Of a stretch of DNA of 64,000 nucleotides, positions 1-64,000 are shown in pieces (positions within the stretch are counted from its first letter, which is position 1; the number at the start of each line of letters is the position of its first letter). The DNA comes from Spirochaetia bacterium (GTDB lineage: Bacteria > Spirochaetota > Spirochaetia > SZUA-6 > Bin103). The notes below the pieces were generated by a model. The model worked only from the letters and a program-made list of their open reading frames with translations, did not search any database and was not told where the DNA came from. Made by a program: the position numbers and the translations under genes. The DNA lies in contig CBDBOV010000005.1 in NCBI GenBank assembly GCA_965208575.1, positions 1,184,001-1,248,000 of the forward strand, written 5' to 3'.

Positions 1-1
1 T

Positions 2-3000
2 TACAACGTTGGCTTCGCGCACGGTCCGGACGAAGAGGACGGCTGGGACGGGTTGACGTTCCACATCGGCGGCGTGGCGCTCCCGCTCGCCGATGCGTAC
101 GCGGCCACCCGGCAACAGAGCACTGTCCACAGTCAGTATCGCGCGTACGCATGGAAGGGCAGTCAATACTCCGGCACGTTCGATTACGAACTCGATGACT
201 GGGTCAAGGTGTGCCTGGTCGATGATCGCCCCCAAGTGACGCTGACTCTGACGCCGGACTCGATTTCCGAGGACGGCGCGAGCAGCACCGTCACCGCAAC
301 CGTGCCAACTGCTTCGGATACGCCGTTCACGGTCACCGTATCGGCGGCGCCCGATTCGCCGGCCGTCGATGCCGACTTCTCCCTGAGCACCAACAGGATC
401 CTGAGTTTCGCCGCCAACGCCACCGAGAGCACCGGCACCGTGACCATCACCGCCGTGAACAACAGCGTCGATACGCCCGACAAGACCCTCCAGGTCAAGG
501 GCGAGCTGTCGAGCGGAACGGACCTGCGCGCCCCCGGCGATGTCGCCCTCACGATCACCGACGACGATGCTGCCCCGGAACTCACCCTGTCGGTGAGTCC
601 GGCGACGATCGCCGAAGACGGCGGCGAGGCCACCGTCACGGTCAGCACCGCCGGCTCCACCTTTGCCGCGCAACAGGTCATCACGCTCACTCTCGCGGGG
701 ACCGCGACGAAGGGAACTGACTACAGCGTAGCGGCGGAGACGCTGACACTGGCCATGGGTGAGCGCTCGGTTTCGACGACGATCACCGCCATCGATGACG
801 CCGCCGACGAGAGCGACGAGGCGATCCTGGTCACGGCGGCCCATGACGGCGGCACGGTCGGCAGCGAGCAGCGGATCACCATCGCCGACACGTTGAGCGC
901 TACCGTGAGCGGGCCCTCGGACGGTGTGAACGAAGGCGACGACGCGGAGTTCACGGTCACCCTCGCCGGCGGCACGAGCACCGCGGACGTGGAGGTGAAC
1001 TACTCGGTGGACGGGGACTCGACGGCGACGTCGGGCGCGGACTACACGGCGCCGAGCGGTAAGCTGACGATCACGGCGGGAGCGAGCAGCGGAACAATCA
1101 CGATCGAGACCAGGACGGACCAGGTGCTCGATCCGGGCGAGACGGTGGTGGTGGTGCTGAGTTCCGCTACGACAACCACGCGCACGGTGAACGTGGACGG
1201 CACGGCCAAGGTGTCGGCCACGATCGTGGAACAGGGCATGGAGACGGTGTCGGTGGGTCCGGTGCTGGTGGCGGACGACGACCAGACGCCGGAGGATGAG
1301 ACCGACGACAAGTCGAGCGTGGCGGAGGGCGAGACGGCGAGCTTCGTGGTGACGCTGAGCGGCGAGGTGTCGGGCACGGTGAACGTGACCTACACGACGG
1401 CGAACGGGACGGCGGAGGCCGGCGCCGGCAAGGACTACACGACGGCGAGCGGGACGCTGCAGTTCACGACGGGACAGACCGGCAAGACGGTCGAGGTGAC
1501 GACGCTGGAGGACACGCGCAACGAGGCGGACGAGACCTACACGTTGACGCTGACCGGCGTGACCGGGGTGAGCGGAGTGAGCCTGGGCACGGCGAGCGCC
1601 ACGGGAACGATCGAGGACGACGACCCACTGACGGCGGCGCTGGGCACGCACACGGCGAACGTGGCGGAAGGGTCCGATGCGACGTTCGAGGTGGACCTGA
1701 GCGGCGGCACGAGCACCGCAGCGGTGGAAGTGAGCTACGCGGTGGACGCGAGCTCGACGGCGGCGTCCGGCGCGGACTACACGGCACCGAGCGGCACGCT
1801 GACGATCGCGGCGGGAGACAGCAGCGGGACGATCACGATCGAGACGCTGACCGACCAGGTGCTCGATCCGGGCGAGACGCTGGTGGTGAAGCTGACCTCG
1901 GCGACGACCGGCACGCGCACGGTGACGGTGGACGCCACCGCGACGAAGACGACCACGATCGGCGACTCGGGCATGGAAACGGTGTCGGTGGGTCCGGTGC
2001 TGGTGGCGGACAACGACCAGACGCCGGAGGACGAGACCGACGACAGGTCGAGCGTGGAGGAGGGCGAGACGGCGAGCTTCGTGGTGACGTTGAGCGGCGC
2101 GGTGTCGGGCACGGTGAACGTGACCTACACGACGGCGAACGGGACGGCGGAGGCCGGGGCCGGCAAGGACTACACGACGGCGAGCGGGACGCTGCAGTTC
2201 ACGACGGGACAGACCGGCAAGACGGTCGAGGTGACGACGCTGGAGGACACGCGCAACGAGGCGGACGAGACCTACACGTTGACGCTGACGAACGTGACCG
2301 GGGTGAGCGGAGTGAGCCTGGGCACGGCGAGCGCCACGGGAACGATCGAGGACGACGACCCACTGACGGCGGCGCTGGGCACGCACACGGCGAACGTGGC
2401 GGAAGGGTCCGATGCGACGTTCGAGGTGGACCTGAGCGGCGGCACGAGCACCGCAGCGGTGGAAGTGAGCTACGCGGTGGACGCGAGCTCGACCGCGACG
2501 CCGGAGGACGACTACACGGCGCCAAGCGGCACGCTGACGATCGCGGCGGGAGACAGCAGCGGGACGATCACGATCGAGACGCTGACCGACCAGGTGCTCG
2601 ATCCCGGCGAGACGCTGGTGGTGAAGCTGACCTCGGCGACGACCGACACGCGCACGGTGACGGTGGACCAAACGGCGACGAAGACGACCACGATCGGCGA
2701 CTCGGGCATGGAAACGGTGTCGGTGGGGCCGGTGCTGGTGGAGGACAACGACCAGACGCCGGAGGACGAGACCGACGACCGGTCGAGCGTGGAGGAGGGC
2801 GAGACGGCGAGCTTCGTGGTGACGCTGAGCGGCGAAGTATCGGGCACGGTGATCGTGACCTACACGACGGCGGACGGCACGGCGGAGGCCGGCGCCGGCA
2901 AGGACTATACGACGGCAAGCGGGACGCTGCAGTTCACGACGGGACAGACCAGCAAGACGGTCGAGGTGACGACGCTGGAGGACACGCGCAACGAGGCGGA

Positions 3001-6000
3001 CGAGACCTACACGTTGACGCTGACGAACGTGACCGGGGTGAGCGGAGTGAGCCTGGGCACGGCGAGCGCCACGGGAACGATCGAGGATGACGACCCACTG
3101 ACGGCGGCGCTGGGCACGCACACGGCGAACGTGGCGGAAGGGTCCGATGCGACGTTCGAGGTGGACCTGAGCGGCGGCACGAGCACCGCAGCGGTGGAAG
3201 TGAGCTACGCGGTGGACGCGAGCTCGACCGCGACGCCGGAGGACGACTACACGGCGCCGAGCGGCACGCTGACGATCGCGGCGGGAGACAGCAGCGGGAC
3301 GATCACAATCGAGACGCTGACCGACCAGGTGCTCGATCCAGGCGAGACGCTGGTGCTGAAGCTGACCTCGGCGACGACCGACGCGCGCACGGTGACGGTG
3401 GACGCCACCGCGACGAAGACCACCACGATCGGCGACTCGGGCATGGAAACGGTGTCGGTGGGGCCGGTGCTGGTGGAGGACAACGACCAGACGCCGGAGG
3501 ACGAGACCGACGACCGGTCGAGCGTGGAGGAGGGCGAGACGGCGAGCTTCGTGGTGACGCTGAGCGGCGAGGTGTCGGGCACGGTGAACGTGACCTACAC
3601 GACGGCGGACGGGACGGCGGAGGCCGGGGCCGGCAAGGACTACACGACGGCGAGCGGGACGCTGCAGTTCACGACGGGCGAGACCGGCAAGACGGTAGAG
3701 GTGACGACGCTGGAGGACACGCTGAACGAGGCGGACGAGACCTACACGTTGACGCTGACGAACGTGACCGGGGTGAGCGGAGTGAGCCTGGGCACGGCGA
3801 GCGCCACGGGAACGATCGAGGATGACGACGCGTTGACGGCGGCACTGGGCACGCACACGGAGGAGCCCACCGAAGGCGCTGCCGCGACTTTCGCGGTCGA
3901 TCTGAGCGGCGGCACAAGCACGGCGGAGGTGGAGGTGAACTACGCGGTGGACGAGGACTCGACGGCCACCTCCGGGACCGACTACACGGCGCCGAGCGGG
4001 ATACTGACGATCACGGCCGGAGCGAGCAGCGGCACGATCACCATCGAGACCAGGACGGACGCGGTGGTGGATCCCGGCGAGACGGTGGTGCTGAAGCTGA
4101 CCTCGGCGACGACGGCGGCGCGCCCGGTGACGGTGGACGACTCGGTCGAGAAGACGGCCACGATCAAGGACTCCAATTCGGTGACCGTGTCACTGAAGGG
4201 ATTCACGCCCCCAAAGCAGAACTCCCTGACGCCGAATTTGGACGGGGTGGAGAACGCGCAGGGCCGCGCTCTGGTGCGATCGGGTGGACTGCGCAAGTCG
4301 TCGGAGTCGGAGCAAGAACAGTCCACGACCTCGGTCGAGGAAGGCGAGACGGCGCGGTTCATCGTCGAGCTGTCCGGCCTGGTGGCAAGCATGGTGACCG
4401 TCACCTATGGGACGACCGACGGGACCGCGGATTCCACCGGATCCGACCCGGACTACACGGCGGCGAACGGAACGCTGAAATTCGGCGCGGGCGATACCAT
4501 CAAGACGATCGAGGTCGCGACCCTGGAGGACCTCCTGAACGAGCCGGACGAGACGTTCACGGTGACGCTGACCGGATTGACCGGGCCCGACGGAGTGAAC
4601 ATGGGAACGGCCACCGGCACGGGAACGATCGAGGACGATGACCCGCTGACGGCGGCGCTGGGAACGCACACCGAGAACGTGGCGGAGGGCAGTGCCGCGA
4701 CCTTCGAGGTGGATCTGAGCGGAGGCACGAGCACCGCGGACGTGGAGGTGCGCTACGCGGTGCACGGCGACTCGACGGCGACCTCCGGGACCGACTACAC
4801 GGCGCCAAGCGGAACGCTGACGATCGCGGCGGGAGAGAGCAGCGGAGCGATCACCATCGAGACCAAGCCGGACGAGGTGCTCGACCCAGGCGAGACGGTA
4901 GTGGTGGTGCTGAGTTCCGCGACCACGGCGGCGCGCACGGTAACGGTGGATGGCACGGTCAAGAAGACGGCCACGATCGCGGAGCAGGGCACGGCGACGG
5001 TGTCGGTGGACGCCGTGCTGGTGGAAGACGACGACCAGACGCCGCACGTGGACGAGTCGGACGACAAGTCACGGGTGGCAGAGAGCGAGACGGCGAGCTT
5101 CGTGGTGACGTTGAGCCGCACGGTGTCGGGCACCGTGAGCGTGGACTACACGACGGCGGACGGAACGGCGGAATCCGGGACCGGCAAGGACTACACCACC
5201 GCGAGTGCAACGCTGCAGTTCTCTACCGGTGACCTCAGCAAGACGATCGAGGTGACGACCCTCGATGACAGTCTGAACGAGCCGGACGAGACGTTCACGG
5301 TGACGCTGTCGGGGTTGAGCGCACCGACCGGAGTGAGCCTGGGAAAGACGACCGCGACCGGAACGATCGAGGATGACGACCAGTTGACGGCGGCGCTCGG
5401 AACGCACACCGAGCACGTCGCGGAGGGCGATGCCGCGACCTTCGAGGTGGACCTGACCGGAGGTACGAGCACCGCGGACGTGGAGGTGAACTACGCGGTG
5501 GACACGAGCTCGACGGCGATCCTCGGGACCGACTACACGGCGCCGAGCTGGAAGCTGACGATCGCGGCGGGAGAGAGCAGCGGAACGATCACCATCACTA
5601 CCAGGCGGGACCATGTGGTGGAGCCCGACGAGACGGTGGTGCTCAAGCTGACCTCCGCGACGACGGCGGCGCGCCCGGTGACGGTGGACGACACGGCCAA
5701 GAAGACGGCCACGGTTACCGACGCGACAGCCAACGTGCGCCCGGGTTCCGGGACCACCGCCGCCGCCCCGCCGGCCGCCGCGCCGGACGCGCCGCCCGGC
5801 GTGACGGTGTCCCCGGTCGCGCTCGAGCTCAGGAAGGGCGGCAGCAGCAAGTCCTACACCCTGAGCCTGCAGAGCGAGCCGGAAGGTGAGGTGACCATCG
5901 ACATCGACGGTCCGGGCGCCGGCGTTCAGGTGTCGCGCACCCGGGTGATCTTCACGCCGCAGACCTGGAGCTCGCCACAGACGGTGGCGGTCAGTGCGAC

Positions 6001-8170
6001 GGAAAATGCCCGCGAGGGTACGACGGTCAGTATCACCCACACGGTGAGCGGCGCCAACTACGATGGCTTGCCGGCAAGCCCGGTGACGGTCACCATCCAG
6101 GAGGAGGCGGGCGTGACCCTCGGCCTGGAGCCCCGGAGCAACACCGGTACCCAGGGCGGCGGCGCGACGGCGGCCGACAAGACGCGCATCGAGGGCGAGA
6201 CTGCGAGATTCTTCGTGCAGCGCACCACCACCTCGGCCCCGGAGCTGGCCATCGGCGTCACGGTGACTCAGGAGGGCGACTACCTCGCGGGCCCCGTGCC
6301 GGCCATGGTCAGGTTGATGCCCGGGGAGAACAGGAAGTACATCGACATCCACCTGGAAGACGACGCAATCCCCGAGCCTGACGGCTCGATCAGCGTGACG
6401 ATCGCCTGCGACTGCACCGTGGTTGACGGCACCATGAAGGTGAATGTATTGAACAACGACGCGGAGTTCGCCGTCGCCGACGCCGAGGCCGTGGAGAGCG
6501 CGGGCCAGATCTCGTTCACGGTGCGCAAGGCAAGCGCGCTCGGCGTGGCGATGGAGCTGCTGTACGAGACCGTTGACGGCACCGCCGCGGCCGGCAAGGA
6601 CTATGAACAGCCGGCCGAGGGTGCCAGGGTGACGATCCTGCCGCACCAGGAGCGGGTTACCCTGACCATTCCGGTCACCGACGACGCCCTGGTGGAGGAC
6701 GACGAGTCGTTCCGGCTGCGGGTGTATCACCCGCGCGATGCAGATGTCGACGACACCGCTACCGGTACCATCGTGGATGACGACTCGGCGGTGGCGAAGG
6801 CGTGGCTGTCGCGCTTCGGACGCACCGTGGCAAGCCACGTGGTGGAGGCGGTGGACGCCCGGCTCACCGGCGAGCTGGGGCCGGTGACGCAGGTAACGCT
6901 CGGCGGCACGATGCTGCCTTCCGACCCGCCGCCGGTGCAGCCTGTGCAGCCTCTGCAACCGGATGCGGTGGCGGCGATGCCGCACACCAGCATGGACGCC
7001 GGGGCATTTCTGGCCGGCAGCTCGTTCCAGGTGCTGGCTGCCGGCGCCGGCCTCGACGGGGCAGTGGGAACCGGGCTGACCATGTGGGGTCGCGGCGCGG
7101 CCACCGGCCTGCAGGGCGAGGACGAGACGGTCTCCCTGACGGACGGCCAGGTCGGCACCGGCACCGTCGGCGTGGACTACGACTGGGGCGGCATCCTGGC
7201 CGGCCTGGCGGTAGCCTACAGCGGCGGTGGCGCGGACTATCGACTCACCGGCGGCGCTGCCCGGTCCGACCGCGCGGCGAGCTGGCTGATCAGCGCGCAC
7301 CCGTACGCCCGCGCGCAGATTGTTGGCGACCGGCTGACCGCGTGGGGCCTGCTCGGCTACGGACTCGGCCGGATGACCCTGGCCGAGGACGCGCAGGACG
7401 AGGACAGCGGCATCTCGTTGATCATGGGCGCCATGGGGCTGCGCGGCGTGCTGTCGCCGGAGACCAACCGGCTCGGCCTGTCGGTGAAGTCGGATGCGTT
7501 CATGACCAGCCTGACGGCAGGCGAAGACGCGGCGGTACAGACCGGCGCGCATCGCGCCCGGCTGTTGGCGGAAGGCACCTACCGGATCGACGTCGGCGCG
7601 GGCGGCTTGCTGGTGCCCAGGCTGGTGACCGGCGTGCGCTACGACTTCGGCGACGTGGAGACCGGCTTCGGCGCCGAGATGGGCGGCGGCGTGACCTACA
7701 CCTATCCGGACTGGGGGCTGACCGCGGCGGCCAATGTGCGCGTGCTGCTGACCCACGAGGACAGCGGCTTCGAGGAGTGGGGCGGCGGCGGGTCGCTGCG
7801 CGTTACGCCGGGAGCAGCCGGACGCGGCCCGACGGTGGCGGTCAACACTTCGCTGGGCGTGCCCGCGAGCGGAGCGCAGCGCCTGTGGACGAGCGGGGTG
7901 GTGTTGCGCCCGGCGCCGTCGGCGGCAACCGCGCCGGGAGCGAACATCGACGCCGAGATGGGCTACGGGCTGGCCGTGGCCGACGGCGGCGGGATGCTTA
8001 CCCCCTACGTCGGCATGGCGGTGTCGGAGAAGGGAGCCCGCGCGTTCCGTCTCGGCAGCCGCCTCAGCATCGGCCCCTCATTCAGCCTGAGCGTGCAGGG
8101 CGAACGGCGCGAGGCGACTGCCGGCGACGCAACGCACGGCGTGTCGGTGAGCGGCGCCCTGGGCTGGTAG
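2..8170 (+). CDS. Giant Calx-beta repeat adhesin with C-terminal autotransporter-like outer-membrane beta-barrel (5'-partial)
   Basis: Frame is open from nt 2, so the true start lies upstream of the window. About 17 Calx-beta/Ig-like modules (V.EG..A.F.V.LS, DYT..SGTL.F..G, D...E.DETF.VTL). C-terminal region AWLSRFGRTVA...GVDYDW...GVRYDFGDVETGFG ends in W. Confidence 0.9.
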   Translation, partial: YNVGFAHGPDEEDGWDGLTFHIGGVALPLADAYAATRQQSTVHSQYRAYAWKGSQYSGTFDYELDDWVKVCLVDDRPQVTLTLTPDSISEDGASSTVTATVPTASDTPFTVTVSAAPDSPAVDADFSLSTNRILSFAANATESTGTVTITAVNNSVDTPDKTLQVKGELSSGTDLRAPGDVALTITDDDAAPELTLSVSPATIAEDGGEATVTVSTAGSTFAAQQVITLTLAGTATKGTDYSVAAETLTLAMGERSVSTTITAIDDAADESDEAILVTAAHDGGTVGSEQRITIADTLSATVSGPSDGVNEGDDAEFTVTLAGGTSTADVEVNYSVDGDSTATSGADYTAPSGKLTITAGASSGTITIETRTDQVLDPGETVVVVLSSATTTTRTVNVDGTAKVSATIVEQGMETVSVGPVLVADDDQTPEDETDDKSSVAEGETASFVVTLSGEVSGTVNVTYTTANGTAEAGAGKDYTTASGTLQFTTGQTGKTVEVTTLEDTRNEADETYTLTLTGVTGVSGVSLGTASATGTIEDDDPLTAALGTHTANVAEGSDATFEVDLSGGTSTAAVEVSYAVDASSTAASGADYTAPSGTLTIAAGDSSGTITIETLTDQVLDPGETLVVKLTSATTGTRTVTVDATATKTTTIGDSGMETVSVGPVLVADNDQTPEDETDDRSSVEEGETASFVVTLSGAVSGTVNVTYTTANGTAEAGAGKDYTTASGTLQFTTGQTGKTVEVTTLEDTRNEADETYTLTLTNVTGVSGVSLGTASATGTIEDDDPLTAALGTHTANVAEGSDATFEVDLSGGTSTAAVEVSYAVDASSTATPEDDYTAPSGTLTIAAGDSSGTITIETLTDQVLDPGETLVVKLTSATTDTRTVTVDQTATKTTTIGDSGMETVSVGPVLVEDNDQTPEDETDDRSSVEEGETASFVVTLSGEVSGTVIVTYTTADGTAEAGAGKDYTTASGTLQFTTGQTSKTVEVTTLEDTRNEADETYTLTLTNVTGVSGVSLGTASATGTIEDDDPLTAALGTHTANVAEGSDATFEVDLSGGTSTAAVEVSYAVDASSTATPEDDYTAPSGTLTIAAGDSSGTITIETLTDQVLDPGETLVLKLTSATTDARTVTVDATATKTTTIGDSGMETVSVGPVLVEDNDQTPEDETDDRSSVEEGETASFVVTLSGEVSGTVNVTYTTADGTAEAGAGKDYTTASGTLQFTTGETGKTVEVTTLEDTLNEADETYTLTLTNVTGVSGVSLGTASATGTIEDDDALTAALGTHTEEPTEGAAATFAVDLSGGTSTAEVEVNYAVDEDSTATSGTDYTAPSGILTITAGASSGTITIETRTDAVVDPGETVVLKLTSATTAARPVTVDDSVEKTATIKDSNSVTVSLKGFTPPKQNSLTPNLDGVENAQGRALVRSGGLRKSSESEQEQSTTSVEEGETARFIVELSGLVASMVTVTYGTTDGTADSTGSDPDYTAANGTLKFGAGDTIKTIEVATLEDLLNEPDETFTVTLTGLTGPDGVNMGTATGTGTIEDDDPLTAALGTHTENVAEGSAATFEVDLSGGTSTADVEVRYAVHGDSTATSGTDYTAPSGTLTIAAGESSGAITIETKPDEVLDPGETVVVVLSSATTAARTVTVDGTVKKTATIAEQGTATVSVDAVLVEDDDQTPHVDESDDKSRVAESETASFVVTLSRTVSGTVSVDYTTADGTAESGTGKDYTTASATLQFSTGDLSKTIEVTTLDDSLNEPDETFTVTLSGLSAPTGVSLGKTTATGTIEDDDQLTAALGTHTEHVAEGDAATFEVDLTGGTSTADVEVNYAVDTSSTAILGTDYTAPSWKLTIAAGESSGTITITTRRDHVVEPDETVVLKLTSATTAARPVTVDDTAKKTATVTDATANVRPGSGTTAAAPPAAAPDAPPGVTVSPVALELRKGGSSKSYTLSLQSEPEGEVTIDIDGPGAGVQVSRTRVIFTPQTWSSPQTVAVSATENAREGTTVSITHTVSGANYDGLPASPVTVTIQEEAGVTLGLEPRSNTGTQGGGATAADKTRIEGETARFFVQRTTTSAPELAIGVTVTQEGDYLAGPVPAMVRLMPGENRKYIDIHLEDDAIPEPDGSISVTIACDCTVVDGTMKVNVLNNDAEFAVADAEAVESAGQISFTVRKASALGVAMELLYETVDGTAAAGKDYEQPAEGARVTILPHQERVTLTIPVTDDALVEDDESFRLRVYHPRDADVDDTATGTIVDDDSAVAKAWLSRFGRTVASHVVEAVDARLTGELGPVTQVTLGGTMLPSDPPPVQPVQPLQPDAVAAMPHTSMDAGAFLAGSSFQVLAAGAGLDGAVGTGLTMWGRGAATGLQGEDETVSLTDGQVGTGTVGVDYDWGGILAGLAVAYSGGGADYRLTGGAARSDRAASWLISAHPYARAQIVGDRLTAWGLLGYGLGRMTLAEDAQDEDSGISLIMGAMGLRGVLSPETNRLGLSVKSDAFMTSLTAGEDAAVQTGAHRARLLAEGTYRIDVGAGGLLVPRLVTGVRYDFGDVETGFGAEMGGGVTYTYPDWGLTAAANVRVLLTHEDSGFEEWGGGGSLRVTPGAAGRGPTVAVNTSLGVPASGAQRLWTSGVVLRPAPSAATAPGANIDAEMGYGLAVADGGGMLTPYVGMAVSEKGARAFRLGSRLSIGPSFSLSVQGERREATAGDATHGVSVSGALGW
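900..5720 (+). repeat. Intragenic tandem repeat with 735-bp (245-aa) period, two Calx-beta domains per unit; about 4 near-identical units plus 2 diverged
   Basis: Equivalent positions recur at 1042/1777/2512/3247/3982 (spacing exactly 735), with long identical DNA stretches between units. Confidence 0.95.
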
Positions 8171-8188
8171 GGCGCCGCTGCCGGCGAC

Positions 8189-8806
8189 TCAGTCGCCGTA
8201 GCGGGCGCGCAGCGGCGGCGACAGCCGCAGCATCCACTGCATGCGTTCCAGGTGGTCGAGCCACTGCTCCACCTCGGCGCCGACTTCCGCCTCCGGCGGC
8301 GGCACCAGGCCGACATCGCAGGCCGCGCCGAGTTCGCGCTGCGCCTTGCGGCGGTAGGTCACCAGCATGCGGTCGCCGGTGCGGCCTACCTCGAAGAAGT
8401 CCTCCGACAGGCACACCGTCACCGGCACCCGCAGCGCTCCCAGGATGCGCAGTTCGTCGGCCAGCTCGCTGTCGTCGACCCGCTCCGCGAACCGGAGGTC
8501 GACCACCCGTGCGCCGGCAGCCTCGTTCGCGGCGTCGGCCAGGTGGCGCAGAATCGGGCCCTGGCGCACGCAGTCGCCGCACCAGATGCCGCTGTAGCAC
8601 AACAGGTTGGTGCGCCGAGTGAACTGGCCGAGGCGCTGCCGCTGCGCACCGTCCACCTGCACGCGAGCGTCCATGGTCCGCCACCGCTTGCGATGGTTGT
8701 CCGGGCCGGAAGCGAGATACTCGTCGTAGGGCAGCGCGCTCTCGAAGCTGGTGCGCCAGAACGCCTGGCGTATGTCGCGGTACTTGCCGTCGTTGGAATC
8801 TGCCAT
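8189..8806 (-). CDS. Thioredoxin-family protein (Thioredoxin_9-like)
   Basis: WCGDC motif; RVPV..LSEDF.E pattern. Start could be 8806-8818. Confidence 0.8.
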   Translation of the reverse strand: MADSNDGKYRDIRQAFWRTSFESALPYDEYLASGPDNHRKRWRTMDARVQVDGAQRQRLGQFTRRTNLLCYSGIWCGDCVRQGPILRHLADAANEAAGARVVDLRFAERVDDSELADELRILGALRVPVTVCLSEDFFEVGRTGDRMLVTYRRKAQRELGAACDVGLVPPPEAEVGAEVEQWLDHLERMQWMLRLSPPLRARYGD

Positions 8807-8878
8807 GCCCGCCATCATAGCGCACAACGCTCCGCGCTTGGGACGAGCCGCGCGGCGTCCCGCGGGCCGCGCGTCCGC

Positions 8879-8990
8879 CTATGCGTGCGGCTGTCGCGCA
8901 GCGCCGTGCGTCGCCCATCGCGCGCCGTCCCGGTGTGGTTTCGTTGGCGGGTCGGCTATGCGTGCGGCGGTTGCGCGGCGCCGTGCGACG
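8879..8990. repeat. Degenerate direct repeat (77-bp offset) duplicating the 3' end and stop of the cobW-like gene
   Basis: ctatgcgtgcggctgtcgcgcagcgccgtgcgtcg (8879) vs ctatgcgtgcggcggttgcgcggcgccgtgcgacg (8956): 31/35 identical. Confidence 0.8.
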
Positions 8991-10173
8991 GGATGCGGTG
9001 CACCGGCTCCGGGTAGGCCGGGTGGAACGCCGATTGGCTTCGCGAGCGCGCGCGTACCGGGGTGGCCGCGTGTTCCCGGCTCAGCGCCGCGGCCGCTTCC
9101 GCCACCGCCCGGTCGATGAGCCCCTCCAGCGCGCCGGCGTCCATCTCCACGCGTGCGTTCACGATCAGCGTGACCCGGCCGCCGGCGAGGTTCGGCAACT
9201 GCGAACGCCATGCGCTGCTCGACACCTCGCCGCCGTCCTCCAGGTCGGCGCCCGTAACGCTCACCTTCGCGTCGCGGTAGTGGTCGCGCACCAGGAACTT
9301 GAGATGGCCGACGGCGCCGCCGCGGTCGCGCAGCGCGGCGACCACCCGTTCGATCACCGCACGTGCCGCGTCCGTGGTGCGCCCCTCGACGCCGGCCAGC
9401 TCCACCTCGCGGTCACTCCAGGCCAGCGCCGCCTCGGCGGCGCCGTAGCGGTCGTAGTCCACCTCCACGCCGGCCAGCAGCGCGTCCGCGGGCCGCGGCG
9501 CGCCCGGCGCCGCGGCGCCGGACGGAACCGCCGCGTCCGAGGCGTCCGAGGCGTCGATGTGCCGCATCCAGGCGGCGACGCCCGCCGCGCTGCGCGAGTC
9601 CTGCACCAGCAGCCGCCGTCCCGGCAAGCCGGCCTGCAACACGTCCCGCAGCCCTTCCGCTCCTCCCCACTCGGCGGCAACCAGGTCCGCGCGGGAGGCG
9701 ACCAGCAGCGGCGCCTCCGCCAACTGGCGCTCGAACAGGTAGTCCAGCGCCGGGTTGGTCCACGGCAGCGGGCGGCCCGCCAGGTAACCGGCCAGCAGGC
9801 GCGCGTCGGCCAGCACGGTCAGCGTCACCGCCTGCAACGCCACCTCGCGACGCCGCAGCAGCGGGTTTACCACCGTGCGCGCGATGTCCACGCAGGAGCC
9901 CACCGCCTCGGCGAACACGTGCTCGGCGCCGTCCTCCGCCAGCGCTGCGACGCGCTCCACCAACTCCGGGTAGCGGCAGCAGAAGCAGCCGCCGGTGACC
10001 TCCGCGACCGCCGCCGCGGTGCCGGCCAGCGCGCCGGTGTCGACCAGCATCTCGCCCTGGTCGTTGGTCACTACCGCCGCCCGCCGGCCGCGGTCGCGCA
10101 GCAGTTCGCAGGCGCTGCCGATTGCCGTGGTCTTACCGCTGCCCAGAAACCCGCCGACCAGGTGCAGTTGCAC
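8956..10173 (-). CDS. CobW/HypB/UreG (G3E) family GTPase, putative metallochaperone
   Basis: GGFLGSGKTT P-loop, VVTNDQG, GGCFCC metal motif, EAVGSC. GTG start at 10173 chosen; the ORF extends to 10215. Confidence 0.85.
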   Translation of the reverse strand: MQLHLVGGFLGSGKTTAIGSACELLRDRGRRAAVVTNDQGEMLVDTGALAGTAAAVAEVTGGCFCCRYPELVERVAALAEDGAEHVFAEAVGSCVDIARTVVNPLLRRREVALQAVTLTVLADARLLAGYLAGRPLPWTNPALDYLFERQLAEAPLLVASRADLVAAEWGGAEGLRDVLQAGLPGRRLLVQDSRSAAGVAAWMRHIDASDASDAAVPSGAAAPGAPRPADALLAGVEVDYDRYGAAEAALAWSDREVELAGVEGRTTDAARAVIERVVAALRDRGGAVGHLKFLVRDHYRDAKVSVTGADLEDGGEVSSSAWRSQLPNLAGGRVTLIVNARVEMDAGALEGLIDRAVAEAAAALSREHAATPVRARSRSQSAFHPAYPEPVHRIPSHGAAQPPHA

Positions 10174-10267
10174 GCGCCGATTGTGCCCGGTGAGCGCCTC
10201 CGGGGTCAAAGCCATCCCAACGGGGCCTGTCCGGAGGCGCGCTATCTGCTATGGTGCAGCCTGAGAA

Positions 10268-12058
10268 ATGGGCGATTCGAACGACTCCTTCCTGGCGTCC
10301 CTGGATCCGACCGCCATGGCCGACTGGCAGATCAGCGCGGCCGCCGAACCGCACATGAAGCGGGTGCAGCAGCTCGGCGCGGAGTTGGGGTTACAGCCCG
10401 ACGAGGTGCTTCCGTTCGGCCACTACGTCGGCAAGCTGGACTACGCGCGCGTGCTCGAACGGCTCGATGCCCGCCCGAACGGAAGGTACGTGAACGTCAC
10501 CGCCATCACGCCGACCCCGCTCGGCGAGGGCAAGACCACCACCACCATGGGGCTGGTCGAGGGCCTGGCGGCGATCGGCAAGCGGGTGATCGGCGCCATC
10601 CGGCAGCCATCCGGCGGCCCAACCTTCAACATCAAGGGCTCTGCCGCCGGCGGCGGGCTGGCGCAATGCATTCCGCTCACTGACCTCAGCCTGGGTCTGA
10701 CCGGCGACATCGACGCCATCACCAACGCCCACAACCTGGCCATGGTGGCGCTTACCAGCCGTCTCCAGCACGAGGCCAACTACGGCGACAAGACCCTCGC
10801 GCGCAAGCAACTGCGCCGCCTCAACATCGACCCGCGCAAGGTGGCGGTGGGATGGGCGATCGACTTCAGCGCCCAGGCGCTGCGCGAGATCGTCATCGGC
10901 CTCGGCGGCAGGATGGACGGCCTGATGATGCAGAGCGGCTTCCAGATCTCGGTGTCGTCGGAGGTGATGGCGATCCTGGCGGTGGCCGCCGACCTGGCCG
11001 ATCTGCGAGCCCGCCTCGGCCGCATGGTGGTCGCGTACGCCAGGAACGGCAGCCCGGTCACCACCGCCGACCTGGAGGTGGACGGCGCCATGACGGCGAT
11101 CATGGCGAAGGCGATCAACCCCAACCTGATGCAGACCATCGAGGGGCAGCCGGTGTTGGTGCATGCCGGCCCGTTCGCCAACATCGCCATCGGCCAGTCC
11201 TCGGTGATCGCCGACCGGGTAGGCCTCAAGCTGGCCGATTACCACGTCACCGAGAGCGGTTTCGGCGCCGACATCGGCTTCGAGAAGTTCTGGAACCTGA
11301 AGTGCCGGATGAGCGGACTGGTGCCCGACTGCTCGGTGGTGGTGTGCACCATCCGCGCCCTGAAGATGCACGGCGGCGGCCCGCGAGTGGCACCGGGCAG
11401 GCCGCTGGACCGCGCCTACACCGAGCGCGACACCGGCCTGGTGGAGCGCGGGGTGGCGAATCTGTTGGCGCACCTGGAGACGGTGCGCAAGAGCGGGGTG
11501 GCTCCGGTGGTGTGCATCAACCACTTCCACACCGACACCGAGGAGGAGGTGGCGGTGATTCGAGAGGCGGTGGCGGCCACCGGTGCGCCGTGCGTGGTGA
11601 GCCGGCATTGGCGGTACGGCGGCGCCGGCGCGCGCGAGCTGGCGGAGGCGGTGGTGGCGGCGTGTGAGCAGCCGTCCGCGTTCCGGTTCCTGTACGAGGA
11701 CGCGGTGCCGCAGCGCGAGCGGATCGAGCGCATCACCCGCGAGGTCTACGGCGGCGCCGGTGTCAGCTATCAGCCGCAGGCGCTGGCGAAGCTGGAGGCG
11801 GTGGAACAGGATCCCGAACTGGCGAAGCTGGGCACCTGCATGGTGAAGACCCAGCTCAGCCTGAGCCACGACCCGGCGCTGAAGGGCCGGCCCACCGGCT
11901 GGACGCTGCCGGTACGCGACCTGCTGCTGTACCGCGGCGCCGGGCTGGTGGTGCCGGTGGCCGGCGACATCAAGCTGCTGCCGGGCACCGCCTCCGACCC
12001 CGCCTTCCGCCGCATCGACGTCGACCCCCGCACCGGCCGCGTCCAGGGCCTGCACTGA
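10268..12058 (+). CDS. fhs: Formate--tetrahydrofolate ligase
   Basis: [54 protein letters not shown] signature motifs. Confidence 0.97.
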
Positions 12059-12073
12059 AAGGAGGTGCGGAGG

Positions 12074-13195
12074 ATGGCAACGTCCGGACGGTGGAGTTAC
12101 CCTGGCATGGACAAGAAGCTGGCCAGGCGCGCGGCTGTCGCAGCGCAGTCGGGAGACCTGGACGCGGTGCGGGCAGCCGTGGCTCAGGATGGTGCCGTGG
12201 CGGGCCACTGGTCGGTGCTGATGAACGCCTGCTTCGGCGGCCACCGTGACGTGGCGGCGTTTCTGATCGCGGCAGGGGCCGATGTCAACGTGCTGTCGCC
12301 CAACGCACACCGCTACCGGCCGCTGCATCGCGCCGTGGAGTACAAGAAAACCATGCCCAAGACGCCGGGCCACACCGCCACCGTGCGCCTGCTGCTGGAG
12401 CACGGCGCCGACCCGATGCTGCGCGGCACCTGGAACCTGCACAGCGCCGTGGCGGTGGCGGCGTTCGGCTGTACCGAGTTCCTGCCCCTGCTGCTGGAAT
12501 ACTCCCTGCGCGAGCCCGAGCTGTATACCGCGGCGGCGCTGGCACGCCACGATGAGCTGGCCGCTCTCCTGGCCGAGGCACCGGACGCCGCCACGCGCCC
12601 CGACGCCGACTCGCGCGACGGGAGCTGGCTGCCGCTGCAGTACTGCGCCCGTTCGGTGGCCGGCACCGAGGAGGAGCGGGTCGCCACCGCGGCGCTGCTG
12701 CTTGACCGCGGCGCCGAACCGTCCACCGGGTTGGACTACGCCTGCTGGTCCGACAACGCCGGGATCGTCGATCTGCTCCTGCAACGCGGCGGCCGCCTCG
12801 GCGACGACGACACCGTCAACCACCTCGCCTGCGACGGCCAGTTCGCCGTCCTCGACCTGCTGTTGCGCCACGGCGCCGTCGACATGAACGGTACCCGCGG
12901 CACCGCCCACCACGGCGGCTACAACCCCCTCGGCTGTGCCGTCAACATGCGCAGCCTCAAGGGGGTCACCTGGTTCCTGGACCATGGCTGCGACCCCAAC
13001 GAGGTGCAGAGCACGAGCGGCGAAACCGCCCTGCACGTGGCGGTCAACTCCGGCGCCGGCGTGCCCCTGGTGCGCCTCCTGGTAGACCGGGGCGTGAACG
13101 TCGATCAGCGCGACGCCGCCGGCCAGACCGCCCTGGACCTGGCTCGCGCCAAGGGCAAGCCGAAGCTGGTGGCGTTCCTGGCGGGAAGTGTGTGA
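12074..13195 (+). CDS. Ankyrin repeat protein
   Basis: Repeated PLH.A/TALH.A...LL..GAD.N motifs; AAGGAGG RBS 8 nt before ATG 12074. Confidence 0.88.
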   Translation: MATSGRWSYPGMDKKLARRAAVAAQSGDLDAVRAAVAQDGAVAGHWSVLMNACFGGHRDVAAFLIAAGADVNVLSPNAHRYRPLHRAVEYKKTMPKTPGHTATVRLLLEHGADPMLRGTWNLHSAVAVAAFGCTEFLPLLLEYSLREPELYTAAALARHDELAALLAEAPDAATRPDADSRDGSWLPLQYCARSVAGTEEERVATAALLLDRGAEPSTGLDYACWSDNAGIVDLLLQRGGRLGDDDTVNHLACDGQFAVLDLLLRHGAVDMNGTRGTAHHGGYNPLGCAVNMRSLKGVTWFLDHGCDPNEVQSTSGETALHVAVNSGAGVPLVRLLVDRGVNVDQRDAAGQTALDLARAKGKPKLVAFLAGSV

Positions 13196-13207
13196 CGTAG
13201 GCCGAGC

Positions 13208-13486
13208 ATGACCCCAGACGATACCCTGTTTCTGAAGAATTTCTTCCAGAAGGTAATCGAATTTCTGCCGATTGCCGATGATGATGCCAGGTGGCTGGCT
13301 GCGATTGCAAATAGCCATCAGGCCGCGCTGGACAGTGCCAACCAGCTTCCGGTCCTGGCGCGCTTTTTGGACACCCACTTGGCACTCTGCTATCGCAATG
13401 GAGATGAGTGGTTCGATATACATCCACTCATCGCCGACCAAGTGGATCGGCAGGTTGAGGAATCCCGTGCGCGGTCCAAGACTTGA
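13208..13486 (+). pseudogene. Internally deleted P-loop ATPase gene (N- and C-terminal remnants fused), partner of the downstream TPR gene
   Basis: C-terminal LARFLDTHLALCYRNGDEWFDIHPLI resembles the tail of the ATPases that precede such TPR genes. No Walker motifs remain. TGATG coupling to the next gene. Confidence 0.55.
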
Positions 13487-15768
13487 TGGGCAGCGGATGC
13501 CGGATTGAGGAAGTCTTGCGATTAGCGCCAAGTGACGAGGTGCACTGGCAGCGGCTGCGCCGGCAGGTTGAGTGGGCGAACGAATTCTGGCTCGGCTTTC
13601 TGTTCTGCCAGTCGCCGCAGGTTGCCGCGACCATTCGCGAGCGTGTTGAGCGCCTCCTGAGAGTCAGGGCGCGCACCATCCAAGCGGTGGTGCCGACCAG
13701 CCCGGACGAGTTGGGCTCGCTGTTGCCGGTGCTGTTCGACCCTGCGATGGCGGCGCATGGACTGGTCTGGGTCGAAGCGATTCGTGCCGACTCTCCGGAA
13801 GTCCCTGCAGACCCGCCGGGCCCGTGGACGGCGGCGTGGGACAAGCTCCTGTTGCTGCTCAACGAGCGGCGCGATGCCCTGGGGCGCCACCTTCAGGGTG
13901 GCTTGATGATGGTCGCGCCCATCGACATCAAACCGAGGGCGCGCATTGCCGCCCCCGACGTGTGGTCGATTCGTTCGGTGGTCATGGAACTGCCGGCGCA
14001 CCCCCAGATGTCCCTTGCCGGTAACCGAAACGGGGCGGGGCCGGCGAGTGACTTGCGCACGGTAGCCGATGAGCCGGCGTCGGCGGCGAGGATGCAGTTT
14101 CGGCAAATTGAAGCGTTGCTCGCCAGGGGCGAGGCGGGGCAGGCGACCGAGCTGGCGCGGGAAGCCGTATCCGGTCTGCGACCCGTCTCGGTCCGCCTCT
14201 CCGCCGAGGCATTGGAGTGGCTTGGCAGGGCGCGGCGAGCGGCCGGGGACATCGCTGGCGCGCTCGATCACGTATCGGAAGCGATTCAACTGAGGCGTTC
14301 GCAGGTTGGCAACGGGGACGCGCTTCCGCCAGTGCAACGCGAGCTGGCCTCCAGCTTGGCACTCGCCGGGAACCTGCATCACGAGACCGGGGACTTGGAC
14401 AACAGTGACTCCGCTCACCGGGAGTCACTGTCCATACGCAGGCAGTTGCTGCAGACGGAAGGCAAGACGCCGCAGACGCTCGGCGATACGGAAGCAGCGC
14501 TGTGTCGCGTGGCCGAGGTGCGAGGCGCGCGCGGCGATCTGGCGGGTGCGGCAGCGGCCTACGCAGAGGCCGTCGCGTTGGTTCGCAAACTGATCGAGTT
14601 GGTCGGCGAGGCTCCGCAGGCGCTCTCGGACCTCGTCGCCGCTTTGGACGGCCTTGGGCGGGTTACCCGGCGCAGCGGTGATCTGGCGCGCAGCAGGGCG
14701 GCGCACGAAGAGGCGCTCGCCCGGTATCGTCTGCTGTTGGCCAAGACGGAGCCATCGCCGGCGGCGCTGCGTCGGTTAGCGGCGCTCCTCAACAATGCCG
14801 GCAACGGGCTGGTCGAGCACGGAGATTACGCGCTGGCGCGGGAGGCATTCGAGGAGGCCGTGGCGCTCAATCGACGATTGCTGGAAGCCAATGGCGAAGC
14901 GCTCGACGCGTTACGGGATTTGTCCATAAGCCTCAACGGTCTGGGGAACGCGCACCTGGAGGGACACGACGTAACGGGCGCCGCGACGGCATATCGGGAA
15001 GCGCTCGGTCTCCGCAGGCGGGCAGTGGCGATGGAGGAGACGCCGGAGACCCTGCGCGAGGTTGCGTTATCTCTGGACCACGTCGGGTTCGTGCAACAGA
15101 TGGCGGGGGAGCCGGCGGCGGCCCTGGCTACCCTTGAGGAGTCGCTTACGCTGTTCCGACGATTGCTGGGTTCGCACGGCGAGACACCGCGGGCCCTGCG
15201 CGGTCTCTCCGGCAGCCTGGACAGCGTGGGGCGGCTCCGGCGAGAGACAGGCGACTTGACGGGGAGTGTGGACGCACACCGAGAGTCCGTAGCGCTTGCT
15301 CGCCGGCTGCTGGGGGAGTTGGGCCCATCACCGGAAACGCTCCGTGACCTGTCGGTCAGCCTGGTGAACGTCGGGACGAGCCAAAGGGAGGCCGGGAGTC
15401 TGTCGGCAAGCATTGCAGCATATGAGGAAGCGATTGTGCTGCGGCGTCGCCGGATTGCGGACTATGGAGAGACGCCTGAGGCGTTGGCCGACCTGGCGAC
15501 GAGTCTTGCCGACCTCGGCCGCGTCATGCGCGACACCAATCGCGAGCAAGCCGCAGCCGCGTTGGGAGAGTCTCTCTCCTTGTTCCGGCGCTGGGAAGAA
15601 GTGTTGGGCAAGACGCCCCAGACGATGGGGGAGATCGCCGCCAGACTAGACGGCGTTGCCGCCGCGCGCAGGGACGCAGGCGACTCCGCCGGAGCCGCAG
15701 ACGCAGCCAAGGAGGCCGAGATCATTCGGCAGCGGGTGCAGTCAATCGGCGCCGGGCTCGCCGAATAG
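13486..15768 (+). CDS. Tetratricopeptide repeat protein with N-terminal LN.RR...APDVWSIRS domain
   Basis: About 11 repeats of roughly 47 aa (ETP.ALRDLS.SL..LG....GD...A..A..E.L.L.R.L); codon usage more AT-rich than neighbours. Confidence 0.85.
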   Translation: MGSGCRIEEVLRLAPSDEVHWQRLRRQVEWANEFWLGFLFCQSPQVAATIRERVERLLRVRARTIQAVVPTSPDELGSLLPVLFDPAMAAHGLVWVEAIRADSPEVPADPPGPWTAAWDKLLLLLNERRDALGRHLQGGLMMVAPIDIKPRARIAAPDVWSIRSVVMELPAHPQMSLAGNRNGAGPASDLRTVADEPASAARMQFRQIEALLARGEAGQATELAREAVSGLRPVSVRLSAEALEWLGRARRAAGDIAGALDHVSEAIQLRRSQVGNGDALPPVQRELASSLALAGNLHHETGDLDNSDSAHRESLSIRRQLLQTEGKTPQTLGDTEAALCRVAEVRGARGDLAGAAAAYAEAVALVRKLIELVGEAPQALSDLVAALDGLGRVTRRSGDLARSRAAHEEALARYRLLLAKTEPSPAALRRLAALLNNAGNGLVEHGDYALAREAFEEAVALNRRLLEANGEALDALRDLSISLNGLGNAHLEGHDVTGAATAYREALGLRRRAVAMEETPETLREVALSLDHVGFVQQMAGEPAAALATLEESLTLFRRLLGSHGETPRALRGLSGSLDSVGRLRRETGDLTGSVDAHRESVALARRLLGELGPSPETLRDLSVSLVNVGTSQREAGSLSASIAAYEEAIVLRRRRIADYGETPEALADLATSLADLGRVMRDTNREQAAAALGESLSLFRRWEEVLGKTPQTMGEIAARLDGVAAARRDAGDSAGAADAAKEAEIIRQRVQSIGAGLAE

Positions 15769-16026
15769 CTTGCGGTCCCAGTCGGCGACCAGTTCGGCGA
15801 TGACGGCGTCGAGCACCTCGCGGGGGGCGCCGTCGCGCTGCTCGCGCGGGCCCCACTTCCACTGCTCCAGGTACTCGTCCGAGCCGTACAGGCCCTCCTC
15901 CATGGCCACGCGGTCGATCTCTTCCTGGTAGCGCGGCGGGAGCTGGCCTGAAATGCGCACTCCGCCGCCGGAGGCGCGCACCTGGGCGGGGATCTGCTGC
16001 CACCTGAGGACGCGGTACTCAGCCAT
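15742..16026 (-). CDS. 'Virulence factor' family (PF13769-like) small protein, usually linked to split MetH/corrinoid methyltransferase genes
   Basis: W.QIPAQV...LP.RYQEEIDRVAM..GL..SDEYLEQW pattern; overlaps the upstream methyltransferase stop. Confidence 0.8.
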   Translation of the reverse strand: MAEYRVLRWQQIPAQVRASGGGVRISGQLPPRYQEEIDRVAMEEGLYGSDEYLEQWKWGPREQRDGAPREVLDAVIAELVADWDRKLFGEPGAD

Positions 16027-17053
16027 CGGTCACCAGCTCTCCCTTGCGGTGCGCGCGGATGAACGACGCGCAGTACCGGTCGCGGCCGAGCAGCAGGTCG
16101 GCAGCCATCCGGTAGCGGCGCGAGCCGCGGTCGATGCCGAGCACGCTGTCGATGTGGCTGGTGACCGGGTCGAGGATGCCGCTGTCGGCGCCGGCGTCGA
16201 TCGCCAGGCGCAGGAACACGTCATTGATCAGGCGCCGCTGGGGCATGCCGAACGACACGTTGCTGAAGCCGCCGGTAATGTGCAGTTCGGCGCCGTAGTG
16301 CCGGCGCAGCTCGCGGATGGCGTCCAGGCAGTGGTTGCCGAATTCCTGGTCCACCGCGATCGGGAACACCAGCGGGTCCACGTAGATGTCCGCCGCCGGG
16401 ATGCCGCGCTGCAGCGCCGCGTCCACCATCCGGGACGCGTTCGCCACCCGTTCGGCGGTGTCGTTCGGCATGCCCGACTCGCCGGCGGCGGTCACGATCA
16501 CCTGCACGTCGAATTCGCGCGCCAGATCGAGCGCGTCGAGCCGCTCCAGGGAGGCGGAGTTGAGCAGCCCGCGGGCGCCGTCCGCGCCGTCGCTCCATGC
16601 CTCCAGCCCGGCCCGGATGATGTCGATGTTGGATGAGTCGATCGACAGCGGCAGGCGGCTCGCACGCCGTATCGTGCGCACCAGCCAGGCCATCGCCGCC
16701 TGCTGATCCTCCAGGCGAAGCGAAATCTCGTCCACGTTGAGGTCGAGAAAGTGGGCGCCGGCATCCTCCTGGCGTTGCGCCAGCCGCTGCAGGTAACGGA
16801 GCCCCTCGGCCGCCCCCGCGCCGCCCGCCATCGCTTCGCGGACGGCGATCTGCACGTGCTTTACGCGGCCCTCCTCGAAGTCCTGGGTGGTGCGAAACGC
16901 ATCCGGGATCGGCAGATGGCGCACCTCGCCCGACCTGGTGCGGTAGTTCACCGCCTGCGCACCGCCGGGCAGGTCGCTGATCCGGCTGCCCTTGCGGCGC
17001 AGCACGCGGGTCGTGTGGATGTTCTCGCCGATCACGATGAAAGTGTCGTTCAT
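16019..17053 (-). CDS. Methyltetrahydrofolate:corrinoid methyltransferase (AcsE/MetH pterin-binding domain)
   Basis: IGENIH, GAHFLDLNV, PLSIDSS, LLNS, YVDPLVFPI, GGFSNVSFGMP. ATG 17053 overlaps the stop of the metF-like gene (ATGA). Confidence 0.88.
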   Translation of the reverse strand: MNDTFIVIGENIHTTRVLRRKGSRISDLPGGAQAVNYRTRSGEVRHLPIPDAFRTTQDFEEGRVKHVQIAVREAMAGGAGAAEGLRYLQRLAQRQEDAGAHFLDLNVDEISLRLEDQQAAMAWLVRTIRRASRLPLSIDSSNIDIIRAGLEAWSDGADGARGLLNSASLERLDALDLAREFDVQVIVTAAGESGMPNDTAERVANASRMVDAALQRGIPAADIYVDPLVFPIAVDQEFGNHCLDAIRELRRHYGAELHITGGFSNVSFGMPQRRLINDVFLRLAIDAGADSGILDPVTSHIDSVLGIDRGSRRYRMAADLLLGRDRYCASFIRAHRKGELVTDG

Positions 17054-18684
17054 TGCTTGGTCTGTTCCTCGGGTGCCGCGCCCGAACCAGGGTCGGGGCG
17101 GTGGGCGAAGTGGTCGCGTCCCAGGTACGTGTTGGTCCAGGCGCTGGTACCGGCAAGGGCGGCGTTCTTGATGATCGCCGGCCCGTCGAGCATGGTGCGT
17201 TCCTCGCCGTACGCCTTGAGCCGGTCGTAGGCGCGCGCCCAGATGCACTCCTTGTCGCCGATCTCGCACGTACCCTCGCGAGTGCCCCCGCAGGGGCCGT
17301 TGCGCTGGTTCTTGACGCACTGCGACTCCGGGCACAGGTAGGCGATGTCGGGCAGCGAGCAGTCGCCGCAGTCGCGGCAGTCGTACACCGTGGACTTGGC
17401 GGCGTGCTCGAGCTTGTGGAACAGCCGGCGGCCGCGCCTCCCGCTCTGCTCGACGGCGCGCGCCAGCTTGCGCCCGGCCTCGAAGCCCGGCGTGTCGGGC
17501 GTGAAGACCGCGTCGTGTACCGTGCGGCTCAGCTTGTATCCGAGCGGTACCCGCTGTCGCAGCCGCCCGAGCGCGTCCGGCTGCCGTGACGCCAGGTAGT
17601 TGCGGCTTACCTCGCTGCCGCTGGTGCCGGCCAGCTCGCCCGGCTCGAAGTAGTAGAATTCGTCCGGGAAGTGGAAGTGCACGTCGCCGGTGAACTGGCG
17701 CCAGTCGTCGGCGCCGAAGCCGGCGGCCATCTGCAGCACGCATTCGATGTCCGCGTGCCGGGTCAGGCCGCCGAGATAGGCGCCGCGGTAGCCGAGACCG
17801 CGCGCGATCGCCACCTGCTTGGCGGCCAGTTCCAGGAAGAACGCCTTGCCCTTGTCCGGTGATGCGGCGTGCTTCTCGGCCAGCTCCAGCAACTCCGGCA
17901 GCACCACCACGCCGGGAATCCTGCCGGAGGCGAAGAAGCGCGCCGCCGCGCCGCTCAGGACATACACGTTGGCCACCACCGGCACGTCGAGCCGGTGCGC
18001 GGCCATGTAGCGCAGCAGCTCGTCCTGTTTGCGGGCGTCCCAGCCGATCTGGCTGATGATGAACCGCGCGCCGTTGGCGATTTTCTTGGCCAGCTTGAAG
18101 TACTGCGGCATCACCTCGCGCTCGTGCCGCTTGTGGTTGTTGATCACCGCGCCCAGGAAGAAGCGCGTCGGCGTCAGGGTGCGCCGGCCGGCGCGGATGC
18201 CGGCGTTCATGTCCGAGAACATGCGCAGCAGGCCCACCGAATCGGTATCGAACACCGGGCTCGCCTGACCCTGGTAGCCGCCCACCGGATAGTCGCCCGA
18301 CAGGGCCAGGATATTGTCGAACCCGAGACTCGCGAGCTGCCAGCCGCGGCTCTCCAGGGCATTGCGGTTCCAATCCTTGCAGGACAGGTGAATCACCACC
18401 TCCTGACCGCGCGAGATCAGGTCGGTGCCGAGCGCGTCGGCGCCGAACATCGCGTTGCCGCCCGGGTTATCGGTGATCGACAACGCATGTATGTCCTTGT
18501 GTTCAACAAGGTTGCGAGCCAAATTGAGCACTCGCTTCCCCGCTCGATCGGTGAGCATGCCGCGCGAGGTGACCAACTCCACCAAGTGCAGAAAGGTATC
18601 CGTCCGCTCCAGCAGCGCGCGCAGCGTGCGGGACCCCGGCGTGGTTCGCGGGGCGGGAGTTCGTGCCTCGCGGGCGCTGTTCAT
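17050..18684 (-). CDS. metF: Methylenetetrahydrofolate reductase with fused C-terminal MetV/MTHFR_C Cys-rich domain
   Basis: SITDNPGG, HLSCKD.NRNALES, LALSGD, KKIANGARFIISQ; C-terminal CRDCGDC..CP...C.K..RNGPCGG...CE..CIW. Confidence 0.85.
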   Translation of the reverse strand: MNSAREARTPAPRTTPGSRTLRALLERTDTFLHLVELVTSRGMLTDRAGKRVLNLARNLVEHKDIHALSITDNPGGNAMFGADALGTDLISRGQEVVIHLSCKDWNRNALESRGWQLASLGFDNILALSGDYPVGGYQGQASPVFDTDSVGLLRMFSDMNAGIRAGRRTLTPTRFFLGAVINNHKRHEREVMPQYFKLAKKIANGARFIISQIGWDARKQDELLRYMAAHRLDVPVVANVYVLSGAAARFFASGRIPGVVVLPELLELAEKHAASPDKGKAFFLELAAKQVAIARGLGYRGAYLGGLTRHADIECVLQMAAGFGADDWRQFTGDVHFHFPDEFYYFEPGELAGTSGSEVSRNYLASRQPDALGRLRQRVPLGYKLSRTVHDAVFTPDTPGFEAGRKLARAVEQSGRRGRRLFHKLEHAAKSTVYDCRDCGDCSLPDIAYLCPESQCVKNQRNGPCGGTREGTCEIGDKECIWARAYDRLKAYGEERTMLDGPAIIKNAALAGTSAWTNTYLGRDHFAHRPDPGSGAAPEEQTKQ

Positions 18685-18821
18685 CGGGTTGCCAGTCGCG
18701 CGGACGGCGTGCGGGTGCATGGCACGCGCACGCTTACCGTTTCCGGGGCAGCCGGGCAGCATTCGCCGTCGCGGCCCGCGGTGCGCCCCAACCACTTCTC
18801 CAAAGGCTTCGGACGAATCAC

Positions 18822-19631
18822 CTATCTGGTTGCCTTCAGGGAAAATATCTGAGGGATCGAAGCGTTGTGCGCAGGCAGCCGCCACCAGCCGTCGCGGCAA
18901 CGCACCATGCCGGGCAGCGCACGGTAGTTGCTGAATGGAAACTCGTGCACGTACTGCAGGCGCAGCCCGGCATCGAGCACGGCGTTCAGAATCTCGGCCA
19001 TGCTGTGGCGCCATTCGTAGCTCGGCGACGGGATCGTCTCATCGCCCGCGTAGCTGTAGCCGTTGCCGCCGTACCGCGTGCCCGCCGGATCGGGGAAGTA
19101 GGGATTGCGGACGCGCAGCTCGGAATCGTCGAGGTTGTCGTCATCGGCGAAGATGTGGCACAGCGGGTGGCCCTCGAACAGGTAGAAGGTGCCGCCCGGC
19201 TTCAGGAATCGGGCGGCCACCTCGGCCCAGGCGGTGAGGTCGGGCAGCCACACCAGCACGCCCGAAGCAGTGTACACCACGTCGAACTGTTCGTCGAGCG
19301 CCTCCGGCAGGTCGTACACGTTGCTGCAAATGAATCGCGTGTCCAGCCCCAGTTCGGCGCTCAGGCCGCGGGCCAGCTCGATCGCCGCGTCGGAGAAGTC
19401 CACTCCCGTCGCCCGTGCGCCGAGCCGCGACCACGACATGGTGTCCATGCCGAAGTGGCATTGCAGGTGCAGCAGGCTCTTGCCGGGTACCGGACCGACC
19501 TCCTCGCGCTCGATGTCGTTGAGCGAGATGGCGCCCGCCCTGAACCGGTCCACGCCGTAGAAGTCGGAGGCGGCGTGCACCGGCACGCGTTCGTTCCAGT
19601 TCTGCCGGTTCACGGCCAGACGCGGGTCCAT
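18822..19631 (-). CDS. Class I SAM-dependent methyltransferase
   Basis: NRQNWNERVPVH, LLHLQCHFG.DT, GVDFS, FDVVYT, LKPGG motifs. Confidence 0.9.
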   Translation of the reverse strand: MDPRLAVNRQNWNERVPVHAASDFYGVDRFRAGAISLNDIEREEVGPVPGKSLLHLQCHFGMDTMSWSRLGARATGVDFSDAAIELARGLSAELGLDTRFICSNVYDLPEALDEQFDVVYTASGVLVWLPDLTAWAEVAARFLKPGGTFYLFEGHPLCHIFADDDNLDDSELRVRNPYFPDPAGTRYGGNGYSYAGDETIPSPSYEWRHSMAEILNAVLDAGLRLQYVHEFPFSNYRALPGMVRCRDGWWRLPAHNASIPQIFSLKATR

Positions 19632-19739
19632 GACCAAAGCTACTTCCGGCTTCGGTCTCGCGGCTACCGGCAGCACGGTTTTCGCCTCTGTTCGCCCGCG
19701 CTTTACCTGTCCGGCGGCGTCGGAGTACGGTTTCGGCAC

Positions 19740-20504
19740 ATGGAACTGCGCAAGAATCGCATCAAGCAGAAGTTGGCGGCCGGCGGGGTGGCCACCGTGG
19801 TCAGCGGCATCACCCATCCCGACGACATCGACGCGTTCGGTCCGATCGCCGAGGCCACCGGTGTCGACGGCGTGTGGCTGGAGGGCGAGCACGGGGCGGT
19901 GGACGCCGCCGAGCTGGGCAACCTTACCCGCGCCTGCGACATCTGGGGCCTGACCTCGGTGGTGCGTGTCAACGACAACCACCAGGGGCTGATCTACCGT
20001 ACGCTCGACCGTGGCGCACAGGCGGTGGTAGTGCCGCATGTCAACACGCGCGCGGAAGCGGAAAACGTCGTGGCGGGCGGCAAGTTCGCGCCGGAAGGCA
20101 AGCGTGGCATGTACACCAGCCGCCAGTATTACGGCGTGGACGGCTACGTGCACAGCGGCAATGACGAGACCTGCCTGATCGTGCTGATCGAGGACATCGC
20201 CGCGCACGCCAACCTGGACGAGATCCTTGCGGTCGATCACATCGACGTGTTCTTCGTAGCGCCGTCCGACTATGCCGCCTCCATGGGCCACATCGGCGAA
20301 ACCGGCCACCCGGCGGTAAGGGAGAAGATCGAAGACTCGATCCGGCGCATCGCGGCGGCCGGCAAGGTTGCCGGTTCGCTGACCAGCAACGAGGACGTGG
20401 CGGACTACGTCGCCATGGGGGTGCGCTTCGTCCTCACGGCAACCAAGGGCTGGCTGCAGGCGGGCGCCGCCGGGTACACCGCGGCGGCACGCGAAGGTTC
20501 CTGA
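19740..20504 (+). CDS. HpcH/HpaI aldolase family protein
   Basis: [41 protein letters not shown] motifs. Confidence 0.9.
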
Positions 20505-20536
20505 ACGCGCACGCAGCGGCGGCACGGAGGCTGGCA

Positions 20537-20719
20537 ATGCAGGCGTTGGTTCGCTACGCCCACGTCTATCCGCGCGCACTGGCGCTGATGGAGAGCGGCG
20601 CCATCGACGTGCGGCCCCTGATCACCGACACGTTCCCGTTCGCCGACAGCGTGGCGGCATTCGAGTTTGCCGCGGCCATGCCGGAAGCCAGCGTCAAGGC
20701 GCAGATTACGCTGCAATGA
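20537..20719 (+). pseudogene. C-terminal remnant of a sorbitol/xylitol-type Zn alcohol dehydrogenase
   Basis: [31 protein letters not shown]...SVKAQI matches the last ~55 aa of that family; the catalytic and Rossmann parts are missing. Confidence 0.7.
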
Positions 20720-20740
20720 CGCGCTCGGCATTCTGCCGCG

Positions 20741-22309
20741 TCAGCGTCCGCCGCGGTGTACTTCCAGGCAGGTCATGTGCGACTTGGCAGCGCCGAGCGA
20801 GCGCCAGGTGAAGCTGCACTCCGGATAGGCGCGGCCGGCGACGAGCCGGAGCAGGCCGCCGTTGAACCAGTTGACCACCGAGCCGTCATACTTCGCCGGT
20901 CCGTGGTAGGACGCATACGGGGCTGCGCCGTCACGGTCGCGGATCATGATGTCGGTTATCTCCAGCACCCCGTGCGGGTGGAGCAGGCCGATCAGTCGCA
21001 GACACGCGCCGATGGCACGGTCCGACAGCGGGATGCGCCGGTCCGGTCCCGGTGCCGCCACCTCCGGCGGCAGCGCCCCCGCCGGTGCCTGCCAGGTTGC
21101 GACGCTGTCGGGATCGGCTACCTCCACCAGCCGCTCGCGCAGCCTGAGGCCGCTGCCGCGAAATGCGGGGTTGCCGAACAGGTCCTGCCAGAACAGGTAC
21201 CATCCGCGTTCGCCGTCGGTGGCGCCGTGCGCCGCGAACCTGTCCCGGCGGTGCTCCAGGAAGCGGCCGACGGCGCCGGTGGCAGTGCCTGCCATGCCGC
21301 GAAGATCGGTTGCCAGGCGACCGGGGTTCAACCCGTGCCGCGCGGCGAGCCACTCGAGCGCGGCTGCCGGCAGGTACAGGCAGGTGTGCAACTGGTAGTG
21401 ACGGCCGCCGATCTGCACCAGTTCTTCGCCCGGCAGGTTGTCGAGCAGGTTGGTCAGGTGCGCGCCGAGTATCCGCCCTCGATAAGCCTCCAGCGCGTGT
21501 CCCGGCCGCGTCAGGTCGAACGCGAGGTAGTGGACCGAGACCGAGCCGCGCCGCTGTCCGAGGCGCGTGCGGGCACGGCGCAGGGCGCCGGGAGAGCGGT
21601 CGGCGACGAGGTAGTCCACGGCCTCCAGCCGTGCGAGGTGGCGAATCATCGTCTCTGCATACCCGGTGTCCGCGGCGCCGACATCGAGGTAGGCGAGCGG
21701 CAGTGCCCGCGCCGCGCCGCCGCTGCCGCGTGCGCGGCGCACCCGGGCGCAGAATCGGCGGGCGTGTTCGGCGGTGCGGACCGGGTCGCTGTCCGGCGAG
21801 CCGCCGATCGAGTCATGCGCGTTCCGGCCGACGGCGGCCATGTAGGCGGGCAAGTGGTGCCAGAACGCGGCGTTGAAATCCCATATCGGGCTCTCTCCCG
21901 CGTTCCCGTAGCCGCCAATGTCGATGCCCGGCGCCTGCAACGGGCCGTCGAGTGCCTCGGCGACGTGGCATGCGAATTCCGCCGGCGATCCTGTCTGGCC
22001 CAAGTCGACCGTCAGTTCCCGCGCGCGGGTGCCGTCCGCGTGGTGGATCTCGCGCAGCGCAACCGCCCGGCGGAAGTGCTGCCGGTAGGAGATCCGGCTC
22101 CAGCACACCCGGTCCGGCACCGGGCGCATCGCCGCGCGCCGCTCGGCCAGCACACGCAGCCCGCGCGCCACCACGGGTGCCGATTCGCCGGCCGCGATGC
22201 CGGGCGCGAAGCGATGAACGATCCCGTCCGCGACCGGCGGGAGGAGGCCCGACCGCGGCACCGTCACCGCGGCATCCGGCGCAGGGGAGGGCACGCACGC
22301 GGCCGGCAC
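20741..22309 (-). CDS. Putative SAM-dependent methyltransferase-like protein (MidA/NDUFAF7-like traits), start uncertain
   Basis: YLDVGA.D.GYA, YLVADRS, HLTNLLDNLP, GPAKYDGSVVNW motifs. Confidence 0.55.
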   Translation of the reverse strand: MPAACVPSPAPDAAVTVPRSGLLPPVADGIVHRFAPGIAAGESAPVVARGLRVLAERRAAMRPVPDRVCWSRISYRQHFRRAVALREIHHADGTRARELTVDLGQTGSPAEFACHVAEALDGPLQAPGIDIGGYGNAGESPIWDFNAAFWHHLPAYMAAVGRNAHDSIGGSPDSDPVRTAEHARRFCARVRRARGSGGAARALPLAYLDVGAADTGYAETMIRHLARLEAVDYLVADRSPGALRRARTRLGQRRGSVSVHYLAFDLTRPGHALEAYRGRILGAHLTNLLDNLPGEELVQIGGRHYQLHTCLYLPAAALEWLAARHGLNPGRLATDLRGMAGTATGAVGRFLEHRRDRFAAHGATDGERGWYLFWQDLFGNPAFRGSGLRLRERLVEVADPDSVATWQAPAGALPPEVAAPGPDRRIPLSDRAIGACLRLIGLLHPHGVLEITDIMIRDRDGAAPYASYHGPAKYDGSVVNWFNGGLLRLVAGRAYPECSFTWRSLGAAKSHMTCLEVHRGGR

Positions 22310-22352
22310 CGGGCGTGTAGCGCCCCGCGACTACATCGCACGACGCGGTCGT

Positions 22353-22510
22353 GCTACTCGGCGCCTGCTAGGTAGCGCCGGTACGCGGTACGCCTGGGGG
22401 CTTACTCGGCGCCTGCAACGTAGAGACGGTACGCCGGGTGCGCTTACTCGGCGCCTGCAACATGGAGCCGGTACGCACTGGCGCGCTCACTCGGCGCCTG
22501 CAACGTAGAG
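22353..22510. repeat. Four degenerate ~42-47-bp tandem copies of the lipoprotein gene 3' end (core ACTCGGCGCCTGC)
   Basis: Copies start near 22353, 22400, 22442 and 22485; the last is the coding end (..YVAGAE*). Confidence 0.85.
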
Positions 22511-25500
22511 GTCGACGAAGTGCACCGGCCCACCAAGCGCCCGCAGGGCGACCGTGTCGGCAGCCCGCGCCGACACCGCTCCGGTAGCCATCACCTTGAA
22601 CTGCTCGGTTCCGTCGACGAACACCGAGATCGAACCGGCGCAGGCCCCGGCCGCCGCCATCGGCGGGCAATCGCCCGGCTGATAGAGCGCCTCGATCGTC
22701 ACCTCGCTGTCGAGCGCACGCGCGACCTTGGTGCTGTTCAGCCACATCAGCCGATTGCCGTCGAGCGACTGGTAGAGCTGCACGTGGGCATGATCGGTGT
22801 CGTAGAAACCCACCTCCTGCGTGATCCAGACCAGGTAGGAGTTGCCGTAGTTCCACGTGTTCGCCGTTCGCGGCGTGGCGGAGGCGAGGAAGTGCACTCC
22901 CAGGCCGCTCCGGGCCGCCGCGTCGGCGTATGCGGTGACCCCGTACAGCGTCGCACCGCCCGCCTGCGGCACGTCGCGTACGGCGAATTTCGCGTGCGTG
23001 GCGCCGGCGTCGGTCTGGCTGACCCGCCCGCCGGCGACGGTCCAGGCACCCTCACCGGGCTGCGCGGCGCCTGCCGCGAATCCATGTACCGCTCTGCTGC
23101 CCGCCGGAGCGGCCGCCAGTTTGTCGCGCACCAGCTCCGCAACGGTTCGGACACGGTGTCCCTGGCCGCGCGGTGTGATCACCACCATGCCGTCTGGCCG
23201 CGCCTGGAACGACACCGCGTAGGCTTCGCCGCCGATGCCGACGTTGGAAATTACCAGCGTATCGCGCGCGGTCGCCGAGATGGCGGGCGCGGACAGGTCG
23301 AGGGCCGGCATGATGCCGTCCGCGGTATCGTACAGCCTCTCCGCCACGCCGGTGAACCCGCTCTCGTGGCGCAACCGCACGGCGTAGTCCTTCGCGCCGT
23401 AGCCGATGCCGGAGACGTAGATCGAGTCGGGCCCCGCGATCGACACGGTCGCCGCGTCCAGGTTCAACTGCCGCATGTCCAGGTCGCCGGAGATCGTCAC
23501 TCCGCCCATCGGCGCCAGTTCCAGCTTCAGGGCTTCGATCTCGGCGCGTGCCGCGGCGGCATCGGCCCTGGCTGCCGCGGCGTCGGTCCTGGCCGCGACG
23601 GCATCGGCGGTGGCCGCCGCCGCATCGGTCCTCGCCGCGGCGGCGTCCGCGTTGGCTGCTTCGGCGTCGGCCCTGGCTGCCGCAGCGCCGGCGTTCGCGT
23701 CGGCAACCTCCGCGTCCGCCATGGCGCGTGCTTCGGCAACCTCCATGTCCGCCACAGCGCGTGCTTCGGCAACCTCCGCATCCGCCGTGGCGCGTGCCTC
23801 GGCCATGTCGGCGGCGGCCTGCGCCCTCGCGGACGCCACCAGCTCGTCGGCGGTGGGCGGTAGCGCCACCGGACGGATGCCGACCACCTCGAGGCGATTG
23901 TCGCCGGCATACCGGAGTTGCCCGGAGTAGCCGGTCCCGCCGACGCCCACGTAGGCGACATCGAGTACGTCAGGTTCGACAAGGGTCAACTCGGTCTGCG
24001 ACAGGTCGACGGAGTCGGGGATCAGCTTGCCGGTCGGTCCGAAGATGCTCTCCACGGTCGCCGTGGTGCCGCCCCGGTAGCGCAGCAGCGCCGAGTAGGT
24101 GTCGCCCGCGTATCGGATCGACGAGATGTACACCGACTCCGGACCGGCGAGCGATGCCTCCGCGGCATCGAGATTCAGCAGGCCGGGATCGATTCCGGCC
24201 GCCGATATCATGACCACGCTCGGGCGGTACGCCTCGGCCATCATCATGTCCATCGCCTGCCGGGCGCTCTCCAGGTCGGCGCGCGCCTCTGCGATGGCAG
24301 CCGCCGACTCGGCTTCGACGGCAGCCAGCCGCTCCTCGGCCGCCGTCACCGCGGCGCGCGCGGCATCGGTATCGGCCTCGGCCTCGGCAACGGCGGCGCG
24401 CGCGGCGTCCGTATCGGCCTCAGCCTCGGCAACGGCGGCGCGGGCAGCGGCCACCCGGGCAGCGGCCCGCGCCTCGGTCTGCGCCATCAGCTCGCGCGGC
24501 GTGGGTGGCAGCTTGACCTGTTTGAGGCCGACCAGTTCGAAGCGATTGTCGCCGGCGTACCGGAGCTGGCCGGAGTATCCATTGCCGCCGACGCCGACGT
24601 TGGCTACGTCCAGCACGTCAGGAGCGATCAGCGACAGCTCGGTGTGCGACAGGTCGATCGCGTCGGGGATCAGCTTCCCGGCCGATCCGAACACCTTGTC
24701 GACGGTGGCCGTGGTGCCGCCCCGGTAGCGCATCAACGCCGAGTAGGTAGCGTTTCCATACCGGATTCCGGCAACGTAGATCGACTCGGGACCGCCCAGG
24801 GAGACCGTCGCATGGTCGAGATTCAACAAGGTGGGATCGATCCGGTCGACATCGATCACTACGGCGCTCGGCCGGTGCAACTCCGCCATCATCAGGTCCA
24901 CCCTGTCGCGCGCGGCGTCCACGGCGGCTTGTGCCTCGGCGATGTCGGCGGCCGACTCCGCCTGCACGGCGGCCAGCCGCGCCTCGGCCACGGCGACCGC
25001 GGCCTCGGCGTCGGCGGCTGCCGCCTCGGCGACGGCGATGGCGGCTTCAGCGTCGGCGACTGCAGTTTCAGCGTCGGCGCGCGCTTCGGCGATGGCGGCG
25101 TCGGCGCGCGCTCTGGCGGCGGCCACCAGTTCCTCGGCGGTCGGCGGCAATGTCACCCGCCGGATGCCGACGGCCTGCAGGCGGTTGTCGCCCGCGTAGC
25201 GCAACTCGCCGGTGTAGCCGCTGCCGCCGATGCCGACGAAAGCCACTTGCAGGGTGTCCGGCGACACGAGCGCAAGCTCGGTCCGCGTCAAGTCGACCGA
25301 GTCGGGTATCAGTTTTCCGGCACTCCCGAAAATGCGCTCCACCGTGGCGGTGGTTCCCCCGCGATACCGCAACAGCGCCGAGAACGTGTCGTCTCCATAG
25401 CCGATCGAGGCGATGTAGATCGATTCGGGCCCGGCCAGGTAAACTTGGGCGTTGTCGAAGTTCAGCAGACCGGGATCGAGGTGTTCGGCGGCAATCGTCA

Positions 25501-25954
25501 CCGCGCTCGGCCGGTACGCCTCCGCCGACATCATGTCGGTCTTGTCCTGCGCCCTCGCCGCGCTGGCGCGGGCGCTGGCGATGGCAGCCTGCGACTCCGC
25601 TTCGACGTCGGCGGCCCGTTCCCGTGCGGCATCGGCCGCGGACTGCGCCGCGGCGGCGGCGGCCTGAGCGGTGCCCGCTTCCTCCTGTGCCTGCGCGGCC
25701 ATCGTCTGCGCCTTGCCGGTGGCGGCCTGCGCGTCGGCCACTTCCGCCTCCAGGGCCGCGACGTCGGCCTGCAGGGCCGCGATCTGTTCCTCGGTGGTCA
25801 TCTGTTCAGATTCCGGTTCCACCGCATCAGATTCCGGTTCCACCGCAACTCCGGCCGGACTGACACAGCCGGCGAGCGTTGCGAGCAAGCCTGCAACGGC
25901 AAGCAGCACCGCTGGATGCGCCCTGCGAATCAGCGCGCCGAAACTCATCTTCAT
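22487..25954 (-). CDS. Large predicted lipoprotein: four ~120-aa repeat modules separated by Ala-rich coiled coils, plus a C-terminal beta-sandwich-like domain
   Basis: Hydrophobic signal ending LAG-C lipobox. Repeats of SLAGPESIY...YSALLRYRGGTTATV...GKLIPDSVDL...LRYAGDNRL. Start 25954 or 25975; the upstream part of the listed 1695-aa ORF is a shadow of the ABC gene. Confidence 0.8.
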   Translation of the reverse strand: MKMSFGALIRRAHPAVLLAVAGLLATLAGCVSPAGVAVEPESDAVEPESEQMTTEEQIAALQADVAALEAEVADAQAATGKAQTMAAQAQEEAGTAQAAAAAAQSAADAARERAADVEAESQAAIASARASAARAQDKTDMMSAEAYRPSAVTIAAEHLDPGLLNFDNAQVYLAGPESIYIASIGYGDDTFSALLRYRGGTTATVERIFGSAGKLIPDSVDLTRTELALVSPDTLQVAFVGIGGSGYTGELRYAGDNRLQAVGIRRVTLPPTAEELVAAARARADAAIAEARADAETAVADAEAAIAVAEAAAADAEAAVAVAEARLAAVQAESAADIAEAQAAVDAARDRVDLMMAELHRPSAVVIDVDRIDPTLLNLDHATVSLGGPESIYVAGIRYGNATYSALMRYRGGTTATVDKVFGSAGKLIPDAIDLSHTELSLIAPDVLDVANVGVGGNGYSGQLRYAGDNRFELVGLKQVKLPPTPRELMAQTEARAAARVAAARAAVAEAEADTDAARAAVAEAEADTDAARAAVTAAEERLAAVEAESAAAIAEARADLESARQAMDMMMAEAYRPSVVMISAAGIDPGLLNLDAAEASLAGPESVYISSIRYAGDTYSALLRYRGGTTATVESIFGPTGKLIPDSVDLSQTELTLVEPDVLDVAYVGVGGTGYSGQLRYAGDNRLEVVGIRPVALPPTADELVASARAQAAADMAEARATADAEVAEARAVADMEVAEARAMADAEVADANAGAAAARADAEAANADAAAARTDAAAATADAVAARTDAAAARADAAAARAEIEALKLELAPMGGVTISGDLDMRQLNLDAATVSIAGPDSIYVSGIGYGAKDYAVRLRHESGFTGVAERLYDTADGIMPALDLSAPAISATARDTLVISNVGIGGEAYAVSFQARPDGMVVITPRGQGHRVRTVAELVRDKLAAAPAGSRAVHGFAAGAAQPGEGAWTVAGGRVSQTDAGATHAKFAVRDVPQAGGATLYGVTAYADAAARSGLGVHFLASATPRTANTWNYGNSYLVWITQEVGFYDTDHAHVQLYQSLDGNRLMWLNSTKVARALDSEVTIEALYQPGDCPPMAAAGACAGSISVFVDGTEQFKVMATGAVSARAADTVALRALGGPVHFVDLYVAGAE

Positions 25955-25982
25955 ACCTAGGTCCCCGGATGCCATGTCGCGT

Positions 25983-26011
25983 ATCATTTCCGGCCCCGAC
26001 AAGCTTGTCAA
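25983..26011 (-). promoter_or_regulatory. Sigma70-like promoter for the lipoprotein gene
   Basis: Minus strand TTGACA-17 nt-AATGAT, preceded by a T-tract (UP-like). Confidence 0.6.
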
Positions 26012-26025
26012 TGAAAAAAAGGGCG

Positions 26026-27912
26026 CTATCGGCCGGCCGGCGCGGGTTGGCCGGCGTTGGTGAGCTCGAACTGGCTGTGGTAGATGCGCGCGTAGGTGCC
26101 GTCGAGACGCAGCAGTTCGTCGTGCGAGCCGCGCTCCACCACCCTGCCGGCATCGATCACGTAGATCAGATCGGCGCGCTGCACGGTGCTCAGCCGGTGC
26201 GCGATCACGAAGCTGGTGCGTCCCTGCAACAGCTCGCCGAGCGCCGCCTGGATGAGCAGCTCGGTGCGCGTGTCCACGTTGGAGGTCGCCTCGTCGAGCA
26301 CCAGGATGCGAGGATCCTTGAGCAGCGCGCGCGCAATTGACAACAGTTGGCGCTGGCCGCGGCTCAGGTTGCTCGCCCCCTCCTGCAGCATGGTGTCGTA
26401 GCCGTCGGGCAGGGCGGCAATGAACCCGTGGGCGCGGGCCCGCCGCGCCGCCGCCTCGATCTCCCCGTCGCCGGCGTCCGGCCGGCCGTAGCTGATGTTG
26501 TGCCGGATGGTGTCGGCAAACAGGAACGTGTCCTGCAGGACGATGCTGATGGCGCCGCGCAGGCTGTCCTGCGTTACCGTGCGTATGTCCTGTCCGTCGA
26601 TGTTCACCGACCCGGCCTGCACGTCGTAGAACCGTTCGAGCAGACTGATGATGGTGGTCTTGCCGGCACCGGTGGTACCGACCAGGGCGACCGTGCGGCC
26701 CGGTTCGGCGACCAGGTTCATGCCCTTGAGCACCGGCGTGTCCGGTTCGTAGGCAAAGTGTACGTCCTTGAATTCGACCCTGCCCGCGCCGATCGCAAGC
26801 GGCTTCGCGCCCCGCCGGTCGCGCACCGCCGGTTCCACGTCGAGCAGCTCGAAGACGCGCTCGGCGCCCGCGATGGACGATTGCAGCATTGCCCAGAGCA
26901 TCGAAATGGAACGCACCGGCTCGAAGAAGCGCCGTTCGTACTGCAGAAACGCCACGATCACGCCGATCGTCACCAGTTCGAGATTGGCCAGGTACCCGCC
27001 GTAGGCAAGCACCACGGCGATGCCGATGCCGCTGATGATGTCCATGGTGGGGGCGAACGCGGCAGTCAGCGACTCCGCACCCACGTTGGCGTCGCGGTTG
27101 GCGCGGTTCAGTTGCCGGAAGCTCTGCGAGTTCCACGACTGGCGGTTGAACGCCTGCGCGACCTTCGCGCCGGAGATGTTCTGCTCCAGCTCGGTGCTGA
27201 CGCCGCTGATCGTCTTGCGGGTCTCGCGGAAGGCGGAACGCGCGCGCCGCGAGAACAGCGCCGTACTCACGTACATCAGCGGCAGCAGGGCGAACGTGGC
27301 CAGCGCCAGCCGCCAGTTGAGCCACAGCATTCCGATCAGGATGGCTATCAGCAGCAGGAAGCTGGACACCAGCCGCGACAGCCCCATGCCGACCACCCGG
27401 TTGATGACGTCGGTATCGTTGACCAGCCGCGACAGCAGGTCGCCGGCCTCGTTCCTGTCGAAATAGCTGAGTGACAGTTGGTGGACCTTGCTCATGATTT
27501 GCGCACGCATGCGCAACAGCATGCGCTGGCCCACCGCGGCCAGGGCGTAGCGGCTGCCGGCGTTGGTCAGCCACCCGATCAGGAACAGCACCAGCACCAG
27601 GACCATCGCGATGGTCAACTGCGACCAGGCCGCGTCGCGTGCCGCGGCCCCGGTCAGGTACTGCTCCAGGTGATCGACCGCCACCGCGATGTACACCGGC
27701 GCAGCCGCCTGCGCCAGCGCGGACACGGCTGCCAGGGCCACCACCAGGAACAGGGTCCAGCGCATGTCGCTCATGTAGCGGAACATGCGCAGCAAGGTCT
27801 CGGTGACCCGCGCGGCGCCCTGGTCGTCGCCGTGGAATCCGAACGGTTGCATGCCCATGCGCCCACGTCCCGGTCCCATGGGCGCCTGCGTCTGCCGGCG
27901 GGCGTCGCTCAC
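26026..27912 (-). CDS. Heterodimeric multidrug-type ABC exporter, subunit 2 (TMD+NBD)
   Basis: GTTGAGKTT, LSRGQRQ, LVLDEATS, IAHRL; GTG start overlaps the upstream stop (GTGA). Confidence 0.92.
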   Translation of the reverse strand: MSDARRQTQAPMGPGRGRMGMQPFGFHGDDQGAARVTETLLRMFRYMSDMRWTLFLVVALAAVSALAQAAAPVYIAVAVDHLEQYLTGAAARDAAWSQLTIAMVLVLVLFLIGWLTNAGSRYALAAVGQRMLLRMRAQIMSKVHQLSLSYFDRNEAGDLLSRLVNDTDVINRVVGMGLSRLVSSFLLLIAILIGMLWLNWRLALATFALLPLMYVSTALFSRRARSAFRETRKTISGVSTELEQNISGAKVAQAFNRQSWNSQSFRQLNRANRDANVGAESLTAAFAPTMDIISGIGIAVVLAYGGYLANLELVTIGVIVAFLQYERRFFEPVRSISMLWAMLQSSIAGAERVFELLDVEPAVRDRRGAKPLAIGAGRVEFKDVHFAYEPDTPVLKGMNLVAEPGRTVALVGTTGAGKTTIISLLERFYDVQAGSVNIDGQDIRTVTQDSLRGAISIVLQDTFLFADTIRHNISYGRPDAGDGEIEAAARRARAHGFIAALPDGYDTMLQEGASNLSRGQRQLLSIARALLKDPRILVLDEATSNVDTRTELLIQAALGELLQGRTSFVIAHRLSTVQRADLIYVIDAGRVVERGSHDELLRLDGTYARIYHSQFELTNAGQPAPAGR

Positions 27913-29930
27913 CGTGTCACCTCCTCGGTCTTGGGCCGCCGAACCGGATCCTCCTGCTCGGAGAGCTGCGCGTAGAAGGTCTCGGCGTACAGGGCGTTGT
28001 TGTCGAGCAGCTCCCGGTGGGTGCCGAGCCCGGCGATGCGGCCCTGGTGGAGCAGCACCACGCGGTCGGCGGCGAGCACCGTGTTCATGCGGCTGGCGAT
28101 GACGAACGACAGGCGATCGCGCTTCAGCCGGTCGATGGCGGCGCGGATCCGCACCTCGGTCTCGTAGTCGACGTTGCTGGTGCTGTCGTCGAAGATCAGG
28201 ATGCGCGGTTCGATCAACAGCGCGCGCGCGATGGCGATGCGTTGTTTCTGGCCGCCCGAGAGTGTGACGCCGCGTTCGCCGACCTCGGAGTGATAGCCAT
28301 TCGGGAACGACTCGATGAAATCGTGCGCGGCCGCCGCCTGCGCCGCTGCGGCGATCTGTTCGTCGGTGGCGTCGGGGCGCCCGTAGGCGATGTTCTCGCG
28401 TATGGTTCCGCCGAACAGCGTGGTTTCCTCCAGCACGATGCCGATCTGCCGGCGCAAGGACTCCAGGGTGACGTCGCGAATGTCGACTCCATCGAAGGTG
28501 ATGCGGCCCTCGGTGACGTCGTAGAAGCGCGGTATCAGGTTGATGATGGTGCTCTTGCCCGAACCGGTGCCGCCGACGATGGCAATGGTTTCGGTGGCGC
28601 GGGTGGCGAACGTCACGTCCTGGAGGACCGCCGCGCCGAGGCCGAAGTAGCGGAAGCCGACGCCCTCGAAGCGCACGCCGCGCGTGAGCGGGGCCAGTTC
28701 CGCGGCGCCGGATACTTCCTTGACGTCGGATTCGGCATCCAGGATCTCGAAGATCCGTTCGGCGCTGGCGGAGGCCTGCGAGATCGACATCATGATCATG
28801 CCGAGCATGGTGATCGGGAACATGGCCACGATCAGGTAGCCCTGGAACGCGACCAGCTCGCCGATGGTGAGGCGTTGCGCCAGGACCTGGATGCCGCCGC
28901 CCCAGGTCACCACCAGGGTCCCGAAGTTGGACATGGCGAACACCAGCGGAATGGCGAGGGAGAAAACGGCCGCGGCGAGCATCGACTGGTCGTAGAGTTC
29001 CTGGTTGGAATGCTCGAACCGTCTCTGTTCGCGTGCGGCTCCGGTGTACGCCTTCACCACCCGCACACCGACCAGGTTCTCCTCCAGCCTGGTGTTGAGG
29101 GCGGCGATCTTTTCCTGGATCCCGCGGAATATCGGCCGGCCCTTGCGCGCCATGAACGAGAACAGGGCGAACACGGCCATCATCACCGGCACCACGTGCA
29201 GGGCCAGCCGCCAGTTGGTGACGAACAGCAGGTACAGGCTTCCGATCATCAGCACCGCGGTGGTGACGATCTGGATGACGCCGGTGCTGATGAAGGTGCG
29301 CACCATGTCGACGTCGCTGGTTGCGCGCGTCAGGAGCTGGCCGGTCTGGGAGCGGTCGTGATAGCTGAACGACAGGCTCTGTATGTGATCGTACAGCGCG
29401 TTGCGCAGGTCGTAGGCCACGCCCTGCGAAACCTTGGCGGCCAGTACTCCCTGCAGGTAGGTGAACAACGAGCGCAGCACGGTCACCGCAAATATCACCA
29501 CCGAGCCGATCACGATAGCCTGCAGCCGGTCGTCGAGGATGCCGCTGTCGACCACCAACTGGGTGATGCGCGGTACCGCGAGGTTGCCTGCCGAACTGGC
29601 CAGCAGACAAATCAGGCTGGCCAGGGTAGCCGCCTTGTAGTGGCGCATGAACATCAGGGTGCGCAGCAGCGCCCGCAGCGCCGGCCGGCGCACCAGGCGC
29701 CGGCCGCGCCGGCTCCCACTCCCGTTCGACCAGCCGCCGCCGGCGGCGCCGCCGGGCGCCATCCCGCCCGTGCCGACGCCTGCGCCCGTGCGTCCGGCTC
29801 CGTCCGCGCGCGCGGCTGCGTCCGCGCCCGGGACGGACCCGTTCGCGCGCGCCGGCGGTCCACCTCGGTTCGGTGCGCGGCCACGGCGCGCCCTGTTGCC
29901 GTCTGCGCGCGGCGAAGAGTGCTCAGACAC
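27909..29930 (-). CDS. Heterodimeric multidrug-type ABC exporter, subunit 1 (degenerate NBD)
   Basis: GGTGSGKST, LSGGQKQR; degenerate Walker B (FDDS) and switch (IASR), typical of TM287-type subunits. Start uncertain. Confidence 0.9.
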   Translation of the reverse strand: MSEHSSPRADGNRARRGRAPNRGGPPARANGSVPGADAAARADGAGRTGAGVGTGGMAPGGAAGGGWSNGSGSRRGRRLVRRPALRALLRTLMFMRHYKAATLASLICLLASSAGNLAVPRITQLVVDSGILDDRLQAIVIGSVVIFAVTVLRSLFTYLQGVLAAKVSQGVAYDLRNALYDHIQSLSFSYHDRSQTGQLLTRATSDVDMVRTFISTGVIQIVTTAVLMIGSLYLLFVTNWRLALHVVPVMMAVFALFSFMARKGRPIFRGIQEKIAALNTRLEENLVGVRVVKAYTGAAREQRRFEHSNQELYDQSMLAAAVFSLAIPLVFAMSNFGTLVVTWGGGIQVLAQRLTIGELVAFQGYLIVAMFPITMLGMIMMSISQASASAERIFEILDAESDVKEVSGAAELAPLTRGVRFEGVGFRYFGLGAAVLQDVTFATRATETIAIVGGTGSGKSTIINLIPRFYDVTEGRITFDGVDIRDVTLESLRRQIGIVLEETTLFGGTIRENIAYGRPDATDEQIAAAAQAAAAHDFIESFPNGYHSEVGERGVTLSGGQKQRIAIARALLIEPRILIFDDSTSNVDYETEVRIRAAIDRLKRDRLSFVIASRMNTVLAADRVVLLHQGRIAGLGTHRELLDNNALYAETFYAQLSEQEDPVRRPKTEEVTR

Positions 29931-30375
29931 GGTTGGGCTCCTCGCTATCCGAAAGTTTCTCAAGCAGCGTATTCAAATCGTTCAACTCCGCGGCGGTCAG
30001 CGCATCCATCACGCACCGGACGCGTCGCTCGTACTCCGGCCACAACTCACCGATCCGCCGCCGTCCCGCCGTGGTGGCGTGGACCAGCACCACGCGCCGG
30101 TCGCCGGGCGCGGGCCGCCGTTCCACCAGCCCCTCACGCTCCAGGCGGTCGACGACGCCGGACGCGTTGCCGGGATCGGTCCATGACCGTGCGGCGAGCT
30201 TGGTGAGCGGGATGCCATCGTCCGGAATGCGAATGAGGGTAAAGAATTGCGCCCCGGTCATGCCTGCTTTGTGGAACACCGTGCCGACCACCCGCTTGAT
30301 GCGTAACGACGTGCGCATCAGCCGCCGGAATGCGGCGACCGACGGATCACCGGAAGTGTCGAATCGATCATCCAT
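29923..30375 (-). CDS. MarR family transcriptional regulator
   Basis: wHTH pattern VVDRLEREGLVERR..PGDRRVVLV..T.AG; first gene of the ABC operon. Confidence 0.9.
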   Translation of the reverse strand: MDDRFDTSGDPSVAAFRRLMRTSLRIKRVVGTVFHKAGMTGAQFFTLIRIPDDGIPLTKLAARSWTDPGNASGVVDRLEREGLVERRPAPGDRRVVLVHATTAGRRRIGELWPEYERRVRCVMDALTAAELNDLNTLLEKLSDSEEPNRV

Positions 30376-30378
30376 CGC

Positions 30379-30399
30379 GTTGTTTGTAACTGCAACAAC
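30379..30399. promoter_or_regulatory. Probable MarR operator (imperfect palindrome) next to the marR promoter
   Basis: GTTGTT-N9-AACAAC immediately upstream of the marR ATG; minus-strand TTGCCC-N17/18-TTATAG/TATAGT adjacent. Confidence 0.55.
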
Positions 30400-30468
30400 T
30401 ATAATGACAAATACTTGAGCCGGGCAACAACTGGCCCGCGATGAAGATCACCGGCAGGGCCAGGCGCA

Positions 30469-32638
30469 CAGGGCGATCCCATGCTGAAGGGGCTGGTAAT
30501 CCTGTGATCGAGTCGTTAGGCTGTGGTCATGGAGCTTCAGGAGTTGCGCGAGGAGCCGCTGGCGGCGGCAACGCCGGCAGGTTTTGCGCTGGCCGAGGTG
30601 GTGGTGCGGTTGGTGCGACCGGACGAACGGGTCAAATGGGACGTGCTGATGGATCAGCATCACTACCTGGGGTTCAAGCGGTTTGCCGGGCGCGGGTTGC
30701 GCTATGTGGCGGAGTGGCGTGGCCGCTGGATAGCGCTGGCCGGCTGGCAGGCGGCAGCGCTCAAGTGTGCCGCGCGCGATCGCTGGATTGGATGGCGCGG
30801 CAAGAAGATGTTCAGGCGCCTGCACCTGATTGCGAACAACACCCGGTTCCTGGTGCTGGGCGAGCGCGGCGTATTTGCGAATCTCGGCTCCTGCATGATG
30901 AGCGCGATGCTGCGCCGGCTGAGCGACGACTGGCTCGGGCAGTATGGCCATCCATTGCTGGTGGTGGAGAGCTTCGTCGACCCGACACGGTTCACCGGCA
31001 CCATGTACGCGGCGGCGAACTGGAGCTACGTGGGCAACAGCAAGGGCTATGCGCGCTGCAACGGTCACTACACCGACCCGCACGGGCAGCCGAAGCGGCT
31101 GTACGTGCGCGCGTTGCGCGACGACGCTCGCGAGATCCTGCGCCAGCGCGCAGAGTTGGCCGCCTGCTGGCAGGCGCGGGTGCCGACCGCGGGCGGCGAC
31201 CAGGTTGACAAGCGCAGTCTGTACGAGGAATTGCAGCAGATCCCGGATCACCGCCGTGGGCAGGGCCGCAAGCATTCGCTGGCGACCGTGCTGGCGGTGT
31301 ACCTGCTGGCGATGTTGTCCAACATGCGTGGCCCGGTGGCGGCCGCCGAGTACGCGCAAGCGCTCGACCAGGAGGAACTGAAGCTGCTGGGGGCGTGGCG
31401 CAACCGCCGCACGGGACGCTACGAGCCGCCCCCCAAATCGACCATTCACCGGGTGGTGATGGCAACCGATGCCGAGGCGCTGGAGGCGATGCATCAGCGC
31501 TATGCGACGGCGCGCGTGCCGGCACCCGAAGCGCAGCAGCACCGGCAGGCACTGGCGGCCGACGGCAAGCGGATACGGGGCGCCAATCGCAACGGCACGA
31601 TGCGCTACGAGACTGCGACGCTGGTCGAGCACCGCACCGGCGTACCGGTCGCGAGCCTCAACTTTCACGACCAGAACGGCGAACTGGCAGCGGTTGGGGC
31701 ACTGCTGGAGGTAGTTCCGATCAGTGGTGCGGTGATCACCCTGGATGCGCTGCACACGACACGCGACACCACCGTCAGTATCGTCGAGCAGCATGCCGCC
31801 GACTATCTCCTGACCGTCAAGGGGAACTGTTCGGAGACCTTCGAGGCACTCGCTACCATGCCGTGGGAGGACGCTGACGGGCGCTTCTCCGAGGACCCGC
31901 AGAAGGGCCATGGACGTATCGACCGGCGCCATATTGAAGTCCTCACCCCGCTCAACAAGACGCTCAACTTTGCCCATGTCGCGCAGGTGTTCCGGGTACG
32001 GCGCGAGCGCACCGACCTGAAAAGCGGCGAACATAGCATCGAGTACGCCTACGGCATCACCTCACTGGCCGCCACCTGCGCGACGCCGCAGCAACTGCTG
32101 GCCTGGAATCGCGGCCACTGGGCAATCGAGTCGAAGAATCATCATCGCCGCGACAACACGCTGTGCGAAGACGCCTGCACAGCTCGCAGCGGCTTCTCGC
32201 CGGCCAACCGTGCGACCTGCAACAACATCGTGCTGGCGCTGATCCTGCACCACCGCCGGTGGGACAACGCCGCGCAGGCCCTGCGCTACTTCACCTTACG
32301 CCGGAGCGAAGCCTTCAAGGCGCTGCTGGCGCGCGGCTGAAGCGACCCCAGCGCGCCTTTACCCCAGCACTCCGCTCAGCGATCTCGGCTGCTCCCAAAC
32401 TTCCAGATACCGCACCGTGCCACTCCCTGAAGCCGGCAGGTTCCGACACGCGTAATCTGATCACCTCTGCCGCTACTGGCAACAGGTCCTGCCGCCAACG
32501 CTGCCTCCGCACGTCCCGAAGTGACGACTGCATCCGTCACTTCCGTCTCCCCAGCCTCAGTGACCGACCAAGCGACCTCTCTTGGGCAATGTTCGCATCG
32601 GGCCCCATCAAGACTCAGCAGAGCATGGGATGGCCGTG
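30469..32638 (+). mobile_element. Complete ISAs1-family insertion sequence (2170 bp)
   Basis: IRL CAGGGCGATCCCATGCT (30469-30485) and IRR (32622-32638) match 15/17. Flanked by 8-bp direct repeat CAGGCGCA at 30461-30468 and 32639-32646. Confidence 0.93.
30529..32340 (+). CDS. ISAs1-family DDE transposase with N-terminal DUF4338 domain
   Basis: HHYLG..RDRWIGW..IANNTRFL..ESFVDP (DUF4338); PDHRRGQGRKH (assoc domain); ADGK, TLDALHT, VKGN, GHGRID, RGHWAIES..RD...ED (ISAs1 DDE). Confidence 0.92.
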   Translation: MELQELREEPLAAATPAGFALAEVVVRLVRPDERVKWDVLMDQHHYLGFKRFAGRGLRYVAEWRGRWIALAGWQAAALKCAARDRWIGWRGKKMFRRLHLIANNTRFLVLGERGVFANLGSCMMSAMLRRLSDDWLGQYGHPLLVVESFVDPTRFTGTMYAAANWSYVGNSKGYARCNGHYTDPHGQPKRLYVRALRDDAREILRQRAELAACWQARVPTAGGDQVDKRSLYEELQQIPDHRRGQGRKHSLATVLAVYLLAMLSNMRGPVAAAEYAQALDQEELKLLGAWRNRRTGRYEPPPKSTIHRVVMATDAEALEAMHQRYATARVPAPEAQQHRQALAADGKRIRGANRNGTMRYETATLVEHRTGVPVASLNFHDQNGELAAVGALLEVVPISGAVITLDALHTTRDTTVSIVEQHAADYLLTVKGNCSETFEALATMPWEDADGRFSEDPQKGHGRIDRRHIEVLTPLNKTLNFAHVAQVFRVRRERTDLKSGEHSIEYAYGITSLAATCATPQQLLAWNRGHWAIESKNHHRRDNTLCEDACTARSGFSPANRATCNNIVLALILHHRRWDNAAQALRYFTLRRSEAFKALLARG

Positions 32639-32695
32639 CAGGCGCAGCGTACTCGTTTCGCTGCACTCCCATGATCGGGTAGGGTAGCGCCGCCG

Positions 32696-33385
32696 ATGAA
32701 GGTTTTCGTCCACGGCCCCGAGTTGCGCGGCAGCTACCGGCTGCCGGACCTGGTGGTCGACACCCTGGCGGAGCGCAACCGTTCCGCCAAGCGCACGTAC
32801 TACACCGTCGACTTCGATCGCGAACAGCGCCGCCGCGCCGACTGTTTCCTCATCTCCGCCGACACCGCGCTCGACTGGATGCTGGAGGACACCGAGATTC
32901 TGGAGCGCAACCTGTACACCGATCCGGCGCGAACCGGAGCGGTGCAGCGCGCCCTCGGTGTGCTGGAGCGGGAGGTGCCGCTCAACGGCGAGCCGTTCGA
33001 CCCCGATGACGCCCGCTTCCTGCGCGGTCTGAACGTATCCACCATGAAGCCGGGAATCATCGTCGACGCCACACCCGACGACGCGGCCCTGCAGACCCAC
33101 ATCCGCGCCATGCATCGAGCGCTCGGCCGGATTTTCTTCTATACCGCGAGCAAGTCGGAGGCGCGTGTCTGGGAGGTGGAGGCGGGTGTCGGCATCGCCG
33201 CCGCGGCGGGGCGGATTCACGGCGACCTGGAGCGCGGATTCATCCGGGCCGACGTGTTCAACGAGGCGCAACTCAGCCAGTTTCGCACGCCGCAGGAGGC
33301 CAGGGCCAAGGGCCTGCTGAAGGTCGTCGACCGTTCCTACCGCATTGCGTACGGCGACGTGATCGAAGTCAAGTTCAACGTGTAG
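32696..33385 (+). CDS. Short YchF-like protein (DUF933/TGS C-terminus) lacking recognisable G-motifs
   Basis: FFYTA...RVWEV..AAGRIHGDLERGFIRADV...KGLLKVVDRSY....GDVIEVKFNV; no GxxNxGKS. Confidence 0.8.
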   Translation: MKVFVHGPELRGSYRLPDLVVDTLAERNRSAKRTYYTVDFDREQRRRADCFLISADTALDWMLEDTEILERNLYTDPARTGAVQRALGVLEREVPLNGEPFDPDDARFLRGLNVSTMKPGIIVDATPDDAALQTHIRAMHRALGRIFFYTASKSEARVWEVEAGVGIAAAAGRIHGDLERGFIRADVFNEAQLSQFRTPQEARAKGLLKVVDRSYRIAYGDVIEVKFNV

Positions 33386-34568
33386 ACCGCTGGCCGGCCG
33401 ATCGCAACCGTTTGACGAACCACTCCCACTTGAGGACCGACTCGGAGGGCACGACCGCTTCCAGGTAGCGCCTGCCGACGCGAAAGGTGAGCCGGCGGCG
33501 CATGTCCACGGTGATCGACTGCACGCGCTCGATCGGCGTGCGCCACGGGTCGGCGCCCTCGATCAGCAACTCGCCTCTGGTGATGCGCATGGCGCCGGCC
33601 GCCACCTGGCGCGGCTGCCCGGAGGTGATGTCGAGCAGGGTCATCGGCTCGCTCGGCGCCGGCAGGCGCTCCTCGCTGTCGAGGCCGGCCGCGTGGAAGC
33701 GGCGGATGCGGTCCACGACTTCCGGCAGCGTGTGTGTTGGTGCGCCGCCGCGCCCGTTCAAGCGGCCATCGGCATCGACGCGCCAGGCCGCGCGACAGCG
33801 CCGGCACTCGAGCCGGTTGCCTGCCTCCCGCAAGCCGTCGATCAGGAAACAGTCCGGGCACGCCCACGCCACGTTGGCGATGCCGCGCGCGAAACCGCTG
33901 CCGGCTACCGGGTAGCGCGGCGCGCCGAGGGCGTCGACGGCGATGCGCCGCTCGATGTAGCCGCGGATGTCCGCCAGCGGCGTGCCGCGTGCAAAGTGCC
34001 GCGGCTCGTCCAGCTCCACGTGCACCGCGCCGCGGCGGAAGCGCGGCGACCAGCGCGGCGACTGCCGAAAGCCGTTGTAGATGCGCATCGTCACCAGCGG
34101 CACGTCGAGCAGGCGCACCAGTTTCTCGATTCCCGGCGCCAGCGGCAGCGGGCGCCCGTCCCAGGTTCGCTCTCCTTCCGGGAACAGACCGACGTAGGCG
34201 CCGGCGTCCGCCCAACGCTTGAGACTGATAATGGCGCGCGCGTCGGCGGTGTACTTCATCTTCGGGACGGCGCCGAAGTGGACGAAAAAGCGGCCGAGCG
34301 GCCCTTCGCGGAAGTTGGAAGCGGTGGCCAGCATGGTTACGTGGTCACCCGCCGCGCGCACCATGATCGGCGGATCGAAGAAGCCGGAGTGATTGGCCAG
34401 AAACAGGACCGGCTGGCGCCTCGGCATCCGCTCGCGCCCCGTCACCGTCAACTGCACCCAGCGCGACATCACCGCCACGAACGGCGGGCGCCACAGCCGC
34501 ACACGGCGGCGTACGAGGTCGAGGTTGCGGGCGCTCGGCGGCAGCGCGGGCAACTGGCGGGCGGGCAT
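33375..34568 (-). CDS. Lysophospholipid acyltransferase (PlsC family) with C-terminal CxxC..CxxC extension
   Basis: NHSGFFD and FPEGERT motifs; CPDC...CRRC. Confidence 0.88.
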   Translation of the reverse strand: MPARQLPALPPSARNLDLVRRRVRLWRPPFVAVMSRWVQLTVTGRERMPRRQPVLFLANHSGFFDPPIMVRAAGDHVTMLATASNFREGPLGRFFVHFGAVPKMKYTADARAIISLKRWADAGAYVGLFPEGERTWDGRPLPLAPGIEKLVRLLDVPLVTMRIYNGFRQSPRWSPRFRRGAVHVELDEPRHFARGTPLADIRGYIERRIAVDALGAPRYPVAGSGFARGIANVAWACPDCFLIDGLREAGNRLECRRCRAAWRVDADGRLNGRGGAPTHTLPEVVDRIRRFHAAGLDSEERLPAPSEPMTLLDITSGQPRQVAAGAMRITRGELLIEGADPWRTPIERVQSITVDMRRRLTFRVGRRYLEAVVPSESVLKWEWFVKRLRSAGQRSTR

Positions 34569-34857
34569 CAGTGGGCGGCGGCCGCGACGCGAACGTCCGC
34601 GCGCGCGAGCGGCCGCGCCGGTAAGGTGACCGGCGCGGGAGCGCAGGTCGGGAGCGAGTTTGCCATGACGGTGCGCCGTTCATCGTTGCATGCCCGCGGG
34701 CCGCGCGACAATCGTGGATCATTGCGACCGGTACGGCCATCGTCGTCCAAGCCGCCGGCCGCGCAGCCGCGTGCGCCGGCGCCGAGCTGCGAAACCTGCG
34801 AACCCGACGCCGTTGTCAGTGCCGGGCGGGTGGGCTACCCTCTCTTCCGTCCCGCCG

Positions 34858-35616
34858 GTGACTGACCATCTCATCAAAGCGCACCTCTACCTGCACGCCG
34901 TCCTGCCGCAACTGGAGGAGGTGGTGCGCGTGGACGCGGCCGCGCAGGCGGTGGTGGCCGGTTGGCGCAGCAGCATAGCGCTGCAGGTGGCCGGTGGACC
35001 GGGCGTGCGGCTGGAGGTGGCCGACGGCCGCCTGAGCGCGGTGCGCCGCGGGCGCGGCCTGCCGTCGCTGGGGCTGCTGCTCGCCGGTCCGGCAGCCGCG
35101 GTACGGATGTTCGAGGCGGGCGGCGCCACGCCGCTGCCGTGGATCGGCGGCTGGCGGCTGCGCCTGATCCGCGGCCTGCGCGCGCTCAGTGGGCGGCTGC
35201 AGTACTACCTGAAGGCGGACCGGGCGCGGCTGGAGGGCGATGGCGCATTCGAAGCCGCCGTATCGATCCGGCTGGCCGTGCTGGCGTACGCCATCGCCGT
35301 GCTCGGCGAGTGCTGGGAGGAAGGACGCAGCATCGCGGCCGGCACAGCGGCGGACGGCACGGTCGCCATTGGCGTGGCCGGCGCCGCTCCCGTGCACCTG
35401 CGCAGCGCGGGTGGGCGGCTTACCGCATCGCGCACGGCGTCCCGGCCGGCCAACGTGGCGGTGGAATTCGCCCATGCGCCGGCGGCCTACGGAATCCTGT
35501 CGGGGAGCGCGGACCTGTGGACCGCGATCGGCATCGGTGACGTGCGCTTGCGGGGCCACCTGCTGCTGCTCGATCCGGTTCTGCAACTGATGGCGCGGGT
35601 GGGGAGCTTCCTGTGA
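34858..35616 (+). CDS. Hypothetical protein with SCP2 (sterol carrier)-like fold, probably tandem
   Basis: C-terminal ILSGSADLWTAIGIGDVRLRG.L is an SCP2-type pattern; GTG start inferred; overlaps the aminotransferase start (GTGA). Confidence 0.6.
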   Translation: MTDHLIKAHLYLHAVLPQLEEVVRVDAAAQAVVAGWRSSIALQVAGGPGVRLEVADGRLSAVRRGRGLPSLGLLLAGPAAAVRMFEAGGATPLPWIGGWRLRLIRGLRALSGRLQYYLKADRARLEGDGAFEAAVSIRLAVLAYAIAVLGECWEEGRSIAAGTAADGTVAIGVAGAAPVHLRSAGGRLTASRTASRPANVAVEFAHAPAAYGILSGSADLWTAIGIGDVRLRGHLLLLDPVLQLMARVGSFL

Positions 35617-36863
35617 GCAAGCGGTTCCGCGATGGCGCAACGCAGTTCACGCGCGGCGATGCGCTGTTCCGGCGCGCGGCGCAGGTGATTCCGCGCGGCA
35701 TCTACGGCACGCGCGGCCCGTGGCTGGTGGTGCCGGGGTCATACCCGCTGTTCGCGGCGCGCGGCCGCGGCGCCCGCTACTGGGACGTCGACGGCAACGA
35801 ATACATCGACTACCTGTGCGGCTTCGGGGCCAGCATTCTCGGATACGCCGACCCCGCCGTCGACGCCGCCGCGCACGCCGCCGAGGTGGCCGGGTTCGGC
35901 TTCAATCACCCGACCGCCGCGATGGTTGAGCTGGCCGAGTTCCTGACCGCCCGCATCGCCGGCATGGATTGGGCGCTGTTCGGCAAGAACGGCTCCGACG
36001 CGACCAGCTTCGCCATCCAGGTGGCGCGCGCGCACACCGGGCGCCGCACGGTGCTGAAGGCCGCCGGCGCGTACCACGGGTCGCATCCCTGGGCGACTCC
36101 CGGCGCGGCCGGCCTTACCGCGGAAGAGCGCGCGCACGTGCACGATTTCACCTGGAACGATCACGCCGACCTGGAGACGCTGGTCACGCACCACCGGGAC
36201 GATCTCGCCGCGATCCTCGTCACTCCCTACCATCATCCGCTGTTCGACGACTCCGAGTTTTCGCGCCGGCAGTTTCTGCAGCGGTTGTGCGAGCTCGCCC
36301 ATCGGCATGGCGCACTGGTGATCAGCGACGACGTACGCGTGGGGTTTCGCGCCTGCCTGGACGGCTCGCACCGGGTATTCGAATTCGACCCCGATCTGAG
36401 CTGCTACTCGAAAGCGATCGCCAATGGCCACCCAATCGCCGCCTGCCTCGGCCGCCGGCCGCAGTTCGCGGCCGCCGGGGCGGTGTTCGCCACCGGCACC
36501 TTCTGGATGCAGCAGGGGCCGATGGCCGCGGCAATGGCCTGCATACGGCGGCTCGAACAGATCGACGGCGTGGCGCTGATGCGGCAGCGCGGCACCGAGC
36601 TGATCGAGGGGCTGCGCCAGGTGGCGACGCGGCACGGCGAACGGCTGCACGTGTCCGGCCTGCCGAGCATGCCCAAGGTGCGCTTTGCCGGCGAGACCGA
36701 TTTTCTGCGCTTCCAGCGTTTCTGCGCCGCCGCCACGCGCCGCGGCGCGTACTTCCATCCCTACCACAACTGGTTCCTGAGCACTGCCCACAGCCGCGAC
36801 GATATCGCCCGCACCGTCGACATCGCCGACGCCGCGCTGGCGGAGGTGGTCGCCGCGAGCTGA
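35613..36863 (+). CDS. Class III PLP aminotransferase, FumI/GSA-aminomutase-like
   Basis: WDVDGNEYIDY, KNGSDATS, GAYHG..PW.TP, DDVRVGFR, PDLSCYSK.IANG, HPYHNWFLS.AH. Confidence 0.88.
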   Translation: MSKRFRDGATQFTRGDALFRRAAQVIPRGIYGTRGPWLVVPGSYPLFAARGRGARYWDVDGNEYIDYLCGFGASILGYADPAVDAAAHAAEVAGFGFNHPTAAMVELAEFLTARIAGMDWALFGKNGSDATSFAIQVARAHTGRRTVLKAAGAYHGSHPWATPGAAGLTAEERAHVHDFTWNDHADLETLVTHHRDDLAAILVTPYHHPLFDDSEFSRRQFLQRLCELAHRHGALVISDDVRVGFRACLDGSHRVFEFDPDLSCYSKAIANGHPIAACLGRRPQFAAAGAVFATGTFWMQQGPMAAAMACIRRLEQIDGVALMRQRGTELIEGLRQVATRHGERLHVSGLPSMPKVRFAGETDFLRFQRFCAAATRRGAYFHPYHNWFLSTAHSRDDIARTVDIADAALAEVVAAS

Positions 36864-36868
36864 CCCTA

Positions 36869-37858
36869 CTATCCGTCCCCGGCGCGGCGACCGCGCTCCA
36901 GGTGCCAGTTCCAGCAGGCGCGCAGGCCCTCCGCGAGCGGCGCCACCGCGTAGCCGAGCTCGCGGACCGCCCTGGTGGAGCGGTAACGGCGGTTGCGGGC
37001 AAGAATACGGCAGGTGGGCATGGAAACCCGCGGCTCGCGCCCGCTCAGGCAACTGGCGCCGGTGTGCAGCAGCGCCATCGCGTGCAGCATCCACGGTGCC
37101 AACCGGCGCCGCGGCGCGGCAGCGCCCACCGCGGCGGCAATGGCTGCGAACAGCTCCCGGAACGACAGCGGATGGCCGCCGAGCACGTAGCGCCGGCCGG
37201 GGCGCCCGTGATCGAGGGCCGCCAGGTGCCCGGCTACCACGTCGTCGAGCACCGCGGCCGTGGTGCCGCCGGGCGGATAGCCTGGTACGCCGGCGGCAAC
37301 CTCGCGCAGCAGCCGCAAGCCATTGCCGTTGCGGTCTCCGGCGCCGAACACCAGTGCGGGGTTGACTACCACCGCCGCCACGCGCGGATCGCCAAGCACC
37401 ATTCGTTCCGCCTCGTACTTGGTGTCGAAGTAGGCGATGCCGCGGCCGTGCCAGTTGTACGCGGTGTTCTCGTCGCCCAGCTCCTCGCCGGGCACCGAAC
37501 CGAGGGTGGCGATGGAGCTGGTGTGCAGCAAGGTGGCAACGCCGGCGCCGGCGCAGGCATCCAGCAGGCGTGCGGTGCCGTGCACGTTGACCTCGCGCAT
37601 TTCCGCGGCCCGGGCCGGCCAGTAGGACGCGCGCCCGGCGAGGTGGCACACCGCCTCCACGCCGCGCAGTGCTGCCGGCAGCGTGGCGGCGTCGCCGAGG
37701 TCGCCGGCCGCCAGATCCAGGTCGGCGCCGAGGATGGCGCGCGCCCGTTCCGGGTCGCGGACCAGGCAGCGCACGCGGTCGCCGCGCCGCAGCAGGGCGT
37801 GCGCCAGCGCGGCTCCGATCTGGCCGGTGGCGCCGGTTACCAGTACCGAGCGGGCCAT
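36869..37858 (-). CDS. NAD-dependent epimerase/dehydratase (HpnA/dihydroflavonol reductase-like)
   Basis: LVTGATGQIG, NVHGT, HTSS, YFDTK, NPALVFG motifs. Confidence 0.9.
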   Translation of the reverse strand: MARSVLVTGATGQIGAALAHALLRRGDRVRCLVRDPERARAILGADLDLAAGDLGDAATLPAALRGVEAVCHLAGRASYWPARAAEMREVNVHGTARLLDACAGAGVATLLHTSSIATLGSVPGEELGDENTAYNWHGRGIAYFDTKYEAERMVLGDPRVAAVVVNPALVFGAGDRNGNGLRLLREVAAGVPGYPPGGTTAAVLDDVVAGHLAALDHGRPGRRYVLGGHPLSFRELFAAIAAAVGAAAPRRRLAPWMLHAMALLHTGASCLSGREPRVSMPTCRILARNRRYRSTRAVRELGYAVAPLAEGLRACWNWHLERGRRAGDG

Positions 37859-37921
37859 CGGTCGGCGCCTCCGGTGGGCAGGCGGTACACCGGCACGTCG
37901 CCGTCGTCGTGTCCGCCGCGC

Positions 37922-38983
37922 TCAGCGGCGGCGGTGGGAGTGCAGCGGACGGTGCGCGGCATGCGGAGCAATCGCCCGGCTGTCGGGGGTGGTCTGGTGG
38001 ATCGGCTCGCCGGGGCGGGGGCGCGCGCGCCGCGCTACCGTATGCAGCGCGGCCGCCGCCTGCCGTACCGCGAGCGGCAGCACCAGCGGGTACGCGTGCG
38101 GCGCCCGGCGTCGTGCCCTCGCGCGGTGGCGTGCGCGGCCGCCCGGCGACTGCGTGCGCAACGCCTTGGGGGCCGGCGCCGGCCGCCACCCGGGCGGGCC
38201 GAACAGGTACATCAGCCGCTGCCGCAACGGGCCGCGTCGCATCACGTCGCGCACCATGGAACTCACCTCGTGAAAGGTCAGCGTCACCGGGTTGTGCGAG
38301 CCGACGTTCCTGGTCAGGCCGTAGACGACCGGTTCCACCTCCGGCTCGTAGGTGCCGAACAGGTGATCCCAGAAAATGAAAATGGCTCCGTAGTTGCGGT
38401 CCAGGTAATGCGGATTGGAGCCGTGATGCACGCGATGGTTGGAGGGAGTATTGAAAATACGGTCCAGGAAGCCGAGCTTGCCGACCAGTTCGGTGTGCAC
38501 CCAGAGCTGGTAGAGCGTGGTGATCGAATTGATCGCCAGGATCGCCTCGGGGCGAAATCCCAGCAACGCCAGCGGCAGCATGAACACGAAGTGCAGCGGC
38601 AGTATGAACAGATTCAGGCGCACCGCAACCGTGAAGTTGTACTTCTGCGACGAATGATGGGTGACGTGGAATGCCCACATGAAGCGGCAGCGATGACCGA
38701 GGCGATGGAACACGTAGTAGATGAAATCGTTGACCACGAACAGCAGCGCCCAGGAATACCAGGACAGGCCCATGTCCACCACCGCGACGCGGTGCAGAAA
38801 CGCGAACATGAGCAGGAACACTCCCTTGATGGCAGCCGCCATCAGCAGGTCGCCGAACGCCAGCGCGAAGTTCGCGGCGGTGTCCCTGATCTCGTAGGTG
38901 CGCAGGTTGTGCACCCAACTGACCGCGGTCTCGACCGCGATCAGCGCCAGGAAGCCGATGGCAATCAACGCCTCCAGGCTCAC
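37922..38983 (-). CDS. Sterol desaturase/fatty acid hydroxylase family, alkylglycerol monooxygenase-like
   Basis: His boxes HRLGH, HVTHHSS, HTE, TPSNHRVHH, NYG..WDHLFGTY; N-terminal TM helices. Confidence 0.88.
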   Translation of the reverse strand: MSLEALIAIGFLALIAVETAVSWVHNLRTYEIRDTAANFALAFGDLLMAAAIKGVFLLMFAFLHRVAVVDMGLSWYSWALLFVVNDFIYYVFHRLGHRCRFMWAFHVTHHSSQKYNFTVAVRLNLFILPLHFVFMLPLALLGFRPEAILAINSITTLYQLWVHTELVGKLGFLDRIFNTPSNHRVHHGSNPHYLDRNYGAIFIFWDHLFGTYEPEVEPVVYGLTRNVGSHNPVTLTFHEVSSMVRDVMRRGPLRQRLMYLFGPPGWRPAPAPKALRTQSPGGRARHRARARRRAPHAYPLVLPLAVRQAAAALHTVARRARPRPGEPIHQTTPDSRAIAPHAAHRPLHSHRRR

Positions 38984-39131
38984 GCGGCGCGTCCCCCGGC
39001 GTTGCTGTTGCGGCTCCGATGGGCCGCATTCAAGCGAGTAACGTTCGTCACGCAGGGCAAACTTAGGCGAGCGGCGCGGCGCAGGTCAACCGTCCCGGAC
39101 GACCCGGACGACCCGGCGGAATCGGTCGACG

Positions 39132-39713
39132 CTAGCGCTCGCGCGCTGCGACCGTTGCGAGAAAGTGGCGGTGCAGGCGGCGGTCGGCGGTCAGTTCGGG
39201 ATGGAATGCGGTGGCGAGGTGGGGGCCCTGCTGCACGGCTACCGGCCTGCCGTCCGGCAGCCGGGCGAGCACCCGTACCGCGGCGCCCGTTTCCCGCACC
39301 ACCGGGGCGCGGATGAACACGGCGTGCAGCGCCGGCCCGCCGATGCCGTCCACCGACAGCTCGGTTTCAAAACTGTCCACCTGGCGGCCGAACGCGTTTC
39401 GGCTCACGACCATGTCGACGATGCCCAGCGGTCGCGGGCGTGGATCGGTAAGGCGCCGCGCCAGCAGCACCATGCCGGCACAGGTGCCCCAGGAGGGAAG
39501 ACCGTCGGCCAACCGGGCGCGCAACGGTTCGCGCAGCGCGTAGCGCTCCAGCAGCAGCGCCATGGTGGTGCTTTCCCCGCCCGGAATGATCAGGCCGTCC
39601 ACCGCGGACAACTCGTCCGGCAGGCGCACCAGGCGGGTGTCGACGCCCAAGGCGCGCAGGGCGGCGCGATGTTCGGCGAAGTCGCCCTGCAGCGCCAATA
39701 TGCCGATCAGCAC
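39132..39713 (-). CDS. pdxT: PLP synthase glutaminase subunit
   Basis: LALQGDFAEH, IPGGESTT, GTCAGM, RNAFGRQVDSFE, FIRAP, FHPEL. Confidence 0.96.
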   Translation of the reverse strand: MLIGILALQGDFAEHRAALRALGVDTRLVRLPDELSAVDGLIIPGGESTTMALLLERYALREPLRARLADGLPSWGTCAGMVLLARRLTDPRPRPLGIVDMVVSRNAFGRQVDSFETELSVDGIGGPALHAVFIRAPVVRETGAAVRVLARLPDGRPVAVQQGPHLATAFHPELTADRRLHRHFLATVAARER

Positions 39714-39734
39714 GGCGACGGACGCCAGCCGCCG

Positions 39735-40631
39735 CTACCAGCCGCGTACGGCGAGCTGTTCGGTGTCCGGTATTTCGCGCATGTCGAGACCCGGCATGGC
39801 GGCGCCGAGCCCGCGCGACGCCTCCGCCACGATCGCCGCGTCCCGGAAGTGGGTGGTGGCCTTGACGATCGCGCCGGCCATGCGTGCCGGCTGCTCGCTC
39901 TTGAAAATGCCGGAACCGACGAACACGCCGTCGACACCGAGTTGCATCATCAGCGCGGCGTCGGCCGGGGTGGCGATGCCGCCGGCCGCGAAGTTCACCA
40001 CCGGCAGGCGGCCGTCGCGGCGCACGTCCTGCAGGAGCTGCAGGGGTGCTGCGAGCCGCTTTGCCTCGGCCATCAGTTCGGCGTCGTCCAGACCGCCGAC
40101 GCGGCGCAGCGCGCCGAGCACGGCGCGCGCGTGGCGCACCGCCTCCACGACGTTGCCGGTGCCCGCCTCGCCCTTGGTGCGGATCATCGCAGCACCCTCG
40201 CCGATGCGCCGCAGCGCCTCCCCCAGGTCGCGGCAGCCGCACACGAATGGCACGGTGAAGCCATGCTTCCACACGTGGTTCGTTTCGTCGGCCGGTGTGA
40301 GCACTTCCGACTCGTCGATGTAGTCGACGCCGAGCGCTTGGAGCACCTGGGCCTCCACGAAGTGGCCGATGCGGCACTTGGCCATGACCGGGATCGACAC
40401 CGCCGCCTGGATCTCGGCGACCTTGGTCGGGTCTGCCATGCGCGCCACGCCGCCGGCGGCGCGAATCTCCGCCGGCACCCGCTCCAGCGCCATCACCGCG
40501 CAGGCGCCGGCATCCTCGGCGATCCTGGCCTGATCGGCGGTCACCACGTCCATGATGACGCCGCCCTTGAGCATCTGCGCCAGGCCCACCTTTACCGTCC
40601 AGGTGCCGGTCTTCTTGTCGCCGTTTACCAC
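39735..40631 (-). CDS. pdxS: PLP synthase lyase subunit
   Basis: [48 protein letters not shown]; GTG start inferred. Confidence 0.97.
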
Positions 40632-40741
40632 GCTCTTTGTTCTCCCGCTTTCAGGCTGCCCGCCGTCGCGGCCGCCCGGACCGCCGTCCGGGGCGCGCCG
40701 CAGTGCCGCTTCGGGCACTCTCGGGCGGGTCCGTGGGGGAC

Positions 40742-40771
40742 AATATAGGTCGCGATTCGCGCCGTTGACAA
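40742..40771 (-). promoter_or_regulatory. Putative sigma70 promoter for pdxST
   Basis: Minus strand TTGTCA-18 nt-TATATT in an otherwise GC-rich spacer. Confidence 0.45.
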
Positions 40772-40920
40772 CGCCGCCGGGCACCCGCCGAGCGACCGCG
40801 GAGCGACCGGAACGGTACGGCTGCGGTGAGATTGGCCGTGGCCCGGCGCGCGGCCGCGGGCGCGCTGCGGACGCGCCGCGGACTCGTCACGGCGGCTGCA
40901 ATTCCGTTACCGTAGATGGC

Positions 40921-41628
40921 ATGGAGGTAACGGCTTCCAACGAGCAGGCGGTGCGCCGGCGGCTGGCGGACGTTCGCGTCCGGGTGGCGGCCGCGGCGCG
41001 CCGCGGCGGCCGGCCGGCGCAGCAGGTGCGGGTGATGGCGGTCACCAAGACCCGGTCGCGTGCGGAGGCCGCGGCGGCTCTGGCAGCCGGCGCCGACCTG
41101 GTCGGCGAGAATCGCGTGCAGGAGGCGGCGGCGAAGTTCGCACCGCTTCCCGATTTCGAGCTGCACCTGATCGGACACCTGCAGCGCAACAAGGCACGCG
41201 CTGCGGCGCGCCTGTTCCATGCCGTGCAGTCGATCGACAAGTTCGCCACCGCCGCGGCGCTGCAGCGGGCGCTGGACGTGGACAATCGGACCATGGACGT
41301 GCTGCTGGAACTGAACACCAGCGGCGAACCCGGCAAGCACGGATTTCGCACCGCCGCCGAGTTGCGGCGCGCCCTCGACGCGATGGCCGTGTGCGGCCGG
41401 CTGCGCATCCGGGGACTGATGACCATGGCGGCGTGGCGCGCCGATCCGGAAGCCGTGCGCCGCAGCTTCCGTTCCCTGCGGCGGCTGTTCGACGAATTGG
41501 CGCCGGGCCGCCCCGGTTTCGACACGCTGTCGATGGGCATGAGCGGCGACTACGAGATCGCCGTCGAGGAGGGTGCCACGTTGGTGCGCCTCGGCAGCGT
41601 CCTGTTCGGACCCCGTCCCGCGCCATGA
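40921..41628 (+). CDS. yggS: YggS family PLP-binding homeostasis protein
   Basis: AVTKT, GENRVQEA, HLIGHLQRNK, GLMTM, LSMGMSGDYEIAVEEGAT.VR.G. Confidence 0.95.
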   Translation: MEVTASNEQAVRRRLADVRVRVAAAARRGGRPAQQVRVMAVTKTRSRAEAAAALAAGADLVGENRVQEAAAKFAPLPDFELHLIGHLQRNKARAAARLFHAVQSIDKFATAAALQRALDVDNRTMDVLLELNTSGEPGKHGFRTAAELRRALDAMAVCGRLRIRGLMTMAAWRADPEAVRRSFRSLRRLFDELAPGRPGFDTLSMGMSGDYEIAVEEGATLVRLGSVLFGPRPAP

Positions 41629-42137
41629 AACGTGCGCGCCGGATGGCGCTGCTGCTGGCCGTACTGACGGCGGGCGCCGCCGTGCAGACGCCCGCGCAGG
41701 AGCAGGCGCCGACCCCGGAGCCCTATACCAGGGGAGAGTTCAGCGCGTCGGTGCAGGCGCTGCGCCGGGCCGAGATCATCGCCGTGGGAGCATTTCCGTT
41801 CACGCTCTTGTTCACCATTCTCGTTTACGACTATGCGCGCTGGGCCGGGCAAGGGTTTGCCGTGGAGGAGGCACCGTTCCGGCGGCCCGCCGGCGAGGAC
41901 CCGTTCAGCAACGACGAGAAGGTCGCCATCGCCATCAGTGCGGCCGGCGTGGCGATGGCGGTGGCCGCTGCCGACTACCTGCTCGGACGCGCCGAGGCCG
42001 CGCAGCCGCCGGCGGTCGGGGCGCCCGCGGCGGCGCACGCGCGCGCCGGCTCCCCCGCCGACCAGCCGCTGTCGCACGCCGGCGTGCTGCCGGTTTCGCT
42101 CGCGACCGTGATGATTCCCCCCGCCGTGCGGCCATGA
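41625..42137 (+). CDS. Hypothetical membrane protein of a type seen in spirochaetes
   Basis: Signal peptide, PEPY..EF....LRRAEII..G.FPF motif, two TM segments; ATGA-coupled on both sides. Confidence 0.65.
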   Translation: MKRARRMALLLAVLTAGAAVQTPAQEQAPTPEPYTRGEFSASVQALRRAEIIAVGAFPFTLLFTILVYDYARWAGQGFAVEEAPFRRPAGEDPFSNDEKVAIAISAAGVAMAVAAADYLLGRAEAAQPPAVGAPAAAHARAGSPADQPLSHAGVLPVSLATVMIPPAVRP

Positions 42138-43042
42138 GCGGTGCCGACGCGACCCTGACCACCGTGCACCTCGTGGTAGACGGCAGCGGAGCGGGCGAGC
42201 GCGCCGACCGCTACCTGGGCGAACGCGTGGGCGTCACTTCGCGCAGCCAGTTGCAGTTGCGCCTCGCCGATTTGCGCGTCAACGATCGTGCGGCAAAACC
42301 GAGCACTCGTTTGAATTGCGGGGACCAGGTGGTAGTGGTGTTGCGCTCGGCGCCGGTGATGGTGGCGCTGCCGGAGCCGCTGTCGCTGGACGTGCTGTAC
42401 GAAGACGACGACGTCGTGGTCATCGACAAGCCGAGCGGCATGGTGGTGCATCCGGGCAGCGGCAATCGCGGCGGCACGCTGGTGAACGGCCTGCTGTACC
42501 GGTATCGCGAGTTGGCCGCGCGATTCCCCGACACCCCGCGCCCCGGCATCGTGCACCGCCTGGACAAGGACACCTCCGGGGTGATGGTGGTGGCCCGGCA
42601 CGGCGCGGCGCATGCCTGGCTCGCCCGCCAGTTCAGCGCGCGTACCGTGGGCAAGCGGTACCTGGCCTGGGTCGCCGGCCGGCCCGTGCCGGCCGCCGGC
42701 CGCATCGCGACGCGGCTGCGTCGTGATGCGAAAAACCCGCTGCGAGTGCGGGTCAGCCGCGAGATCGGCAAGCTGGCGGTTACCCGCTACCGCGTATGCG
42801 AGAGCAGCGGCGACGCTTCGCTGATGGCGCTGCGTCCGCTCACCGGGCGCACCCATCAACTGCGCGCCCACATGCGATGGCTCGGCCACCCGATTCTCGG
42901 CGACCCGCTGTATGCCGGTCGCGCCAAGGGCACCGCGCCGCGCCTGCTGTTGCACGCCCACCGCCTCGCCATCGTGCTGCCCGGCGGTACCGCGCGCACG
43001 GTGTTCGAGGCGCCGCCGCCGCCCGGCTTCGGTCGTCCTTAG
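42134..43042 (+). CDS. rluD: RluA/RluD family 23S rRNA pseudouridine synthase
   Basis: S4-like N-terminus, KPSGMVVHP, HRLDKDTSG, TGRTHQLR, GDPLY. Confidence 0.9.
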   Translation: MSGADATLTTVHLVVDGSGAGERADRYLGERVGVTSRSQLQLRLADLRVNDRAAKPSTRLNCGDQVVVVLRSAPVMVALPEPLSLDVLYEDDDVVVIDKPSGMVVHPGSGNRGGTLVNGLLYRYRELAARFPDTPRPGIVHRLDKDTSGVMVVARHGAAHAWLARQFSARTVGKRYLAWVAGRPVPAAGRIATRLRRDAKNPLRVRVSREIGKLAVTRYRVCESSGDASLMALRPLTGRTHQLRAHMRWLGHPILGDPLYAGRAKGTAPRLLLHAHRLAIVLPGGTARTVFEAPPPPGFGRP

Positions 43043-43710
43043 CCGTCCGTGGCGGAGTCCGGTGTCGCACCGAGAGCGCGGCTTGCAAAGCGCCCGGTGT
43101 CTCGCGGCGGGCTGGCGGGCCGCAGTGCCTGTTCCGCGTCCGCCGCGGGGCGGTGCAGGGCGGGATTGAACGTGCGCTCGGTGCCGACCGTCGTCGGCGG
43201 GCCGTGGCCGGGAAGAATCGTCACGCGGTCGGGAAGGCACAGGACCCGTTCGCGAAGCGCTGCCACCAGCGTGGCGTGAGCGGCAGCGGTGGGCGTGTTG
43301 CCGGCCGCTCCCGCGAGCAGCGCGTCGCCGCTGAACAACAGGTCACCGGTGCGGAACGCCACGCAGTCGCCGGCATGCCCCGGCAGCTCGATCACTTCGA
43401 ATGCACGTGCTCCCACCACGACCTCGTCACCGTGGCGCACGCGGCGGCAGGGGACGCCGATCCTGGCCGCGGCATGCGCGTACACGTGCGCGCGGTATAC
43501 GCTCAGTACCGTCTCCAGCCCGCCCCGGTGCGCGCGATGTGCGTGCGTGAGCAGCACCGCGGCGATCTCCAGTCCGGCGTTCTCGATGCGCGCCAACAAA
43601 CTCGCCGGAAAGTGTCCGGGATCGATCATCGCCGCCTCGGAGCCGGTATCGGGACCGACGACGTAGGTGGTGGCGAACCCGGTCCTGGCGCAGCAGGCAA
43701 TCAGGTGCAT
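43039..43710 (-). CDS. MBL-fold metallo-hydrolase
   Basis: IDPG, THAHRAH, PGH, FSGDAL, PGHGP.T motifs. Confidence 0.85.
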   Translation of the reverse strand: MHLIACCARTGFATTYVVGPDTGSEAAMIDPGHFPASLLARIENAGLEIAAVLLTHAHRAHRGGLETVLSVYRAHVYAHAAARIGVPCRRVRHGDEVVVGARAFEVIELPGHAGDCVAFRTGDLLFSGDALLAGAAGNTPTAAAHATLVAALRERVLCLPDRVTILPGHGPPTTVGTERTFNPALHRPAADAEQALRPASPPRDTGRFASRALGATPDSATDG

Positions 43711-44292
43711 CTACAGGTGTGCTTCGCCGGTGTTGCTGAAGCGCAGGTCCACGCCGGTCATGACACTCGCCGTGAAGTGCGCGTGATACAGGTCGCAATC
43801 CTGCAAGTCGACCCGCTGCAGCCGTGCGCCTATGAAGCGGCACAAGCTGAGATCGCTGCCGCGAAAGCTGCAATCGGTGCAGCGCACCCCAACGAAGTTG
43901 TTGCGCGGCAGGTCCGACTCGTCGAACCGGCTGTCGCTGATTTCCGCGCCGGCGAACAGCGACAGCGTAATCGCTGCGCCGCGCAGCGAGCAGGATCGCA
44001 GGCAGGAGAAGTCCAGGTGCACGTGTCGGAGCCGTGCTCCGTCGAGGCGCACGTTGGTCCACGCCGAGCCCGACAGGCGGCAGCCGATCATCTCGCGCCC
44101 GCGCAAGTCGAGGTCGCGGCACCGCACGCCGCTGAGGTTGACGTCCCGCAGGCGCCGCGACTGTGCGAGCAGTGCCGCGGCTTCGGCTTCAAAGGCGGTG
44201 CGGTCCGGGCAATGGGCGGCGCACCGGTCACGCCGGTATACCGCGTACGCGTCACATCCCGGGTGCCGGCAGGGCGGGAAGCGGGCCACCAT
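43711..44292 (-). CDS. Pentapeptide repeat protein with N-terminal Cys/His motif
   Basis: (A/S/C)xLxx pentapeptide periodicity; C..PGC...C..H at the N-terminus; stop abuts the MBL ATG. Confidence 0.85.
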   Translation of the reverse strand: MVARFPPCRHPGCDAYAVYRRDRCAAHCPDRTAFEAEAAALLAQSRRLRDVNLSGVRCRDLDLRGREMIGCRLSGSAWTNVRLDGARLRHVHLDFSCLRSCSLRGAAITLSLFAGAEISDSRFDESDLPRNNFVGVRCTDCSFRGSDLSLCRFIGARLQRVDLQDCDLYHAHFTASVMTGVDLRFSNTGEAHL

Positions 44293-44383
44293 GCCGCCAA
44301 GCTACGCCAACTGCGCACGCTGCACAACCGGCGCGCGCAGGCGGGCGGTTGGGCATGCCGCCGTTCATGGCTATCATGGTCGC

Positions 44384-45358
44384 GTGCTTGGCCAGGTTGC
44401 CAGCGGCATCAACAACATCTTTCACGTGCGCGTGGTGGCGGAGCAGGCGGCGCCGACCGATGCGGCGGTCGCGGCGGGAGCCACCATAGAGTGCCGGATC
44501 ATGGGCAAGGTGCTCGGTGGCAGGCAGCCGGTGGCCGACTACGCCTACAATCCGCTTGCGCCCGGCGATTGGGTTACCATCGCCGTGGACGCGCACGTGC
44601 CGCGGCAGGGCTGGATCCTGGAACGCCGCCCCCGTACCTCCGCTATCCGGCGCTGGAACCGCAAGCGGCAGGCTCCGCAGACGCTCGCCGCCAACGTCGA
44701 CCGGCTGGCGGCGGTCGGCTCGTTCGCCGCGCCGCCGTTCCGGCCCCGGTTCCTCGACCGGCTGCTGCTGTGCGGCGAGCTCGGCGACGCCGACCCGGTG
44801 CTGATCGTCAACAAGGAAGATCTCGGCAGCACGCCGGCGATCGACCGCCGGCTGGCCAGCTATCGGGCGATGGGCTATGAGGTGATCACCTGCTCGGCGG
44901 TTACCGGCGGCGGCATCCCGGCGCTGCGCGACCTGCTGGCCGGCGACTCGCTGGTGGCCGTTGTCGGTCAATCGGGGGTGGGCAAATCGGCGTTGCTCAA
45001 CCGGCTCGAACCGGCGCAGCGGCGCCTGGAGGGCGAACTGTCGCGCAAGTACGACCGCGGCGCGCACACCACCCGCTACGGCGAGGTGGTCAGCACGGCG
45101 GCGGGAGTGCTGGTGATCGACACGCCCGGCATCCGCGAACTGGAGATAACCGACATCGAGCCGCACGAACTGCGCCTCTGGTATCGCGACTTTCTGCCCT
45201 ACGTGGAGCAGTGCGAGTTTCCCGGCTGTCTGTGCGAGCATGAACCGGGCTGCGCGGTGCGCGCCGCGCTGGCGCGCGGGGAGATCCACCGTGACCGGCA
45301 CCGAGGCTACCTGCGCGTTCTGGCGGAGCTCAAGGACGCGGTAGCGGCGCGCCGCTGA
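44384..45358 (+). CDS. rsgA: Ribosome small subunit-dependent GTPase A
   Basis: AANVD, NKED, GQSGVGKS, G.HTT, DTPG, C.F..C...EPGC Zn site; GTG start inferred. Confidence 0.93.
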   Translation: MLGQVASGINNIFHVRVVAEQAAPTDAAVAAGATIECRIMGKVLGGRQPVADYAYNPLAPGDWVTIAVDAHVPRQGWILERRPRTSAIRRWNRKRQAPQTLAANVDRLAAVGSFAAPPFRPRFLDRLLLCGELGDADPVLIVNKEDLGSTPAIDRRLASYRAMGYEVITCSAVTGGGIPALRDLLAGDSLVAVVGQSGVGKSALLNRLEPAQRRLEGELSRKYDRGAHTTRYGEVVSTAAGVLVIDTPGIRELEITDIEPHELRLWYRDFLPYVEQCEFPGCLCEHEPGCAVRAALARGEIHRDRHRGYLRVLAELKDAVAARR

Positions 45359-45360
45359 GC

Positions 45361-47784
45361 ATGGATCCGCACGCCGTCGCCATTCTGGAGTTCGACCGCC
45401 TGCGTGCCGAGCTGGCGGAATACTGCCTGTCGCCGGCCGGTGCGGACGCGGTCATGCGCGAGCCGTTCATCCGCGACCGTGCCGTACACCGGGAGTTGCT
45501 CGCCGACGTGGGCGCGCTGCGCGCGTTGCTCGAGGCGGACCGGCTGCCGGCTGACGTCGACCTGCCGGAGGTCGACGACGCGGTACGGCTGCTGGACAAG
45601 GACGGCACCGTGCTGGAGCCGGACGCCGCCGCCCGCCTGGGCCGCTTCCTGCGCGCGGCGTGCAGGTTGCGCCGGGCCCTGCGGCCGCGCGCCGGGGAGC
45701 GCGGCACGGCGGCGATCGCGCGCATCGCGCCGCTGCTCGACGCGGCGCGCGAAGTCGAGCAGTTGCCGGCCGCGATCTTCCGCGTCGTGGACCCGGACGG
45801 CACCGTTCGGGAGCGCCAACTGCCCACGCTGGCCTCGATTCGGGCGCGCATCCGGCGCCTGGCCGGCGACGTGCAGCGCGCCGCGCGCCGCTACTTCGCG
45901 GCGCCCGAGTTTCGCGGCGTCGTGAACGGCGATCGCGCCACCGAGCGCGGCGGACGCACCGTGATACCGGTCAAGGTGAACCACCAGCGCCGCGTGCCCG
46001 GCGTCATCCATGAGGTGTCCGCGAGCGGAGCGACGGTGTTCATCGAGCCGGAGGAGAGCATCCGCGCCGGCCACCGCATTGCCGAGGAGCAACTTGCCTA
46101 CCGCCGCGAGCTGCGCCGCATCATGCGCGAGCTGACCGCGCAGGTCGCCGTGCACGGCGTCGAGATAGGCGCCACGGTCGCGGCCCTGGTTGCCTACGAC
46201 GTGCGCTATGCGCGGGCCAGGTACGCGCGCCTGCACCGCTGCGCTCCCGCGCACACCGGCAGCGGCGAGGTCGATCTGCGCGCGGCGCGCCACCCGCTGC
46301 TCGGCGCCGCCGCGGTGCCGATCGACATCCGCTGGGGCGGCGCGCGGCGCGTGCTGATCGTGACCGGCCCCAACACCGGCGGCAAGACGGTGGCGTTGAA
46401 GACGGTCGGTCTGCTCGCTCTCATGAACCACTTCGCGATGGAGGTACCGGCGGCGGCGCCAAGCGTCCTGCCGTGGCTGGATCAGGTGCTGTGCGACGTC
46501 GGCGACGAACAGTCGATCGCGCAGTCGCTGTCGACGTTCTCCGGCCACGTGCGCCAGGTCGCGCGCATTCTCGGCAGCGCTTCCGGCAACTCGCTGGTGC
46601 TGCTTGACGAGTTGGGTGCCGGAACCGATCCGGAAGAAGGCGTGACGCTGGCCATGGCGGTTCTGGACAGCTTGATTACCAGAGGCGCCCTGGTCGCCGT
46701 CACAACGCACCACGGTGCACTCAAGAACTACGGCTACGTGAACCCGGCGGTCGAGAACGCGGCGATGGAGTTCGATCTGCAATCGCTGCGGCCCACGTAC
46801 CGGCTGCTGTCGGGTATTCCGGGCGAGAGCCACGCGCTGGAGATTGCGCGTCGCCAGGGCATCGGCGACCGCATCGTCGCGGCCGCCCGCACCTACCTGG
46901 CCGAGGGGCGCACCGACAGCGGCGAGATGATCCGTTCGCTGACGGCGCGGGAGCATGAGTTGCGCGACGTTGCCGAGCGGCACGAGAGGTCGCACGCGGA
47001 GTTGCGGCAGCGCGCCCGCGAGGTGGCAGCCCGGGAACAGCGGCTTGCCGCCCGCGAGCGCGAGTTGCGCGCCGCCGAGAACCGCGACCTGCGCGTATTC
47101 CTGCGCGAGAGCCGGCGCACACTGGAGGGCGCCATCCGCGAGCTGCGCGAACGCGGCCGGTCGGGCGGGGATTGGCGCGCCGCCGCCGCGGCCGCGCGCG
47201 AGGTGGTCGAGCAGGTAGCCGTGCAAGCCGCGCCTGCGCAGCCGGGCTCGGCAGCGGCACCGGCAGCGCCGTCCGGGGGCGTCCCCGAACCGGCCGCCGC
47301 CGGCGCCGGCGCTGGCGCGCGCTCGGCGCCGGCACCGCTCGCGGTCGGCGCGCGGGTGCGCATTGCGGCAAGCGGGCGGCCCGGCGAAGTGGTGCGCGCC
47401 GGGCGGCGCGGCTCCTGGGTGGTGCAGACCGGCAGCGTGCGCGGTACCTTCCGCTCCGAGGAGCTGGTGGCGGACGCCGCCGCAGCGCCGGCGGCGGCGC
47501 CGGACCGGCCGCACGTCGAGGTGAACACGTCCGGCACCCGCCCGCTGGCTGAGCTCAACGTGCGCGGGTTGCGGCTCGACGAAGCATTGGCGGCCGTGGA
47601 ACGGCAGGTGGACGGCGCCCTGCTGGCCGGGCTGCGGCACTGCGCGATCGTGCACGGCCGGGGAGAAGGTGTTCTCCGTCATGGCATCCACCAGTATCTT
47701 GAGCGCCGACGCGAGGTGGTCGAGTTCGAGCCCGCGGAGCACCGCGACGGCGGCGACGGCAAGACCATCGTGAAGCTTGGGTGA
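45361..47784 (+). CDS. mutS2: MutS2 endonuclease with Smr domain
   Basis: [49 protein letters not shown]-terminal [14 protein letters not shown]. Confidence 0.95.
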
Positions 47785-47817
47785 CGGTGAAACTTGCGTG
47801 ACCGAGACTTGCGTGGA
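47770..47817 (+). repeat. Short degenerate tandem repeat echoing the mutS2 3' end and stop
   Basis: gtgaagcttgggtgac (47770) / gtgaaacttgcgtgac (47787) / gagacttgcgtg (47804). Confidence 0.6.
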
Positions 47818-47845
47818 TGCACTGACCCGAGATGGTGAACCCGGC

Positions 47846-50845
<3,000 letters not shown>

Positions 50846-50934
50846 GCGGTCCGGCGGTCACGGAGCGTACCACCGGGCGCCGCCGCGGGCGGCCTTGTGG
50901 TGCCGGCCGGCGCGCCGCCGGCGCCGCGTGCGCG

Positions 50935-53900
50935 GTGCTGCTGACCGCCATGCCGTACCTGCTCGGCGCCCAGTCCGAGCCGCCGGCCGCCGGCGCGCCG
51001 CCGGCCGGCGGGCAGGAGCGCCTGCTGTCGCCGTCCGGCCAGGCGCTGGTACGCGCGACGCTGTCCGAGCGCATCGCGGGGGCCGGCTACTTCGAGTTGC
51101 TCGACGAGTTGCGCGTGCTCGGCCTGGACGACCGCGGCACGCGGGCGGAGCTGGCCGCGCGCCTGCGCGGCCACTACGGCCTGCCCGCTCCGCGGGCCGC
51201 CGCCGGCGAGCCGTCCGAGGTGGTGCAGGTGCGGCAGGCCGGGTACGCGGAATATGTCACCTCGCCGGACACCGGGGCCGACTCGGTCGCCCTGCGCGGC
51301 GCCGTCGAGGTGGTGGTGCGCAAGACCGATCCGGACACCGTGCACGTGATCCGCGCCGACGAGGTGATTCACGACCGCGCGGCGCGCCTGCTCACGGCAC
51401 GCGGCGACGTCTCCTACGAGGTAGTGCAGGAGGATGAAGAGGCGCAGTCGGTGAGCGCCGCGTCCATGTCGTTCGACTTGCACAGTTCCAAGGCGGTATT
51501 CGTGGACGCGACCACCCGGCAACGGCGCCGCGGCGAGTCCGGACCGCTCACCTTCACGTTCAACGCCGCCGCCATCACCCGGCTGACCGACGGCACCATT
51601 GTCCTCGACGACGTCAGCTTCTCGTCGAGCCCCGATCCGATTCGGCCCAACTACGAGGTGCGCGCGCAGCGCATGTGGCTGCTCGCGCCCGGCGAGTGGG
51701 CGATGCAGTCCGCCACCCTGCGCGTCGGCCGCGTGCCGCTGTTCTACCTGCCGTACTTCGTGTGGCCGGGCGATGAACTGGTGTTCCATCCCGCGCTCGG
51801 CGTGCGCGACCGCGAGGGGCTGTTTCTCAACACCACGCTGTATCTGATCGGCCGCCGCAAGCGCGACGCGGATCCGTTTTCGGTCCTCAGCCTGACCGAT
51901 CCGGGCAACTACCGCGAGGAGCTGCGCGGCATGTTCCTGCGCAAGATTCGCGGCCAGGATCCACGCAGCGAGGAGCACTACCTGAAGCTGATGCTGGACC
52001 TGTATTCCCGCCTGGGCGTGTTTACCGGCGTCGCCGCCACGCTGCCGGTGGCCGGCGTGGGAGAGGCGAGTTTCCAGCTCGGCGCGGCGCGCTCGCGCAG
52101 CATATTCTATCGTCCGGCGCAAGGCGGATACACGGTGCTCGACGAGAGCGGGCGCTCACATTGGAACGATGCCACGCTGTTCGGCACGTCGTTCCCGCTG
52201 CGCTACGGGATCGAGCTTGCCGGCAACGCGCGCATTCGAGGCAGCTCGCTACGCGCGCGCATGGAAGTGTTCTCGGATCCCGACTTCCTGCGCGACTTCG
52301 GCAACCGCGAGGAGCGGATCGACTGGCCGGGGTTGCTCGGTTTCGAGGGCGGCGACGACGGCGCTCCGGGCCGACGGTCCAGCCTGACCTGGGAGGTGGT
52401 GGGCAGCGCCGACCTGAACGAACTGCTGGCCGGCGGCGCGCGCCCGCCGCTGCTGCAACGGGCGAGGATCACCAACGCCGGCGTGCGCTGGCTGTGGCAG
52501 AGCCGCGCCGATCCGGCGGTGCCGCTCAACGATCCGGATCCGACCCGCTGGTTCTTCTACCCCGCGACCCTGCGCGTGCCGGCGGCCGCGCAAGTGAGCG
52601 GGACGTTCTGGCAGTGGCCGGCGCCGCCGGCGTCCGAGCCGTCCGGGGAGACGCCCGCGCCGGCAGCGGTGGCGGGCCGCGGCCTGCGCCGCGCCGACGC
52701 GCCGCCGGCGCGGGCGGACGCAGGCGAGCCGGACGCGGACGATTCGCCGCCGCGCGCCGCGGCCGGCGCGGGCCGGGCGCCGCCGGCGCGCCACGACCAG
52801 TATCGCGCGCCGGCGGCGCCGCCGGTCGCGGCCGTGGCGCCGCCCGCGACGGCTCGCATCGGCTATCAGCTGACTCCCGGCGTCACCGTGGAGGCGACCT
52901 ACGGCAGCGATGCCTGGCGGGCCGCGGACGATGTCGACTTCGCGCTCGAATCGATTGTCGTGCGCGGTGAACACACCAGCCGCCTCGAGCAGAGCCTCGA
53001 TCTGTACGGCGGGCTGTTCAGCTTCGACCACGGGTTGCGGCACAGTCTGACCGTGCTGCTGCCGCACCGGCGCAGCGCCCTCGCCGACGCCGCCGCCTGG
53101 CAAGAGCTGGTGGAGCAGAGTCGCCAGCGCTCGCGTGCCAACCTGCACCTCACCAACCGGTTCACGTGGCGCCCGGTGCGCCATATCGCCGCCTGGCAGG
53201 ACTCCAGCATCACTTACGACATCGACCTGCGGCTTCTCAACGTGGTCTATCACGCGCCGAGCAGGGCGTACCGTACCCGGCCCGGCGGGTGGGACGCCGA
53301 TGGCGTCTCCCGCCATCGGCTGCAGACGGCTGCCGTCTGGAAGGTCGGTGATCATCCGCAACGGCTCACGCTGGCCGGCGACCTGCCGCCGCGCCCGCTC
53401 CTGCTCAGCGCACAACTCGATCTGCAAGCGGGTGTGGCTACCGCCGGCGCCGTGCTGCGGGCACGCTGCCAGGACGCCCACCGGACGCTCGGCGAGTGCC
53501 CCAAGCTGGTCCCCGATCCCCTGTCGGTGAGCGTCGGGGTATCCCCGTTCCCGCCGCTGTCCATCGCCGAGCGGGTAGCCATAGACCTGGTCCGGTCGCA
53601 GTTCGAACGGTCGGAGACGACCGTCAGTCTCGCCGGCTTGAGCGCATCGCTCATCGCCGTGCGTCCGCAGCCGGACGAACCGCTGCAGGCGCGCCAGTTG
53701 CGCCTCGGTTATTCCGAGTCGTTCGGTCCTCACTACGAGTGGCGCAACCGCATCCGGGTCGGTTTTTCCCCATCCACGAGCTGGACAGTCGATTTCGTGG
53801 AGCCACGGCGCAGCCGCTTCACGTTCACCACCGCTCTCACCGTGGCGGTTCACGAGTTCCTCGACCTCTCGTTCCGGACCTCGTCGAGCAACGACCGCAC

Positions 53901-54234
53901 CTATTGTTACGTGGCGGCGTGGGCGGACGATGCCTGCACCACGCGCGATCCGGTCGAGGACTTGTGGTGGTCGCTGGCGTTCTGGGACGAGGACAAGCGC
54001 CGCCAATCCAGCTTCAAGGTCGACCGCATCAGCCTGAGCGCCGTCCATCACCTGGAGGACTGGGATCTGAGCCTCGAATACTCCGCCCGTCCGGTGGCGA
54101 GGGAGGGAGGCTTTCGGGAGTTCTCTTCCGAATTCTCCATCTTCGTGCAGTGGATTCCGGTGCCCGAGATCCGCGGCCGCGTGGGCGGCGACGACGATGC
54201 CATTTTTCTCGGCGAATCCGCGGACGAGTCTTGA
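50935..54234 (+). CDS. lptD: LptD-like outer-membrane LPS/lipid assembly protein (spirochaete type)
   Basis: OstA-like N-terminus (IRADEVIHD..A.GDV.Y), RVGRVPLFYLPYF..P, HPALG.RDREG.F.NTT, long beta-strand C-terminus with HHLEDW.L and I.VQW.P.PEI. Start uncertain. Confidence 0.7.
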   Translation: MLLTAMPYLLGAQSEPPAAGAPPAGGQERLLSPSGQALVRATLSERIAGAGYFELLDELRVLGLDDRGTRAELAARLRGHYGLPAPRAAAGEPSEVVQVRQAGYAEYVTSPDTGADSVALRGAVEVVVRKTDPDTVHVIRADEVIHDRAARLLTARGDVSYEVVQEDEEAQSVSAASMSFDLHSSKAVFVDATTRQRRRGESGPLTFTFNAAAITRLTDGTIVLDDVSFSSSPDPIRPNYEVRAQRMWLLAPGEWAMQSATLRVGRVPLFYLPYFVWPGDELVFHPALGVRDREGLFLNTTLYLIGRRKRDADPFSVLSLTDPGNYREELRGMFLRKIRGQDPRSEEHYLKLMLDLYSRLGVFTGVAATLPVAGVGEASFQLGAARSRSIFYRPAQGGYTVLDESGRSHWNDATLFGTSFPLRYGIELAGNARIRGSSLRARMEVFSDPDFLRDFGNREERIDWPGLLGFEGGDDGAPGRRSSLTWEVVGSADLNELLAGGARPPLLQRARITNAGVRWLWQSRADPAVPLNDPDPTRWFFYPATLRVPAAAQVSGTFWQWPAPPASEPSGETPAPAAVAGRGLRRADAPPARADAGEPDADDSPPRAAAGAGRAPPARHDQYRAPAAPPVAAVAPPATARIGYQLTPGVTVEATYGSDAWRAADDVDFALESIVVRGEHTSRLEQSLDLYGGLFSFDHGLRHSLTVLLPHRRSALADAAAWQELVEQSRQRSRANLHLTNRFTWRPVRHIAAWQDSSITYDIDLRLLNVVYHAPSRAYRTRPGGWDADGVSRHRLQTAAVWKVGDHPQRLTLAGDLPPRPLLLSAQLDLQAGVATAGAVLRARCQDAHRTLGECPKLVPDPLSVSVGVSPFPPLSIAERVAIDLVRSQFERSETTVSLAGLSASLIAVRPQPDEPLQARQLRLGYSESFGPHYEWRNRIRVGFSPSTSWTVDFVEPRRSRFTFTTALTVAVHEFLDLSFRTSSSNDRTYCYVAAWADDACTTRDPVEDLWWSLAFWDEDKRRQSSFKVDRISLSAVHHLEDWDLSLEYSARPVAREGGFREFSSEFSIFVQWIPVPEIRGRVGGDDDAIFLGESADES

Positions 54235-54259
54235 CAGGTGCGCGCAGATGCCGCACGCT
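54231..54259 (+). promoter_or_regulatory. Putative sigma70 promoter for the phoH operon
   Basis: TTGACA-17 nt-CACGCT overlapping the lptD-like stop. Confidence 0.5.
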
Positions 54260-54406
54260 GGCCGAACTGGTATCGGCGTTCAAGTGCACAATGCAATCTC
54301 CGGCCCGTGACCGGGTCGTGACCGAAAACCCCGGGCGTGCAGCCCCCGGACGTGCCCTCGCAAGCGGGTTCGGACTGCCCGTGTCGGCGGGCGGCTTGGT
54401 TGAGTA

Positions 54407-55393
54407 ATGCCGCCTCCGGCTGCGGTCGCCCTCGACAACCTCAATTTTCTGCGTGAACTGTGCGGTCCCAACGACCGCAATCTGCGCGCTTTCGAGGGTC
54501 TGCTCGGTTTTCCCGTGCGCAGTCGCGGCAACGAGGTGCTGCTTGACTGCGATGACCCGCTGCAACAGCGCCGGTTCGCCGCCATGCTGGAGTGGTTGCG
54601 CGAACAGGCGGCGGGCGGGCGCGTGATCGACCGCTTCGCCGTTGCCGCCGCCCACGACGCGGTGAGCGCGGCGCCGCCCGCCGCGGCCGCGGCGGCTCGG
54701 TTGCTGATTCCCGGCGGAGGCAGCCGTATCTACGCACGCGGCGCCACGCAGGCGCGCTACCTGGCGGCCATCGATCGCTATGAGATGGTGGTCGCGGTGG
54801 GGCCGGCCGGTACCGGCAAGACCTTTCTTGCCGTCGCGGCCGCGTTGCGGGCGGTGATCGGGCGCGAGAAGCGGCGACTGGTCCTGACCCGCCCGGTGGT
54901 GGAGGCGGGCGAGAGCCTCGGGTTCCTGCCGGGCGACCTGGCCCAGAAAATCGACCCCTATCTGCGCCCACTGTACGATGCCATGGACGCCCTGGTTCCC
55001 GGCGACACGCTGCGCCGCCTCGAAGAGACGAGGGCGATCGAAATCGCGCCCCTTGCCTACATGCGAGGGCGCACGCTCTCCGACAGCTACGTCATTCTCG
55101 ACGAGGCGCAGAACACGACCCGCGAGCAGATGAAGATGTTTCTGACCCGGCTCGGCGAGGGTACACGGGCGGTGATCACCGGCGACATTACCCAGATCGA
55201 CCTGCCACGCCGGCACGATTCGGGTCTGGTGCACATCATGTCGGTGTTGTCTCCGGTGCGCGACATCTGCTTCGTCCGCCTCGGCCAGGAGGACGTAGTC
55301 CGTAGCGAGTTGGTGCGCAAGATCGTGCAGGCGTACGAGGATGCGGACCAGCCTCGCGAGCATGCCGGACGTCGGCCCCAAGCGGCTCCATGA
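54407..55393 (+). CDS. phoH: PhoH family ATPase (YbeZ-like)
   Basis: [49 protein letters not shown]. Confidence 0.95.
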
Positions 55394-55995
55394 CGGTCGC
55401 CGACCCGGTGGTGGAAGTGCGTTGGGCCGAGCCCGGTGCGACCGATGGCGCCGCCGGTGCGGGAGCCGCGCTCGCCGACCTGCTCGAACGGTTCGGTCGC
55501 CGCGCGCTGCTGCACCTGAACTACCGCCTGGAAGTGTCGGTGCTGCTATGCGACGCGCGCTTGATGCAGGCGCTCAACACGCGCTACCGCGGCGTCGCCG
55601 CGCCGACCGACGTGCTGTCCTTCGCGCAGATGGAGGCGCCGCCGCCGCCCGCGGAGGAGCAGCCCCGCGGTGCCCGGTCCAAGAGAGCGGGCCCGCGCAG
55701 TTACGGTGCAGACTCACGCATCGCCGCGGCGCGCTGGCCGGGATGCGCGGGTCAGGCTACCGTGCCGGCGGTGGGAGACGTGGTGATCGCCACCGACGTG
55801 GCCGCCGGCCAGGCAGCCGCCCGCGGCGAGCCGGCCGAGCGGGAATTGTGCCGCTTGCTGTTGCATGGCATGTTGCACCTCGTGGGCATGGACCACGCCG
55901 ACCCTCCGCGCGAATGCGAGCCGATGCTGCAATTGCAGGAGCGGACGCTGCACGGCCTGCTCGGAGACGTGGCGCCAACCACACGACAGGATTAA
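55390..55995 (+). CDS. ybeY: rRNA maturation RNase YbeY
   Basis: LN..YRG...[23 protein letters not shown]. Confidence 0.92.
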
Positions 55996-56005
55996 GGAGA
56001 TCGCG

Positions 56006-56818
56006 ATGGGTTTCCTGGAAAAGCTGCTCGGCAGGGCAGATCAGGACGACGATGACCTAGCCAACCTCGACGGCGCCGCCAAGGAGATGATCCAGGGCGT
56101 CGTCGAGCTTTCGCACAGTACGGTGAAGGAGATCATGGTGCCGCGCCCGGACGTGATTTCGGTGCCGCTCGATGTGCCCGCCGACACGCTTCTGGAACGG
56201 GTAGCGCAGAGCGGCCACTCGAGGCTGCCGGTGTATCACCAGAACATGGACAACATCGTCGGCGTGGTGTATGCCAAGGATCTGCTGCGCGCCCAGGTCT
56301 CGGCGGCCGGCGAGCCGGCCGGGGAAGCGGTGCTCGACCGCATCATGCGGCGGCCCTACTTCGTCCCCGAGACCAAGAAGGTCGACCAGCTCCTGCGCGA
56401 GTTCCAACTGCGCCGCGTGCACATTGCGGTGGTGGTGGACGAATATGGCGGCACGTCGGGAATCGTGTGCCTCGAAGACGTGATCGAAGAGATCGTCGGC
56501 GACATTCAGGATGAGTTCGACGACGAGGCGGAGGAGATCCTCAAGATCGGCGAGGGCGTCTACCTGTGCGATGCCCGCGTTCGCCTCGACGAGTTGAACG
56601 AGTATGGCGGGTTCGATCTGCCGGCGAACAGCTTCGAGACCCTCGGCGGATTCGTGTTCGACCTGTTCGGAAAGATACCGGTGAAGTACGAAAAAGAGCG
56701 CTACGGCAGGGCCGATTTCGTCATTCAGCAGATGGAGGGAAACCGCATCTCCAGCGTCAAGATCGTGAGCCGCCGCGAGTCTCCGGCCGCGGGCGGCGGC
56801 GAACACACAGCGGACTAG
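56006..56818 (+). CDS. corC: CBS-domain hemolysin/CorC family protein
   Basis: KEIMVPR, GHSRLPV, VVDEYGGTSG, EDVIEEIVGDI.DE, ETLGG; AAGGAG RBS. Confidence 0.85.
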   Translation: MGFLEKLLGRADQDDDDLANLDGAAKEMIQGVVELSHSTVKEIMVPRPDVISVPLDVPADTLLERVAQSGHSRLPVYHQNMDNIVGVVYAKDLLRAQVSAAGEPAGEAVLDRIMRRPYFVPETKKVDQLLREFQLRRVHIAVVVDEYGGTSGIVCLEDVIEEIVGDIQDEFDDEAEEILKIGEGVYLCDARVRLDELNEYGGFDLPANSFETLGGFVFDLFGKIPVKYEKERYGRADFVIQQMEGNRISSVKIVSRRESPAAGGGEHTAD

Positions 56819-56828
56819 GGAGGACGGG

Positions 56829-58013
56829 TTGCACGGCATTCGCAGCATGGGGGCGCTCGACCTGGCCGGGCGCCGGGTGCTGACCCGCGTCGACTTCAAC
56901 GTACCTCTTGCCGGTGGTGCGGTAGCCGACGATACGCGCATCCGCGCCGCGCTGCCCACCATCCGGGCCATTCTCGCAGCGCCGGACGCGAGCGTGGTGC
57001 TGATGAGCCACCTTGGCCGCCCCAATGGCGTGCGCCGGCCCGAACTCGGCCTGGCGCCGGCGGCTGAACGCCTGGCCGCGCTGCTGGAACGGCCGGTGCA
57101 GATGGCGCCCGACTGCGTCGGGCCGGAGGTGGAGCGCCGCGCGGCGTCCCTGGCTCCCGGCGCCATCCTGCTGCTGGAGAATCTGCGCTTTCACGCCGGC
57201 GAGGAAGTCGGCGACGAGGCATTCGCCCGCCAGCTCGCCGCCCTTGGCGATGCGTACGTGAACGACGCGTTCGGCGCCGCGCACCGCGCGCATGCCTCCA
57301 CCGCCACGGTCGCCCGGTACCTGCCATCCGGCGCCGGCCTGCTGATGGAGCGGGAGGTGGCCGCGCTCGGCAACCTTCTGGCGGCGCCCCGGCGGCCGTT
57401 CGTGGCGATCGTCGGCGGTGCCAAGGTGTCGTCCAAGGTGGCGGTGCTGGACAACCTGCTGCCGAAGGTGGACACGCTGCTGATCGGCGGCGCCATGGCC
57501 TACACGTTCCTCGCCGCGCGCGGTACCGCGGTCGGCAACTCGCTGGTCGAGCAGGAACTGGTCGCCGCCGCCGGAGCGCTGTTGGAGCGCGCCGGCGAGC
57601 TCGGCGTGCGGCTGCTGCTGCCCTGCGACCACGTCACGGCCGCCGCGCTGGCGGACGACGCCGAGCGCGGGGAGACCGAAGGCGCCGATATTCCCGCCGG
57701 CGCCATCGGTGTCGATATCGGCCCGCGCACCGTGGCGGCGTTCGGCGCGGCGATCGCGGACGCCGGCACCGTGATGTGGAACGGGCCGATGGGCGTGTTC
57801 GAGGTGGCGCCGTTCGCCGCCGGCACGTTTGCCGTGGCCGAGGCGGTGGCCGCGTGCGGCGGCACCACCGTGGTGGGCGGCGGCGACTCGGTGGCGGCGA
57901 TCAACGCCGCCGGCGTCGCCGACCGGATTTCGCACGTATCGACCGGCGGCGGCGCCTCCCTGGAGCTGCTGGAGGGCCGGGAGCTGCCCGGCGTCGCCGC
58001 CCTTCGGGAGTAA
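56829..58013 (+). CDS. pgk: Phosphoglycerate kinase
   Basis: RVDFNVP, SHLGRP, LENLRF, NDAFGAAHRAH, WNGPMG.FE, STGGGASLE. Confidence 0.97.
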   Translation: MHGIRSMGALDLAGRRVLTRVDFNVPLAGGAVADDTRIRAALPTIRAILAAPDASVVLMSHLGRPNGVRRPELGLAPAAERLAALLERPVQMAPDCVGPEVERRAASLAPGAILLLENLRFHAGEEVGDEAFARQLAALGDAYVNDAFGAAHRAHASTATVARYLPSGAGLLMEREVAALGNLLAAPRRPFVAIVGGAKVSSKVAVLDNLLPKVDTLLIGGAMAYTFLAARGTAVGNSLVEQELVAAAGALLERAGELGVRLLLPCDHVTAAALADDAERGETEGADIPAGAIGVDIGPRTVAAFGAAIADAGTVMWNGPMGVFEVAPFAAGTFAVAEAVAACGGTTVVGGGDSVAAINAAGVADRISHVSTGGGASLELLEGRELPGVAALRE

Positions 58014-58023
58014 CAACGGGAAC

Positions 58024-58800
58024 ATGACATCCGCAACGAGCAATCGCGCACCGTTCATCGCCGGCAACTGGAAGATGCACTTCACCCATACGGAGGCGGC
58101 GGCACTCGCCGCCGGGCTCGCCACCCGACTCGGCGCCTGCCCCGGCATCCGCGTGATGGTGGCGCCGCCGTTCACCGCCCTGCAGGCGGCGGCGGAAGCG
58201 CTGCGCGGCTCCGCCATCGAGCTGGGGGCGCAGAACGTGAGTCCGGCCGCCGCCGGCGCCCACACCGGAGAGGTGGCGTGCGAAATGCTGGCGGCGCTGG
58301 GCGTCGGCGTCGTGATCGTCGGCCACTCGGAGCGCCGCCACGTGTATGGCGAGGACGATGCGCTGATCGCGCGCAAGCTGCGCGCGGTGCTGGACGCCGG
58401 CTTGGAGGCGATACTGTGCGTCGGCGAGACGCTCGCCGAGCGCGAGGCGGACGCGGCCGCTGCGGTGGTGGCGCGCCAGTTGCGCGCCGCCCTCGGCAAC
58501 TGCTCCGCCGCCGACCTGGACCGCGTTGTCGTAGCCTACGAGCCGGTGTGGGCGATCGGCACGGGCCGTACCGCGTCGGTGGCGGACGCCGACGCCATGC
58601 ACCGCGAAGTGCGCGCCACGGTCGCCGAAGTGGCCGGGGCGCCGGCGGCCGACGCCCTGGTGGTGCAGTACGGCGGCTCGGTTAAGCCGGACAACGCCGG
58701 CGAGCTGCTGGCCAGTGCGCAGGTGGACGGCCTGCTGGTGGGCGGTGCGTCGCTGGAAGTGGACAGCTTTGCCCGCATTGCCGCCGCCGGCTCGAGTTGA
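58024..58800 (+). CDS. tpiA: Triosephosphate isomerase
   Basis: AGNWKM, GHSERR, AYEPVWAIGTG, YGGSV, LVGGASL. Confidence 0.97.
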   Translation: MTSATSNRAPFIAGNWKMHFTHTEAAALAAGLATRLGACPGIRVMVAPPFTALQAAAEALRGSAIELGAQNVSPAAAGAHTGEVACEMLAALGVGVVIVGHSERRHVYGEDDALIARKLRAVLDAGLEAILCVGETLAEREADAAAAVVARQLRAALGNCSAADLDRVVVAYEPVWAIGTGRTASVADADAMHREVRATVAEVAGAPAADALVVQYGGSVKPDNAGELLASAQVDGLLVGGASLEVDSFARIAAAGSS

Positions 58801-58832
58801 ACCGGCGCCACGGGTCGTGCGCCCGCGGGCCG

Positions 58833-58862
58833 TTGATTCGCGCCCTGCCTAGTGAGTATAGT
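58833..58862 (+). promoter_or_regulatory. Putative sigma70 promoter upstream of secG
   Basis: TTGATT-18 nt-TATAGT. Confidence 0.5.
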
Positions 58863-58909
58863 TGGCGCGGACTGCGCCGCTCTCGCGCGCCGCTGATCCT
58901 TCGAATGTC

Positions 58910-59383
58910 ATGGCAATAGTCTCGATTCTCATCCTCGTCGTGTTCGTCGTGAGCGCGCTGCTGCTGATGGCGGTCGTGCTCATTCAGGACGATCAGGGCG
59001 GCGGCATCGGCGCGATGTTCGGCGGTGGAGCCGGCACCCCGTTCGGTGCGCGAACCGGCAACGTAATGACCCGACTCACCTCCATTCTGGCGGTGATTTT
59101 TCTGGCCGCGGCGTTCACCCTGGCGTGGATGAATCGCACCCCCGACGCCGGCAACGTGATCGGCCGCGCGCGTGCGGAACGCATGCGCAGCATGGACCGC
59201 ACCGACTGGTGGGTAGCGGCGCCGGCGCCCGAAGTGCTCACCGAAGAAGCCCCGGCGGCGGTCGACGCGAGTCCGCCCGCCGTCGAGGGCGAGTCGACTG
59301 CGGAGCCGGTGGAGGCGGCCGCGCCCGCCGATGCGGAGGGCGAACCCGCGAAGGAGGAGGCCGCCGCCGAGGGTGGTGGTTAG
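58910..59383 (+). CDS. secG: Preprotein translocase subunit SecG with acidic tail
   Basis: VLIQ...GGG.G.FGG...FG....N...T; two TM helices; position after tpiA. Confidence 0.9.
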   Translation: MAIVSILILVVFVVSALLLMAVVLIQDDQGGGIGAMFGGGAGTPFGARTGNVMTRLTSILAVIFLAAAFTLAWMNRTPDAGNVIGRARAERMRSMDRTDWWVAAPAPEVLTEEAPAAVDASPPAVEGESTAEPVEAAAPADAEGEPAKEEAAAEGGG

Positions 59384-59458
59384 GCAGCCCGTGGTAAGAC
59401 TCCGGTTGCAATCGAGCGGCGATCCATCCCCGCTTCCGCGACGGGCTGCCCGGCAGCG

Positions 59459-60403
59459 ATGAAGGTCGTTCTGCTGATCGTGGCGGCCGTTGCCGTTCTG
59501 GTGCTCGGCAACCTGCTGGTGCCGGTCCCACGCGCGGCCATCGAGGTGGCCGCCGAACCGATCGGTCTCGGACTGGTCACCAATGCGATGCTCACCTCGT
59601 TCATCCTCAGCGCCGTCATCCTCATGGTGGCGTGGGTGGTCGGGCGCAAGCTGAAGTTGCGTCCCGGCGGCCTGCAGAACGTGGTCGAGGCGCTGATCGA
59701 GGCGCTCGACAACCTGGTCAGCCAGACCGCCACGCGTACCTGGGCGCCGCGCTTCTTCCCGATCTGCAGTACCATCTTCATCTTCCTGCTGATATCGAAC
59801 TGGTTCGGGATTCTGGGCCCGGCTCTCGGCAGCGTCGGCATCATTCATGCCAGTGATCACGGCACGCTGAGCGCCGGAGACATCACCTTTCTGCGCGGCA
59901 GCGCAGAACAGGTGCTGGCCGACTACGCCGCCAAGTCCGGCGGTGATGCCCACCACGGAGCGGACGAGGCCAGATTCGTCATCGTGCCGCTGCTGCGCGC
60001 CCCGAGCAGCGACCTCAACCTGACCCTGACGCTGGCCCTGATCACCATGTTCCTGGTGCAGGTCTTCGGGTTCTGGAGCCGCGGAGTGGGCTATGTCGGG
60101 CAGTTCCTGCGCTTCAAGAGTCTCAAGACCAAGGGCTTCGGGATGGGCTTGGTGGATGTCTTCGTCGGCCTGTTCGAAGGCTTGAGCGAGTTCGCCAAGG
60201 TGATCTCGTTCTCGTTCCGCCTGTTCGGCAACATCTTCGCCGGCGAGGTGATCCTGATCGTGATTACCAGCCTGGTATCGCTGGTCCTGGTGGTCGTGTT
60301 CTTCGGGCTGGAGATGTTCGTCGGCCTGATCCAGGCGTTCGTGTTCTTCATCCTTTCGCTGGCGTTCTTCCACCTGGCGACCGAGCACCATGAGGACCAC
60401 TGA
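59459..60403 (+). CDS. atpB: F0F1 ATP synthase subunit a
   Basis: P.GLQN..E, SDLNLTL.LA, SFRLFGNIFAGE, LE.FVG.IQAFVF..L. Confidence 0.95.
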   Translation: MKVVLLIVAAVAVLVLGNLLVPVPRAAIEVAAEPIGLGLVTNAMLTSFILSAVILMVAWVVGRKLKLRPGGLQNVVEALIEALDNLVSQTATRTWAPRFFPICSTIFIFLLISNWFGILGPALGSVGIIHASDHGTLSAGDITFLRGSAEQVLADYAAKSGGDAHHGADEARFVIVPLLRAPSSDLNLTLTLALITMFLVQVFGFWSRGVGYVGQFLRFKSLKTKGFGMGLVDVFVGLFEGLSEFAKVISFSFRLFGNIFAGEVILIVITSLVSLVLVVVFFGLEMFVGLIQAFVFFILSLAFFHLATEHHEDH

Positions 60404-60425
60404 CGACCAGGCGCGCAGCAAATGA

Positions 60426-60716
<291 letters not shown>

Positions 60717-60731
60717 GTCCAAGAGGCTACC

Positions 60732-61232
60732 GTGGAAGCTCTCGGCATCTCTCTGCCCGGGTTGATCGCGTATGCGGTCAACTTCGCGATCCTGGTGGTG
60801 CTGCTGCGCGTATTGCTCTACAAGCCGGTCAAGCAGCTTCTGGAGAACCGCAAGCAGCGCATCGCCGAGGGGCTTGACGCGGCCGAGCGCGCCGCCGCCG
60901 ACGCCGCCGAGCAGCGCGGCAGGTTCGAGCGGGAACTGGAGGAAGCGCGCGGCAGCGCGCAGGCGGAAGCCGCCAAGCTCGCCCAGCAGGCCGAGCAGGT
61001 GCGCCACGAGGTGCTGCAGGCCGCAGAACAGGAAGCCGCCGAGATCAAGGAGCGCGCCCGCGAGGAAATCGAGCAGGAGCGCCGGCAGGCGGAGGCCGAG
61101 CTGGAGCGGCAGGCCGCGGACCTGGCGATGGCGATCTCCCGCAAGGTGGTGGGCGCGGCGCTCGACCAGGCGGCGCAGCGGCGCCTGGTAGATCAGTTCG
61201 TGAGTGATCTGGGCAGCGGGGAGCGCCGGTGA
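60732..61232 (+). CDS. atpF: F0F1 ATP synthase subunit b
   Basis: NF.IL..LL...YKP....L..R...I followed by coiled coil. Confidence 0.94.
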   Translation: MEALGISLPGLIAYAVNFAILVVLLRVLLYKPVKQLLENRKQRIAEGLDAAERAAADAAEQRGRFERELEEARGSAQAEAAKLAQQAEQVRHEVLQAAEQEAAEIKERAREEIEQERRQAEAELERQAADLAMAISRKVVGAALDQAAQRRLVDQFVSDLGSGERR

Positions 61233-61747
61233 CCGACGCCCGCAGCTACGCCCTGGCGGCATTCGCGACCGCGGTGGAGCCGTGGATCGACGCCCTGCGC
61301 AGCGTGCACGGCAAGCTGCACGGAGACGCCGAGATGCTGGCGCGGCTGTCCGACAAGGGCGCCGCCTTCGATCACCGCCGTCGGCAGCTCCGGGAGCTGC
61401 TGCCCGAGTCGGCGAGCGCCGAGTGCGGCAATTTCCTCCTCACCCTGATGGAGCGCGGCGACCTGGGGCAATTGGCGGCTATCGTCGACTGGATGGGCTC
61501 CATGGCCAGCAACGGCCCGCAGGCGCGCATGGCGATCGTTACCACCGCCTACCCCCTGGACGGCGACCAGCGGCGTCGCTTCGTCGCCACCCTGAAACAG
61601 ACCCACGGAGCCGACCTCGGCGTGTCATTCGCCGTGGACTCCGCGATCGTGGGCGGCGTGGTGGTGCGCATCGGCGACCAGATTGTCGACGGCAGCGTCC
61701 GAACCAGGCTGGAGGCGATCGACGGCGCCCTGGCCCGCGGCGAGTAG
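61229..61747 (+). CDS. atpH: F0F1 ATP synthase subunit delta
   Basis: A.SYA.A; VD.AIVGG.VVRIGD.IVDGSV..RL. Confidence 0.93.
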   Translation: MTDARSYALAAFATAVEPWIDALRSVHGKLHGDAEMLARLSDKGAAFDHRRRQLRELLPESASAECGNFLLTLMERGDLGQLAAIVDWMGSMASNGPQARMAIVTTAYPLDGDQRRRFVATLKQTHGADLGVSFAVDSAIVGGVVVRIGDQIVDGSVRTRLEAIDGALARGE

Positions 61748-61784
61748 CCCGGGACAACCGTGACGAGGAGAACGATGACAGACG

Positions 61785-63386
61785 ATGTACGGTCCTGCCG
61801 CCGGCGGGCCCGACGGCAGCGCCGGGCGGACCGCCGTGCCTGACGAGCGTGGCGGAGCGAGTTTCAAGCTCGACCGGATCACCAGCGAGATTCGCCGGCG
61901 AATCGAGCGCTTCGAGGCGCCGCTGGAGGCCAGTGAAGTCGGCACGGTGCTGTCGGTAGGCGACGGCATCGCCCGCATCAGCGGGCTGTCGGGAGTGATG
62001 GCCACCGAGCTCCTGGAGTTCCCCGGCGGCGTGCAGGGTATTGCCCTCAACCTGGAGCCGGACGTGGTGGGAGCGGTAATCGTCGGCGAGTACGCCCACA
62101 TCGAAGAGGGAGCGCTGGTCAAGGGCACCGGGCGTATCGCGTCGATTCCGGTCAGCGACGACCTGATCGGGCGCGTGGTAAACGCCAACGGCGTCCCGGT
62201 GGATGGGCAAGGCCCGATCCGCGCCACCGCGACCATGGCGATCGAGCGGGTTGCGCCGGGCGTGGTGGAGCGCGTCAACGTGGACACGCCGGTGCAGACC
62301 GGCATCAAGGCGATCGACTCGATGACCCCGATCGGCCGCGGCCAGCGCCAACTCGTGATCGGCGACCGCCAGACCGGCAAGACCGCGCTCGCGGTCGACA
62401 CCATCATCAACCAGAAGGGCAAGGATCTGATCTGCGTGTACGTGGCCATTGGCCAGCGCCAGGGTCAGATCGCGCAGGTGGTGGCCACGCTGCGCGAACA
62501 TGACGCCATGGAGCACACCATCGTGGTGGTGGCCGGGGCAGCCGATTCGGCGCCGCAGCAGTACGTCGCCCCGTACGCCGGCTGCGCCATCGGCGAGTAC
62601 TTCATGGAGCAGGGCAGGGACGTGCTGGTGGTGTACGACGACCTGAGCAAGCACGCCTGGGCATACCGGCAGATCTCGCTGCTGCTGCGCCGGCCGCCCG
62701 GCCGCGAGGCGTATCCGGGCGACGTGTTCTACCTGCACTCGCGCCTGCTGGAACGGGCCGCGCGGCTGTCGCCCGAGCGCGGCGGCGGATCGCTCACCGC
62801 GCTGCCGATCATCGAGACCCTGGCCGGCGACGTGAGCGCGTACATCCCCACCAACGTCATCTCGATCACCGATGGGCAGATCTACCTGGAGTCGGACCTG
62901 TTTTACGCCGGCCAACGCCCGGCCGTGAACGTGGGCCTGTCGGTGTCCCGGGTCGGCGGCGACGCCCAGACCAGGGCGATGAAGCAGGTGGCCGGGCAGT
63001 TGCGGCTCGACCTTGCGCAGTACTACGCGTTGGCGGCGTTCGCACAGTTCGGCTCCGACCTGGACCAGACCACGCGCGGCCAACTGGAACGCGGTCAGCG
63101 CCTTACCGAGCTGCTCAAGCAGCCGCAGTACCGGCCGCAGGAGCTGGCCCACCAGGTGATCGGCATCTTCGCCCTGACCCGGGGCTTTGCCAACGGCGTG
63201 CCGGCAAGCGCTATCTCCGGCTACGCGGACGGCCTGGTTGCGCACATCGCGGGCACGCAACCGGCGATCATTCGCGGCATCGATGCCGAGCTGCAGCTTA
63301 CCGAAGAAATCGAGGCGAGCCTGTCCGCCGCCGTGCGGCAATACACGCGGCAGGCCGGCTACGAGGTGACGGAGGGCCAGGCCTAG
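61785..63386 (+). CDS. atpA: F0F1 ATP synthase subunit alpha
   Basis: [47 protein letters not shown]; exact start uncertain. Confidence 0.97.
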
Positions 63387-63405
63387 CGCCTGGCAGACCG
63401 CAGCC

Positions 63406-64000
63406 GTGGCATCGATTCGCGAACTGCGCAAGCGCATTCGCAGCATCCGCAACCTGTCGCAGGTCACCCGCGCCATGGAGATGGTGGCGGCGTCGCGCAT
63501 GCGCCGGGCGCAGGAACAGGTCACCGCTTCCCGTCCCTACGCCGCCAAGGCATGGGAGTTGCTCACCCAACTCGTCGCCCAGGGGGCGGTGGTGGACGTG
63601 CAGGCGCCGCTGCTCACCGACCGCGACCCGGTGCGCGCGGTGGCACTGATCCTGATTACCGGCGACCGCGGGTTGGCGGGCAGCTACAATTCGGCGATGG
63701 TGCGCGCCGCCACTCAGTTCCTGAACAGCAGGGACGGTGCCCGGCAGCGCCTGATCACGGTCGGGCGCAAGGGCCGCGACGCCATGTTGCGCGCCGGCTA
63801 CACGATCGAGGCGGAGTTCGGCGACCTGCCCGAGCGGCCGCGGGAGCGCGACGTGACGCCGATCGCGCGGCTTGCCAGCGACGGCTTTCTCAGCGGCGCC
63901 AGCGACGCGGTGTATATCGGTTACACTGACTTCATCAGCGTACTGCGGCAGCAGCCCTGGGTGCGCCAGCTCCTGCCGCTGCACCCGGATGCGTTGACCG
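63406..64000 (+). CDS. atpG: F0F1 ATP synthase subunit gamma (3'-partial)
   Basis: GTG start; IRELRKRIRSI.N..QVTRAMEMVAASRMRRAQ, ITGDRGLAG.YN; runs off the window. Not in the ORF track. Confidence 0.95.
   Translation, partial: MASIRELRKRIRSIRNLSQVTRAMEMVAASRMRRAQEQVTASRPYAAKAWELLTQLVAQGAVVDVQAPLLTDRDPVRAVALILITGDRGLAGSYNSAMVRAATQFLNSRDGARQRLITVGRKGRDAMLRAGYTIEAEFGDLPERPRERDVTPIARLASDGFLSGASDAVYIGYTDFISVLRQQPWVRQLLPLHPDALT

Follow-up and report, generated by a model that had tools for sequence, protein, structure and literature searches.

A conserved SCP2–aminotransferase–SDR gene set of a sponge-associated spirochaete probably acts on the amino group of fatty amino-alcohols

Bacterial ceramide synthesis is carried out by Spt, bCerS and CerR and employs an acyltransferase alongside a reductase from the NAD-epimerase family. 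The locus discussed here resembles this system in bringing together an amine-installing PLP enzyme, such a reductase, an acyltransferase and a lipid hydroxylase; however, the PLP enzyme of ceramide synthesis is a condensing enzyme of the AONS type, whereas the locus encodes a class III transaminase together with an acyltransferase that is PlsC-type and lies outside the unit of gain and loss. SCP2-fold carriers, which hand hydrophobic substrates to soluble enzymes, such as UbiJ-SCP2 (6h6o/6h6p), the C-terminal domains of alkylsulfatases (2cfu, 4pdx) and sterol carrier protein 2, have their fold in common with a 252-aa protein of the locus, in which two SCP2 domains are fused. AGMO (TMEM195) belongs to the PF04116 FA_hydroxylase family and has the di-iron membrane hydroxylase domain and the His boxes that are also found in the hydroxylase of the locus. 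The sole characterised relative of the aminotransferase is FumI of Sphingopyxis sp. MTA144 (6hbs/6hbv), which is described as deaminating HFB1, a long-chain 2-amino-3-ol, using pyruvate (PMC3136697). FumI and the aminotransferase share the class III fold, the catalytic Lys and seven sequence motifs; in the locus, the aminotransferase gene is linked to those for a tandem-SCP2 protein and an SDR. This set of three genes probably serves either to take off or to install the amino group of fatty amino-alcohols, e.g., sphingolipid backbones.

The locus and its host

The window, i.e., the whole stretch of 64,000 nucleotides that was analysed, contains the following features:

33375..34568, minus strand: PlsC/LPLAT-type acyltransferase, 397 aa (PF01553 Acyltransferase, 56 bits)
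34569..34857, no strand: intergenic region (289 bp) flanked by the divergent acyltransferase and SCP2 genes (sequence inspection)
34858..35616, plus strand: tandem (double) SCP2-fold protein, 252 aa, GTG start (predicted structure)
35613..36863, plus strand: FumI-like class III (PLP) aminotransferase, 416 aa (PF00202 Aminotran_3, 118 bits)
36869..37858, minus strand: extended SDR, 329 aa (PF01370 Epimerase, 96 bits; PF01073 3Beta_HSD, 73 bits)
37922..38983, minus strand: membrane protein of the di-iron FA_hydroxylase family, 353 aa (PF04116 FA_hydroxylase, 98.7 bits)

The five adjacent genes named in the initial annotation are thus present as open reading frames, four with family matches and the fifth with an SCP2 fold, and GC3 is 0.85–0.90 across all five frames. 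The host spirochaete is sponge-associated: contigs from three sponge-metagenome studies match the locus at 90–97% identity, one of them spanning the acyltransferase–SCP2–aminotransferase junction, and ankyrin, TPR and Calx-beta proteins are encoded elsewhere in the window. Profile matches revealed no transporter, ceramidase, beta-oxidation gene or regulator in the cassette or its immediate neighbours, and a FumD-type fumonisin carboxylesterase gene was not seen in the cluster.

Aminotransferase, tandem-SCP2 protein and reductase

Against FumI (PDB 6hbs), the aminotransferase scores 339.6 bits (E 2.7e-100) at about 45% identity, with almost no gaps across 400 residues, while the HemLs of the PDB reach at most 179.9 bits. 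Seven motifs, among them those listed in the initial annotation, were all located in the aminotransferase and, in the alignment, are all common to FumI, namely KNGSDATS (residue 125), GAYHG (152), TPYHHPLFDD (204), DDVRVGFR (239), TGTFW (294), HPYHNWFLSTAH (382) and SKAIANG with the catalytic Lys267. HemL (glutamate-1-semialdehyde 2,1-aminomutase) falls into the same class III subgroup, and HemL-type models are the best NCBIfam matches of the enzyme (up to 231 bits); all of them, however, stay under their cut-offs (TIGR00713, 196.6 vs 527.3), and a better HemL candidate is encoded elsewhere in the genome (488 bits). In a tree of 22 rows, none of which was dropped, the SCP2-linked aminotransferases, that of the locus included, form a clade apart from the HemL-like paralogues of the genome (support 100/100). 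The phylogeny called for earlier thereby bears out the separation from HemL-like paralogues, FumI itself not being among the rows. Judged by sequence comparison, the enzyme is FumI-like and not HemL, as had been proposed; the assignment of a substrate of the FumI kind draws on an identity of about 45% to one characterised enzyme, a point against the reading preferred below.

For the 252-aa protein there is no match in Pfam or NCBIfam. With its AF2 model (pLDDT 89, pTM 0.88), Foldseek retrieves sterol carrier proteins, UbiJ-SCP2 and the C-terminal domains of alkylsulfatases at probability 1.00 and E values between 5e-5 and 1e-2; TM values are about 0.6 against single SCP2 domains, and PF02036 is present in distant relatives. 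The N-terminus given by the GTG start agrees with those of the homologues, and the family comprises 591 representative clusters. The predicted structure establishes a tandem SCP2 fold, in agreement with the earlier label “SCP2-like”, and the soluble protein is a candidate for carrying a hydrophobic substrate or presenting it to the aminotransferase, the SCP2 fold alone being no proof of lipid binding.

Both genes are translationally coupled, as the initial annotation had stated, through a GTGA overlap of the SCP2 gene's TGA stop (35614–35616) and the aminotransferase's GTG start (35613–35615), with GGGGAG 6 nt upstream of that start. A complex prediction, likewise proposed beforehand, weakly supports the view that the two proteins bind each other: it scored 0.56 (0.64, 0.49 and 0.56 in the individual runs) versus 0.00 for the best of three controls, at least 89% of contacts agreed among runs, and partner pLDDT was at least 86. 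Of 157 solved complexes, 116 pass the mark applied, as do two of 215 mismatched pairs; passes at or below 0.60 comprise only 18 of the 157 solved complexes and both passing mismatches. Given the tight coupling of the aminotransferase to an SCP2-fold protein and the wide conservation of the pair, a hydrophobic amino or keto substrate may reasonably be assumed.

The SDR belongs to the HpnA/3-beta-HSD/SdmB/OleD neighbourhood, with 219.7 bits for the HpnA model (below its cut-off of 367.65) and 146.8 bits for the sterol demethylase protein SdmB; it also weakly resembles the fatty acyl/aldehyde reductase families NAD_binding_4 (50.9 bits) and Thioester-redct (55.7 bits). It carries the motifs GATGQIG (9) and YFDTK (143); its Ser-Tyr-Lys triad is intact, and Arg34, which follows strand beta-2, is invariant. 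As a rule, Arg at this position marks NADPH preference, and the enzyme probably acts as a ketoreductase of the NADP(H) type.

Conservation, gain and loss

The SCP2 and aminotransferase genes are adjacent in all 16 orthologous loci of the spirochaete family that reach both genes, in 18 of the 18 top loci outside this family but within Spirochaetota, and in two genomes of a second phylum, so that the neighbourhood conservation asked of this pair is observed. They constitute a widespread, uncharacterised two-gene module, of which the locus holds a lineage-specific version. A sister version, which occurs in other Spirochaetota and in the second phylum, is the uncharacterised operon SCP2–aminotransferase–TK(N)–TK(C)–SCP2', containing a split transketolase and found in four of six annotated loci and in G353, with a TetR regulator, an acyl-CoA-ligase-type gene or an aldehyde dehydrogenase as neighbour. 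It has the same type 1 SCP2 protein (25–31% identity) directly before an aminotransferase of the same clade (39–47% identity), and FumI scores equally on both versions (338 and 340 bits). Unlike in the sister operon, however, the transketolase and the second SCP2 paralogue are absent at the locus in this spirochaete family; their place is taken by the extended SDR, plus the di-iron hydroxylase in this genus. G293 and G303 possess the sister-operon transketolase besides a canonical one; it is divergent, with Ala for the canonical Arg and A/Q-A for Glu-Asp in five of five sequences, and its closest split transketolase (6yak/6yaj) is an ordinary one. In the present genome, split transketolases occur only in sugar-type surroundings, where DeoR, an FGGY kinase and an ABC transporter are their neighbours, and two of them likewise do without the canonical Glu-Asp.

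Within the family, the unit of gain and loss consists of the extended SDR, the tandem-SCP2 protein and the aminotransferase; the five genes are not one unit. Among 13 sister-genus genomes, this cassette is absent in four and apparently frameshifted in two; exactly these three genes are missing from G015, where the flanking genes are kept, while G011 is devoid of all three and of a classical SDR. SDR presence co-varies with the SCP2–aminotransferase pair: the single SDR match in G022 and in G013 is the cassette copy, and the cassette-less G011 has none. In G002, which is 81% complete and diverges most among the genomes of this genus, the pair occurs unaccompanied by the SDR, which counts against the reading that we prefer.

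The acyltransferase, which possesses the motifs HSGFFD (60), FPEG (129), CPDC (237) and CRRC (255), the latter two forming a CxxC...CxxC zinc ribbon, yields an AF2 model (pLDDT 76) that matches PlsC (5kym, E 1.6e-7) and, at its C-terminus, PH domains (~1e-3) in Foldseek. It persists in the cassette-less sister-genus genomes G011 and G015 and is separated from the cassette by about 130 kb in G005. In four genomes (L013, L015, L016 and L017), inserts of 2.2–3.9 kb, with a GC content 6–11 points under the rest of the locus, lie between it and the SCP2 gene; these are foreign, and the region is an insertion hotspot in relatives. The acyltransferase is a stable neighbour of the cassette, but its membership in the pathway is doubtful.

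The hydroxylase, with His boxes HRLGH (93), HVTHH (106) and HRVHH (183), several hydrophobic stretches and an Arg/Pro-rich tail, shares the strand of the SDR, which it precedes in the operon, and adjoins it in all seven same-genus loci that reach so far. It was not found in any of the five sister-genus genomes searched and is thus a genus-specific addition. Among curated models, OlsE fits it best (75.5 bits, cut-off 475); at 44–51% identity, the nearest relatives carry the generic bacterial label “sterol desaturase family”, and the name C-5 sterol desaturase also occurs among its relatives. Neither the curated matches nor the named relatives provide a specific link to AGMO.

Proposed reactions and competing readings

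In the reading that we prefer, to which we grant slightly less than an even chance, the aminotransferase deaminates a long-chain 2-amino-3-ol bound by the SCP2 protein, and the resulting ketone is then reduced. The SCP2 protein would draw a hydrophobic, sphingoid-base-like amino-alcohol from the membrane or the surroundings and hand it to the aminotransferase; the latter would move the amino group onto a keto acid, which by comparison with FumI would be pyruvate, and an alpha-hydroxy-ketone would remain for the SDR to reduce to the alcohol, and the hydroxylase might place a hydroxyl or a double bond on the chain. Overall, sphingoid-type bases, plentiful in the sponge host, would be deaminated and hence detoxified or assimilated. 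In other bacteria, the split transketolase accompanying the pair could cleave the same alpha-hydroxy-ketone. This reading supposes breakdown; transaminations can run either way, and the argument from the cofactor follows a rule of thumb. Counting against it, too, are the lack of a transporter, ceramidase, beta-oxidation gene or regulator in and next to the cassette, the ordinary nature of the split transketolase closest to that of the sister operons, and the want of Glu-Asp in two split transketolases with sugar-type surroundings. Moreover, a 41%-identical paralogue of the aminotransferase in the same genome adjoins a gamma-glutamyltranspeptidase and an ABC transporter, with no lipid genes, and the clade is therefore not uniformly lipid-directed.

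The reverse direction is possible, but rather unlikely. Here, the SDR would oxidise a hydroxy-lipid, or another enzyme would provide a hydroxy-ketone, and the ketone held by the SCP2 protein would be aminated, acylated by the PlsC-type enzyme and decorated by the hydroxylase, giving a ceramide-like amino-lipid without serine palmitoyltransferase. Oxidation, transamination and acylation in sequence are established chemistry, PlsC-type and FA_hydroxylase enzymes (cf. the OlsE match) usually make or modify membrane lipids, neither catabolic genes nor a transporter or hydrolase lie nearby, and in each of the family's two genera the acyltransferase adjoins the cassette despite different outer flanks. 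Furthermore, transketolase plus transaminase is described as a proven laboratory route to 2-amino-1,3-diols (PMC5813273). Biosynthesis is at odds, however, with an acyltransferase that outlasts the cassette, is unlinked in one genome and is parted from the SCP2 gene by foreign DNA in four, with the dispensability of the cassette, and with the catabolic role of FumI; the SDR has a basic residue following strand beta-2, which favours a reductive role, and two AONS-family genes in the genome make a canonical Spt possible.

Modification of host sterols is improbable. It would have the SCP2-fold protein carry the sterol, the 3-beta-HSD-like SDR oxidise its 3-hydroxyl, the aminotransferase make or remove a 3-amino group, and the “sterol desaturase family” enzyme modify the ring or side chain. 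Any sterol would have to come from the host sponge, since a squalene or oxidosqualene cyclase domain had no match in the genome (95% complete). The PF01073 and SdmB matches of the SDR, the SCP2 fold and the names of the hydroxylase relatives fit such a scheme; these names are, however, family labels, all curated scores lie far under cut-off, and the FumI substrate is a linear amino-alcohol. Moreover, the pair elsewhere accompanies a transketolase without an obvious sterol substrate, and the sister genus keeps the cassette without the hydroxylase.

The initial annotation had envisaged a pathway of all five genes, with AGMO-like cleavage of alkylglycerols, processing of the aldehyde or sphingoid base by reductase and aminotransferase, and re-acylation, which we consider very improbable. 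The co-location elsewhere on which this proposal had been staked does occur, all genes lying together in five of nine same-genus loci; the His boxes are those of the family that includes AGMO, and the resemblance of the SDR to acyl and aldehyde reductases is in keeping with it. Given that the hydroxylase is confined to this genus and shows no alkylglycerol link, and that the acyltransferase stands outside the unit, re-acylation and ether-lipid processing are unsupported guesses.

An ordinary HemL of haem synthesis, or an amino-acid aminotransferase next to unrelated genes by chance, is scarcely conceivable despite the HemL-type top matches, with a FumI score almost twice that of the best HemL, a better candidate elsewhere, the split in the tree and an SCP2 gene strictly adjoining the aminotransferase across families and phyla.

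Locus and gene layout

The five genes at 33375–38983 lie in a window (G000:C5:1184001-1248000, G000 being the genome under study) with a G+C content of ~70%, and the distribution of GC over the codon positions of their ORFs is that of genuine genes, with GC3 values of 0.85–0.90:

33375–34568, minus strand: acyltransferase (PF01553)
34858–35616, plus strand: 252-aa protein with a GTG start and no Pfam/NCBIfam match
35613–36863, plus strand: class III aminotransferase (family match)
36869–37858, minus strand: extended SDR (family match)
37922–38983, minus strand: FA_hydroxylase family membrane protein (family match)

The 252-aa protein begins with MTDHLIK, as do its homologues, and the start of the aminotransferase gene overlaps the stop of the 252-aa gene (cctGTGAgc), with GGGGAG located just 5′. 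The locus is surrounded by housekeeping genes (YchF C-terminal protein, PdxT, PdxS and YggS), with an ISAs1-type transposase and the gene for a MarR regulator as further neighbours. The ISAs1-family transposase (30523–32340, plus strand; NF033564, 148 bits; N-terminal DruA-like domain PF14236, 74 bits) sits between the MarR gene (29923–30375) and the YchF-type gene; because the latter two are separated by just ~110–135 bp in the related loci L013 and L014, it is regarded as a recent insertion. The YchF-type ORF (32696–33385, plus strand; 229 aa) matches the YchF C-terminal domain only (residues 130–229 against 269–368 of TIGR00092). This short form is kept across the genus, and the 364-aa ORF of G002 still has a Pfam match to the C-terminal/TGS part only.

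Tandem-SCP2 protein and FumI-like aminotransferase

The designation “SCP2-like”, given to the 252-aa protein in the initial annotation, is borne out by its predicted fold and by its family. The AlphaFold2 model (pLDDT 89, pTM 0.88; alignment of 21 relatives) is composed of two successive helix–sheet–helix units and is matched in Foldseek, at a probability of 1.00, by alkylsulfatase C-terminal domains, UbiJ-SCP2 and sterol carrier proteins; the window protein itself has no Pfam match to PF02036, and relatives at 22–33% identity carry this domain. A word-indexed search retrieved 47 close relatives only, and a profile, run against 1.84 billion representatives, retrieved 591 clusters at E ≤ 1e-3, including 353 at E ≤ 1e-10, nearly all of them with a length of 250–265 aa and with named members from Desulfatibacillum, Draconibacterium, Bacteroidales, Myxococcota, Desulfobacterales and Spirochaetes. 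This SCP2 family is large and uncharacterised. In G000, there is one profile match only, and a tblastn search of plasmids with a type-1 SCP2 protein—the tandem type located directly upstream of the aminotransferase—gave no match.

The best match of the aminotransferase among all PDB chains is FumI, the aminopentol aminotransferase of Sphingopyxis (6hbs; 339.6 bits, E 2.7e-100), to which residues 13–412 align nearly gap-free with residues 5–403, with Lys267 in SKAIANG as the catalytic lysine; the overall identity is only about 45%. The best HemL (glutamate-1-semialdehyde 2,1-aminomutase) among the PDB chains reaches 179.9 bits, and all NCBIfam HemL models score the aminotransferase well under their cut-offs (TIGR00713, 196.6 versus 527.3; NF000818, 231.4 versus 398), while a better HemL candidate, with 488 bits, is encoded elsewhere in G000. 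The earlier preference for a FumI-like enzyme over HemL, which had been built on sequence motifs, is thus supported; in the alignment, every one of these motifs is present in the aminotransferase and common to FumI. In a tree of 22 sequences (no rows dropped; long-branch warnings concern the paralogues), the SCP2-adjacent aminotransferases group together in a single clade (100/100 support) that excludes the three HemL-like paralogues of G000; FumI and the reference HemLs are not among the 22 sequences and are compared by bit scores.

According to the excerpted text of PMC3136697, FumI removes the amino group of hydrolysed fumonisin B1 (a long-chain 2-amino-3-ol) and passes it preferentially to pyruvate. 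Unlike the fumonisin-catabolic cluster, which has a FumD-type carboxylesterase, the present locus revealed no member of this family among the cluster genes or the scanned window genes. Paralogous FumI-like aminotransferases of ~40% identity are also found in non-lipid contexts, namely at G000:C5:110800-111972 (locus L029; 41% identity), adjoining gamma-glutamyltranspeptidase, FMN reductase, amidohydrolases and an ABC permease, and at G001:C1:4710916-4735175, where three copies lie inside 25 kb.

For the aminotransferase together with the SCP2 protein, complex prediction gave a score of 0.56 (best of three controls, 0.00), with at least 89% of contacts shared between runs and a partner pLDDT of at least 86. 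Of 157 solved complexes, 116 attain the score mark used, as do two of 215 mismatched pairs; those that attain it with scores of 0.60 or below comprise just 18 of the solved complexes and both passing mismatches. The predicted complex weakly supports the pairing.

Gene content in related genomes and in other bacteria

Among 41 related genomes searched, the aminotransferase has orthologues (57% identity or more) in nine of the ten from the window genus and in nine of the 13 from the sister genus, i.e., the other genus of the same spirochaete family; across the remaining 17, which belong to the same order, the highest identity is 46%, reached in one genome. In two sister-genus genomes (G019, G023), the gene lies in two frames, which may be an assembly error. 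From the family of the window, 18 loci were fetched. In the window genus, the five genes are together in five of nine loci, with two more loci on contigs too short to tell; of the others, G005 has SCP2–aminotransferase–SDR–hydroxylase, with the acyltransferase 130 kb off and still beside the YchF-type gene, and G002 has acyltransferase–SCP2–aminotransferase without SDR or hydroxylase. All seven sister-genus loci share another arrangement, in which the acyltransferase gene is followed by an oppositely oriented classical SDR gene and then, in the orientation of the acyltransferase, by the extended SDR, SCP2 and aminotransferase genes; the hydroxylase is absent at these seven loci and was not found in the five sister-genus genomes searched.

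Two sister-genus genomes lacking the SCP2–aminotransferase pair are decisive. In G015, exactly the extended SDR, SCP2 and aminotransferase genes are missing, and their neighbours (acyltransferase, classical SDR, downstream gene) persist; in G011, the acyltransferase and the downstream gene alone persist. Given these losses and the distribution of the SDR—in G022 and G013, it matches nothing but the cassette copy, and G011 contains no match—we conclude that the extended SDR, the SCP2 protein and the aminotransferase constitute the unit of gain and loss (“cassette”). The hydroxylase is a genus-specific addition to the SDR operon, and the acyltransferase is a stable neighbour, whose participation in the pathway is conceivable yet unsupported. 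Hence, of the five-gene unit conceived in the initial annotation, the co-location stands for five of the nine loci of the window genus, but the acyltransferase is kept without the cassette and the hydroxylase is confined to one genus.

The loci vary further in detail. Inserts of 2.2–3.9 kb and lower GC are located between the acyltransferase and SCP2 genes in four window-genus genomes, and the SDR–hydroxylase spacing is a 63-bp gap in the window and a 14-nt overlap in G005. The extended SDR gene of G021 (L028, 5322–8045) is split by a 1.7-kb lower-GC insert, and the SCP2 gene of G005 (L018, 9496–10279) is in two pieces; like the two-frame aminotransferase genes of G019 and G023, these are signs of either decay or faulty assembly. 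The proteins encoded downstream of the aminotransferase in G002 (519 aa) and in L087/L088 (473 aa) are mutually unrelated and have no Pfam match.

Concerning the three remaining proteins, the acyltransferase displays the motifs HX4D (HSGFFD) and FPEG, invariant in 11 orthologues, together with a CxxC...CxxC ribbon and, at the C-terminus, a PH-like domain; the acyltransferase model (pLDDT 76) is matched in Foldseek by PlsC (5kym, E 1.6e-7) and by PH domains (~1e-3), and TIGR00530 (1-acylglycerol-3-phosphate acyltransferase) scores 38.5, under its cut-off of 102.95. The SDR contains GxxGxxG, and both its Ser-Tyr-Lys triad and an Arg that follows strand beta-2 are invariant; the closest curated families, all under their cut-offs, are HpnA (219.7), SdmB (146.8) and OleD (107.7). 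A hopanoid link via HpnA was rejected, with TIGR03466 requiring 367.65 and with no squalene–hopene cyclase domain in G000 (completeness 95%). The hydroxylase (PF04116, 98.7 bits) has hydrophobic stretches and the His boxes HRLGH, HVTHH and HRVHH, an FA_hydroxylase domain with His boxes being a feature of AGMO as well; its relatives bear the generic name “sterol desaturase family” only, and the OlsE model (NF052566) scores 75.5, under its cut-off of 475. C-terminal to the catalytic domain, it has an Arg/Pro/Ala-rich tail of ~90 residues (37922–38190); total lengths span 276–440 aa among close relatives and about 280–300 aa among homologues from beyond the lineage.

Outside the family, the SCP2 profile is matched in 28 of 301 Spirochaetota genomes. 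At the best 18 loci of other Spirochaetota families, the SCP2 gene is directly followed by an aminotransferase gene in 18 of 18 cases (39–47% identity to the window aminotransferase), and this order recurs in two genomes from a second phylum, one with small genomes. In four of six fully annotated loci, as well as in G353, the operon reads SCP2–aminotransferase–transketolase N-subunit–transketolase C-subunit–second SCP2 paralogue; the remaining two of the six are without transketolase. These operons (L081–L085 and L097, from other Spirochaetota families and the second phylum) resemble the window locus in having the type-1 tandem-SCP2 gene directly upstream of that for the FumI-like aminotransferase, one such enzyme scoring 338 bits against FumI, which equals the window enzyme, but differ in the split transketolase and second SCP2 protein downstream, neither of which is present at the window locus. 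A divergent TetR gene is present in two cases, and a gene for an AMP-binding ligase or an aldehyde dehydrogenase adjoins.

The operon transketolase is extra to a canonical full-length transketolase in G293 and G303, and its C subunit has a conserved acidic tail ending in WEDEV or WEDEI. All five copies have Ala for the Arg, and A/Q-Ala for the Glu-Asp, of solved split and human transketolases, positions which we take to bind the sugar phosphate and the acceptor hydroxyl. As regards a remodelled substrate site, these changes are suggestive only, since two split transketolases of G000, whose split transketolases lie in sugar contexts, are likewise without Glu-Asp.

Putative function and direction of the pathway

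In the mechanism we propose, the SCP2 protein would hold a hydrophobic long-chain 2-amino-3-ol, on which the FumI-like enzyme would exchange the amino group for a keto group; in the family of the window, the probably NADP(H)-type SDR would then reduce the resulting alpha-hydroxy-ketone, whereas in other bacteria the remodelled transketolase could cleave it instead. A deaminating direction, serving detoxification or assimilation, is favoured on four grounds: the one relative that has been characterised acts in catabolism, the cassette can be dispensed with, the SDR has the look of a reductive enzyme, and the sister operons are accompanied by TetR, aldehyde dehydrogenase and acyl-CoA-ligase-type genes. 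Against this stand the modest identity to FumI and the paralogue in a non-lipid context, and the cassette contains no transporter or regulator; we give this direction slightly less than an even chance.

The reverse direction, amino-lipid biosynthesis with the neighbouring acyltransferase and hydroxylase taking part, is rather unlikely. A special form of it, quite unlikely as we see it, would be a serine-palmitoyltransferase-free route to ceramide-like N-acyl amino-alcohol membrane lipids, comprising the cassette, the PlsC-type acyltransferase and the di-iron hydroxylase: an SCP2-held hydroxy-ketone or hydroxy-lipid would be transaminated to a sphingoid-type base, which would then be acylated and hydroxylated, and in the sister operons the remodelled transketolase would make the hydroxy-ketone from a fatty aldehyde. 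The genome encodes two AONS-family proteins and may therefore possess a serine palmitoyltransferase of its own. Host sterol modification, to which the names of the hydroxylase relatives and the sterol carrier matches of the SCP2 model might point, is very unlikely; as G000 has no squalene or oxidosqualene cyclase domain, any sterol would come from the sponge. Highly improbable is the whole five-gene ether-lipid scheme of the initial annotation, which has the His boxes of the hydroxylase and the co-location in the window genus in its favour and conflicts with the gain/loss unit, and an ordinary HemL, although likewise a class III enzyme, is hardly credible.

The proposed module would offer a new handle on the bacterial treatment of host sphingolipid-like amines. 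We know of no sphingoid-base routes other than synthesis by serine palmitoyltransferase or breakdown by kinase and lyase, from which a carrier-coupled transaminase module would differ; the SCP2–aminotransferase module extends over several bacterial phyla, with interchangeable downstream enzymes—a reductase here, a transketolase elsewhere. All components belong to known families, and the combination and its SDR/hydroxylase variant appear to be undescribed: the literature search found no SCP2-coupled FumI-like aminotransferase system, with or without transketolase, but only FumI papers and laboratory transketolase–transaminase cascades (excerpts of PMC5813273), of which the transketolase step proposed for the sister operons in the ceramide-like route, if true, would be the natural counterpart. 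The enzymes are candidates for fumonisin-type detoxification and biocatalytic amino-alcohol synthesis, and the tandem-SCP2 partner may bear on the poor solubility of FumI alone to which the title of PMC2933618 points.

The locus is covered at 90–97% identity by contigs of three sponge-metagenome studies, and homologues bear names such as “MAG Spirochaetaceae/Spirochaetia bacterium”; the organism is therefore regarded as a sponge-type spirochaete, and in sponge symbionts the module could explain tolerance or use of host bioactive amino-alcohols. Elsewhere in the window, large ORFs without Pfam match are located at 50935–54234 (plus strand; 1099 aa, GC3 0.88) and 20741–22309 (minus strand; 522 aa, GC3 0.87). 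A giant protein of 2705 aa with 15 Calx-beta repeats (53–8170, plus strand) is followed by ankyrin-repeat and TPR proteins (12065–13195 and 13483–15768, both plus strand), all of which are typical host-association features; the strand opposite the Calx-beta gene contains periodic ORFs of ~111 aa, one per 735 bp.
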